Source: Eledone cirrhosa (lineage: Eukaryota). From it: a stretch of DNA of 64,000 nt. Shown here one piece after another: positions 1-64,000 of the stretch; positions within the stretch are counted from its first letter, which is position 1; every line of letters starts with the position of its first letter. The stretch covers positions 372,001 to 436,000 of the forward strand of contig OZ024751.1 of assembly GCA_964016885.1 (NCBI GenBank), in the 5' to 3' direction. Made by a program: the position numbers and the translations under genes. Under the pieces are notes generated by a model. The model was not told where the DNA came from, did not search any database, and saw only the letters and a list, made by a program, of their open reading frames with translations.

Positions 1-3000
1 CAGGTTGAGTGTAGGTAGTGTAGTAGGGACAGGTTGAGTGTGGGTAGTGTAGAAGGGACAGGTTGAGTGTGGCTAGTGTAGTAGGGACAGGTTGAGAGTG
101 GGTAGTGTAGTAGGGACAGGTTGAGTGTGGGTAGTGTAGTAGGGACAAGTTGATTGTGGGTAGTGTAGTAGGGACAGGTTGAGTGTGGGTAGTGTAGTAG
201 GGACAGGTTGATTGTGGGTAGTGTAGTAGGGACAGGTTGAGTGTAGGTAGTGTAGTAGGGACAGGTTGAGTGTGGGTAGTGTAGAAGGGACAGGTTGAGT
301 GTGGCTAGTGTAGTAGGGACAGGTTGAGAGTGGGTAGTGTAGTAGGGACAGGTTGAGAGTGGGTAGTGTAGTAGGGACAGGCTGTTGTGGGTAGTGTAGA
401 AGGGACAGGTTGATTGTGGGTAGTGTAGTAGGGAAGGTTGTTGTGGGTAGTGTAGTAGGGACAGGTTGATGTGGGTAGTGTAGTAGGGACAGGTTGAGTG
501 TGGGTAGTGTAGTAGGGACAGACAGGTTGATGTGGGTAGTGTAGTAGGGACAGGTTGTTGTGGGTAGTGTAGTAGGGACAGGTTGAGTGTGGGTAGTGTA
601 GTAGGTACAGGCTGAGTGTGGGTAGTGTAGTAGGGACAGGCTGAGTGTGGGTAGTGTAGTAGGGACAGGTTGATTGTGGGTAGTGTAGTAGGGACAGGTT
701 GATTGTGGGTAGTGTAGTAGGGACAGGTTGAGTGTGGGTAGTGTAGTAGGGACAGGTTGAGTGTGGGTAGTGTAGTAGGGACAAGTTGATTGTGGGTAGT
801 GTAGTAGGGACAGTTTGTTGTGGGTAGTGTAGTAGGGACAGGTTGAGTGTCGGTAGTGTAGTAGGGACAGGTTGCGTGTAGGTAGTGTAGTAGGGACAGG
901 TTGAGTGTGGCTAGTGTAGAAGGGACAGGTTGAGTGTGGCTAGTGTAGTAGGGACAGGTTGAGTGTAGGTAGTGTAGTAGGGACAGGTTGAGTGTAGGTA
1001 GTGTAGTAGGGACAGGGTAAGAGTGGGTAGTGTAGTAGGGACAGGTTAAGAGTGGGTAGTGTAGTAGGGACAGGTTGAGTGTAGGTAGTGTAGTAGGGAC
1101 AGGTTGAGTGTGGGTAGTGTAGACGGGACAGGTTGAGTGTGGCTAGTGTAGTAGGGACAGGTTGAGAGTGGGTAGTGTAGTAGGGACAGGCTGTTGTGGG
1201 TAGTGTAGAAGGGACAGGTTGATTGTGGGTAGTGTAGTAGGGAAGGTTGTTGTGGGTAGTGTAGTAGGGACAGGTTGATGTGGGTAGTGTAGTAGGGACA
1301 GGTTGAGTGTGGGTAGTGTAGTAGGGACAGACAGGTTGATGTGGGTAGTGTAGTAGGGACAGGTTGTTGTGGGTAGTGTAGTAGGGACAGGTTGAGTGTG
1401 GGTAGTGTAGTAGGGGCAGGCTGAGTGTGGATAGTGTAGTAGGGACAGGCTGAGTGTGGGTAGTGTAGTAGGGACAGGTTGAGTGTGGGTAGTGTAGTAG
1501 GGACAGGTTGATTGTGGGTAGTGTAGTAGGGACAGATTGAGTGTGGGTAGTGTAGTAGGGACAGGTTGAGTGTGGGTAGTGTAGTAGGGACAGGTTGAGT
1601 GTGGGTAGTGTAGTAGGGACAGGTTGAGTGTGGGTAGTGTAGTAGGGACAGGTTAAGTGTGGGTAGTGTAGAAGGGACAGGTTGAGTGTGGCTAGTGTAG
1701 TAGGGACAGGTTGAGTGTGGGTAGTGTAGAAGGGACAGGTTGTTGTGGGTAGTGTAGTAGGGACAGGTTGACTGTGGGTAGTGTAGTAGGGACAGGCTGA
1801 GTGTGGGTAGTGTAGAAGGGACAGGTTGATGTGCGTAGTGTAGTAGGGACAGGTTGAGTGTGGGTAATGTAGTAGGGACAGGTTGAGTGTGGGTAGTGTA
1901 GTAGGGACAGGCTGAGTGTGGGTAGTGTAGTAGGGACAGGTTGAGTGTGGGTAGTGTAGTAGGGACAGGTTGAGAGTGGGTAGTGTAGTAGGGACAGGTT
2001 GAGTGTGGCTAGTGTAGTAGGGACAGGTTGAGTGTGGCTAGTGTAGTAGGGACAGGTTGAGAGTGGGTAGTGTAGTAGGGAGAGGTTGTTGTGGGTAGTG
2101 TAGTAGGGACAGGTTGATGTGGGTAGTGTAGTAGGGACAGGTTGAGTGTGTGGGTAGTGTAGTAGGGACAGACAGGTTGATGTGGGTAGTGTAGTAGGGA
2201 CAGGTTGTTGTGGGTAGTGTAGTAGGGACAGGTTGAGTGTGGGTAGTGTAGTAGGGACAGGTTGAGTGTAGGTAGTGTAGTAGGGACAGGTTGAGTGTGG
2301 GTCGTGTAGAAGGGACAGGTTGAGTGTGACTAGTGTAGTAGGGACAGGTTGAGTGTAGGTAGTGTAGTAGGGACAGGTTGAGTGTAGGTAGTGTAGTAGG
2401 GACAGGGTAAGAGTGGGTAGTGTAGTAGGGACAGGTTGAGTGTAGGTAGTGTAGTAGGGACAGGTTGGGTGTGGCTAGTGTAGTAGGGACAGGCTGAGAG
2501 TGGGTAGTGTAGTAGGGACTGGTTGAGTGTGGGTAGTGTAGTAGGGACAGGTTGAGTGTGGGTAGTGTAGAAGGGACAGGTTGATTGTGGGTAGTGTAGT
2601 AGGGACAGGTTGATTGTGGGTAGTGTAGTAGGGACAGGCTGAGTGTGGGTAGTGTAGAAGGGACAGGTTGATGTGGGTAGTGTAGTAGGGACAGGTTGAG
2701 TGTGGGTAATGTAGTAGGGACAGGTTGAGTGTGGGTAGTGTAGTAGGGACAGGCTGATTGTGGGTAGTGTAGTAGGGACAGGTTGAGTGTGGGTAGTGTA
2801 GAAGGGACAGGTTGAGTGTGGGTAGTGTAGTAGGGACAGGTTGAGTGTGGGTAGTGTAGTAGGGACAGGTTGAGTGTGGCTAGTGTAGTAGGGACAGGTT
2901 GAGAGTGGGTAGTGTAGTAGGGACAGGCTGTTGTGGGTAGTGTAGAAGGGACAGGTTGATTGTGGGTAGTGTAGTAGGGAGAGGTTGTTGTGGGTAGTGT

Positions 3001-6000
3001 AGTAGGGACAGGTTGATGTGGGTAGTGTAGTAGGGACAGGTTGAGTGTGTGGGTAGTGTAGTAGGGACAGACAGGTTGATGTGGGTAGTGTAGTAGGGAC
3101 AGGTTGTTGTGGGTAGTGTAGTAGGGACAGGTTGAGTGTGGGTAGTGTAGTAGGGACAGGTTGAGTGTAGGTAGTGTAGTAGGGACAGGTTGAGTGTGGG
3201 TAGTGTAGAAGGGACAGGTTGAGTGTGACTAGTGTAGTAGGGACAGGTTGAGTGTAGGTAGTGTAGTAGGGACAGGTTAAGTGTAGGTAGTGTAGTAGGG
3301 ACAGGGTAAGAGTGGGTAGTGTAGTAGGGACAGGTTGAGTGTAGGTAGTGTAGTAGGGACAGGTTGGGTGTGGCTAGTGTAGTAGGGACAGGCTGAGAGT
3401 GGGTAGTGTAGTAGGGACTGGTTGAGTGTGGGTAGTGTAGTAGGGACAGGTTGAGTGTGGGTAGTGTAGAATGGACAGGTTGATTGTGGGTAGTGTAGTA
3501 GGGACAGGTTGATTGTGGGTAGTGTAGTAGGGACAGGTTGAGTGTGGGTAGTGTAGAAGGGACAGGTTGATTGTGGGTAGTGTAGTAGGGACAGGTTGTT
3601 GTGGGTAGTGTAGTAGGGACAGGTTGATGTGGGTAGTGTAGTAGGGACAGGTTGAATGTGGGTAGTGTAGTAGGGACAGACAGGTTGATGTGGTAGTGTA
3701 GAAGGGACAGGTTGATGTGGGTAGTGTAGTAGGGAAAGTTTGATGTGGGTAGTGTAGTCGGGACAGGTTGATGTGGGTAGTGTAGTAGGGACAGGCTGAG
3801 TGTGGGTAGTGTATTAGGGACAGGCTGAGTGTGGGTAGTGTAGTAGGGACAGGTTGAGTGTGGGTAGTGTAGTAGGGACAGGTTGAGTGTGGGTAGTGTA
3901 GTAGGGACAGGTTGAGTGTGGATAGTGTAGTATGTACAGGTTGAGTGTAGGTAGTGTAGTAGGGACAGGTTGATTGTGGGTAGTTTAGTAGGGACAGGTT
4001 GTTGTGGGTAGTGTAGTAGGGACAGGTTGAGTGTAGTGTAGTAGGGACAGGTTGAGTGTGGGTAGTGTAGAAGGGACAGGTTGAGTGTGGCTAGTGTAGT
4101 AGGGACAAGCTGAGAGTGGGTAGTGTAGTAGGGACTGGTTGAGTGTGGGTAGTGTAGTAGGGACAGGTTGAGTGTGGGTAGTGTAGTAGGGACAGGTTGA
4201 GTGTGGGTAGTGTAGTAGGGACAGGTTGAGTGTGGGTAGTGTAGTAGGGACAGGTTGATTGTGGGTAGTGTAGTAGGGACAGGTTGAGTGTGGGTAGTGT
4301 AGTAGGGACAGGTTGAGTGTGGGTAGTGTAGTAGGGACAGGTTGAGTGTGGGTAGTGTAGTAGGGACAGGTTGATTGTGGGTAGTGTAGTAGGGACAGGT
4401 TCAGTGTGGGTAGTGTAGTAGGGACAGGTTGAGTGCGGGTAGTGTAGTAGGGACAGGTTGGGTGTGGCTAGTGTAGTAGGGACAGGCTGAGAGTGGGTAG
4501 TGTAGTAGGGACTGGTTGAGTGTGGGTAGTGTAGTAGGGACAGGTTGAGTGTGGGTAGTGTAGAATGGACAGGTTGATTGTGGGTAGTGTAGTAGGGACA
4601 GGTTGATTGTGGGTAGTGTAGTAGGGACAGGTTGAGTGTGGGTAGTGTAGTAGGGACAGGCTGTTGTGGGTAGTGTAGAAGGGACAGGTTGATTGTGGGT
4701 AGTGTAGTAGGGACAGGTTGTTGTGGGTAGTGTAGTAGGGACAGGTTGATGTGGGTAGTGTAGTAGGGACAGGTTGAATGTGGGTAGTGTAGTAGGGACA
4801 GACAGGTTGATGTGGGTAGTGTAGAAGGGACAGGTTGATGTGGGTAGTGTAGTAGGGAAAGTTTGATGTGGGTAGTGTAGTCGGGACAGGTTGATGTGGG
4901 TAGTGTAGTAGGGACAGGCTGAGTGTGGGTAGTGTATTAGGGACAGGCTGAGTGTGGGTAGTGTAGTAGGGACAGGTTGAGTGTGGGTAGTGTAGTAGGG
5001 ACAGGTTGAGTGTGGGTAGTGTAGTAGGGACAGGTTGAGTGTGGATAGTGTAGTATGTACAGGTTGAGTGTAGGTAGTGTAGTAGGGACAGGTTGATTGT
5101 GGGTAGTGTAGTAGGGACAGGTTCAGTGTGGGTAGTGTAGTAGGGACAGGTTGAGTGCGGGTAGTGTAGTAGGGACAGGTTGAGTGTGGGTAGTGTAGTA
5201 GGGACAGGTTAAGTGTGGGTAGTGTAGTAGGGACAGGTTGGGTGTGGGTAGTGTAGTAGGGACAGGCTGAGTGTAGGTAGTGCAGTAGGGACAGGTTGAT
5301 TGTGGGTAGTGTAGTAGGGACAGGTTGAGTGTGGCTAGTGTAGTAGGGACAGACAGGTTGAGTGTGGGTAGTGTAGTAGGGACAGGTTGAGTGTGGGTAG
5401 TGTAGTAGGGACAGGTTGATTGTGGGTAGTGTAGTAGGGACAGGTTGAGTGTCGGTAGTGTAGTGGGGACAGTATGAGTGTGGGTAGTGTAGTAGGGACA
5501 GGTTGAGTGTGCGTAGTGTAGTAGGGACAGGTTAAGTGTGGGTAGTGTAGAAGGGACAGGTTGAGTGTGGCTAGTGTAGAAGGGACAGGCTGAGTGTAGG
5601 TAGTGTAGTAGGGACAGGTTGATTGTGGGTAGTGTAGTAGGGACAGGTTGAGTGTGGGTAGTGTAGTAGGGACAGGTTGAGTGTGGCTAGTGCAGTAGGA
5701 ACAGGCTGAGTGTAGGTAGTGTAGTAGGGACAGGTTGAGTGTGGCTAGTGTAGTAGGGACAGGTTGAGTGTGGATAGTGTAGTATGGACAGGTTGAGTGT
5801 AGGTAGTGTAGTAGGGACAGGTTGATTGTGGGTAGTTTAGTAGGGACAGGTTGTTGTGGGTAGTGTAGTAGGGACAAGTTGAGTGTAGGTAGTGTAGTAG
5901 GGACAGGTTGAGTGTGGCTAGTGTAGTAGGGACAAGCTGAGAGTGGGCAGTGTAGTAGGGACTGGTTGAGTGTGGGTAGTGTAGTAGGGACAGGTTGAGA

Positions 6001-9000
6001 GTGGGTAGTGTAGTAGGGACAGGCTGTTGTGGGTAGTGTAGAAGGGACAGGTTGATTGTGGGTAGTGTAGAAGGGACAGGTTGAGTGTGGCTAGTGTAGT
6101 AGGGACAAGCTGAGAGTGGGTAGTGTAGTAGGGACAGGCTGTTGTGGGTAGTGTAGAAGGGACAGGTTGATTGTGGGTAGTGTAGTAGGGACAGGTTGAT
6201 GTGGGTAGTGTAGTAGGGACAGGTTGAGTGTGGGTAGTGTAGTAGGGACAGGCTGAGTGTGGGTAGTGTAGTAGGGACAGGCTGAGTGTGGGTAGTGTAG
6301 TAGGGACAGGTTGAGTGTGGGTAGTGTAGTAGGGACAGGTTGATTGTGGGTAGTGTAGTAGGGACAGGTTGATTGTGGGTAGTGTAGTAGGGACAGGTTG
6401 AGTGTGGGTAGTGTAGTAGGGACAGGTTGAGTGTGGGTAGTGTAGTAGGGACAGGTTGAGTGTGGGTAGTGTAGAAGGGACAGGTTGAGTGTGGGTAGTT
6501 TAGTAGGGACAGGTTGTTGTAGGTAGTGTAGTAGGGACAGGTTGATTGTGGGTAGTGTAGTAGGGACAGGTTGAGTTTGGGTAGTGTAGTAGGGACAGAT
6601 TGAGTGTGGCTAGTGTAGTAGGAACAGGCTGAGTGTAGGTAGTGTAGTAGGGACAGGTTGAGTGTGGCTAGTGTAGTAGGGACAGGTTGAGTGTGTAAAG
6701 TGTAGTATGTACAGGTTGAGTGTAGGTAGTGTAGTAGGGACAGGTTGAGTGTAGGTAGTGTAGTAGGGACAGGTTGAGTGTGGGTAGTGTAGAAGGGACA
6801 GGTTGAGTGTGGGTAGTGTAGAAGGGACAGGTTGAGTGTGGCTAGTGTAGTAGGGACAAGCTGAGAGTGGGTAGTGTAGTAGGGACTGGTTGAGTGTGGG
6901 TAGTGTAGTAGGGACAGGTTGAGTGTGGCTAGTGTAGTAGGGACAGGTTGAGAGTGGGTAGTGTAGTAGGGACAGGCTGTTGTGGGTAGTGTAGAAGGTA
7001 CAGGTTGATTCTGGGTAGTGTAGTAGGGACAGGTTGATGTGGGTAGTGTAGTAGGGACAGGTTGAGTGTGGGTAGTGTAGTAGGGACAGACAGGTTGATG
7101 TGGGTAGTGTAGTAGGGATAGGTTTTTGTGGGTAGTGTAGTAGGGACAGGTTGAGTGTGGGTAGTGTAGTAGGGACAGGTTGAGTGTGGCTAGTGTAGTA
7201 GGAACAGGCTGAGTGTAGGTAGTGTAGTAGGGACAGGTTGAGTGTGGGTAGTGTAGAAGGGACAGGTTGAGTGTGGCTAGTGTAGTAGGGACAGGTTGAG
7301 TGTAGGTAGTGTAGTAGGGACAGGTTGAGTGTAGGTAGTGTAGTAGGGACAAGTTGATTGTGGGTAGTGTAGTAGGGACAGTTTGTTGTGGGTAGTGTAG
7401 TAGGGACAGGTTGAGTGTGGGTAGTGTAGTAGGGACAGGTTGCGTGTAGGTAGTGTAGTAGGGACAGGTTGATTGTGGGTAGTGTAGTAGGGACAGTTTG
7501 TTGTGGGTAGTGTAGTAGGGACAGGTTGAGTGTGGCTAGTGTAGTAGGGACAGGTTGAGTGTGGCTAGTGTAGAAGGGACAGGTTGAGTGTGGCTAGTGT
7601 AGTAGGGACAGGTTGAGTGTAGGTAGTGTAGTAGGGACAGGTTGAGTGTAGGTAGTGTAGTAGGGACAGGTTGAGTGTGGGTAGTGTAGAAGGGACAGGT
7701 TGAGTGTGGCTAGTGTAGTAGGGACAGGTTGAGAGTGGGTAGTGTAGTAGGGACAGGGTAAGAGTGGGTAGTGTAGTAGGGACAGGTTGAGTGTAGGTAG
7801 TGTAGTAGGGACAGGTTGGGTGTGGCTAGTGTAGTAGGGACAGGCTGAGAGTGGGTAGTGTAGTAGGGACTGGTTGAGTGTGGGTAGTGTAGTAGGGACA
7901 GGTTGAGTGTGGGTTGTGTAGTAGGGACAGGTTGAATGTGGGTAGTGTAGTAGGGACAGGTTGAGTGTGGCTAGTGTAGTAGGGACAGACAGGTTGATGT
8001 GGGTAGTGTAGAAGGGACAGGTTGATGTGGGTAGTGTAGTAAGGACAGGTAGAGTGTGGCTAGTGTAGTAGGGAAAGTTTGATGTGGGTAGTGTAGTCGG
8101 GACAGGTTGAGGTGGGTAGTGTAGTAGGGACAGGTTGAGTGTGGGTAGTGTAGTAGGGACAGGCTGAGTGTGGGTAGTGTAGTAGGGACAGGCTGAGTGT
8201 GGGTAGTGTAGTAGGGACAGACTGAGTGTGGGTAGTGTAGTAGGGACAGGTTGCGTGTGGGTAGTGTAGTAGGGACAGGTTGAGTGTGGGTAGTGTAGAA
8301 GGGACAGGTTGATTGTGGGTAGTGTAGTAGGGACAGGTTGATTGTGGGTAGTGTAGTAGGGACAGGTTGAGTGTGGGTAGTGTAGTAGGGACAGGTTGAG
8401 TGTCGGTAGTGTAGTAAGGACAGGTTGAGTGTGGGTAGTGTAGTAGGGACAGGTTGATTGTGGGTAGTGTAGTAGGGACAGGTTGATTGTGGGTAGTGTA
8501 GTAGGGACAGGTTGAGTGTGGGTAGTGTAGTAAGGACAGGTTGAGTGTGGCTAGTGTAGTAGGGACAGGTTGAGAGTGGGTAGTGTAGTAGGGACAGGCT
8601 GTTGTGGGTAGTGTAGAAGGGACAGGTTGATTGTGGGTAGTGTAGTAGGAACAGGTTGTTGTGGGTAGTGTAGTAGGGACAGGTTGATGTGGGTAGTGTA
8701 GTAGGGACAGGTTGAGTGTGGCTAGTGTAGTAGGGACAGACAGGTTGATGTGGGTAGTGTAGAAGGGACAGGTTGATGTGGGTAGTGTAGTAGGGACAGG
8801 TTGAGTGTGGCTAGTGTAGTAGGGAAAGTTTGATGTGGGTAGTGTAGAAGGGACAGGTTGATGTGGGTAGTGTAGTCGGGACAGGTCGATGTGGGTAGTG
8901 TAGTAGGGACAGGTTGAGTGTAGGTAATGTAGTAGGGACAGGCTGAGTGTGGGTAGTGTAGTAGGGACAGGCTGAGTGTGGGTAGTGTAGTAGGGACAGG

Positions 9001-12000
9001 CTGAGTGTGGGTAGTGTAGTAGGGACAGGTTGATTGTGGGTAGTGTAGTAGGGACAGGTTGAGTGTGGGTAGTGTAGTAGGGACAGGTTGAGTGTGGGTA
9101 GTGTAGTAAGGACAGGTTGAGTGTGGCTAGTGTAGTAGGGACAGGTTGAGAGTGGGTAGTGTAGTAGGGACAGGCTGTTGTGGGTAGTGTAGAAGGGACA
9201 GGTTGATTGTGGGTAGTGTAGTAGGGACAGGTTGTTGTGGGTAGTGTAGTAGGGACAGGTTGATGTGGGTAGTGTAGTAGGGACAGGTTGAGTGTGGCTA
9301 GTGTAGTCGGGACAGGTTGATGTGGGTAGTGTAGTAGGGACAGGTTGAGTGTGGGTAGTGTAGTAGGGACAGGCTGAGTGTGGCTAGTGTAGTAGGGACA
9401 GGCTGAGTGTGGGTAGTGTAGTAGGGACATGTTGAGTGTGGGTAGTGTAGTAGGGACAGGTTGAGTGTGGGTAGTTAAGTAGGGACAGGTTAAGTGTGGG
9501 TAGTGTAGAAGGGACAGGTTGAGTGTGGCTAGTGTAGTAGGGACAGGCTGAGTGTAGGTAGTGTAGTAGGGACAGGTTGATTGTGGGTAGTGTAGTAGGG
9601 ACAGGTTGAGTGTGGGTAGTGTAGTAGGGACAGGTTGAGTGTGGCTAGTGTAGTAGGAACAGGCTGAGTGTAGGTAGTGTAGTAGGGACAGGTTGAGTGT
9701 GGCTAGTGTAGTAGGGACAGGTTGAGTGTGAATAGTGTAGTATGGACAGGTTGAGTGTAGGTAGTGTAGTAGGGACAGGTTGATTGTGGGTAGTGTAGTA
9801 GGGACAGGTTGAGTGTGGGTAGTGTAGTAGGGACAGGTTGAGTGTGGGTAGTGTAGAAGGGACAGGTTGAGTGTGGGTAGTTTAGTAGGGACAGGTTGTT
9901 GTAGGTAGTGTAGTAGGGACAGGTTGATTGTGGGTAGTGTAGTAGGGACAGGTTGAGTTTGGGTAGTGTAGTAGGGACAGGCTGTTGTGGGTAGTGTAGT
10001 AGGGACAGGTTGAGTGTGGCTAGTGTAGTAGGGACAGGTTGAGTGTGTATAGTGTAGTATGTACAGGTTGAGTGTAGGTAGTGTAGTAGGGACAGGTTGA
10101 GTGTAGGTAGTGTAGTTGGGACAGGTTGAGTGTGGGTAGTGTAGAAGGGACAGGTTGAGTGTGGGTAGTGTAGAAGGGACAGGTTGAGTGTGGCTAGTGT
10201 AGTAGGGACAAGCTGAGAGTGGGTAGTGTAGTAGGGACTGGTTGAGTGTGGGTAGTGTAGTAGGGACAGTTTGAGTGTGGCTAGTGTAGTAGGGACAGGT
10301 TGAGAGTGGGTAGTGTAGTAGGGACAGGCTGTTGTGGGTAGTGTAGAAGGGACAGGTTGATTGTGGGTAGTGTAGTAGGGACAGGTTGATGTGGGTAGTG
10401 TAGTAGGGACAGGTTGAGTGTGGGTAGTGTAGTAGGGACAGACAGGTTGATGTGGGTAGTGTAGTAGGGATAGGTTGTTGTGGGTAGTGTAGTAGGGACA
10501 GGTTGAGTGTGGGTAGTGTAGTAGAGACAGGTTGAGTGTGGCTAGTGTAGTAGGAACAGGCTGAGAGTAGGTAGTGTAGTAGGGACAGGTTGAGTGTGGC
10601 TAGTGTAGTAGGGACAGGTTGAGTGGGTAGTGTATAAGGGACAGGTTGTTGTGGGTAGTGTAGTAGGGACAGGATGAGTGTGGGTAGTGTAGTAGGGACA
10701 GGCTGAGTGTGGGTAGTGTAGTAGGGACAGGTTGAGTGTGGGTAGTGTAGTAGGGACAGGTTGAGTGTGGGTAGTGTAGTAGGGACAGGATGAGTGTGGG
10801 TAGTGTAGTAGGGACAGGCTGAGTGTGGGTAGTGTAGTAGGGACAGGTTGAGTGTGGGTAGTGTAGTAGGGACAGGTTGATTGTGGGTAGTGTAGTAGGG
10901 ACAGGTTGAGTGTGGGTAGTGTAGTAGGGACAGGTTGAGTGTGGGTAGTGTAGTAGGGACAAGTTGATTGTGGGTAGTGTAGTAGGGACAGTTTGTTGTG
11001 GGTAGTGTAGTAGGGACAGGTTGAGTGTGGGTAGTGTAGTAGGGACAGGTTGCGTGTAGGTAGTGTAGTAGGGACAGGGTAAGAGTGGGTAGTGTAGTAG
11101 GGACAGGTTGAGTGTGGGTAGTGTAGTAGGGACATACAGGTTGATGTGGGTAGTGTAGTAGGGACAGGTTGAGTGTGGCTAGTGTAGTAGGAACAGGCTG
11201 AGAGTAGGTAGTGTAGTAGGGACAGGTTGAGTGTGGGTAGTGTAGTAGGGACAGGTTGAGTGTGGGTAGTGTAGTAGGGACAAGTTGATTGTGGGTAGTG
11301 TAGTAGGGACAGGTTGAGTCTGGGTAGTGTAGTAGGGACAGGTTGATTGTGGGTAGTGTAGTAGGGACAGGTTGAGTGTAGGTAGTGTAGTAGGGACAGG
11401 TTGAGTGTGGGTAGTGTAGAAGGGACAGGTTGAGTGTGGCTAGTGTAGTAGGGACAGGTTGAGAGTGGGTAGTGTAGTAGGGACAGGCTGTTGTGGGTAG
11501 TGTAGAAGGGACAGGTTGATTGTGGGTAGTGTAGTAGGGAAGGTTGTTGTGGGTAGTGTAGTAGGGACAGGTTGATGTGGGTAGTGTAGTAGGGACAGGT
11601 TGAGTGTGGGTAGTGTAGTAGGGACAGACAGGTTGATGTGGGTAGTGTAGTAGGGACAGGTTGTTGTGGGTAGTGTAGTAGGGACAGGTTGAGTGTGGGT
11701 AGTGTAGTAGGTACAGGCTGAGTGTGGGTAGTGTAGTAGGGACAGGCTGAGTGTGGGTAGTGTAGTAGGGACAGGTTGAGTGTGGGTAGTGTAGTAGGGA
11801 CAGGTTGATTGTGGGTAGTGTAGTAGGGACAGGTTGAGTGTGGGTAGTGTAGTAGGGACAGGTTGAGTGTGGGTAGTGTAGTAGGGACAGTTTGTTGTGG
11901 GTAGTGTAGTAGGGACAGGTTGAGTGTGGCTAGTGTAGTAGGGACAGGTTGCGTGTAGGTAGTGTAGTAGGGACAGGGTAAGAGTGGGTAGTGTAGTAGG

Positions 12001-15000
12001 GACAGGGTAAGAGTGGGTAGTGTAGTAGGGACAGGTTGAGTGTGGGTAGTGTAGTAGGGACAGGTTGAGTGTGGCTAGTGTAGAAGGGACAGGTTGAGTG
12101 TGGCTAGTGTAGTAGGGACAGGTTGAGTGTAGGTAGTGTAGTAGGGACAGGTTGAGTGTAGGTAGTGTAGTAGGGACAGGGTAAGAGTGGGTAGTGTAGT
12201 AGGGACAGGTTAAGAGTGGGTAGTGTAGTAGGGACAGGTTGAGTGTAGGTAGTGTAGTAGGGACAGGTTGAGTGTGGGTAGTGTAGACGGGACAGGTTGA
12301 GTGTGGCTAGTGTAGTAGGGACAGGTTGAGAGTGGGTAGTGTAGTAGGGACAGGCTGTTGTGGGTAGTGTAGAAGGGACAGGTTGATTGTGGGTAGTGTA
12401 GTAGGGACAGGTTGAGTGTGGGTAGTGTAGTAGGGACAGGATGAGTGTGGGTAGTGTAGTAGGGACAGGCTGAGTGTGGGTAGTGTAGTAGGGACAGGTT
12501 GAGTGTGGGTAGTGTAGTAGGGACAGGTTGATTGTGGGTAGTGTAGTAGGGACAGGTTGAGTGTGGGTAGTGTAGTAGGGACAGGTTGAGTGTGGGTAGT
12601 GTAGTAGGGACAAGTTGATTGTGGGTAGTGTAGTAGGGACAGTTTGTTGTGGGTAGTGTAGTAGGGACAGGTTGAGTGTGGGTAGTGTAGAAGGGACAGG
12701 TTGAGTGTGACTAGTGTAGTAGGGACAGGTTGAGTGTGGGTAGTGTAGTAGGGACAGGTTGCGTGTAGGTAGTGTAGTAGGGACAGGGTAAGAGTGGGTA
12801 GTGTAGTAGGGACAGGGTAAGAGTGGGTAGTGTAGTAGGGACAGGTTGAGTGTGGGTAGTGTAGTAGGGACAGACAGGTTGATGTGGGTAGTGTAGTAGG
12901 GATAGGTTGTTGTGGGTAGTGTAGTAGGGACAGGTTGAGTGTGGGTAGTGTAGTAGAGACAGGTTGAGTGTGGCTAGTGTAGTAGGAACAGGCTGAGAGT
13001 AGGTAGTGTAGTAGGGACAGGTTGAGTGTGGGTAGTGTAGTAGGGACAGGTTGAGTGTGGGTAGTGTAGTAGGGACAAGTTGATTGTGGGTAGTGTAGTA
13101 GGGACAGGTTGAGTGTGGGTAGTGTAGTAGGGACAGGTTGATTGTGGGTAGTGTAGTAGGGACAGGTTGAGTGTAGGTAGTGTAGTAGGGACAGGTTGAG
13201 TGTGGGTAGTGTAGAAGGGACAGGTTGAGTGTGGCTAGTGTAGTAGGGACAGGTTGAGAGTGGGTAGTGTAGTAGGGACAGGTTGAGTGTGGGTAGTGTA
13301 GTAGGGACAAGTTGATTGTGGGTAGTGTAGTAGGGACAGGTTGAGTGTGGGTAGTGTAGTAGGGACAGGTTGATTGTGGGTAGTGTAGTAGGGACAGGTT
13401 GAGTGTAGGTAGTGTAGTAGGGACAGGTTGAGTGTGGGTAGTGTAGAAGGGACAGGTTGAGTGTGGCTAGTGTAGTAGGGACAGGTTGAGAGTGGGTAGT
13501 GTAGTAGGGACAGGTTGAGAGTGGGTAGTGTAGTAGGGACAGGCTGTTGTGGGTAGTGTAGAAGGGACAGGTTGATTGTGGGTAGTGTAGTAGGGAAGGT
13601 TGTTGTGGGTAGTGTAGTAGGGACAGGTTGATGTGGGTAGTGTAGTAGGGACAGGTTGAGTGTGGGTAGTGTAGTAGGGACAGACAGGTTGATGTGGGTA
13701 GTGTAGTAGGGACAGGTTGTTGTGGGTAGTGTAGTAGGGACAGGTTGAGTGTGGGTAGTGTAGTAGGTACAGGCTGAGTGTGGGTAGTGTAGTAGGGACA
13801 GGCTGAGTGTGGGTAGTGTAGTAGGGACAGGTTGATTGTGGGTAGTGTAGTAGGGACAGGTTGATTGTGGGTAGTGTAGTAGGGACAGGTTGAGTGTGGG
13901 TAGTGTAGTAGGGACAGGTTGAGTGTGGGTAGTGTAGTAGGGACAAGTTGATTGTGGGTAGTGTAGTAGGGACAGTTTGTTGTGGGTAGTGTAGTAGGGA
14001 CAGGTTGAGTGTCGGTAGTGTAGTAGGGACAGGTTGCGTGTAGGTAGTGTAGTAGGGACAGGTTGAGTGTGGCTAGTGTAGAAGGGACAGGTTGAGTGTG
14101 GCTAGTGTAGTAGGGACAGGTTGAGTGTAGGTAGTGTAGTAGGGACAGGTTGAGTGTAGGTAGTGTAGTAGGGACAGGGTAAGAGTGGGTAGTGTAGTAG
14201 GGACAGGTTAAGAGTGGGTAGTGTAGTAGGGACAGGTTGAGTGTAGGTAGTGTAGTAGGGACAGGTTGAGTGTGGGTAGTGTAGACGGGACAGGTTGAGT
14301 GTGGCTAGTGTAGTAGGGACAGGTTGAGAGTGGGTAGTGTAGTAGGGACAGGCTGTTGTGGGTAGTGTAGAAGGGACAGGTTGATTGTGGGTAGTGTAGT
14401 AGGGAAGGTTGTTGTGGGTAGTGTAGTAGGGACAGGTTGATGTGGGTAGTGTAGTAGGGACAGGTTGAGTGTGGGTAGTGTAGTAGGGACAGACAGGTTG
14501 ATGTGGGTAGTGTAGTAGGGACAGGTTGTTGTGGGTAGTGTAGTAGGGACAGGTTGAGTGTGGGTAGTGTAGTAGGGGCAGGCTGAGTGTGGATAGTGTA
14601 GTAGGGACAGGCTGAGTGTGGGTAGTGTAGTAGGGACAGGTTGAGTGTGGGTAGTGTAGTAGGGACAGGTTGATTGTGGGTAGTGTAGTAGGGACAGATT
14701 GAGTGTGGGTAGTGTAGTAGGGACAGGTTGAGTGTGGGTAGTGTAGTAGGGACAGGTTGAGTGTGGGTAGTGTAGTAGGGACAGGTTGAGTGTGGGTAGT
14801 GTAGTAGGGACAGGTTAAGTGTGGGTAGTGTAGAAGGGACAGGTTGAGTGTGGCTAGTGTAGTAGGGACAGGTTGAGTGTGGGTAGTGTAGAAGGGACAG
14901 GTTGTTGTGGGTAGTGTAGTAGGGACAGGTTGACTGTGGGTAGTGTAGTAGGGACAGGCTGAGTGTGGGTAGTGTAGAAGGGACAGGTTGATGTGCGTAG

Positions 15001-18000
15001 TGTAGTAGGGACAGGTTGAGTGTGGGTAATGTAGTAGGGACAGGTTGAGTGTGGGTAGTGTAGTAGGGACAGGCTGAGTGTGGGTAGTGTAGTAGGGACA
15101 GGTTGAGTGTGGGTAGTGTAGTAGGGACAGGTTGAGAGTGGGTAGTGTAGTAGGGACAGGTTGAGTGTGGCTAGTGTAGTAGGGACAGGTTGAGTGTGGC
15201 TAGTGTAGTAGGGACAGGTTGAGAGTGGGTAGTGTAGTAGGGAGAGGTTGTTGTGGGTAGTGTAGTAGGGACAGGTTGATGTGGGTAGTGTAGTAGGGAC
15301 AGGTTGAGTGTGTGGGTAGTGTAGTAGGGACAGACAGGTTGATGTGGGTAGTGTAGTAGGGACAGGTTGTTGTGGGTAGTGTAGTAGGGACAGGTTGAGT
15401 GTGGGTAGTGTAGTAGGGACAGGTTGAGTGTAGGTAGTGTAGTAGGGACAGGTTGAGTGTGGGTCGTGTAGAAGGGACAGGTTGAGTGTGACTAGTGTAG
15501 TAGGGACAGGTTGAGTGTAGGTAGTGTAGTAGGGACAGGTTGAGTGTAGGTAGTGTAGTAGGGACAGGGTAAGAGTGGGTAGTGTAGTAGGGACAGGTTG
15601 AGTGTAGGTAGTGTAGTAGGGACAGGTTGGGTGTGGCTAGTGTAGTAGGGACAGGCTGAGAGTGGGTAGTGTAGTAGGGACTGGTTGAGTGTGGGTAGTG
15701 TAGTAGGGACAGGTTGAGTGTGGGTAGTGTAGAAGGGACAGGTTGATTGTGGGTAGTGTAGTAGGGACAGGTTGATTGTGGGTAGTGTAGTAGGGACAGG
15801 CTGAGTGTGGGTAGTGTAGAAGGGACAGGTTGATGTGGGTAGTGTAGTAGGGACAGGTTGAGTGTGGGTAATGTAGTAGGGACAGGTTGAGTGTGGGTAG
15901 TGTAGTAGGGACAGGCTGATTGTGGGTAGTGTAGTAGGGACAGGTTGAGTGTGGGTAGTGTAGAAGGGACAGGTTGAGTGTGGGTAGTGTAGTAGGGACA
16001 GGTTGAGTGTGGGTAGTGTAGTAGGGACAGGTTGAGTGTGGCTAGTGTAGTAGGGACAGGTTGAGTGTGGCTAGTGTAGTAGGGACAGGTTGAGAGTGGG
16101 TAGTGTAGTAGGGACAGGCTGTTGTGGGTAGTGTAGAAGGGACAGGTTGATTGTGGGTAGTGTAGTAGGGAGAGGTTGTTGTGGGTAGTGTAGTAGGGAC
16201 AGGTTGATGTGGGTAGTGTAGTAGGGACAGGTTGAGTGTGTGGGTAGTGTAGTAGGGACAGACAGGTTGATGTGGGTAGTGTAGTAGGGACAGGTTGTTG
16301 TGGGTAGTGTAGTAGGGACAGGTTGAGTGTGGGTAGTGTAGTAGGGACAGGTTGAGTGTAGGTAGTGTAGTAGGGACAGGTTGAGTGTGGGTAGTGTAGA
16401 AGGGACAGGTTGAGTGTGACTAGTGTAGTAGCGACAGGTTGAGTGTAGGTAGTGTAGTAGGGACAGGTTAAGTGTAGGTAGTGTAGTAGGGACAGGGTAA
16501 GAGTGGGTAGTGTAGTAGGGACAGGTTGAGTGTAGGTAGTGTAGTAGGGACAGGTTGGGTGTGGCTAGTGTAGTAGGGACAGGCTGAGAGTGGGTAGTGT
16601 AGTAGGGACTGGTTGAGTGTGGGTAGTGTAGTAGGGACAGGTTGAGTGTGGGTAGTGTAGAATGGACAGGTTGATTGTGGGTAGTGTAGTAGGGACAGGT
16701 TGATTGTGGGTAGTGTAGTAGGGACAGGTTGAGTGTGGGTAGTGTAGTAGGGACAGGCTGTTGTGGGTAGTGTAGAAGGGACAGGTTGATTGTGGGTAGT
16801 GTAGTAGGGACAGGTTGTTGTGGGTAGTGTAGTAGGGACAGGTTGATGTGGGTAGTGTAGTAGGGACAGGTTGAATGTGGGTAGTGTAGTAGGGACAGAC
16901 AGGTTGATGTGGGTAGTGTAGAAGGGACAGGTTGATGTGGGTAGTGTAGTAGGGAAAGTTTGATGTGGGTAGTGTAGTCGGGACAGGTTGATGTGGGTAG
17001 TGTAGTAGGGACAGGCTGAGTGTGGGTAGTGTATTAGGGACAGGCTGAGTGTGGGTAGTGTAGTAGGGACAGGTTGAGTGTGGGTAGTGTAGTAGGGACA
17101 GGTTGAGTGTGGGTAGTGTAGTAGGGACAGGTTGAGTGTGGATAGTGTAGTATGTACAGGTTGAGTGTAGGTAGTGTAGTAGGGACAGGTTGATTGTGGG
17201 TAGTTTAGTAGGGACAGGTTGTTGTGGGTAGTGTAGTAGGGACAGGTTGAGTGTAGTGTAGTAGGGACAGGTTGAGTGTGGGTAGTGTAGAAGGGACAGG
17301 TTGAGTGTGGCTAGTGTAGTAGGGACAAGCTGAGAGTGGGTAGTGTAGTAGGGACTGGTTGAGTGTGGGTAGTGTAGTAGGGACAGGTTGAGTGTGGGTA
17401 GTGTAGTAGGGACAGGTTGAGTGTGGGTAGTGTAGTAGGGACAGGTTGAGTGTGGGTAGTGTAGTAGGGACAGGTTGATTGTGGGTAGTGTAGTAGGGAC
17501 AGGTTGAGTGTGGGTAGTGTAGTAGGGACAGGTTGAGTGTGGGTAGTGTAGTAGGGACAGGTTGAGTGTGGGTAGTGTAGTAGGGACAGGTTGATTGTGG
17601 GTAGTGTAGTAGGGACAGGTTCAGTGTGGGTAGTGTAGTAGGGACAGGTTGAGTGCGGGTAGTGTAGTAGGGACAGGTTGGGTGTGGCTAGTGTAGTAGG
17701 GACAGGCTGAGAGTGGGTAGTGTAGTAGGGACTGGTTGAGTGTGGGTAGTGTAGTAGGGACAGGTTGAGTGTGGGTAGTGTAGAATGGACAGGTTGATTG
17801 TGGGTAGTGTAGTAGGGACAGGTTGATTGTGGGTAGTGTAGTAGGGACAGGTTGAGTGTGGGTAGTGTAGTAGGGACAGGCTGTTGTGGGTAGTGTAGAA
17901 GGGACAGGTTGATTGTGGGTAGTGTAGTAGGGACAGGTTGTTGTGGGTAGTGTAGTAGGGACAGGTTGATGTGGGTAGTGTAGTAGGGACAGGTTGAATG

Positions 18001-18706
18001 TGGGTAGTGTAGTAGGGACAGACAGGTTGATGTGGGTAGTGTAGAAGGGACAGGTTGATGTGGGTAGTGTAGTAGGGAAAGTTTGATGTGGGTAGTGTAG
18101 TCGGGACAGGTTGATGTGGGTAGTGTAGTAGGGACAGGCTGAGTGTGGGTAGTGTATTAGGGACAGGCTGAGTGTGGGTAGTGTAGTAGGGACAGGTTGA
18201 GTGTGGGTAGTGTAGTAGGGACAGGTTGAGTGTGGGTAGTGTAGTAGGGACAGGTTGAGTGTGGATAGTGTAGTATGTACAGGTTGAGTGTAGGTAGTGT
18301 AGTAGGGACAGGTTGATTGTGGGTAGTGTAGTAGGGACAGGTTCAGTGTGGGTAGTGTAGTAGGGACAGGTTGAGTGCGGGTAGTGTAGTAGGGACAGGT
18401 TGAGTGTGGGTAGTGTAGTAGGGACAGGTTAAGTGTGGGTAGTGTAGTAGGGACAGGTTGGGTGTGGGTAGTGTAGTAGGGACAGGCTGAGTGTAGGTAG
18501 TGCAGTAGGGACAGGTTGATTGTGGGTAGTGTAGTAGGGACAGGTTGAGTGTGGCTAGTGTAGTAGGGACAGACAGGTTGAGTGTGGGTAGTGTAGTAGG
18601 GACAGGTTGAGTGTGGGTAGTGTAGTAGGGACAGGTTGAGTGTAGGTAGTGTATTATGGATGGGCTGAGTGTGGGTAGTGTAGTAGGGACAAGCTGAATG
18701 TGGGTA
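1..18706. repeat. 29-bp tandem satellite, consensus CAGGTTGAGTGTGGGTAGTGTAGTAGGGA (27-33 bp variants), begins before the window
   Basis: Uninterrupted tandem array seen directly; last units (18650-18706) are degenerate. The ORFs called here are translations of the repeat. Confidence 0.98.
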
Positions 18707-18799
18707 AAAAATTCAATTTACTTACCTTTTCTTTAAAAGAATTACACAAAGAATTAAATTAGCCATCAAGGAACCCTAAAAGAAGACAAAAGAAGTGAG

Positions 18800-18980
18800 T
18801 TAACCCTTTCGTTACCATATTTCTAATGAAAGACAGGGCCTTTCATTTTATAATCATTTTGAAAATAATCAACAGGGTTTAAATAATATAACTAACTTTT
18901 TATATTATTATTAAGATTGTATTAAGAGTCCCATGGGAATATTTATTTAAATAAAAGGTTCCCTGGTAGTGAAAAGGTTA
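18800..18980. mobile_element. Short degenerate MITE-like element (TTAACCC ends, piggyBac-like)
   Basis: TTAACCCTTTCGTTACC at the left and imperfect inverted GGTAGTGAAAAGGTTA at the right. The same left end (TTAACCCTTTTGTTACC) recurs near 53387 and 53465. Confidence 0.45.
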
Positions 18981-18998
18981 GGGATCAATAGTATAGAG

Positions 18999-19288
18999 CA
19001 TCATGGGCAACCTGCGGCCTGCAAAGCTTTCTGAATAGCTCGCCTAAGTCACCTCAGTGAAATCTTTCTGATTTTTTTACCCCAACTTTTCAGTCGTAAT
19101 TTATCTTTCTATCATTTTTACAATCGAGGAAAACAACGTGTACGAATTCTGAAGAAACAAATCAAAACAACCTGAGTTACCACCCTTTCTTTTAATGTGG
19201 GCACGAATGTAAATTAGCGCTTGCTGCCTGCCTGATGATGAGCCATATCTCATGCAGCCCACTTCTTGAAAAAGGTTGCCCATGCCTG
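18999..19288. mobile_element. Non-autonomous hAT-family (Charlie-like) MITE
   Basis: TIRs CATCATGGGCAACCT / AGGTTGCCCATGCCTG, flanked by a perfect 8-bp TSD GTATAGAG (18991-18998 and 19289-19296). 8-bp TSDs are characteristic of hAT elements. Confidence 0.85.
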
Positions 19289-19758
19289 GTATAGAGGCTT
19301 CTGTATTGACTCCGACTAATACCAGAGATATAATGGAGTCAAATCGATTGCCTAAACCCTTCAAAAATAGGCTTGGTGAAATTAGTATTTATTACAGAAT
19401 GAAACCCTACCAGTTTCAACTCTAATATATAACTCTTAGTTGCTTCAAGCTGCTCATTAGACAATATATACCACTCTTACTACATTGTAATGGGGTTGGT
19501 GTAAGAAACATCACCAAACCAAACCCTACAATATCCATTGTTTTACACACCCCCACTATTTATTCTAGTCCTCCACTACACACCCACTCCTCAGTCACTT
19601 CCTGTTACAGAAAATAACAATAAAACAACAAATGCAGTCAGCTGTGAAAATATTACCACAACACTTCCTCCACAAATATGTAAACACGATGAAAAGCAAA
19701 TGGTGTACACCTGCAAACACGCAACTATATTTGCATATTATCATCATCATTTAATGTG

Positions 19759-19759
<1 letters not shown>

Positions 19760-19801
<42 letters not shown>

Positions 19802-20037
19802 GCGACGATGATGATGATGATGATGATTATGGTGATGATGATGGTAATGATGGGGATGATGATGAAGATGATGATAATGACGATGATGATATGCAAATAT
19901 TTTATGTGTGTGTGAGTGTGTGTGTGTGTGTGCATCCAACTCATGCCTGCATGAAAAACAAAGAAATGATGATGATGATGATTACAGGTATACACTAAAC
20001 ACACACACACATACACACACACACACATATATATATA
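19760..20037. repeat. Compound microsatellite (GAT)n, (GT)n, (CA)n, (TA)n
   Basis: Seen directly. Confidence 0.95.
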
Positions 20038-20063
20038 AGTATTGCTGCTCTGAAATAGTGATG

Positions 20064-20566
20064 TATAAATGAGTGTACGTATAGTATATTTGATAATATA
20101 CTCTATGTTTATTTAAAAACATTTTGAAGGCCATTTACTATGAATTTTAAAGTAGTGACCACGTCACGTACTTAGTCTCAGCAAAAGCAAAGGGGAGTAA
20201 TCGACGGTAGTACTGTTTCTCACTTGTAAGTGGTTGGCAAGACTACAGTATATTGTCAAATATACTATACATACATTCATTTATACATCGCTATTTCAGA
20301 GCACCAATACTAATTTTTGCTAGGCCGACAACCATTCTGTGTGTTAATGAATTTAAACAGCTCGTAAACATAACTGGAATTCTATAAGAATCCAGCTTCT
20401 ATAATTCTCGGCAGAAGCAAAGGGGTATGTAGTCTTGACAACCACTTACAAGTGAGAAACGGTACCACCATTGATTTGTCCCCTTTGCTTTTGCCGAATG
20501 GTCTTCAAAATGTTTTTAAATAAACATACAATATATTCCCAAATATACTGTATGTTTATTCATATA
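20064..20566. repeat. Diverged inverted repeat (arms ~20064-20247 and ~20428-20566) between TA tracts; old fold-back insert or MITE
   Basis: TATGTTTATTTAAAAACATTTTGAAG is mirrored by CTTCAAAATGTTTTTAAATAAACATA; GTTTCTCACTTGTAAGTGGTTG is mirrored by CAACCACTTACAAGTGAGAAAC. Confidence 0.8.
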
Positions 20567-20633
20567 TATATATATATATATATATATAGTGGCGAAACAT
20601 AGGTCAATTACATGAACTCATGATCCTTTATTT

Positions 20634-20689
20634 ACTGCTATATATATTTCGATGATAGCCATTGAATGGCTATGACCTCATCAGGCAGT
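20634..20689 (-). ncRNA. Minimal type I hammerhead ribozyme in a ~165-bp solo insert between (TA)n tracts
   Basis: Minus strand: ACTGC-CTGATGA-ggtcATAGCCATTcAATGGCTATcatc-GAAA-TATATA-TA-GCAGT. Stem I, core, stem II and a palindromic stem III are all present. Confidence 0.85.
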
Positions 20690-20755
20690 TAGTCAGTTCT
20701 TAGATATGCCAGCTCTGTGTTTATAGTGTTGAAGGTATCAGAGCCTATTATTTTT

Positions 20756-20787
<32 letters not shown>

Positions 20788-20944
20788 TATATATTGTTAT
20801 ACTTTGGGAGGGTCATGTTGCCAATAAGAAACACACGCACCAGTTGCTTTCACTTCAATTTATTATAATAAATTTATAAATTTAGGAATTTATAAATTTC
20901 CGGTTCGTTGGTTGGTTCCACAACCATATGGTTGTTTATATATT

Positions 20945-20987
20945 GTCAAAGTTCTTTCGTCACACATTCTGTGAGCTCTTCAGTGAC
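20945..20987 (-). ncRNA. Type I hammerhead ribozyme in left pLTR arm
   Basis: Reverse complement of 22437-22479 with one change in stem II. Confidence 0.75.
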
Positions 20988-21179
20988 TGGGGATTCTTTT
21001 CTTTGTTTTTGTGCCTCTCCTTTGTTCTGTCCTACGCCATCTTGTTTCTGTGTGTGCTCAGTCTGCGCATGCGCCACATTCGGCTGTCTGTGTGTGTTTA
21101 TATTCGTTTATTTATTTGTTTATTTACATGTTACTGGTTGGTTGGTTGTTCTATGTGCGTGTGTGTTTTCATTTTGTCC

Positions 21180-22273
21180 TTAATTGTAAGTTGTGATGTT
21201 GCTGTTCCACTCATGTTTTCTATTTAATTTTGGTTGTAATTCTTTTATGTTTATTGCCTCTGTGATTTGTCTAAACATTGCGTCTTTTCTGTGTGTAGAT
21301 TCTATTTTTATTTCTATGTTCTCTAATTTAGCCTTATGTTCTATTTTAGCATGTTGGTAGAGTACGGATGATTCTTTACTATCTTGAAGGTCTCGCCAGT
21401 GTTCAGTTATCCGTTCCCCTACACTACGAGCTGTCTCACCTATGTACACTATATTTTTATCTCTACATTGTCCTTCAGTACATCTTATGCTATATACTAC
21501 ATTTCTAGTTTTACAGTTAATATGGGGGCTTAATTTACAGGTTATACATTTCTTATCTATACAGGGGGGGGGGGGGGTCTTTGGAAAGGGTTTGTCTTGC
21601 TAATAAGTGTTTTTATGGAGGTACCTGGTCTTTCTACTATCTTAATATTGAGTTTATGTTTATCTAGGGCCCTTCTAAATTTGTAAGCTAATTCACCTCT
21701 AGGGGTTGTATCGATGAACATTACACTCTGGTATTTATTGCTATCATACCATGAGTTTATTCTATTAGCCTTATTCCTAGTTCTTTCTATTCTATTCCAA
21801 AATTTGCTCCTATACAAGGAGCAGGTCCCATTTGTGTCATTATTTACCATTTTTTCCCATTTGGTTCTGGCTCCTCTATACACTCTAATTTTATCTCTCT
21901 GATTGTAACCAGAGAACTGCATACGGTGGATGAAGTGTTGTATGTGTCTCTCTAGTTCTTCGGGGTTGCACATGCGGGACACGTTTCTCATCACCCGTAC
22001 CAAATCCGCAATCAGTATGTGATTTTGGTATGGTCCGAAACAGCTGAGTTTCGGTGGATCAGATATTTGGAAGTCATGGGTTTGGCATAATGGGAATGGA
22101 GGATTTGTTTTTTGTTATTAATGGTATCTAACCAGAGCTCTGTGTCTAGTACAGGTAATCGATGGTTGGGGTGTTTGCTTGGGTAGTCTATAGTAACTCT
22201 AATATTCTGGTGGATGGAGTTAGCTATTTGCTGGATGATTTCCATTGTGTTTTTCTCTAATTCCTGACTGTTC
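21180..22273 (-). pseudogene. PLE RT C-terminus/thumb + GIY-YIG endonuclease, frameshifted
   Basis: ORFs 22012-22413 (in part), 21557-22003 and 21180-21449; one frameshift lies at the poly-G run near 21565. Confidence 0.85.
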
Positions 22274-22436
22274 AGAGTGTATAGAGGAGCCAGAACCAAA
22301 TGGGAAAAAATGGCAAATAATGACACAAATGGGACCTGCCCCTTGTATAGGAGCAAATTTTGGAATAGAATAGAAAGAACTAGGAATAAGGCTAATAGAA
22401 TAAACAAAAACACAAAAACAAAGAAAAGAATCCCCA

Positions 22437-22479
22437 GTCACTGAAGAGGTCACAGAATGTGTGACGAAAGAACTTTGAC
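22437..22479 (+). ncRNA. Type I hammerhead ribozyme in right pLTR arm
   Basis: GTCA-CTGAAGA-gGTCACagaatgtGTGAC-GAAA-gaac-TT-TGAC. Confidence 0.8.
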
Positions 22480-22842
22480 AATATATAAACAACCATATGG
22501 TTGTGGAACCAACCAACGAACCGGAAATTTATAAATTCCTAAATTCCTAAATTTATTATAATAAATTGATGTGAAAGCAATTGGTGCGTGTGTTTCTTAT
22601 TGGCAAAATGACCCTCCCAAAGTATAACAATATCGGTTTCACCACACGTTTTCAGATAAAGAATCTTGCTAAACATATCCAGAAACGATATATATATATA
22701 TATATAAATAAATATATATATAAATAAATATATATATATAAAATAATTTTACATTACTCCGGAGTAACCAAACCAACCTGCGCACTTCGTCGAGTGCTCC
22801 AGCCTGCATACTGAGGTGTTGGTATACAACCGACATAAACTA

Positions 22843-23230
<388 letters not shown>

Positions 23231-23300
23231 ATAAGAATAAACATTGTTGTCTCTGATTGAGAAAATGCAAGAGTGTTTTTATATTCATATAAAAATGAGA

Positions 23301-23450
23301 AAACTCATCACTATAACAGCCATTAAAACTCATCACTATAACAGCCATTAAAACTCATCACTATAACAGCCATTAAAACTCATCACTATAACAGCCATTA
23401 AAACTCATCACTATAACAGCCATTAAAACTCATCACTATAACAGCCATTA
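23301..23450. repeat. 25-bp minisatellite AAACTCATCACTATAACAGCCATTA x6
   Basis: Perfect tandem copies seen directly. Confidence 0.95.
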
Positions 23451-23454
23451 AAAC

Positions 23455-25763
23455 AGCCAAATGCTATCAATGCCAGCTTCACAATACCCTTTTTTACTAC
23501 CCTTTATCCTCCGACCCCACTCCTGGCTACCAACAACTCGTGTCCTCCACCATCCATGAGCTCATCTCATCCTCTCACCTACCCCCCACAGCCACCAACC
23601 TTATTGTACGCACCCCTCGCACACCCACCATCTACTTCCTCCCCAAAATACACAAACAAAATAATCCTGGCCATCCTATCGTTTCTGCGTGCAACTGCCC
23701 CACTGAGATAATTTCTGAATGTTTAGACACCATCCTCACCCCGTTGGTCGGCAATCTCCCCTCCCACATGCACGATAGAAATCCTGCCCTTAGACTTTTG
23801 AACTCTTTCTCCTTCCCTCCTGGTCCCTCCCAGCTTCTCTTTACCCTGGACATCACTTCTCTCTATATCGTCATCCCTCATGATGATGGCCTCCGTGCTC
23901 TCCAACATTTTTTAGATTTACGCCCTACCCCTTACTCCAGCACTACCACTCTTCTCCGTCTGGCTGAGCTTGTTCTTACCCTTAATGGATTTTCTTTTTC
24001 AGGTGATTTTTACTAGCAGGTCTCTGGGGTAGCGATGAGAATCAGAATGGGTCCAAACTATGCCAACCTGTTTGTTGGCTACGTCGAAGCCCAGATCTTC
24101 TCCCAGTACGCTGAACCGACTCCTGAGCTATACGGTTGTTATATCAACGACTGTATCAGCGCCACCTCTCTATCACGAGAACAGCTCAACTGTTTTCTTT
24201 CTTTTGTCCAATCTTTCCATCCTGCTCCCAATTTCACTGCCCCCGTCTCCGATTCTTCTGTCGCTTTTCTAGATATCTCTCTATCTATTAATCACTCTCA
24301 CCACACCCTCTCTACTTCCATCTACATTAAACCAACAGACTCCCAATCTTACCTCGACTTCGCCTCCTCCCATCCAACCGAAACCAAACACTCCATACCC
24401 TATTCCCAATTCCTCCATCTTCGTTGACTCTGTAGCCAGGACAACGATTTCAAAACCCATTCGCTTCCCATGGCATCCTGCTTCATCCAGCATGGATATC
24501 CCCCCCACCCTGATCCAAGCTGCTCTCACCCGCACCCGTGAAACAGACTGCACCACAGCCCTCTTATCTCACCCCTGCCCTCCCAATACCCGTGTTCCTT
24601 TCTCTCTCACCTACCATCCCATCACTCTACCACTCCGGCGACATATCCTCCGTTCCTTCTGTATCCTCTCTTCTGACCCCGTCACTTCTTGCTTTTTTCC
24701 AAATCCACCCATTACTGCTTTTAAGCGCACCCGAAACCTCCGCGACCTCCTGGTTCGCAGTTCTTTTTCGTCCTCTCCCACGACTCCACCCAGCTCTCAT
24801 CCTTGTTCCCGTTCCTGCTGCAACACTTCTCCCTTTATTTCCACCCTCACCACTCTTACAGGCCCTAACGGGTCTTTCTTTATCCGCCATTCCTTCACCT
24901 GCACATCCACCCACGTTGTCTATGCCCTCCGGAGTTCCCTTTGCGGGTCTTTATATATCGGACAAACGGGACGCCGTATGGCGGACCGTTTTGCCGAACA
25001 TTTGAAGGACATCAGACTCAGTTTGGATACCACTGTCGCTCATCATTTCTGTTCTCATGGTCATTCTTCCCTACATGTTTCAGTCCTGGATCACAGGCCT
25101 CGCGCACCAGGACTGAACAAAGTCTGATTCACCGTCTTGGGTCCTATTCCCCTCTTGCACTCAACTCACCTCCCCAATTTCTCTAATACCCCGTCCATTA
25201 TCCCACCCCTTGATTCCTATCGCTTTCTCTTGATCATTAGCAGCTTCTATTACTACTAATACATGCCGATACACACCCTTATATTAACATACTTTTCCTT
25301 ATAGCTTCGTACTTACATGCACACACACTCTTTTACTCACATATACACACACATTTCTTCTTAGCTTCGTACGGACCTATAATAACACACACACACATAC
25401 ACACACTAACTCATGCTTACGCACGTGCTCAAGTATAGCTCTTTTTACAAAACGTTTTTTTTTTCCATTTCAGGTAGACGCCTGCCATCATCCACTTTTC
25501 TAAAAGACAAATCATACACAAAATGCCAGCACCAACAGTTTTGCAAGAGATGTCAACATGAATGGACCTGTTATTTTTATCTAAAGACATTTCTTCCAAT
25601 TCCAACCCGCCCGTCCCCTCAATCTATTTTATTTCTCATTCTTTCTTCTGATGAAGGACTAGCGTCCAAAACGTTAAGACCCTCTTCTTGCTATATCAAG
25701 CGTTAACCTAATATATACCTTCCATATACTCTACCGATTGTGTTGTTATTTCTGTTTACCTTT

Positions 25764-25770
<7 letters not shown>
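23455..25770 (+). mobile_element. Degraded 5'-truncated Penelope-like element, Neptune-like (RT, Cys-rich linker, GIY-YIG, pLTR)
   Basis: LPKIHK..PGHPIVS, TLDITSLY, MGPNYANLF, YIND (degenerate YIDD), FLDI, FTCTSTHVVY...YIGQTGRRMADRFAEH across ORFs 23540-25127 with stops; ends at (TA)n. Clade assigned from remembered motifs. Confidence 0.88.
25645..25679 (+). ncRNA. Degenerate hammerhead in Neptune-like pLTR (GAAA mutated to AAAA)
   Basis: CTGATGA-aGGACtagcGTCC-AAAA-CG-TTA-AGA; stem III palindrome AACGTT. Confidence 0.65.
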
Positions 25771-25800
<30 letters not shown>

Positions 25801-25807
<7 letters not shown>

Positions 25808-25965
25808 TGAGATTCTACAGGACTAGAACAGTTTCATTCTTTAGAAATCATCAGGAATCATCAGGAGATTCCTGATGATTTCTAAAGAATGAAACAGTTC
25901 TAGTCCTGTAGAATCTCATCTATATTAAAACTTTTATACTCTGCTAACCCGGAATAACTTACCTA
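25801..25965. mobile_element. Mini fold-back PLE-type insert: two inverted hammerheads plus ~38-nt tail in (TA)n
   Basis: Arms 25801-25859 and 25867-25925 are reverse complements with one mismatch. Confidence 0.85.
25865..25917 (+). ncRNA. Type I hammerhead ribozyme with 7-bp stem I and a true stem III
   Basis: GAGATTC-CTGATGA-tTTCtaaaGAAt-GAAA-CAGttctagtcCTG-TA-GAATCTC; inverted copy at ~25811-25859. Confidence 0.85.
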
Positions 25966-26001
25966 TATATATATATATATATATAGTAATAATAATAAAT
26001 T

Positions 26002-27002
26002 TGAAGACTAAAATCCAAAGAGCGCTCGATAAGGATAAATATATATCAAATATATAAGAACCGTAGAGCAAATATTTATTAAAATAACAGATTAAAGTTT
26101 AAGCAAAGAATCGCTGCTTAACAGGATCTTCTGAAACTAACAAAGTCAATCTGTGAACGCAGAAGTGAATATTTAAAAAAAACGTTGCAACCGGAGGAAG
26201 ACAGGAAGACGATACTTTGGTTCGTGGAAACGTTCCCTGGCAAAGAACGGGAAAAAACGAATATAATACGTCATTATTAGGAATGGTGAAAAACAATTAC
26301 ACGCAAAGAGAAAACTACGTTTATGGTATAAAAGAAGTCGTAGACTAATATTCTATTAGGTGATTCATAGAGACATTCTCTGGCAATGAACGGAAAAAAC
26401 GAAGATAATACGTCATATGTGGAGCGGGGAGAACAATTGAACGCAAAGACACACATGCGTATGCTTGTGTATGTACGTATATGGATGTGTGTATGTATTT
26501 ATTTAATTTCAATTACCTCTGTATTTTATTTACTTTATTCTTAACTCTGAAGCCGAGAATCATTCGGTTTCCTAGTTAGAATTTTAGTCTACGACTTCAG
26601 TTATACCATTTACGTGTCTTTGTGTGCAATTGTTCTCCCCGCTCCACGTATGACGTATTATCTTCGTTTTTTCCATTCATTGCCAGAGAACGTCTCTATG
26701 AACCACCTAAAAGAATATTAGTCTACGACTTCTTTTATACCATAAACGTGGTTTTGTCTTTGTGTGTAATTGTTTTTCACCGCTCCTAATAATGACGTAT
26801 TATATTCGTTTTTTTCCTGTTCTTTGCCAGGGAACGTTTCCATGAACCAAAGTATCGTCTTCCTGTCTTCTTCCGGTTGCAACATTTTTTTTAAATATTC
26901 ACTTCTGCGTTCACAGATTGACTTTGTTAGTTTCAGAAGATCTCGTTAAGGGTGAAAGCAGCGATTCTTTGCTTAAACTTTAATCTGTTATTTTAATAAA
27001 TA
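26002..27002. mobile_element. Large fold-back insert (arms ~26074-26453 / ~26613-27002) in (TA)n, probably inverted PLE pLTRs
   Basis: ~380-bp highly similar inverted arms, ~160-bp spacer, ~70-nt unpaired left tail, hammerhead-like fold near the arm ends. Confidence 0.8.
26929..26979 (+). ncRNA. Hammerhead-like motif with variant core CAGAAGA
   Basis: AGTTT-CAGAAGA-tCTCgttaaGGGt-GAAA-GCAgcgattcttTGC-TT-AAACT. Confidence 0.6.
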
Positions 27003-27016
27003 TATATATATATATA

Positions 27017-28945
27017 CTCGACCGAGAACTCCCCAAGGCCTACCTCCATCTCTCCCCAACTTGCCACCCCCTCCTCGCCCAATCCCTTATCCAATTCATC
27101 CTTTACCTCAATCACCTCCTCTTCAATGTCCTCACTTCCATTAAAAACAACAAACTTCACTCACTCTACTCCCTGCCTGCCGTCACCACCCATATTCATT
27201 TCACCTCCAACCCTAACCACTCCATCTCGTCACCTACCATCCCCTTTCCTCTCCCCGCCGCTGAATCTGCACACGCTTTGCCCAACCACCTTAACCCCTC
27301 CGCCTCCACCACTTTCACTCCCTCACGTCCCTCCACTGTAGTCACAATACCCCAGGATCTACCACTCTCCAAAGCTGAGCGTTCCCTCCTTGCGCAAGGT
27401 TTGCGTTTTATGCCAACCACATCAAACTGCAACGAGTTCCGCATATGTACCAAGATTGAAGGGTTCTTCCGTTGACTAAAGCTCAAAGCTTTTTTCCACG
27501 ACACGCCATCTTAGACACAAATGGATGGCAGCACTCGTCTCAGTTGCCGGCAATCACATTGGACGCCAAGCTCTAGCCAGTTCAGCACTCTCGACTCCTT
27601 TGTCGATACTTGCTGACGTACTGTGAACCAGTTCCATTTCCACCAGCATTCTTGTAGCTCTAATATTATGTGGGCTGAGCTCTCCACTCTTTGCAACCTA
27701 CACCTCCCATCCAACCCACACCAAACACTCCATAGCCTATTCCCAATTCCTCCATCTTCATCGGCTCTGTAGCCAGGACGACGATTTTGAAACCCATTCC
27801 CTTCACATGGTTTCCCATTTCATCCAGCATGGATATCCCCCCACCCTGATCCAAGCTGTTCTCACCCGCGCCCGTGAAACCAACCGTACGACAGTCCTCT
27901 CACCTCACCAGCACCCTGCCAACACCTGCCTTCCTTTCCTTCTCACCTACCACCCCATCACCCTACCACGCAGTTTTTTCTTGCCCTCTCCTACAACTCC
28001 ACCCGGCTCTCATCCTTGTTCTTGTCCCCACTGCAACACTTGTCCTTTCATTTCCACCCTCACAGGCCCTAACGGGTCATTCCGTGTCCGTCACTCCTTC
28101 ACCTCCACATCCACCCACGATGTCTATGCCCTCCAGTGTTCCCTTTGCAAGTCCTTATACATCGGACAAATGGGCATATGGCAGCCCGTTTTGCTGAGCA
28201 TTTGAGGGACATACGACTCGGTTTGAATACTCCTGTCGCCCATCATTTCTGTTCTCCTGGTCACTCTTCCCTACATGTCTCAGTCCAGGCCTCGCACACC
28301 AGGACTGAACAGAGTCTGATTTACCACCTTGGGTCCCATTTCCCTCATGGATTCAACTCACCTCCCCAATTTCTTTAATACCCCATTCATTATCACACAC
28401 GCACTTGTACATTCACCCCTAGATTCCTATGGCTCTCTTATGGTCAGAAACATATTCTCTTACAACTAATACTGACCAGCAAAATACGCACACAATTCTT
28501 TTCCCTTCACAGCTCTGTATACACACATACACACCCTTATATTAACATACTTTTGCTCATAGCTTCATACTTACAAGCACACACACACTCTTTTACTTAT
28601 ATATACACACACACATATATTTTCTTAGCTTCGTACAGACGTATAATAATACACACGCACACATGCAAACGCACGTGCAGACATATAGATTTTTATACAA
28701 AACAGTTTTTTTCCATTTCAGGTAGATGCGCTCCATCATCCACGTTACTAAAAAAATTAATCATACGCAAAACGCCAGCACCAACAGTTTTCCAAGAGAT
28801 GTCAACATGAATGGACCCGTTATTTTTATCTAAAGACTTTTTTCCAATTCCACCCCACCCGTCCCTTCAATCTATCTTATTTCTCGTTCTTTCTTCCAAT
28901 GAAGTTAAGACCCTCTTCCTGCTATTTCAAGCATTAACCTACTGC
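27017..28945 (+). mobile_element. Second Neptune-like PLE with the RT core internally deleted
   Basis: N-terminal motif LSKAERSLLAQGLRFMPT...FFR joins near 27700 to sequence homologous to 24361 onward (thumb, GIY-YIG, pLTR). The hammerhead segment is deleted near 28900. Confidence 0.85.
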
Positions 28946-29164
28946 GTTATTGTGACACCTACATAGCTGCATATGAGTATATAGTCTTAGGTGTGCACAG
29001 CTGTGTATATATATATTCACATCAACAATCTTCATACACACTTATATATTAAATCACTGTTTATGGATGTATATATAGCTTTGGGGATCATCATCATCGT
29101 TTCACGACCACTTTCCACGCTAGCATATATATATATGTGTTTATAAGAAAACTGAGGTTGTACA

Positions 29165-29910
29165 TCAACCTCCTCCGCAAACCATAAGAGGTGTGAAGCA
29201 GAAACCACCAGTTCATGGAATTCCACCTAACAGAATCATGGTAGAGGACAAGCAACTCAAGTATGTTGATAATTTTGCATACTTAGGAAGCAAGGTTAAC
29301 CGCAGTGCTTTCCCGGATGACGAAGTCATCAACCGCATCTCCAAAGCTTCCTCTGCGTTTGGTAAACTCAATCATTATCTTTGGAATGAAAAGGGTGTAA
29401 AACTAAATATGGAAGTGTATATATATATATGTGCAAGTGTATAAGGCATACTGATGTGGATACCATACTGATCACAAATAAACCAGCTGGATGTGTTCCA
29501 CGAGGGATGTTTGTGATCCATCTGTGGTCATGTACGAGAAGATAAAATCTCCAACGCCGACATCCTAACCAAATGCAACATTGGTGGAATTGAAACAGAA
29601 TTCCAAAAGTCCTCATGTATGGTCAGCTTAGCAGTGGCAACAGGAAAGTTGGTAAACCATGGCTACGATATAAGGATAAGTTGAAATCAAATGTCACTGC
29701 TCTTGTAATCCCTTTCCAGGATTTCGAACAAATTGCTGCTGACAGAAAGGACTGTAGAGAAAGGTGCCATAGCGTGGTCAAGAGCTTTGAATCGCACAGA
29801 GAAACTGCGTGTTGACCAAACAGGGATGAAGCAATGAAATGTCACATGAGACACCACCGTCCAGAGAGCTGAACTTTTGTTGAACACTCATACATCAGAT
29901 ATCAACGGGA
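29165..29910 (+). mobile_element. Degraded RTE-clade LINE 3' fragment
   Basis: VDNFAYLGS...DEVINRISKASSAFGKL and YGQLSSGNRKVGKPWLRYKDKLK resemble the RTE/BovB ORF2 C-terminus. Confidence 0.75.
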
Positions 29911-29914
29911 GGGT

Positions 29915-29949
<35 letters not shown>

Positions 29950-29954
<5 letters not shown>

Positions 29955-30215
29955 TATTAAAAAAATAATGAATAAACAAAGAAACAGTTCCTTATATTAA
30001 ACAAAAAAAGTTCATTATTTAACTTTTTTTGTTTAATATAAGGAACTGTTTCTTTGTTTATTCATTATTTTTTTAATAATTTATCTTGACTCTGTTTTCC
30101 GTTTATCTTTCACCGAAAGTGATTTTTGAATGCATCTCTTCTTTTCATGATATCCGGATTACATTGAGTTCTTCATACGGATTGGACACTACCGTAAACT
30201 TTTGGTAGATTTATC

Positions 30216-30220
<5 letters not shown>
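29950..30220 (+). mobile_element. Solo fold-back pLTR fragment of the family at 31743-38733
   Basis: 30021-30220 is similar to 31970-32161; 29950-30020 is an inverted copy of its 5' part; (TA)n on both sides. Confidence 0.9.
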
Positions 30221-30275
<55 letters not shown>

Positions 30276-30334
30276 GTTACACAACAGTTAGTTCACCATA
30301 CCGAGAACAATTGTTTCACCTTAGCGGATCCTCT

Positions 30335-30575
30335 TGATGGTGGCAGTGATGGTGGAAGTTGTGTTGGGAGTGATGGTTGTGGTGGTGGTGATGGTGCTGA
30401 TGTTGTATGTTGGTAGTGATTGTTGTGGTAGTGGTGGTGGTAGTGATGGTAGTGGTAGTGTTGTTGTTGTTGTGGAGGTGGGGGTAATGATGGTGGGGGT
30501 GGGGGTAGTGTTGGGAGTGATGGGGGTAGTGGTGGTAATGGTGGTGACAGTGCTGGAGGTGTCATTGGTGGTAGG
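30335..30575. repeat. (GGT/GAT/TGT) cryptic trinucleotide array
   Basis: Seen directly; shares a specific segment with 39460-40015 in the opposite orientation. Confidence 0.9.
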
Positions 30576-30623
30576 TTTGCTTAACTGACTACAAATCTCT
30601 CTTTCTCTCTGTGTGTATATTCT

Positions 30624-30686
<63 letters not shown>

Positions 30687-31436
30687 ATAAACGTGCTGCG
30701 TGGTTGCTAATGGGTTACATATGAATAAAGTTAGTCCTTCATCAGTGATCTTCCAACCATCATTGGTATTTCATCGCTTTAAAGACCATATACCTCCGGT
30801 TGGTGCGAGCAACGGCTAAAAAAAGTCGTTGGGACACGTAAATAAAGGGGACACGAGAGTGTAAACAAACAAAGAGGGTGAAGCAACAAAAGGTGAGAAA
30901 GAGAGAGTCAAGTCCCAAATTTCCATGAATATAAGTTCGGTGAAATCGTGAACGAGATAGAATAAAGACCATCAAACCTGGTTGGAATGTGAGCAAGGAA
31001 GGAATTCCGTACAGGTCTAACGGGAGGAAGAAGGAATCTAGTCTGTGAATTCGGTGAACATAAGTTCTGTGAAATCGTAGACGAGAGAGAGAAAAAAAAG
31101 CGAACCTGCCTGACCAAGGGCGCGAAAGAAAAGAATTACGCACAGGTCAAACATACATATACATACATACACACATACGTATACATACATACACACATAT
31201 TTATACATGCATATACATACATATACATACATACACACACACCCACATGTATTTACATTTACAACTATATACACACACAACTATATACGTCTGCAGTTAT
31301 ACATTGTACCGCTATTTGCATCTAATACATCTGAAGCTATATACATTAAGAGATATATATACCTGGTTGATATATATATATACACATACAGCTATACACA
31401 TCTAAAGTTATATACTCACACACAGCTCTCTCTCTA

Positions 31437-31553
<117 letters not shown>

Positions 31554-31818
31554 CGAAGGAAAAGTGGTAAGGAACCAGGTGGACCATAACGCACCAAAGT
31601 ACTCAATACTTAGGGTAGTAGAGTGGGTAATAGGAACGAGTAGGACTCCAACGGCTGAGCTCAAGCCGTTTCGACGGCTAATTCTGGACTCAGAATTGAG
31701 TCCAGAATTAGCCGTTGGGGTCCTACTCATTCCTATATATGTTTTTAACCCTTTGTGTTTTCATTGGTCAATTTTGAACTGATATTTTGAATTGTTGTTA
31801 TTATCAATAAATATACTT

Positions 31819-31969
31819 CATTATTTCTGAAGACGGCGTATATATGTGTTAGGTATGTATATTTAATCTTGATAATTTGTATAATTTTGTATAATTTTGT
31901 ACATAGATCTGTTGAATATGCATACCAAGTATAACACATGTATACCCTAGAAACGATCGTTAAATAATG
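31819..31969 (+). ncRNA. Type I hammerhead ribozyme with ~116-nt stem II (5' pLTR)
   Basis: CATTATTT-CTGAAGA-[31834-31949 long hairpin]-GAAA-CGATCG-TT-AAATAATG. Confidence 0.75.
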
Positions 31970-32314
31970 AACTTTTTTTGTTTAATATAAGGAATTGTTT
32001 ATTCATTATTTGTTTAATATTTTATCTTGACTCTGTATACCGTTTATCTTTCACCGAAAGTGGATTTTCATTACATCTCTTCTTTCCATGATATCCGGAA
32101 TACATTGAGTTCTTCATACGGATTGGACACTACCGTAAACTCTTGGTAGATTTATCTACATAATTTTGCTCCTATTTTCACGGAAATATTCGTATTTTTG
32201 TACTGTATGTGTGTATTAATTTTATATTTATGTATAAACATATATATATGTATGATTTTGTAAACCCATATACATTTAGTTGAGCTCTTTCAATTGTCCA
32301 TCATCCATATCACA

Positions 32315-34756
32315 ATGGAAAAACAATATTTAGGAACCTCCTTAAAAAACATACCAATACCTTCTAAGGACGACTTCTTACTCCTTATGATTCAGAAAAC
32401 TAATAATTTTATCAGAAGGGTTAGATGGAGAGCCTACCACTTCGATAGAAAATCTAAACAAGCAGATCGGAAATATATGTATGATTTCAATACTTACAAG
32501 AATCCACCACACAACTTTTTACTTGAAGACTTCGAGAAAGACCTTTTTAATTTAATTAAACACCTCAAATTTAAAAAGTATAAATCCGTCTTTCAAAAGG
32601 ACCTTGATTCTACCCTATTGGACCTAAAAAAGTCTAAAAAAATCCATGTCCACTCGGACAAAACTGGTAACTTGTATCATATGGATATTGAACATTATAA
32701 TGAGTTCATATATAAAGAACTCAGAAAAAATTATAAAAAATCTAATAATGTGTCACTCACCAACATCAACAACAAAACACACAACATAGTAAAAAAACTA
32801 AACATTGAAGATAGAACTGAACCTTTGGCATTGAAAAGACCACACTTCAACCTGAAAGATCACAAATCTAACTTTAACTCTAATCCTTCTATTAGACTTA
32901 TATGTCCCTCCAAATCAGATATTGGAATAATTAGCAAAAAAATTTTAGATAGAGTCATCCCACAAATAAGAAAACACGTTATTTTACCACTCTGGGAAAA
33001 CACCTCCCAGGTAATTAACTGGTTTAAAAATATTAGGTGTAAATCTTCTGCTTCTTTCCTACAATTTGATATAGATAATTACTATTCTTCTATATCACCT
33101 ATACTCCTGAACAAAGCATTAATATTTGCTAAAAATAGATCTAATTTAACTTCGGATGACATTAACATTATTACACATGCTAGACTAACACTTATTGAAT
33201 TTCAGAATGAATACTGGACCAGAAACACATACAGTAATCTTTTTGATATTACTATGGGTTCAAGCGATTCCGCCCAAATTACTGATCTTGTGGGCCTCTT
33301 TCTCCTTTTCAACATAAATGCCTCTTTTCCCCACCTCAAAGGTGGTTTATATCGTGATGACTGTCTTCTTCTTTCTAACAACCTTAGCCTTTCAGAAATC
33401 GAAAAAAACAAAAAACATATTAGAACTTTCCTTAAAGACTATTATAATCTTAATATTACTTTTGAAAAAACAAGTAAAGTAGTAAATTTCCTAGATATAA
33501 CTTTAGATTTAGCTACAGGTATATACCAACCTTACCATAAACCTAACCAAAACTTACATTACATACACTCACAATCTAATCACCCTAAATCTATCCTTAA
33601 AAACCTTGCATATAATATATCACTTAGAATTTCTAACCTTTCTTCTAACCAAGATGTATTTGATAAAAATGCGACCTTTTATAATGAAGCTCTAGATAGA
33701 AGTGGCCACAAAAATAGATTAGAGTATATACCTTCTACTAAAAATACTGAAAGCATACAGCATAATATTACCAACAAACACCAAATGAAAAGTACACACC
33801 TAAATGCCACCCACAATATACCCCAAAATACTAAATCTTATAATATAAAGTATAGTAACCCTCAAAAAACTACTCATCATACAACTATAATAAATATTAA
33901 TAATAAAACTCCTAATAAAAAAGATAAAACACCTAAATCTACAAATATAACTAAAAATAGTTGTGGTGAGATCATTAACATTAATCCTCCTAGTAAAAAT
34001 CATGATACAACCTATAAAAATAATAAAAATAATAAACAACATAGAAACCGTAATAGACGAGTTACTTGGTATAATGCTCCTTTTAATTTACAAGTTAAGG
34101 ATAATATTGCTAAAAAATTTTTTTATATCCTTGAGAAAAACTTCCCGCCAAACCACAAATACCATCAAATCTTAAATAGGTCTACAGTTAAATTCTCATA
34201 CTCTACAACAAATAACATAAAACAAAATATAAGTGCATATAATGCATATAAATGTAAGAAAACCATAAGTATACCACCATTACATCAAATTAACAATAAT
34301 ATCTCCTCAAATACAGAATTAACGAAAGGATGTAACTGTAGAAACAAAACAAACTGCCCATTAAAAGGGAATTGTCTTGTTAACAACATAGTCTATAAAT
34401 GTAATGTTAAAACTAAAGATTCTATTTGCTCATATATAGGAGCTACCTCTAACAATTTTAAGACAAGGTTTAATACCCACAAGCATAGTTTTAAAAATGC
34501 CGCACTGGCTAATACAACATCTCTAGCAGAAAAAATCAATAGTTATAAAAATAAGAATATAAAATATGATTTGACCTGGAGTGTGCTCAAAAGAGCCACC
34601 CCTTATCAAAATAATAGAAAGGAATGTAGATTATGTTCCCAAGAACTATTTGAAATAATGAAGTCTAAGGATATCTTATTAAATAAACGACAGGAATTAA
34701 TTATATCGTGTAATCATAAACTAAAAAAAACATTTAAATATTATAAACCTAATTAA
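32315..34756 (+). CDS. PLE polyprotein: reverse transcriptase + C-terminal GIY-YIG endonuclease (813 aa from the first ATG)
   Basis: SLKNIPIP..FIRRVRWRA, RLICPSKSDIG, FLQFDIDNYYSSI, TMGSSDSAQ, GLYRDD, NFLDITL, SNHP, CNCRNKTNCPLKGNC, NIVY...YIGAT...KTRFNTH, CRLCSQE, LLNKR. Confidence 0.93.
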   Translation: MEKQYLGTSLKNIPIPSKDDFLLLMIQKTNNFIRRVRWRAYHFDRKSKQADRKYMYDFNTYKNPPHNFLLEDFEKDLFNLIKHLKFKKYKSVFQKDLDSTLLDLKKSKKIHVHSDKTGNLYHMDIEHYNEFIYKELRKNYKKSNNVSLTNINNKTHNIVKKLNIEDRTEPLALKRPHFNLKDHKSNFNSNPSIRLICPSKSDIGIISKKILDRVIPQIRKHVILPLWENTSQVINWFKNIRCKSSASFLQFDIDNYYSSISPILLNKALIFAKNRSNLTSDDINIITHARLTLIEFQNEYWTRNTYSNLFDITMGSSDSAQITDLVGLFLLFNINASFPHLKGGLYRDDCLLLSNNLSLSEIEKNKKHIRTFLKDYYNLNITFEKTSKVVNFLDITLDLATGIYQPYHKPNQNLHYIHSQSNHPKSILKNLAYNISLRISNLSSNQDVFDKNATFYNEALDRSGHKNRLEYIPSTKNTESIQHNITNKHQMKSTHLNATHNIPQNTKSYNIKYSNPQKTTHHTTIININNKTPNKKDKTPKSTNITKNSCGEIININPPSKNHDTTYKNNKNNKQHRNRNRRVTWYNAPFNLQVKDNIAKKFFYILEKNFPPNHKYHQILNRSTVKFSYSTTNNIKQNISAYNAYKCKKTISIPPLHQINNNISSNTELTKGCNCRNKTNCPLKGNCLVNNIVYKCNVKTKDSICSYIGATSNNFKTRFNTHKHSFKNAALANTTSLAEKINSYKNKNIKYDLTWSVLKRATPYQNNRKECRLCSQELFEIMKSKDILLNKRQELIISCNHKLKKTFKYYKPN

Positions 34757-35214
34757 TAACATTATTCTAGAAATTAATTTAATTTAAATGTTAGTTAACC
34801 TATAAATTTAATTTAATTAATATTTTATTACAGATGAGAAAATATTATGTAATCATAAATTGTGAAAAACCTTTAAATATTACTAATATATACTTAGTAA
34901 TTTAATTTATAGATTAATTTTAATTTATTTAAACCTTTTATTATAATTCTTTTACAGATAAAATATAACAAAATAATATCATGTATCCAATGACAGAGAA
35001 ATAATTTTTAGTATTATAGACCTAATTAATATACATTTTGGAAATATATTTATTATTTGGTTTTAGTTTTAATCAACCTAAAAATTTTAATTTTAATTTG
35101 CTTAAAATTAGTATCCTTATACAGACGAATTGCAGAATGTCATGTAATCATAGAATGGGATGTGTTTTGGATATATACCTAGTTAATATATTCTGTGCAA
35201 TTTTTTGAAAAAGA

Positions 35215-35285
35215 TATGTATATGTATATGTGTATGTATATGTGTGTGTTGTGTATGTGTATCTGTATGTATGTATATATGTGTA

Positions 35286-35330
<45 letters not shown>

Positions 35331-36482
35331 ATATGTATGTATATGTGTATGTGTATGTATATGTATATGTATGCGTATTAATTTTGATTTCTATTTGCAT
35401 ATAATTATATTATGCTATTGATGAAATACAATATCTGCTTTATGTATTGTATACCTAATTAACATATACTAATTAACGTATACTATTGAAATAAATATAT
35501 AATTTTTAATTTAGTTAACATATAATTTATATGCTACTACCGATGTAATACTTTATTTTATTTTTATTTGGGTTTCTTTTCCCTATTACTAAATTCATCT
35601 CCTAATATTGATACCATAACGTTATTAACTTTAATTTAGTTATACTGTAATTAATAATCTACTACTGTTTGACTTCAAAATTCTGCTTCAAATATTATAA
35701 ACCTAACTAATTTACACCTTAGAAATCAATATGTTGACTATCTTTGGTTTAGTTAACATATGATTAATGGTATACTTATTTATTTTGAGATGCATAGATT
35801 TCGTATTTCCTAGCACTGAAAATATGTAAGAACATACATTGAATTAAGATACGGAAAATATTATATGTTTCTTGAAACATATATTTACTTTGATCCCCTT
35901 CTCCAAACCCCCCCTTTCCCCCATACTATTATCATCTGTATTTGTAAGCGTCTATGTATGAATATATATGTAGGTAGGTGTCTATATAGGTTTGGGTATT
36001 TATATCTAAATATAAAAATACATATATGAGCATGCAAATATGAATGTAAGATTGCGTGTGTATATATGATTGTACATATATATGTATGTATATATATGTA
36101 TATATATGCATTATATATGTATGTGTATGTGAATGTGTTGTATGTATATGTGTATGTATGTGTATATATGTGTATGTATGTGTATGCTTGTATATATAGG
36201 AATATATATATGTGTATATATGTATGTATATGTATATGCGTGTATGTATGTATGTGTATGTGTGTTGTGTATATATATGTATGTCTCTCTATTTATATGT
36301 TTATCTTCGTATCTATGTGATATATGTATGTGTGTGTGCACGTATGCATATGTATGTGTTTGTGTGTGTTTGTATGTGTGTGTGTATATATGTGTATGTG
36401 CGCACACACACATACACATATATATATATATATGTGAGTGTGTATGTGTGTCTGTGTGTGTGTGTGTGTGTGTATGTATATG

Positions 36483-36518
<36 letters not shown>

Positions 36519-36627
36519 GATATATATATATATATATATAGGTGTCTATGTGTGAATATATGTCTTTATTCGTATGTGTGTATTTATGTATGTATATGTT
36601 TATGTGTATGTATGTATGTGTATGTAT

Positions 36628-36659
<32 letters not shown>

Positions 36660-36826
36660 GTATATGTATATATATATATGTATATTATTCTTTATTATTA
36701 TAATATAACTTATGTGTATATGTGTATAAGTGAGGTTGTGTATGTATATATAATATGTGTATATATAAGAGTAATAAAATATATATATATATATATATGT
36801 GCATGTCTGTTTTTTATGTGTGTGTG

Positions 36827-36861
<35 letters not shown>

Positions 36862-37363
36862 GTATATACGTGTGTGTATATAGAGATATATATATATATA
36901 CATGTGGGTGTTTGTATGTGTATTTATGGTGGTATGAGTGTGGATATATATGTTTATATATATATGTATATATATATATGTATGAGTCTATGTGTGTGTA
37001 TATATGTGTATATATGTGTATATATATATATATATATATGTATGTGTATATGTATGTGTGTATATATATATATATGTGTATGTATGTGTGTATATATATA
37101 TATCTCTATTAATGCGTGTGTGTATGTATATACATATGCCTTTTTATTATTATTTTTATTTGTATGTCTGAGTTTGGTGAGGTTGTATTGTTTTTTATGT
37201 ATATACACATATATGGAAGCGTATGTATTTATATATATGAGTATAAGTAGGTGCATATGTATGTATGATTATATATCTAATTCTATGTATGAAGGTACAT
37301 CTATATATATATATATAAGTGTGTATGTAAGTTGTGTGTGTATGTATCTATATGTCTATGTGA

Positions 37364-37407
<44 letters not shown>

Positions 37408-37496
37408 CGATGTGCGTATATGTATGTACATGTATGTACATGTATGTGTGTATGTATGTGTATGTATATTTAGATGTATGTGTATGTATGTGTATA

Positions 37497-37549
<53 letters not shown>

Positions 37550-37800
37550 ATATATATATATATGGATATATATCTTTATTATCTATTTTTTATATATATG
37601 TGTATGTGTGTATGTGTTGCGCGTGTGTGTGTGTATATATATATCTTTTTATATTTTTATATGTGTATGTGTATGTTCGTGTAAGTGTATGTGTGTGTAT
37701 GACTGTATATGTATGTGTGTATGTGTGTATGCGTAAATATTTCTATGTGCGCGTACATGCATGTATGTGTGTATATATATCTGTATGTGTATGTATATTA
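35215..37800. repeat. Cryptic (TA)/(TG)/(TATG) low-complexity tracts (35215-35375, ~35950-37800) lying between the PLE ORF and its 3' pLTR
   Basis: Seen directly. Confidence 0.9.
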
Positions 37801-38389
37801 TATTATATTTATTATATTTTATTTTTTTATTGTTTTATTTTTTTATTTTTCTTAATTTATAGATACATTTATATTAGGCAGTCTGCTCAGACAATTGAAT
37901 ACTGACCCCTCCCCCCCCTCCCACCTAATTTCTGTATCTTGATCTTGAAATGTGTGTGCCAGTGTTTTATGTGAGTGATTTAATTTCTATGTGCTTATGA
38001 TTTTATATCCACATATATAAATGTGAGTGGGGGTGTGTGTGTGTTTGTATGTTCGTGGTTATGTGTATATTTATGCATATACGCGCATGTATGTGTGATT
38101 ATACTGATATGTGTGAGTATGAAAAAATATATTTATATGCTTGACTCCATAAGTATCAATGCGCATCTTATCAGCGCATTTTGAGCTTACAGAGATATTA
38201 ACCTTGAAATTTTGTGTTTGCATCCATCTTTTTAGTATGCGTATACAAATTATACACACATTTCTGTAAAATATGTGTAAGGATTTTACATGTATATACA
38301 CACACCGAACTGCTTTTAACCCTTTGTGTTTTCATTGGTCAATTTTGAACTGATATTTTGAATTGTTGTTATTATCAATAAATATACTT

Positions 38390-38540
38390 CATTATTTCTG
38401 AAGACGGCGTATATATGTGTTAGGTATGTATATTTAATCTTGATAATTTGTATAATTTTGTATAATTTTGTACATAGATCTGTTGAATATGCATACCAAG
38501 TATAACACATGTATACCCTAGAAACGATCGTTAAATAATG
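38390..38540 (+). ncRNA. Same extended-stem hammerhead in 3' pLTR
   Basis: Appears identical to 31819-31969. Confidence 0.75.
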
Positions 38541-38727
38541 AACTTTTTTTGTTTAATATAAGGAATTGTTTATTCATTATTTGTTTAATATTTTATCTTG
38601 ACTCTGTATACCGTTTATCTTTCACCGAAAGTGGATTTTCATTACATCTCTTCTTTCCATGATATCCGGAATACATTGAGTTCTTCATACGGATTGGACA
38701 CTACCGTAAACTCTTGGTAGATTTATC

Positions 38728-38776
<49 letters not shown>

Positions 38777-39459
38777 GTATATATGTGCTACTGGTAACAT
38801 GTATCCCAGTACAACCTGTCTCATGGTCAGGTCGTTGGCGACTAAACTGGCAACCCCACCAAGGTTTCTTGGTGAGGAGGGTGACTTTGGACATCCTGCA
38901 GGACTAAAAACAAAACCTGTCAAAGGGAAAAGGAGCTCTTAAGAATTCAATGGCCATCCAAAATCACCAGGAGAGATGACCCCTTAGCCTTTGTCAAGGC
39001 AGAATTCTAGGAGAAGGAAAACTCTGATATAACACCTGCAACCCTGATGGTATCCAATGATGTTGACTTGTTCTTCTTTTGGTAAATATCATCTTGGTTA
39101 AGAGAGTGGGACTGGCTTTGTGCAGTGCCTTTGCTCACTATAAAAGCTTCACGGCACAGGCATTGCTTTGTAGCTGGAGATCTCTCTGCACTTGTCATCA
39201 CATGGTACCATGGGCCCAGCACTATGTGTCAATAATTGTCGCAAGTGTAGTGTTTGTACCAGAGTTTTCAAGTCGCTGGCTGGACTAAAAAGTCACACTC
39301 GTTCAGCGCATCGGTAGGGGTTCTCCTACATGGATATAAAGTAGTGGCCGTACTCGAAAACGAGTTGGCAGCCACCATATATGTGTATATGTATATATAT
39401 ATATAGTGGTAGACACTGGAAGGTAATATCCGTAGTGGTAGAGCACTCAGTCCATGGGA

Positions 39460-40015
39460 CTACCACTACGACAACAACAACAATACTACCACTACCATCA
39501 CTACCACCACCACTACCACAACAATCACTACCAACACCAACGCCACCATCATTACCATCACTATCACAACCATCCTACCAACACCACCACCACCACCACA
39601 ACAACATACAACATCACCACCACTACCACCACCACAACCATCACTACCAACACCAGCACCATCACCACCACCACAACCATCACTACCAACACAACTTCCA
39701 CCACCACCGCCACCATCATTACCAACACCACCACCACAACAACATACATCACCACCACATACATCAACCATCACTACCAACACAACTTCCACCACCACCG
39801 CCACCATCATTACCAACACCACCACCACCACCACAACAACATAACCACCACTACCACAACCATCACTACCAACACCACCACCATCACCGTCACTACCAAT
39901 ACCACCACCATCACCACCACCACGACCATCACAACTTCCACCACCACTGCCACCATCATTACCAACACCACCACCACCACAACAACAACATACATCACCA
40001 CCACCACAACCGCCA
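39460..40015. repeat. (ACC/ACA/ATC) cryptic trinucleotide minisatellite
   Basis: Seen directly. Confidence 0.9.
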
Positions 40016-40354
40016 TAGTTTACCCTGGGGTATCACAGCTATGAGCCAGTCTATATGAGTGGAGTAGTGAGAGTGGTGACGGGGGATAGAGGCAGATTAA
40101 AGGGGGAGGGGAGAGAAGCTGCACAATGGTGGCCCTTCTAACCCCCCCCCATTACAATCAGTACCCTACACCACCACCCCACCCATCCCTACTTTACATT
40201 CTTTACAACTGTAAATAAGGACATTAGAGGATTTTTTTAATAAAACAATTCATATTATATTGATAATGACTTGGGGGGAGGGGGGGATCTATATGGATCC
40301 CCTCCCCACTCACACCTTTGTTATATAGCAGCTGGTATGACTACTGCTAACACA

Positions 40355-40356
40355 TA

Positions 40357-40388
<32 letters not shown>

Positions 40389-40656
40389 CATTACAGCAAC
40401 AACCACCATCACTATTACTACTGCTACTACTACTATTAGCACCACCACTACAGCCATCATCACTACTGTTACTGTTAGTATTACAGAAACTACCACCATC
40501 ACTACAACTACTACTAGAAGCACCACCACCACTACCACTACCGCCTCCACCACCACTACAGCCAACATCACTACTATTACTGCTACTACCACCACCACTA
40601 CCACCACCACCACCACCACCACCATTACAGCCACGACTACCATTAGTACTACTACT
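40355..40656. repeat. (ACT/ACC) low-complexity array
   Basis: Seen directly. Confidence 0.9.
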
Positions 40657-40809
40657 ATATATCAGATATCTACAGCTGTGTTATAGTTACTAATAAACAA
40701 AATGTGGACTCTGCCAGTCACATTACAAGGAGCAGTAAGTTTGTATGTGAACTGCTACAAAGGGAGTTCTTTTGTCCTCATTTCATGGGACAACCTCACT
40801 AGTGTTGGT

Positions 40810-41778
40810 GGTATGATAAAATACACCCTGTACACTCTATAATGTAATGGACCTGTGGTATAATAAAATACACCCAGTACACTTTGTTATGGAACTGTAG
40901 TATAATAAAATACACCCAGTACACTCTGTAATGGACCTGTGGTATAATAAAATATGCCCAGTACACTCTGTAATGGATCTGTGGTATAATAAAATACGCC
41001 CAGTACACTCTGTAATGGACCTGTGGTATAATAAAATACGTCCAGTACACTCTGTAATGGACCTGTGGTATAATAAAATACGCCCAGTACACTCTGTAAT
41101 GGACCTGTGGTATAATAAAATATGAACAGTACACTCTGTAATGGACATGTGGTATAATAAAATATGAACAGTACACTCTGTAATGGACATGTGGTATAAT
41201 AAAATATGCCCAGTACACTCTGTAATGGACCTGTGGTATAATAAAATACATCCAGTACACTCTGTAATGGACCTGTGGTATAATAAAATATGCCCAGTAC
41301 ACTCTGTAATGGACCTGTGGTATAATAAAATACGTCCAGTACACTCTGTAATGGACCTGTGGTATAATAAAATATGCCCAGTACACTCTGTAATGGACCT
41401 GTGGTATAATAAAATATGTCCAGTACACTCTGTAATGGACCTGTGGTATAATAAAATACATCCAGTACACTCTGTAATGGACCTGTGGTATAATAAAATA
41501 TGCCCAGTACACTCTGTAATGGACCTGTGGTATAATAAAATACGCCCAGTACACTCTGTAATGGACCTGTGGTATAATAAAATACGCCCAGTACATTCTG
41601 TAATAGGACAACCTCATTAATACTGGTGGCATGGTAAAATAGACCCAGTACACTCTGTAATGGACCTGTCTTGAGACAAATTCACTAGCATTGGTGGTAT
41701 GATTAAATACACCCAGTACAATCTGTAATGGATCTGTGGTATGTTGAAATACACCCAGTACACTCTGTAATGGACCTT
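40810..41778. repeat. 42-bp minisatellite CAGTACACTCTGTAATGGACCTGTGGTATAATAAAATAYRYC
   Basis: About 17 well-conserved units (~40875-41600) with degenerate flanking units; the ORF track shows a matching 14-aa period. Confidence 0.95.
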
Positions 41779-42444
41779 TGTTGATTTCAATGATGAGTGT
41801 TGGAACAGCCTGCTCATAAATTAATGTATAAGTGGCTGAGCATACTCAAGGTTATGGTAAAGACACTTGCCCAAGATGTTATACAATATGATCAAATGTG
41901 TAACCTCATGACTGAAAAACAAACTGCTTAACCATTCAATAATACTTGTATCGACAGAAATCAATACTAAGATCCTGTACCACATGAAATTGCATAAACA
42001 AGACATTATTGAAAAGTACAAAACAGTACAATGACTGTATCATATTAAAAATTAAAGTCTTTACCCTAATACTATAAATGCTCACAACAATCTGTCTACT
42101 AGTAAAGGTACTATAAACATTTGAATTAAAAACTGCATTAAACCACATTAGCAGAAACAGCACTATGACTGCATCATAATAAAAATTAAAGTCTTTACTC
42201 TAAGTAGCAGTCAAACCACCCTTCCCAGTGAATGAAGTAAAGATACTGTAATGGAAGATAGCAAGATATGGCAAAGAAAGTGTGATATGGGAAATGTAAA
42301 CTTGCTTATGTTGCCAGTCCTGTTCTAATTATAATTAGAGTGCTAATTATAATTAGAGTGATAATTATCACTCTTATCCAGCGGTATAAATCTGTGGAAA
42401 TTCTACCAACCAAGAATTTGATCAGAAATCATTAGGTCTACCAA

Positions 42445-42658
42445 GAACTCACCCACAGATGTGTCTACACGTTACGTCAGATGAAGAGGAGACCCACACT
42501 GTTCGATCACACCCACACTGTCCAAGCTCACCCACAGATGTGTCTACACTCAACTACACTGGACGAAGAGAAGGAAACCCACACTGTCCAAGCTCACCCA
42601 CAGATGTGTCTACACTATACTACGCTGGATGAAGAGAAGGAGACTCACACTGTCCAAG
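42445..42658. repeat. ~69-bp tandem repeat, about 3 copies
   Basis: CTCACCCACAGATGTGTCTACAC...GAAGAG..GGAGACCCACACTGT recurs three times. Confidence 0.8.
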
Positions 42659-43035
42659 AAGCAGGCTCTGCTGCTGATCCCTTTTCACTCATGTAACGAC
42701 ACAGCCCCTATATTTCCAGCAAGGATCCCCATCATCTAATAGACCCCCTCCCCCATAACCCCATAGGAATCCCCTATAATGCTACAGAAAGATATAGTAT
42801 AAGGAAGGTATATAGTAAAAGGAAGTATATGGTAAAAGGAAGAATACTTACAGATCGAAATATCATATGAAGTGGCATTGAAATATGGAAATTTAATGCT
42901 ATATTATTGGTGACTTGGACGGCAAAGAACATCATTACCATTACAACATAGTTCCTAAAAGAGAGAAAAATGGAAAATTGCAGATCAGTTTAAATGTAAA
43001 GAAATATATATACAAGTCAACGGCCTATGCTATCA

Positions 43036-46000
43036 CTACTGGCTGCTTTTCGATATGAGGGATGGAGTAAGGAATTTCTGGAGAGTCTGAAGAATCTGGA
43101 CACTCGATGACAATGCCAAAGATAACGACAAATTCACCTCATGCTGCCGGACGAAGGGGCAAGGCCCCCCCCCCCTCTTTGTTTCGGCCGCGGATGGCCA
43201 ACATAACCCCAAACTCATTCCCCTCACCCCTCCCTGTGCCCCATCCTCCAAACACAATCCAAAACTTCAGAGTTGGTACCATGAACGTAGGCACCTTAAA
43301 AGGCCGCTCTAACGAGGTTGTAGAATTGCTTGAACGTAAGGAGGTTGATGTTTGCTGTATCCAAGAGACCAGGTGGAGGGGCGGGTCTGCTAGATTCATT
43401 GTGGGTAAAAAACGTTGCTATAAGCTTTTCTGGGTGGGGAATGACAATGGGATAGGTGGGGTAGGAATCATGTTAGCAGAAAAATGGGTGGATAAGATAA
43501 TAGATGTAAATAGAGTGAATGACAGAATAATTAAAATAAGACTTGTTCTAAACAGAACTACTGTGACAGTAATATCTGCATACGCGCCCCAATCAGGACT
43601 GCCTGGCGCTATAAAAGACAGATTCTATGAGACACTGATGCTCACTACCTCCCAAATAACCGACAGTGACTATATAATTATTGCTGGCGACCTAAATGGT
43701 CACGTTGGACAACATTGTGACGGCTATGACGGAATCCACGGAGGCTATGGGTTTGGTACTAGAAACGAGGAAGGCTCCAGAATCCTTGAATTCTGTGATG
43801 CAAACAACCTAACTATCTGTAACACTAACTTCAAAAAACGAGACAATCACTTGATCACCTACAGATCAGGAGAACATACCAGCCAGGTAGATTATATCCT
43901 TACCAGAAGACGTGACAGAGTGTCTGTTGTAAACACTAAATCCCTCCCCCATGAAGAATGCACCTCCCAACATAGACTTATAATTAGCGACCTCATAGTC
44001 AGGACGAGACGTACTAGACAGCAGAAGAGGACTATCCTCAGGAGAAAAATATGGAAGCTAAAGGATCCCACAGCCAGAAATAAATTTCAAAGCATATTAC
44101 TTGATGCTTTCGACAGTAAGGAAGAGCAATTAGAGTCGTACAAGGTAGAGGAACAGTGGGAATTCCTGAAAGCAAACCTGCTGATGGCGGCAGACGAAGT
44201 CTGTGGCTGGAGCAGGCCTGTAGGCAGGAGGAGAGTAACATGGTGGTGGAACAGTAAGGTGGAGGGGTAAATCAAGGCCAAAAAGCAGGCTTGGAAAGCA
44301 TGGCAGGATGGGGGAAGTAGAGAAGACTATCAAGTGGCCAGGAGGGAAGCTAGGAGACAAGTGTACTTCGCAAGAAGGGAAGCAGAGGAAAGAAAGTTCA
44401 AGCATGTTCTACAACGCGAGGACCAAAAACGTGAGGTGTTCAGGATTGCTAGGCAATGTGTCAAGGAAAACCGTGATATTGTCGGGGAGAAATGTGTACT
44501 TAATGATGATGGTGTACTTGCCATCACTGACGCTGATAAGAAGGTAGTTTGGAAGTGTCACTACGAAAGGCTACTAAATGAGGAGAATAAATGGGAGAAA
44601 GACAGTCTCCTTCACATCGACCCAATAGAGGGACCAGCAGTGTTAGTCGAAGGTAGTATAATAAGTAAGGCAATCAAAGATATGAAGACGGGTAAGGCGG
44701 CTGGGCCTTCGGAAATAGTTGCTGAGATGCTGAAAGCCTCCGGTACGGTGGGACACACCATGGTCACCCGGATAGTAAACCAAGTCATACAGAATGGGGT
44801 TGTTCCGAAGGACTGGCGTAGCAGTATCATCGTTAACTGTTACAAGGGTAAAGGAGACGCCCTAGATAGGAGTAACTATAGAGGCATTAAATTAATCGAC
44901 CAGGTCATGAAGGTCACGGAAAAAGTAATAGCGCAACTAATCAGAGAGAGAATTGATCTAGATGAAATGCAGTTCGGGTTTGTGTCAGGCAAAAGTACCA
45001 CAGACGCTCTTTTCATTGTACGACAACTACAGGAGAAGTACCTAGCTAAAAGTAAACCCCTATACTTAGCTTTTGTCGACTTCGAGAAAGCCTTCGACAG
45101 AGTCCCTCGTTCCATTATCTGGTGGGCTCTTAGAAAACTAGGTGTTGACGAATGGCTTGTGAGAGCCATACAAGCCATGTATAAAGAAACAGTCAGCAAG
45201 GTTAGAATTAACAACGAATATAGTGAAGAGTTTAGCGTAAAAGTTGGTGTCCATCAGGGCTCTGTTCTTAGCCCCCTACTAATTATTATTTCCCTTCAGG
45301 CTATAACAGAGGAGTTCAAGACCGGCTGCCCATGGGAACTCCTATACGCAGATGATCTAATGCTCATAGCTGAATCAATGGCCGAGCTAGAGAAGAAATT
45401 CCAAACATGGAAGCACGGCCTAGAATCAAAAGGCCTTAAAATTAACCTGGCTAAGACTAAAGTTCTAGTTTGTAGGAAAGAAAATAAGGCGCCGGTCCCC
45501 TCCGGGAAATGGCCATGCTCAGTGTGTAGGAAAGGCGTAGGTAGAAACTCCATTTTATGTCCCAAATGCAAAGTATGGGTGCATAAAAGATGTAGTGGGA
45601 TCACAGGTAAGCTAACTAAGAACACAGATTTTACATGTGGCCGGTGCTCTGGTGCAATAAGTAGCAGCAAGTGCCCACAGAATACTAGCTCTTTCAATTG
45701 CGTAGAGGGTTCTATAGAAATAGTGGACAGCTTCCGTTACCTGGGTGACAAAATCAGCAGTGGGGGAGGGATGCTCTGAAAGTACAGTAGCTAGAGTCAG
45801 AACTGGATGGAAAAAGTTCAGAGAGCTTATACCACTATTAGCTGCTAAAGGGTTCTCCCTAAAAATGAAAGGCAGGTTGTATGATGTCTGCATACGAACA
45901 GCAATGTTGCATGGCAGTGAGACCTGGGAATTGTGTGCAGAGGATATACGCAGACTAGAGAGGAACGAAGCTTGCATGCTCCGCTGGATGTGTAATAGTA

Positions 46001-46797
46001 ATATACGTGAACGGCAAAGCATAAACGAACTAAGGAAAAAATTAGAAATAAGAGGGATCAGATGTTGTTTACTCGAGAGAAGGCTACGTTGGTATGGTCA
46101 CGTGATGCGCATGAAAGACGACAGCTGTATAACAAAGTGCAGGGCAATAAAGATACATGGTAGCCACGGAGTAGGCAGACTCAGGAAAACCTGGGACGAG
46201 CTGATAAACTCCGACCTCACACACTTGCACCTCTCCAAGACAATGTCACTGGACCGAGACCTTTGGCGGTACTCAGTAACAGAGAAGACCCGCCTTACCT
46301 AAATACAAAGTAAAACCTACTACAGTCAGTAGGCATCTCTAACAAAATACACCCCCGTCCCACCACCCACACCCCATCCACACCGCCCCCTTCAATGCAA
46401 AGTTATGTTGGTGCCACAACATCCAGGCCGAAACAAATGAGATCGTGTAGGTGTCACGACAAAAAACACACAGTCACGCTGTAATCTGGCCGTGTAGGCA
46501 ACACGGTAAAAACCTCCCAGTCCCACACTGTAAATGTGGTTGGTGTTAGGAAGGGCATCCAGCTGTAGAAAACACGCCAGACAGTCCACGCTGTAATGTG
46601 GCCATGTAGGCAACACGGTAAAAACCTCCCAGCCCCACACTGTAAATGTGGTTGGTGTTAGGAAGGGCATCCAGCTGTAGAAAACCCGCCAGACAGTCCT
46701 ATGCGGGCAAGACAACCACTCTTGCTTCAAGTGGGAAAACCCCCGTCCAAACCCATGCAAGCGTGGAACAGGGACGTTAAACGATGATGATGATGAT
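43036..46797 (+). mobile_element. Near full-length RTE-clade LINE (APE, RT, PHD-type finger, 3' UTR, (GAT)n tail); 5' boundary approximate
   Basis: APE motifs TMNV, IQETRW, SAYAPQ, GDLNGH, VDYIL, SQH; RT motifs QFGF, VDFEKAFDRV, GVHQGSVLSP, YADD, YLG; ~110-bp duplication in the 3' UTR. Confidence 0.95.
43107..46302 (+). pseudogene. RTE ORF2 with one in-frame TAA (44268-44270) and one +1 frameshift (~45765)
   Basis: ORFs 43107-44270 and 44334-45779 are in the same frame, and the paralogue at 48260 reads through the stop position (KVDEAIK). ORF 45745-46302 continues the protein in the +1 frame. Confidence 0.9.
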
Positions 46798-47160
46798 GCA
46801 TAGGCTGGAGAGAAATGAAGCTACCATGATTTGTTGGATATTCAATGTAAATGTGAGAGAAAGACAGAGCTTGGATGAACTGAGGGAGAAGTTGGGTTTA
46901 AGAGGAATCAGAAATGGTGTGCAAGAAAGAAGACTGTGTTGGGATGGACATATGATGTGCATGGACAATGATCTCTAAGTGAAGAAATGCTAGGAAATCC
47001 CAGTGGAAAGAAGCCACAGTAGAATTAAATCAAGAAAGACCTGGGCAGAGGTAGTGAGAACAAATCTCAAAAAATGGAGAGATGCTGTGCAGAAAAGGAC
47101 CCATCCAACCCATGCGAGCATGTAAAAACTGACATAAAAATGATGATGATGATAATGATG
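46798..47160 (+). mobile_element. Short RTE 3' fragment directly behind the tail of the preceding LINE
   Basis: RLERNEATMICW...RRLCWDGHMM is homologous to 45950-46120; (TGA)n tail. Confidence 0.85.
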
Positions 47161-47343
47161 AGAAAAAAACAGTTGAAAATGGAACTGGAGTCTTTAAGAA
47201 GGTTTATTAATAAATCTTGAAACAGTGCGGTTAAGTTATTCTAAATAAAATTTTCTTAAAGACTCCAATTGCATTTTCAACTTTTTCCTATATTTTTACC
47301 TGTGTGGGACATAAAAAAATCCTTACTTTCTTATATGAATACA

Positions 47344-47380
<37 letters not shown>

Positions 47381-47617
47381 CAGAAAAGGTGAAATTGGAA
47401 ATAGCACGGAAAATATATTTAAGGGTCTGTTTTCCTTTTTTTATCCTTTGTTTGATTCGTCAAAGTGACATTATTGAAAAGATGACATTATTGAAAAAAT
47501 GAGAGAGACAATTCTTTTAAAAAAGAGTTTTATAATGTATATAAAGTATTACCGGTTTCAATGTATTATTAATATATGGATTGGCAGTATCGGTAGAGGG
47601 CCGGACGCCATGCTTTG

Positions 47618-47763
47618 AGGCATAGAGTTACTGCCCTTGCCATTCTGCGTTCAAATCCCACCGAGGTTAACGTTGCCTTTCATCCTTACGGGGCCGATAA
47701 AATAAAGTACCAGTAATGCACTGGGTAATTGCTGGCTTTGTGCCAAAAGTAGAAACAATTATT
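47618..47763 (+). mobile_element. SINE fragment, second family (B-box-like GTTCAAAT; GCCTTTCATCCTT...GATAAAATAAAGTACCAG centre)
   Basis: Second copy at 52921-53073. The central motif resembles the Meta-type SINE domain (from memory). Confidence 0.7.
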
Positions 47764-47765
47764 TA

Positions 47766-47843
<78 letters not shown>

Positions 47844-47863
47844 CATATATATATATTCATATA

Positions 47864-48212
47864 CATCATCATCATCATCATCATCATCATTTTACGTCCG
47901 CTTTTCCCTGCTTGCAAGGGTGGGACGGGAACTGATTCTGGCTTGATTTCTACAGCTGGATGCCCTTCCTAACACCAACCTCATTTACAGTGAGTGCTGG
48001 GTGCTTTTTTGCTGTGGCACCTATACGACCACTTTGCAGTGGAATGATATGGACCCCAGTCCCTATCATCTCATTTTTACAGCTGAGTAAACTGGAGCAA
48101 TGTGAAATAAAGTGTCTTGCTCAAGGAAACAACACATCACCTGGTCTGAGAATTGAACTCACAACCTTTCAATTGCAAGCCCAATGCTCTAACCACTAAG
48201 CCATGTGCCTCC
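47864..48212 (-). mobile_element. Full-length tRNA-derived SINE with RTE-type tail
   Basis: Minus strand: A box TGGCTTAGTGG, B box GAGTTCAATTC, CORE-like TCCTTGAGCAAGACACTT, tail similar to the RTE 3' UTR, (GAT)n end. Confidence 0.88.
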
Positions 48213-48257
48213 ATGAACATACATATTCATATACATACATCAGAGGATGAGATAGAT

Positions 48258-49760
48258 GGATGGTTGTAAACCCAAAAGCTTTCCCTAGTAAGGAATGTAC
48301 CTCCCAACATAACTTAGTTGTCAGCGACCTCATTGTCAGAACTAGACAAACTTGGAAACAGAAGGAAACTTGGAGAAGAAAGATATGGAAGCTGAAAGAC
48401 CCCTCAGCCATTAACAGATTTAAAGATATCTTACTCGACGCCTATATTAGTAAAGAAGAACAAATAGAGACATTCAATGTAGAAGAGCACTGGGAGTTCC
48501 TAAAAAATAACTTACTAAAGGCAACAGACGAGATCTGTGGTTGGAGCAAGACCACAGGGAGGAGGAGAGTGACTTGGTGGTGGAACAATAAGGTAGATGA
48601 GGCAATTAAGGCTAATAGACAGGCATGGAAAGAATGGAAGAACGGGGGAAGTAGGGTACATTATATAGAGACCAGGAGGGAAGCTAAGCGACAAGTATAC
48701 TTAGCTAGAAGGGAAGCAGAGGATAGAAAATTCAAGCATGTTTTGCAACGTGAGGACCAGAAATAGGAGGTGTTCAGGATTGCGACACAGTGTGTTAGAG
48801 AGAATTGTGATGTCATTGGAGAGAAGTGTATCCGGAATGATAAAGGTGAGCTTGCCCTCACAAGTGCTGAGAAGAAAGATGCGTGGAAGACCCATTATGA
48901 AAGATTACTAAATGAGGAGAATGAATGGGAGAAAGAGACCCTACCCCAAGTGAACCCTATAGAGGGGCCAGCAGTACAAGTCAGCAGCAGCGTAGTAAGT
49001 AAGGCAATTAAAGATATGAAGACTGGAAAGGCAACCGGTCCATCGAGTATAGCTGCCAAGATGCTGAAAGCATCTGGGTCGGTAGGTCACACCATAACCA
49101 CACGTATTGTTAACCAGGTAATACTAGAGGGTGTCATACCAAAGGATTGGTGCAGCAGCAGCATTGTCAACTGCTACAAGGGTAAAGGTGATGCACTAGA
49201 TAGAGGAAACTAAAGAGGTATAAAGCTGATGGACCAGGTCATGAAAGTAACAAAAAGAGTTATAGCACAGTTGATTAGGGACCGGGTAAAACTAGGTGAG
49301 ATGCAATTTGGGTTCGTGCCAGGAAAAGGCACCACTGATGCCCTCTTCCTTGTGAGGCAGTTACAGGAAAAGTACCTAGCTAAAAGTAAGCCAACTTACC
49401 TGGCATTTGTCGATCTGGAAAAAGCCTTCGACAGAGTGCCTCGTTCTATAATCTGGTGGGCTCTTAAAAAACTAGGAGTAGATGAATGGCTTGTGAAAGC
49501 TGTACAAGCCATGTATAGGGTAGCAGTCAGGAAAGTTAGGGTTAACAATGACTATAGCGAGGAATTTAGCATACAGGTTGGTGTCCACCAGGGCTCTGTT
49601 CTTAGCCTTCTCCTGTTCATTATAGTGGAGGAGTTTAAGACTGGATGCTCATGGGAACTTCTGTATGTGGATGATCTTACACTTATAGCTGAATCTATGG
49701 CGGAACTAAAGAAGAAATTCCAAACATGGAAGCAGGGATTAGAAAGAAGGGGGCTCAAAC
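48258..49760 (+). mobile_element. Second RTE LINE, internal fragment (end of APE to RT), with stops
   Basis: ORFs 48260-48766, 48770-49213 and 49229 onward are colinear with ~43920-45440; YVDD motif. Confidence 0.92.
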
Positions 49761-50253
49761 TCTCCCAAACCACCACATACACCCACTCTACAACACACTC
49801 CCCCAAACCACCACCATGTACACCCACCCTACACCACACTCCCCCAAACCACCACCATGTACACTCACCCTACACCATCCTCCCCCAACCCCACCACCAC
49901 ATACACCCACCCTACACCACACTCCCCCAAACCACCACCACATACACCCACCCTACACCACACTCCCCCAAAACACCACCATGTACACCCACCCTACACC
50001 ACACTCCCCCAAACCACCACCATGTACACCCACCCTACACCACACTCCCCCAAACCACCACCATGTACACCCACCCTACACCACACTCCCCCAACCCCAC
50101 CACCACATACACCCACCCTACACCACACTCCCCCCCAAACCACCACCATGTACACTCACCCTACACCACACTCCCCCAACCCCACCACCACATACACCCA
50201 CCCTACACCACACTCCCCCCCAAACCACCACCATGTACACCCACCTCACCCTA
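49761..50253. repeat. ~41-43-bp C-rich minisatellite ACACCCACCCTACACCACACTCCCCCAAACCACCACCATGT
   Basis: About 11-12 tandem units replace the 3' part of the RTE. Confidence 0.92.
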
Positions 50254-50706
50254 TCAGTTTCCACTGATATCATAAATTGGTAGATAGGTAAGGGAGAGAG
50301 AAAGAAGTAGGGAGGCAGGAAAGTGATGGAAGAAATTTGCTCATCATCTGTTGCTATGACTACAAGCTATAGTAACTGCAGATGTAGGTAGTAGGTAGAT
50401 GATGCTGTTTCTTCATTTCAGATCTCCAAACAGATAGCAAATATTATCAACATCATTATCATCTTCATCATCATTTTATATTCGCTTTTCCATGCTTGCA
50501 TGGGTTGGACAAGTCTTCTCTAGTACAGCTTCCCTCCACTTGTCATCTAAATTAGAAAACTAATTTCTACGGCTTACATTTTCTATGAACTCCATAACTC
50601 GTCAAAGTTCGATGCTTTTCATACAACGTTGTTTACATTTAAAAGATGTACAAATTATTTTTCTAATTTGGATGGGGGATTGTTGTAAGAGGTCGTTTAG
50701 TTCAAT

Positions 50707-51165
50707 GGTTCGAGCTGGCAACTGACTTGGTAGACACCCACAGATTATTAACCATCTTCCCAACAACAACCTTGAACACCTTTTTAACTTCCATATGTCT
50801 AACACCCATGGACATGCTTACAAAATCAGAAAACAGTACAGCTACCATGACTTCCGGAAACATTTTTTTACGCTCAGAGTTGCTGAAGCATGGATCAAAC
50901 TACCTGCCTCAGTTGTTAGCTGTCGGGACACTGCATCTTTCAAAACTTCCATGCTTCCCAAAATTCGCCAACACTACACCTGATATTTCCCTGGCACACA
51001 CACACGTGTGTGTGTGTGTGTGTGTGTCTGTGTGTGTATCATGACTCACACACTGTTCACTTTGCTGACATTTGCACATCAATCTACATACTATACATGC
51101 ACCTTTGATGAGTTATAGTGCACCTCAACACTGTACACATTAATTTTCATTATTATTATTATTAT
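50707..51165 (+). mobile_element. CR1-group LINE 3' end with (ATT)n tail
   Basis: THGHAYKI...RKHFFTLRVAEAWIKLPASVV...SFK is a typical CR1 ORF2 C-terminus. Confidence 0.8.
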
Positions 51166-51626
51166 TGATTCCTTGAAACGGCTGCTGGCCACATTTATTC
51201 ATCCATAGGGATATTTTGCCCAATTTTCTAGGCTATTATTTGTGACAACCAACAGTGTTTGTGGTTATTTATCTATCAGAGTTTCTGGCATTTTCTATGA
51301 ACTTCATAACTCCTTAGCGCTTCGAAAGTCCAATGCGTTTACATACAATGTTGTATGATTTAATGTGAAAACTCGAATAGAGAGACATTATGTATATTTA
51401 GTTTGAATTACATTTTTTATCTATACGTAGTAGAATACTATAGATGCACAAAATACAAAGATACAAAGGTCAGTTGACCAAGATACTCTCATATATTATA
51501 TATGTCATTCACTATTTTGTAATGATTAAATGCTCAGATTTATTCCTTGAATTTTTTTTTAGCTTATTCTTAGGTGATAAGGCGCATGTTTGAAATTATC
51601 TCAAACATGACATGTAATTTTAAATG

Positions 51627-51687
<61 letters not shown>

Positions 51688-51688
<1 letters not shown>

Positions 51689-52001
51689 AGAAGTTATATT
51701 TAATTTGTTGGGATACAACAAGCAAATATTTTTATAACTGATATAAAGGACTCAACAAATTTTTGGAGTAAAAATACAATATATTAACAAATGGAAACTA
51801 TATTTATAAAACCATATATCGGGAGCTTCCAACCGACATGGTCACATTCTTTAAGGGTATGTCAATATTTGTTTATAAAACTGATCTATATTATATTTTA
51901 TCTGATGAAAGCGCACCATAATTTGCTTTGGTGTCCTTGAAATATGTATAATGAAATAAATATGGTTTTATAAATATAGTTTCCATTTGTTAATATATTG
52001 T
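51688..52001. mobile_element. Fold-back insert (arms ~51775-51817 / ~51959-52001) with hammerhead-like motif at 51897-51952 (+)
   Basis: ~43-bp inverted arms; CTGATGA-AAGcgCACCA...TGGTGtcCTT-GAAA-tatgta; stem I register is imperfect. Confidence 0.7.
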
Positions 52002-52014
52002 ATATATATATATA

Positions 52015-52319
52015 TATATTATTCAGAATATTAATAAATGAAGACATTCACATAATCAAAATATATGTCTTATTATATATATTTCGAAGGTACTGTGCTG
52101 TTTTTTTCAGTACGTCCTCGTCAGATAAAATACATGTAAAAACAGCACAGTACCTTCGAAATATATATAATAAAACATATATTTTGATTATGTGAATGTC
52201 TTCATTTATTAATATTCTGAATAATATTAATAACTCCAGAAAACTTCTTTGTAGAGTGCTTTTAATCTATTGTAAAACTATATTCATTGAGTAATCAATG
52301 AACCATATTAATCTTTGGT

Positions 52320-52323
<4 letters not shown>
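52015..52323. mobile_element. Fold-back insert (arms ~52015-52105 / ~52138-52227) plus ~95-nt tail in (TA)n
   Basis: ~90-bp near-perfect inverted arms. Confidence 0.85.
52070..52128 (-). ncRNA. Minimal type I hammerhead ribozyme
   Basis: Minus strand: TTAT-CTGACGA-ggacGTACTGaaaaaaacagcaCAGTACcttc-GAAA-TATATA-TA-ATAA. Confidence 0.82.
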
Positions 52324-52355
<32 letters not shown>

Positions 52356-52920
52356 AGTAAGACCATGAAACACACAAATCAAAACACAGATACACCCAGA
52401 ACAAACGCTAGTAATCATCAATACCCTATATGTAAATAATACACTCAGAAAATAAACGATAAACAAAACATCTAGTAGACAAGACCATTGGATTCTTAAA
52501 AACCAATCATGAACTAAATGTCTATATTAGAACTAAGACATCCCCCCACAATCCCTGCCATCTTCAGAATATTCCAACCCCTGACCTACTCTAAATATGA
52601 GTATATATAGGCTGCGGTACTGGGAACAAGAAGACCAGAAAACAAAGAAGTACTCTATACATGGTATGATGCAGAGTGGGTATATTAGTAAAAGTATGTG
52701 TGTGCTTGCATGTGTGTGTAGGGGTGTCTGTGTGTATGTGTGTGTGTGGGGGGGTGTATGTGTGTGTGCGTGCGGGTGTTTGTGTGTGCATGTGTGTGTG
52801 TGTGCAGGTGTTTGTGTGTGTTGATGCCACTGCCTTCTGTGATGTTCAGTCAAAAGTCGAGCAGGACAAGGCATCAGGTATCAGAAGGAGGGTCTATACT
52901 AAATTTGATATGTTCATCCA

Positions 52921-53073
52921 GCATAGAGTTACGTCCCTTTATGATCTGAGTTCAAATCACGCCGAGGTTAACTTTGCCTTTCATCCTTACGGGGGGGGGG
53001 GGTCGATAAAATAAAGTACCAGTAATGCACTGGGATAATTGCTGGCCTTGTGCTAAAAGTAGAAACAATTATT
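52921..53073 (+). mobile_element. SINE fragment, same family as 47618-47763
   Basis: Direct sequence similarity. Confidence 0.75.
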
Positions 53074-53333
53074 TATTTTGAGAACAATACCTTAACATCG
53101 GTATGAGTGGCTGGTTACAGTTACTTTGAACAGAAAGAATGAGAGAATTCTGGCTGGATACAGCTGGGTTAAATACCAAAGGGTTAAGCAAGGTACATGG
53201 CCTCAATAAAATGCACTCGATAGAGCATAAGAACTTATTTAAGCATGATGTAGACCTTCTGATGTACCTGAGCAATTATCTAAGTAAGATACATCCCTGG
53301 CCTTTCTGAGAGGTCTGTAGTTCCACTTGAGTA

Positions 53334-53490
53334 CTGACTTAGTCAGTGAAGACTCCTCTAATCCCTACTAACAGGGAAAACAGACATTAACCCTTTTGTT
53401 ACCAATCCAGCCTGACTTAGTCAGTGAAGACTCCTCTAATCCCTACTAACAGGGAAAACAGACATTAACCCTTTTGTTACCAATCCAGCC
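53334..53490. repeat. Perfect 78-bp tandem duplication
   Basis: 53334-53411 is repeated at 53412-53489. Confidence 0.92.
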
Positions 53491-54104
53491 AAAACTGGAT
53501 TTGATTCTATGAAATAAAATCACCTGTTTTAAAGTTTACCTCTTTAAATTAAAATCTTCCATTAAGTTACTATCTTGGTAATGAAATAATCAATAATTTT
53601 AGTAAATCCCTCAAAATTCTTCATTAACTAATTGAAATAGAGTGTATTTCATTATAAATTATGGAGGCCATGAAAGGATTGAACCAGAATGATGAGGATG
53701 AATACATACATACATATAATATATATACACATGTGTATGTATGTGTTTATGTGTGTGTGTGTGTGTGTGTGTGTGTATTATATAATTTAGTCTAAGACAG
53801 ATTGATATATTTAATAGGAAGAGGGAGAGATTAGTGGTGTACTAAGGTGGGGAGAGGAGGAGAAAAGAGAGATGGGTGTAGTACTTGGAGTAGAGAGAGG
53901 GAGTGACATATAGTGAGAGATAGATATGAATAAAGAAATAGAGAGAAAGTGGTATAGAGTGGTAGTAGCGAGTGGTGTAGAACTGTTGAGAGAGGGAGAG
54001 AGAGTAAGATATATATATATATAGAGAGAGAGAGGGGGGAGTAAGATATATATCTATCTATAGAGAGAGGGTGGGGGTAGAAAGATTAGCGGTGTAGTGT
54101 CAAG

Positions 54105-54308
54105 AAAGAGAGAGAGATAGTAAGAGAGAGAGAGATAGTAAGAGAGAGAGAGAGAGATAGTAAGAGAGAGAGATAATAAGAGAGAGAGAGATAGTAAGAA
54201 AGAGATATAGTAAGAGAGAGAGATAGTAAGAGAGAGAGAGAGATAGTAAGAGAGAGAGATAGTAAGAGAGAAGTGATTTAGAGCAGTAAAGAGAGAGAGA
54301 GAGAGAGA
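54105..54308. repeat. (GATAGTAAGAGAGAGA)n purine-rich array
   Basis: Seen directly. Confidence 0.9.
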
Positions 54309-55087
54309 AGTGCTATAGAGCATATCTATATTTGTACCTTATTTAAATAGAAGGTGGAAGAAAGAAAGAGTCAGAGTGAGAGGAGGAGGGGAGTGAACAG
54401 CTGCCAATGAGGAGACCTCTACGTGGTTACCCGGATTGCTAGAAATAGCAGCTAAATTTCCCTCAAATTGTACTGTCTTAGAAAAGGATATGTTAAATAA
54501 GATGGTTCTGGATTCCCTGTATATAAGGGAGGGGTTGAAACGGGATGGTCACGGACGGCTGGAATGTTTTTGTTAATAGGTCTGCTCAATCAAGACAGAC
54601 CTCAGTTGCTCGATCTGCTAGAGATAACAGTCAAATATCCTTCATATTACAGAGAAGCAGCCAAAGAATGGAAGAAAGGGAGAGGGAGGGAGACAGCCAT
54701 TCAGAAAGAGAGGGGGAGAGAGACGGGGGGGAGTCAGATATCCAGAGTGAGAGAGAGAGAGAGGCAGTCAGACATTCAGAGAGAGAGTGATATAGTATAG
54801 AGAGAGGAGTGAGATATAGTATAGAGAGAGGGGTAGAGATTAGAGAGAGAGAATGAGATATAGTATAGAGAGAGGGGTAGAGATTAGAGAGAGAGAATGA
54901 GATATAGTATAGAGAGAGGGGTAGAGATTAGAGAGAAAGATGAGGAGAAATTATACAGAGAGATATCTTGGCAATAAATGTTTATTTTCCAGAAATGCTA
55001 CAAACATGAAAACATCACAAAATTGTTGTTTTTTTACAGTACACCACAGGATAGATCACACAAACACACATACACACATATATATCA

Positions 55088-55310
55088 ACATCATCATCAT
55101 CACCTTTTAATGTCCATTTTTCCACACTAGCATGGGTTAGACAAGTTGTCAGAACTGATTTGGGCTTGGTTTCTACAGCTGGATGCCCTTCCTAATGCCA
55201 ATCTCATTTACAGTGAGGACTGGGTGCTTTTTGATGTGACACCTACATGACCACTTTACAGTGTGGGTTGGGTGATTTTTGACGTGACACCTACAATACC
55301 ACTTTACATG
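55088..55310 (-). mobile_element. 3' part of the RTE-tailed SINE family
   Basis: TTTCTACAGCTGGATGCCCTTCCTAA...CATTTACAGTGAG matches 47947-47994. Confidence 0.75.
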
Positions 55311-55323
55311 ATATATATATATT

Positions 55324-55699
55324 CTAGGGCGGGTAAAATTCCCGAGATCCATGGACGAGTTCTCTCCAGCGGTCTCTGTCCCTCATTATCGCTGCCATGT
55401 CCTGCGTCTCCAACAGACCAGTATCTGTCCTTAGGGCATCAACATACGTTAACCTTGGTCTTCCTGTTCTAGTGTGTCCATGTAGGGGCTCCCACAGGAG
55501 CACTGAGTGCAATGTCAACTCTGGATGTCGGTGAGCATGTCCAGCTAACCTCAGTCTCCTCTGTGTCACTTTTGAGCTGACTTTTGAGAGGCTCCCATAC
55601 AGCTCTGAGTTTTTCATCCTCAGTGTATACTGATTAATGTTCAGAGCCATCCTCAGCATTCTCGTGTAGCACCCATCCACCATTTGAGTGAGTTTCTTG
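55324..55699 (-). mobile_element. RTE/RTE-X-like LINE 3' end, cut by the assembly gap
   Basis: DGCYTRMLRMAL...RRLRLAGH...LLWEPLHG..GRPRLTYVD. Confidence 0.8.
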
Positions 55700-55899
55700 N
55701 NNNNNNNNNNNNNNNNNNNNNNNNNNNNNNNNNNNNNNNNNNNNNNNNNNNNNNNNNNNNNNNNNNNNNNNNNNNNNNNNNNNNNNNNNNNNNNNNNNNN
55801 NNNNNNNNNNNNNNNNNNNNNNNNNNNNNNNNNNNNNNNNNNNNNNNNNNNNNNNNNNNNNNNNNNNNNNNNNNNNNNNNNNNNNNNNNNNNNNNNNNN
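55700..55899. other. Assembly gap (200 N)
   Basis: Run of N. Confidence 1.

Positions 55900-64000
<8,101 letters not shown>

Follow-up and report, generated by a model that had tools for sequence, protein, structure and literature searches.

Predicted type I hammerheads with a long, structurally selected stem II in a Hydra-clade family of Penelope-like elements

Hammerheads are already known from the pseudo-LTRs (pLTRs) of Penelope-like elements (PLEs), and both their role there and the retention of introns by PLEs are questions of the field. A sequence-only reading of the window (the whole 64,000-nucleotide stretch of DNA analysed here) had proposed a hammerhead with an exceptionally long stem II at positions 31819-31969. 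This raises the question of whether a stem of that size is a genuine part of a hammerhead, and what it might do there. All of the named stems, the core and the palindrome were present when every pair was checked, and the architecture is as follows.

31819-31826, + strand: stem I, 5' strand
31827-31833, + strand: core C3-U4-G5-A6-N7-G8-A9 (U3-A8 in subfamily F)
31834-31837, + strand: base of stem II, 5' side, forming C.A, R-U, G-C and C.C with 31946-31949
31838-31851, + strand: 5' arm of the lower long helix, partner 31932-31945; letters swap and pairing is kept across subfamilies
31852-31866, + strand: 5' arm of the upper helix, partner 31912-31926; contains the donor-like G/GTATGT at 31852/31853
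31912-31945, + strand: 3' arms of the upper helix (anti-donor) and the lower helix, with a 5-nt bulge at 31927-31931
31950-31961, + strand: G12-A13-A14, palindromic stem III ACGATCGT (31953-31960) and N17; predicted cut after 31961
31962-31969, + strand: stem I, 3' strand

Stem I (31819-31826 with 31962-31969) is Watson-Crick in 8 of 8 pairs. The lower helix, 31838-31851 with 31932-31945, holds 13 Watson-Crick pairs and one G-U, and the upper helix, 31852-31866 with 31912-31926, holds 13 and two. The core consists of CUGAAGA (31827-31833) and GAA (31950-31952), N17 is U31961, and the insert between A9 and G12 measures 116 nt (31834-31949). C3UGANGA9...G12AA, A15.1-U16.1, an N17 other than G, three helices with stem I open, and covariation were all found, as is characteristic of type I. 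The sense strand gave a fold z-score of -5.9, with none of 200 shuffles as good, and the antisense -3.2. On this evidence of sequence, the structure is a type I hammerhead of both pLTRs. The three G-U pairs described earlier are all present, but T31843.G31940 is not the family state, since A occupies that place in 27 of the 30 closest loci. Similarly, a 10-nt repeat does lie in the loop at 31864-31901, but the TATAATTTTG duplication is confined to subfamilies A/B. As had been anticipated of standard searches, the Rfam hammerhead families gave no match to 31740-32165 even at E<=10, which we attribute to the 116-nt insert.

The window also holds a second hammerhead and an intervening retrotransposon, both absent from the sequence-only reading. 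The two hammerheads lie 6,571 bp apart, each inside one copy of a 423-bp direct repeat.

31740-38733, + strand: full-length Hydra-clade Penelope-like element, pLTR-ORF-3'UTR-pLTR (5' edge within about 3 nt)
31740-32162, + strand: 5' pLTR, 423 bp, 99.8% identical to the 3' pLTR
32315-34756, + strand: 813-aa ORF with RWR, DKT, YRDD, an N/K/H-rich insert, a CxCX5C linker, YIG and CxxC..E..N..CxH
34757-38310, + strand: 3' region, 3,554 nt, GC 24%, with many simple repeats
38311-38733, + strand: 3' pLTR, followed by (TA)n; contains the other, identical hammerhead (38390-38540), whose predicted cut comes after 38532
29949-30221, no strand assigned: head-to-head mini-copy of a related subfamily inside (TA)n, with sequence from about 31959 onward only

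The single ORF combines a reverse transcriptase (RT) with a C-terminal GIY-YIG endonuclease, as in EN+ PLEs, and the YRDD and YIG columns were conserved in an alignment of 20 proteins (the window protein and 19 of 118 homologues). Its RWR, SDKT, CNCRNKTNC and CRLC..E..N..CNH motifs correspond to the Hydra-clade diagnostic set (alignment compared with PMC8557442, in part). No Pfam family matched the ORF at E<=0.01. The pLTRs, partial tandems, inverted 5'-truncated copies and optional tail are likewise those of a PLE, and the majority of 94 classed 3' ends run into (TA)n, with four entering the body of an element. By its sequence the element is therefore a young Hydra-clade PLE representing a new family; 146 scored ORF starts were 99-100% identical and mostly in long open frames, which indicates that the family is young. 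The genome (3.0 Gb) contains 14,874 occurrences of a 15-mer that spans the core's 3' half, as against two of the reversed control. The (TA)n bias had brought the Naiad clade into consideration, but a C-terminal endonuclease and Hydra-type motifs led to its rejection. A non-LTR retrozyme, whose hammerheads each sit in a non-coding tandem repeat unit of about 150-400 bp, was also set aside, the unit here being 6,571 bp long and coding and the mini-copies solo or head-to-head.

Other features of the window were noted in passing. The N/K/H-rich insert, about 90 aa between the RT thumb and the endonuclease (window ~33720-34060), resembles the asparagine-rich inserts of rotifer Penelope elements (PMC3846280, in part). 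A 190-bp repeat with nested inverted arms (31553-31739) abuts the 5' side of the element, and similar sequence lies near family copies in loci L007, L021 and L027. A 29-bp satellite array of about 647 copies with strong G-skew occupies 1-18706, and broken pieces of further GIY-YIG retroelements, together with LINE copies of the endonuclease-RT type, lie at 21180-22528 (-), 23417-25186 (+), 26984-28378 (+), 43071-46302 (+) and 48251-49700 (+), the fourth of these containing a PHD finger.

We then asked how widespread the long stem II is within the family and beyond. Genome-wide patterns requiring both core halves returned 9,658 copies with an 88-118-nt spacer, 22 with a medium spacer (40-68 nt) and four with a short one (3-33 nt; looser pattern), spacers of 34-39 and 69-87 nt falling outside the classes searched. 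All 26 shortened copies were mutually different deletions, and modal insert lengths were 99-116 nt. A metagenome scan that allowed inserts of up to 200 nt, and recovered both window copies as a control, found hammerheads in 57 of 77 Hydra-type loci; these comprised 56 distinct motifs with inserts of 10-25 nt. The hammerheads of Hydra-clade PLEs (Craig et al. 2021; PMC8557442, as far as its accessible text goes) are alike in pLTR position, type I topology, the AC...GU palindrome of stem III and frequent mismatch at the base of stem II, as are their elements in (TA)n targets and protein motifs. However, those elements are generally shorter than 3 kb, and in the 26 Hydra rows of File S2 of the same paper stem II has 3-7 bp and loops of 3-10 nt, whereas the unit here is 6.6 kb and the insert 99-116 nt. 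The longest PLE loops met in the literature were the 29-34 nt of spike-moss PLE-X (PMC8557442, in part). Minimal PLE hammerheads (Cervera and de la Pena 2014; PMC4209133, in part) also share a dimer-type palindromic helix III, the U3-A8 variant, a larger-than-usual helix II and low predicted monomer activity, but their large helix II is 6-8 bp long, compared with about 30 bp with conserved internal blocks here. In the portions of the PLE and hammerhead literature covered (including PMC3088659, PMC7229834, PMC13725137 and bioRxiv 10.64898/2026.07.22.740005, with the variant collection of Lunse et al. 2017 outside it), no PLE hammerhead was found with a stem II of this size or a donor inside it. 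Since stem II is four to ten times the clade norm and escapes Rfam, long-insert hammerheads have probably been undercounted. A long insert also splits the core halves of the mammalian discontinuous Clec2 hammerheads. Those differ in being type III, in lying in a host 3' UTR rather than a mobile element, and in carrying the insert in stem I.

To follow pairing across the family we collected 139 distinct haplotypes from loci L001-L278 (the first 100 matches on contig 1 plus sets picked by similarity; spacer 78-125 nt) and analysed 138, which fall into seven subfamilies, A-G (labels of this analysis), or about four lineages. RNAalifold on a MAFFT alignment recovered stem I and misaligned the unrelated lower helices, so stem II pairing was counted end-anchored from both sides. 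Stem II positions 5-11 paired in 86-100% of cells in all seven subfamilies with different letters; position 5, for example, is G-C, A-U, U-A or again G-C, and position 10 is U-A, A-U or G-C. Crossing the arms of A/C with those of F/G left 2-4 of 7 pairs, and crossing F with G left 5 of 7. Slid-register scores were high too (A-E at +/-2, F at +/-3) because the arms are repetitive (TA or TGA), which makes this control weak. Stem variants were of the G-U type in 20 cases and the A-C type in four, which points to the sense strand, and in subfamilies C and D the antisense folds as well as the sense. Among 12 representatives, stem I and the core yielded 11 double changes, one of them C3-G8 to U3-A8 in F, against 0 of 500 shuffles, a figure that kinship can inflate; subfamilies F and G were the source of most of them. 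The C3-G8/U3-A8 swap is known from schistosome PLEs (PMC4209133, in part) and was also seen in one metagenome relative. N17 was U or A, and never G, in 138 of 138 haplotypes. Stem I, the core and the lower helix thus covary across family copies, which together with the excess of G-U over A-C variants upholds the earlier view that the long stem II is a structure at the RNA level. We conclude that it is a family-wide, structurally selected variant of the known PLE hammerhead.

The same hairpin had been suggested to serve a second role as a pre-miRNA. A pre-miRNA or siRNA precursor, freed by cleavage as a capped 142-nt RNA, would suit its size and stability (z -5.9), and cleavage would release 31820-31961. 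However, the arms are the most variable part between subfamilies and exchange their sequences, so that a conserved mature arm was not found; the F and G helices are bulged, and Rfam miRNA matches are at chance level, with whole-window simple-repeat noise among the best 150 of 262 matches. We regard this role as hardly credible.

The base of stem II (C.A, R-U, G-C and C.C) is kept in nearly all haplotypes. Its C.A had been put forward as grounds for doubting activity, and in place of the canonical G10.1-C11.1 pair we indeed found C.A in 136 of 138 haplotypes. Among the 56 Hydra-clade motifs, however, 37 do not start stem II with G-C (first and last base; U.U in 21, C.A in 2), so G10.1-C11.1 is not a defining pair for the clade. 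Because C.A is near-invariant and mismatched bases are common in the clade, we do not read it as a sign of decay, and the doubt is weakened.

The ends of genomic copies were used to ask which RNA is made and copied. Copies frequently lose similarity close to the first base of the hammerhead:

31820, + strand: putative start of the capped transcript (TC-A-TT); hot spot for the 5' ends of mini-copies, where an extra G occurs

In the first 100 contig 1 copies, similarity was lost exactly at A31820 in 21 and at offsets 1-9 upstream of C3 in 39. Removal of six SINE insertions left 15 copies that stop at A31820 itself and 33 that stop at offsets 1-9; these 33 belong to 21 of 83 clusters, and none of them runs on into the element body. 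Genome-wide, the base preceding the junction was G or T in a ratio of 649:817 at A31820, compared with 50:387 one base inward. By eye, about half of 30 extra-G cases were clearly untemplated, and the others could derive from the inverted arm. An extra G is the signature of a reverse transcriptase copying a cap, and TCATT at the start presumably resembles an initiator. Transcription very probably starts at A31820, and the hot spot with its extra G suggests that the capped RNA likely opens with the hammerhead, its first part being stem I's 5' strand.

A SINE has inserted repeatedly into ATTATTTCTG in the 5' strand of stem I, with its target duplicated and the downstream hammerhead intact (L080, L047, L044, L126, L127 and L130; 6 of the first 100 copies). 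A SINE-hammerhead chimera was rejected because the SINE was inserted with target duplication; six of seven inspected loci retain upstream element sequence. Head-to-head mini-copies centred on the putative start (L068, L073, L140 and others) were also seen, some with two to three tandem repeats of the first 7-13 nt, which suggests re-priming by the RT at the RNA 5' end.

The mini-copy in the window hinted at a hot spot at the cleavage site, which was not found: no copy begins at 31962 among 97 downstream-anchored copies (of 100 listed) or 40 full-ORF copies. Five of the 97 end 3' of the GAAAC core, at scattered positions. The 40 full-ORF copies comprise 25 that reach beyond A31820 and 15 in which the core is missing from its expected position; a stop at +1 was seen in none of them. 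This suggests that long copies derive from templates of more than unit length (tandem read-through or circles). With no copy beginning at the cut site, reverse transcription likely uses uncut RNA as its template.

The 3' ends of the same 97 downstream-anchored copies fell at 32025 in 50, at 32162 in 44 and elsewhere in three. Each of the two main ends is followed by a bipartite hairpin.

32025-32113, + strand: short 3' end of copies at 32025, then bipartite hairpin motif 1 (GACTC at 32029 ... TTGAGTTCT at 32105); putative RT start 1
32162-32287, + strand: long 3' end of copies at 32162, then bipartite hairpin motif 2 (GCTCC at 32168 ... TTGAGCTC at 32280); putative RT start 2

We surveyed the 5' regions of 19 Hydra-type loci among L309-L385 for this hairpin, GCTC(C/T)...T(T/C)GAGCACT, between the hammerhead and the ATG. 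At least one was present in 18 of 19 loci, and two in 15 of 19. Hydra-type 3' junctions into (TA)n sit a few nucleotides upstream of either hairpin, as do the ends 32025 and 32162 of the window family. The hairpin interiors here, about 70 and 105 nt, are much longer than in relatives, and that of hairpin 1 is unrelated between subfamilies A, F and G. The twin hairpin near both 3' ends may be an RT start signal used across the clade, which would explain the tail. Poseidon_Ac of Anolis (Frangieh et al. 2024; PMC11167929, in part) is alike in having two RT starts that define the tail and an uncut RNA template, and shows no reads at the cut site, just as no copies start there in our family. It belongs to a different clade, its ORF starts in stem II and its tail is 30-40 nt, compared with 137 nt here.

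Does the motif cleave at all? In the minimum fold predicted from A31820, UUUCUG is paired with UAGAAA and the core is buried; the hammerhead fold lies 5.6 kcal/mol higher, and the palindrome is predicted at -10.0 kcal/mol as a duplex against +2.4 kcal/mol as a hairpin. On the simplest reading of these models, the monomer would be off and turned on by dimerisation or by a protein. Activation of this kind has been proposed for PLE hammerheads (PMC4209133 and PMC6765202, each in part), and the ribozyme of Poseidon_Ac needs protein (PMC11167929, in part). The core has probably been kept for catalysis, with slow cutting as a ACGAUCGU-palindrome dimer or with the assistance of the element's own protein. 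Alternatively, the motif may no longer cleave and may be a mere folded 5' leader or protein-binding site. The lack of copies starting at the cut site fits a ribozyme that cuts rarely or never, and both the predicted UUUCUG-UAGAAA pairing in the monomer and the C.A at the base of stem II are compatible with this. We nevertheless consider it very unlikely given the compensatory C3-G8/U3-A8 swap, the covariation of stem I and the invariant GAAAC palindrome; moreover, the Anolis PLE hammerhead, which cleaves with protein, leaves no such footprint either (PMC11167929, in part).

The interior of stem II contains three conserved blocks that form a possible intron or the start of one.

31853-31906, + strand: GT...AG segment with blocks GTAWGTA, TGATA.TTTGTA and TACATAG/ATC; candidate intron or beginning of one, 42-54 nt long depending on the subfamily

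The three blocks are nearly invariant while the lower helix turns over. In all seven subfamilies most sequences carry GTATGT or GTAAGT at +32 to +34, with the upstream bases free, and the mean unpaired probability of this hexamer in fold predictions is 0-0.04 (0.26 in F). A conserved GTAWGT that is predicted to be paired suggests a masked 5'-UTR splice donor. We propose tentatively that GUAWGU could be the donor of a 5'-UTR intron, hidden by pairing, such that an opened helix would give a translatable mRNA. The unspliced leader has ten upstream ATGs before the ORF. In Penelope of Drosophila virilis (Schostak et al. 2008, PMC2377424, in part; Cervera 2014), transcription also starts inside the pLTR, the donor lies a few dozen nucleotides downstream and intron and hammerhead overlap; its 75-bp intron, 46 bp after the start, is needed for expression. 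There, however, that intron's 3' terminus meets helix I and splicing has been shown, whereas here there is only a donor-like site within stem II, predicted and paired. An intron in Chlamys-3 spans the pLTR edge (PMC8557442, in part).

Several observations bear on this candidate donor. None of the 22 medium-spacer copies is a precisely spliced version of the short GT-AG segment, and a genomic join of the donor to 32280 gave no match. PLE genomic copies normally retain introns. In subfamilies A-E only about 19 nt separate the donor from the conserved TGAT, too small a distance for it to serve as a branch point, and the segment itself, at 42-54 nt, is short. Contigs of four runs of unspecified kind, aligned to 31740-33200, contained no GT-AG joint, their single joint being an exchanged interior of stem II; because contigs would miss starts, ends and rare forms, this carries no weight for splicing or cleavage. 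A strong donor was found in the 5' region of four of 19 relatives, and GTATGT is common in the AT-rich host genome. An acceptor-like TTTAG/TTGAGC at 32279, first read as a conserved 3' splice site, was downgraded because TTGAGC is half of the clade-wide hairpin; no joined copy was found. A distant Hydra-type locus with a short stem II (L315:48-250) carries a 57-nt GTATGT...TACATAG segment with TATTTTGTAATATTTT right after its hammerhead; its likeness to the conserved blocks may be chance.

The blocks of stem II could instead be internal-promoter elements or a protein-binding site, with the flanking helices folding the insert away so that the core can assemble. Block 1 does lie at a fixed distance, +32 to +34, from the putative start, the internal promoter of Penelope includes a downstream element in the same zone (PMC2377424, in part), conservation extends 3 nt beyond the AG, and spliced genomic copies are lacking. 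However, block 1 starts precisely with the GT and takes no forms other than GTATGT and GTAAGT, a word resembling a DPE was spotted by eye in subfamily G only, and an element acting as DNA would have no use for the anti-donor strand, yet each lineage keeps it. We judge this somewhat unlikely. Unlikely to a greater degree is tolerated accretion, in which all 5' hairpin loops and the 3' region have lengthened and selection merely keeps the additions paired, without a job of their own. This would account for both RT-start hairpins being much longer than in relatives, for the 3.5 kb of simple repeats in the 3' region and for the 20-63-nt inserts of other hammerheads met by chance in the same genome. 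But the interior of hairpin 1 is unrelated in A, F and G whereas the three stem II blocks are nearly invariant, and the shortened stem II copies are all one-offs.

The masked-donor reading can be combined with the ends of copies into a single model. The capped RNA would start with the hammerhead at its very 5' end, and cutting at both hammerheads would free a 6,571-nt unit, possibly circularised. The RT would start just upstream of the two conserved hairpins and, on the capped RNA, would reach the cap after 206 or 343 nt, giving mini-copies. The long stem II would hide the donor and so leave RNA uncut and unspliced for reverse transcription. For this reading as a whole, a 5'-terminal hammerhead that is off as a monomer and whose stem II masks a donor to preserve an uncut, unspliced template, we see the balance as even. 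The further step, that one hairpin sets the fate of the RNA (folded, it would be unspliced and copied, or dimer-cut and circularised; open, it would be spliced mRNA), is more doubtful. If true, it would be a concrete RNA switch that explains how PLEs keep introns through an RNA intermediate. About ten thousand copies are available in this family, along with many intact ORFs and several lineages in which compensatory changes have arisen naturally, and the genome itself marks the probable site of the cap, both RT starts and a template left uncut. Should the masked donor prove real, a 500-nt reporter would allow a direct test of how ribozyme fold, splicing and retrotransposition are linked.

Two further observations concern hammerheads outside the window family. 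On the minus strand of L238, at about 510-600, lies a member of another, unrelated hammerhead family that shares the ACGATCGT palindrome and has a 63-nt stem II and no donor-like motif. Contigs from two other studies (runs X5/X6, coded organisms B and C; kind unspecified, low share) cover parts of the long stem II; in one of them the stem II interior is replaced and measures 77 nt, and other species may therefore have the long form too.

Follow-up and report, generated by a model that had tools for sequence, protein, structure and literature searches.

The long, TA/TG-rich 3' region of a Hydra-type Penelope-like element is probably part of its mobile unit

Does a stretch of some 3.5 kb, much of it resembling TA/TG microsatellite, belong to the Penelope-like element (PLE) in which it appears to lie, or to the DNA of the host? 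The question is raised by a locus in a 64-kb stretch of Eledone cirrhosa DNA (the window). An earlier note had proposed that a PLE at this locus carries such DNA in its 3' region and thereby seeds its own (TA)n targets. The features of the locus are as follows.

31740..32162 (+): 5' pLTR, 423 bp, 422/423 identical to the 3' pLTR
31817..31971 (+): predicted type I hammerhead of the 5' pLTR, core CUGAAGA...GAAA, predicted cleavage after 31961
32163..32314 (+): 5' leader, from pLTR to start codon
32315..34756 (+): ORF of 813 aa, RT plus C-terminal GIY-YIG, Hydra-clade motifs, N/T/K-rich linker insert
34757..35213 (+): proximal 3' region, holding ORF-end duplications 1 and 2 (decayed, ~135 bp each); recurs in other copies
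~34836-34965 (+): ORF-end duplication 1 (first two units: z 5.8 and 5.7)
~34966-35110 (+): ORF-end duplication 2 (see previous line for z)
35214..35378 (+): first TA/TG block, 165 bp, TG 32 vs CA 0, includes (TA)16
35379..35950 (+): second complex stretch, holding ORF-end duplications 3 and 4
~35405-35548 (+): ORF-end duplication 3 (units 3 and 4: z 4.2 and 5.1)
~35655-35800 (+): ORF-end duplication 4 (see previous line for z)
35951..37800 (+): main degenerate TA/TG block, 1,850 bp, TG 297 vs CA 25
37801..38310 (+): distal complex stretch without ORF-end homology; no (TA)n run where it meets the pLTR
38311..38733 (+): 3' pLTR; it contains the second hammerhead, whose core is at 38398
38388..38542 (+): predicted type I hammerhead of the 3' pLTR
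38731..38784 (no strand): (TA)n run at the 3' end of the element, likely its target

The ORF is intact and stop-free, and combines an RT with a C-terminal GIY-YIG domain in the Penelope-like arrangement. The two pLTRs (423 bp each) are 99.76% identical; their sole mismatch is the third base, so that 420/420 positions are identical from 31743/38314 onward, in agreement with the end at 38313 that the earlier note had given for the region. Its placement of the region between an intact ORF and a matching 3' pLTR is thus confirmed, and the identity of the pLTRs together with the intact ORF indicates a young insertion. The unit from 32163 to 38733 measures 6,571 bp, and no further downstream copy of its pLTR occurs within the 64-kb window.

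Pfam gave no match to the 813-aa ORF at E 0.1. Among 7,999 candidates scored there were 118 homologues, and alignment with 7 of these recovered an RT followed by a GIY-YIG nuclease, with the RT YRDD at aa 346 and the IVY..YIG, R and E/N motifs at aa 692-790. The RWK-type motif is RWR at aa 37 (R for K) and DKG is changed to DKT at aa 115; a CxCX5C linker lies at aa 673, and CxxC (aa 771) and CxH (aa 799) lie around the conserved E and N. CCHH is absent from the EN, there being no CxxC inside the GIY-YIG core, whose two Cys are 8 apart and are not conserved in the 7 relatives. An N/T/K-rich low-complexity insert (33725-34040; ORF aa ~470-575) separates RT from EN, and shorter inserts are found at the matching position in homologues P0001, P0002 and P0008.

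The accessible part of PMC8557442 defines the Hydra clade by a set of motifs together with the absence of CCHH, the presence of a hammerhead and insertion into (TA)n. Like the clade as described there, the element has a C-terminal GIY-YIG, the RWK-type, DKT, CxCX5C, CxxC and CxH motifs, no CCHH, and pLTRs. It also has a canonical hammerhead in the 3' region/pLTR (predicted, with an unusually long stem II) and (TA)n at its insertion site, with the run at 38731-38784 and a short TATATATG before the 5' pLTR. These motifs match a Hydra-type Penelope-like retrotransposon, as which we provisionally classify the element on their strength. A Naiad/Chlamys PLE was ruled out, since the EN is C-terminal, not N-terminal, and a hammerhead is predicted.

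The 155-nt hammerhead region (z -6.2) takes on hammerhead topology in its unconstrained minimum-energy fold. Stem II plus its loop comprises 116 nt, partly TA/TG sequence, compared to 12-25 nt in 47/48 relatives (the remaining one is a mis-parse); the element would offer a natural hammerhead that is young and has so extended a stem II. An Rfam search (E up to 5, 29000-39500) returned 144 weak matches, all below the gathering score, mostly miRNA models on TA/TG runs, with no hammerhead model among them. Compared by eye, the hammerhead differs from the one listed for Hydra-1_oBim in the accessible part of PMC8557442.

Unlike the Hydra clade in that source, where the 14 complete consensus sequences of the 27 listed measure 2,084-2,729 bp (longest entry, 3,045), the unit is 6,571 bp long and exceeds the <3 kb of the clade, a trait that is descriptive, not diagnostic. 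From the stop codon to the hammerhead the distance is 3,641 nt. The relatives' sample comprised 86 loci (79 with an EN end, 87 ends in all), several of which are copies of one family. A strict hammerhead follows 48/87 ends at a median of 106 nt, with 47/48 at 33-438 nt; in the remaining case a TA run intervenes and the distance is 1,654 nt. A looser motif was found after 15 further ends at 64-322 nt, plus one spurious match at 8,954 nt, and no hammerhead after 23/87 ends, 19 of which have <600 nt of contig left. The 3' region of the element is about ten times the longest of its relatives (47/48 ends ≤438 nt), in a sample that is biased against long repeat-rich 3' regions because short-read contigs break at microsatellites. 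None of the 86 homologous loci has DNA similarity to the spacer or the pLTR. In a search of openly accessible papers, none was seen to describe a Hydra PLE whose 3' region is long and made of microsatellite. In Octopus vulgaris, according to an extract of PMC13282606, PLEs make up 6.83% of the genome and young 'Penelope' insertions average 5.5 kb (1,795,539 bp / 329, our division from Table 1). Animal-type Hydra PLEs were also seen inside bacterial MAGs of the genome collection (L001-L009), apparently as host contamination; L004 is on a contig of 491 kb that bears the label Denitrobaculum and whose flanks look bacterial.

The spacer between the stop codon and the 3' pLTR (34757-38310) is 3,554 bp long and has a GC content of 23.8%. 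Strict purine/pyrimidine alternation in runs of ≥12 nt accounts for 43.4% of it, compared to a mean of 0.3% (maximum 1.8%) in 200 mononucleotide shuffles and to 7.3% (19000-31700) and 3.0% (38800-55900) in DNA to either side of the element within the window. The two microsatellite-like blocks (35214-35378 and ~35951-37800) together make up 2,015 bp, or 57% of the spacer. The earlier description of the region as largely TA/TG DNA is therefore correct with respect to the repeat excess, which is real, and too broad with respect to extent, which is about half of the spacer and not all of it. Its description as degenerate rather than pure repeat stands: TRF reports 64-68% matches in the main block, the TA/TG DNA of the spacer contains no non-trivial exact internal repeat >27 bp, and a search for a higher-order repeat in the main block found none. 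Pure (TA)n runs of at least 5 units number 21, the longest with 18 units. Among dinucleotides, TG (435) exceeds CA (85), and this holds for 31/36 bins of 100 bp, with CA exceeding TG in 3/36 and the two equal in 2/36.

Overlooked in the earlier note, the stretch 34757-35800 consists largely of decayed duplications of the ORF 3' end: BLAST shows the last ~20 codons of the ORF plus ~80 bp repeated in the spacer as decayed ~135-bp units. When 10 spacer segments, picked with the BLAST matches as a guide, were compared with the ORF-end unit, 4/10 matched it better than 300/300 dinucleotide shuffles (z 4.2-5.8), 1/10 was marginal (z 2.6), and 5/10 were at chance, as were all 3 control segments. The first microsatellite block, (TA)16 included, is followed by two further duplicated units and is hence enclosed in element-derived DNA. 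The segment test gave no homology to the element in the distal 2.36 kb.

These results bear on the reading in which the element is truncated at its 3' end, the spacer is host DNA, and the 3' pLTR landed downstream as an independent solo insertion. Copies resembling solo pLTRs are common (a relative of 88-90% identity is at 30010-30221), and described relatives have short 3' regions. However, this reading requires the loss of the element's own 3' end and a solo copy that is identical at 420/420 positions with the same start nucleotide; moreover, the DNA to 35800 is element-derived, and the first 450 bp of the spacer recur elsewhere (see below). The start of the 3' pLTR also has neither a (TA)n run nor an inverted arm, both of which are present in the solo relative (29952-30221), which contradicts the separate insertion that the earlier note had entertained as an option. 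We find this reading hardly credible.

Alternatively, the microsatellite could have expanded locally, or a foreign piece could have been inserted, after integration, in which case the 3' region of the mobile unit would be shorter; this seems to us very unlikely. Pure TA runs of ≤18 units can change length by slippage, and TA runs are the targets of several element families in the window. Nevertheless, the block is heavily degenerate and the pLTRs are identical, and a decayed repeat beside identical pLTRs has to be older than the insertion, not decayed in place since. Nothing in the block is complex over a length that would suit a nested element, and target-site duplications, when looked for, amounted to 5 short AT-rich matches of 10-13 bp, a chance-level result with 0 at any block boundary.

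In public sequencing runs, part of 31700-35950 is present in 12/16 of those listed, and no RNA run is among those listed as containing it. Contigs of 4 runs were compared over 31560-35213: X1, possibly the window's own source, X4, X5, and X6, which is labelled with a different organism. All 4 have contigs in every bin of 34732-35213, i.e., the first ~450 bp of the spacer in diverged copies, in a comparison that reports presence and not absence. Record 24 of X5 runs across the stop codon, covering 34678-34931 with 19 differing letters and 14 gaps in 264, and record 32 of X6 covers 34839-35213 (7 other letters, 5 gaps) and extends 30 letters further. A 1-base deletion at 34790 is common to 4/4 runs, and small deletions in the proximal spacer are shared between runs. 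One X1 contig skips 34773-35095, from duplicated unit to duplicated unit. None of the 13 listed joints connects the ORF end or the spacer to the pLTR start, and no loose end at the pLTR start is present among the matches listed. The recurrence of the first 450 bp in diverged copies and the lack of an ORF-end/pLTR joint among those listed indicate that the long 3' region is at least partly a family-level feature. The earlier note had named the same spacer in other copies as the check on its proposal; this check succeeded for the first 450 bp, in 4/4 runs, in a comparison that ended at 35213.

Summed contig depth, which is no measure of copy number, is lower over 34732-35213 than at the ORF 3' end in 4/4 runs (X1: 21-34k, vs. 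65-67k in the two preceding bins). Such a drop after the stop codon would be expected both from plain divergence of non-coding DNA and from a subset of copies that end differently on the 3' side. In the pLTR, the part from the hammerhead onward has roughly tenfold the depth of the ORF, which suggests many short copies, and most of the family's DNA probably consists of short pLTR-only copies without the spacer. The exact pLTR pattern had 0 matches in metagenome contigs, and 98 pattern matches in viral contigs included 0 relatives.

We consider it probable that the whole 3,554-bp spacer is a family feature of a 6.6-kb unit that is copied to new (TA)n sites. An RNA that reaches from one pLTR to the other, and so includes ORF and spacer, would serve as the template, reverse transcription would begin from the 3' pLTR, and the unit would be copied into new (TA)n sites, with the pLTR as the cis signal for the RT, such that DNA between pLTRs would be carried as a passenger. 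The available portions of two papers describe pLTRs that suffice to mobilise intervening DNA (PMC3846280), and a related PLE in which reverse transcription starts at an internal, pLTR-defined site of the RNA and the nuclease cuts AT-rich DNA (PMC11167929). The lineage was probably lengthened over time by the ~135-bp duplications plus slippage growth or capture of microsatellite DNA, and each near-full-length copy would deposit ~2 kb of TA/TG DNA, short pLTR pieces none. The earlier claim that the spacer belongs to the element is thus upheld in part, by the recurrence of the first 450 bp, by element-derived units to 35800, and by a 3' pLTR that is no solo insertion.

The distal 2.36 kb looks like ordinary host simple-repeat DNA, which weighs against a family-wide spacer. 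The 3' region of the family could instead end near 35.8-36 kb, with the distal 2.3 kb (main block plus 37801-38310) being host DNA captured from one donor locus by read-through into a downstream pLTR and limited to one copy or a small subfamily. The resemblance to host simple repeats fits such capture, as does the lack of ORF-end homology in 3/3 segments of 37801-38310 (z ≤0.2); short pLTR copies are abundant (~tenfold ORF depth), so a downstream pLTR would often be available, and pLTR-bounded capture of unrelated DNA is described in the available portion of PMC3846280. In contrast, the spacer/pLTR junction has no (TA)n run or inversion, as would be expected of a host-inserted solo pLTR, the TG polarity equals that of the internal block, and X1 depth at 31776-31777 (11,005; 4,133) is like that of the proximal spacer and not that of the short copies. 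We judge distal capture to be unlikely, and the spacer is copied with the current insertion whether it is a family feature or was captured distally. If the whole spacer is mobile, then Hydra PLEs can exceed twice their described length, kilobases annotated as simple repeat would be transposon cargo, and families of this kind would be broken off at the microsatellite in repeat libraries, which would then lack the true 3' end.

Two decayed copies of one other PLE-like family (~23540-25710 and ~27020-28940, +) have a CA-rich tract in common (73% over 684 columns), located between the ORF and a CTGATGA core in a ~500-bp 3' region; this sharing indicates that repeat-bearing 3' regions travel with PLEs in this genome. 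Sense-strand CA exceeds TG in these copies (52 vs. 13 and 67 vs. 12) and in a third PLE-like element of the window, on the minus strand (49 vs. 10). In a fragment at 30684-31425 (-), oriented by its CTGATGA core, TG is the more frequent (68 vs. 29). The TG polarity that the earlier note had reported for the sense strand is therefore found here and is not general: with CA on the sense strand of two other PLE-like families, it is family-specific. A-to-I editing or another general strand bias is not supported as the cause of the polarity, as A/G and T/C changes among copies, mostly in the ORF, are even (X1, 69 vs. 70; X5, 91 vs. 105; X4, 79 vs. 78; X6, 47 vs. 62) and the two families with sense-strand CA also speak against it.

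No nested insertion was found in the 21 TA runs of the spacer, the copies are mostly short and without spacer, and TA runs are abundant independently; the feedback loop of the earlier note, in which the PLE seeds its own TA targets, is therefore not supported. It is a doubtful proposition that an active, high-copy 6.6-kb Hydra PLE family carries ~2 kb of TA/TG DNA, its (TA)n target motif included, in every long copy, laying landing sites both for itself and for other TA-targeting PLEs, and that the degenerate simple repeats of the host owe a measurable share to retrotransposition and not to growth in place. Were the whole spacer mobile, one could ask here directly whether elements that target TA runs add to their own supply of targets.

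Microsatellite seeding is already known from snake CR1-L3/Rex LINEs (extract of PMC6050309), which likewise are retroelements that disperse the simple repeats they carry. There the repeat is a terminal AATAG tail, assessed through genome-wide adjacency statistics, whereas here, at one locus, it is internal, degenerate, ~2 kb long, upstream of a pLTR and of the motif class targeted by the element. In the Adineta vaga Penelope (extract of PMC3846280), DNA between pLTRs is also mobilised and an N-rich insert also lies between RT and EN; host genes and unrelated DNA are moved in trans between solo pLTRs in that system, unlike the extra DNA here, which lies in cis behind an intact ORF and is recurrent in its proximal part. 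The proto-microsatellites and poly(A) tails of L1/Alu (extract of PMC3812793) similarly show retroelements giving birth to microsatellites at or after insertion, from short A-rich seeds as opposed to kilobases of pre-formed TA/TG DNA.

Several other elements occur in the window. A short pLTR relative (29917-30272; 88-90%) lies between (TA)17 and (TA)27, and the inverted 5' arm of this relative begins no more than 3 nt from the cleavage site predicted for the hammerhead, a hint that short pLTR copies derive from cleaved RNA. Directly before the 5' pLTR, 31553-31739 belongs to another short repeat, which is very abundant (summed depth of 2.8 million in X1); the piece has an inversion inside it and, on the minus strand, half a hammerhead. 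This repeat is possibly a non-autonomous PLE or a retrozyme, retrozymes being the subject of a preprint available in part (10.64898/2026.07.22.740005). The 30684-31425 (-) fragment ends in (TA)n; besides its CTGATGA core it has an upstream tract rich in TG and, internally, a duplication of 129 bp (69%), a layout equal to that of the main element's 3' region; no ORF was seen in it. A decayed PLE-like element at 20590-22640 (-), which we take to be Neptune-like, has a C-terminal GIY-YIG (by eye), an inverted terminal copy, and the CTGAAGA..GAAA motif at 20983 (-) and 22441 (+). A 29-bp satellite occupies 1-18706 (~647 copies, 91% matches, strong G skew), and a (TA)n/CA-interrupted array of at least 8 kb, whose blocks switch polarity, lies beside an N gap at 55904-64000. 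RTE-like LINE copies are located at 43107-46302 and 48260-50275 (+); the relatives of their RT carry PF00078 and PF00628 (PHD finger).
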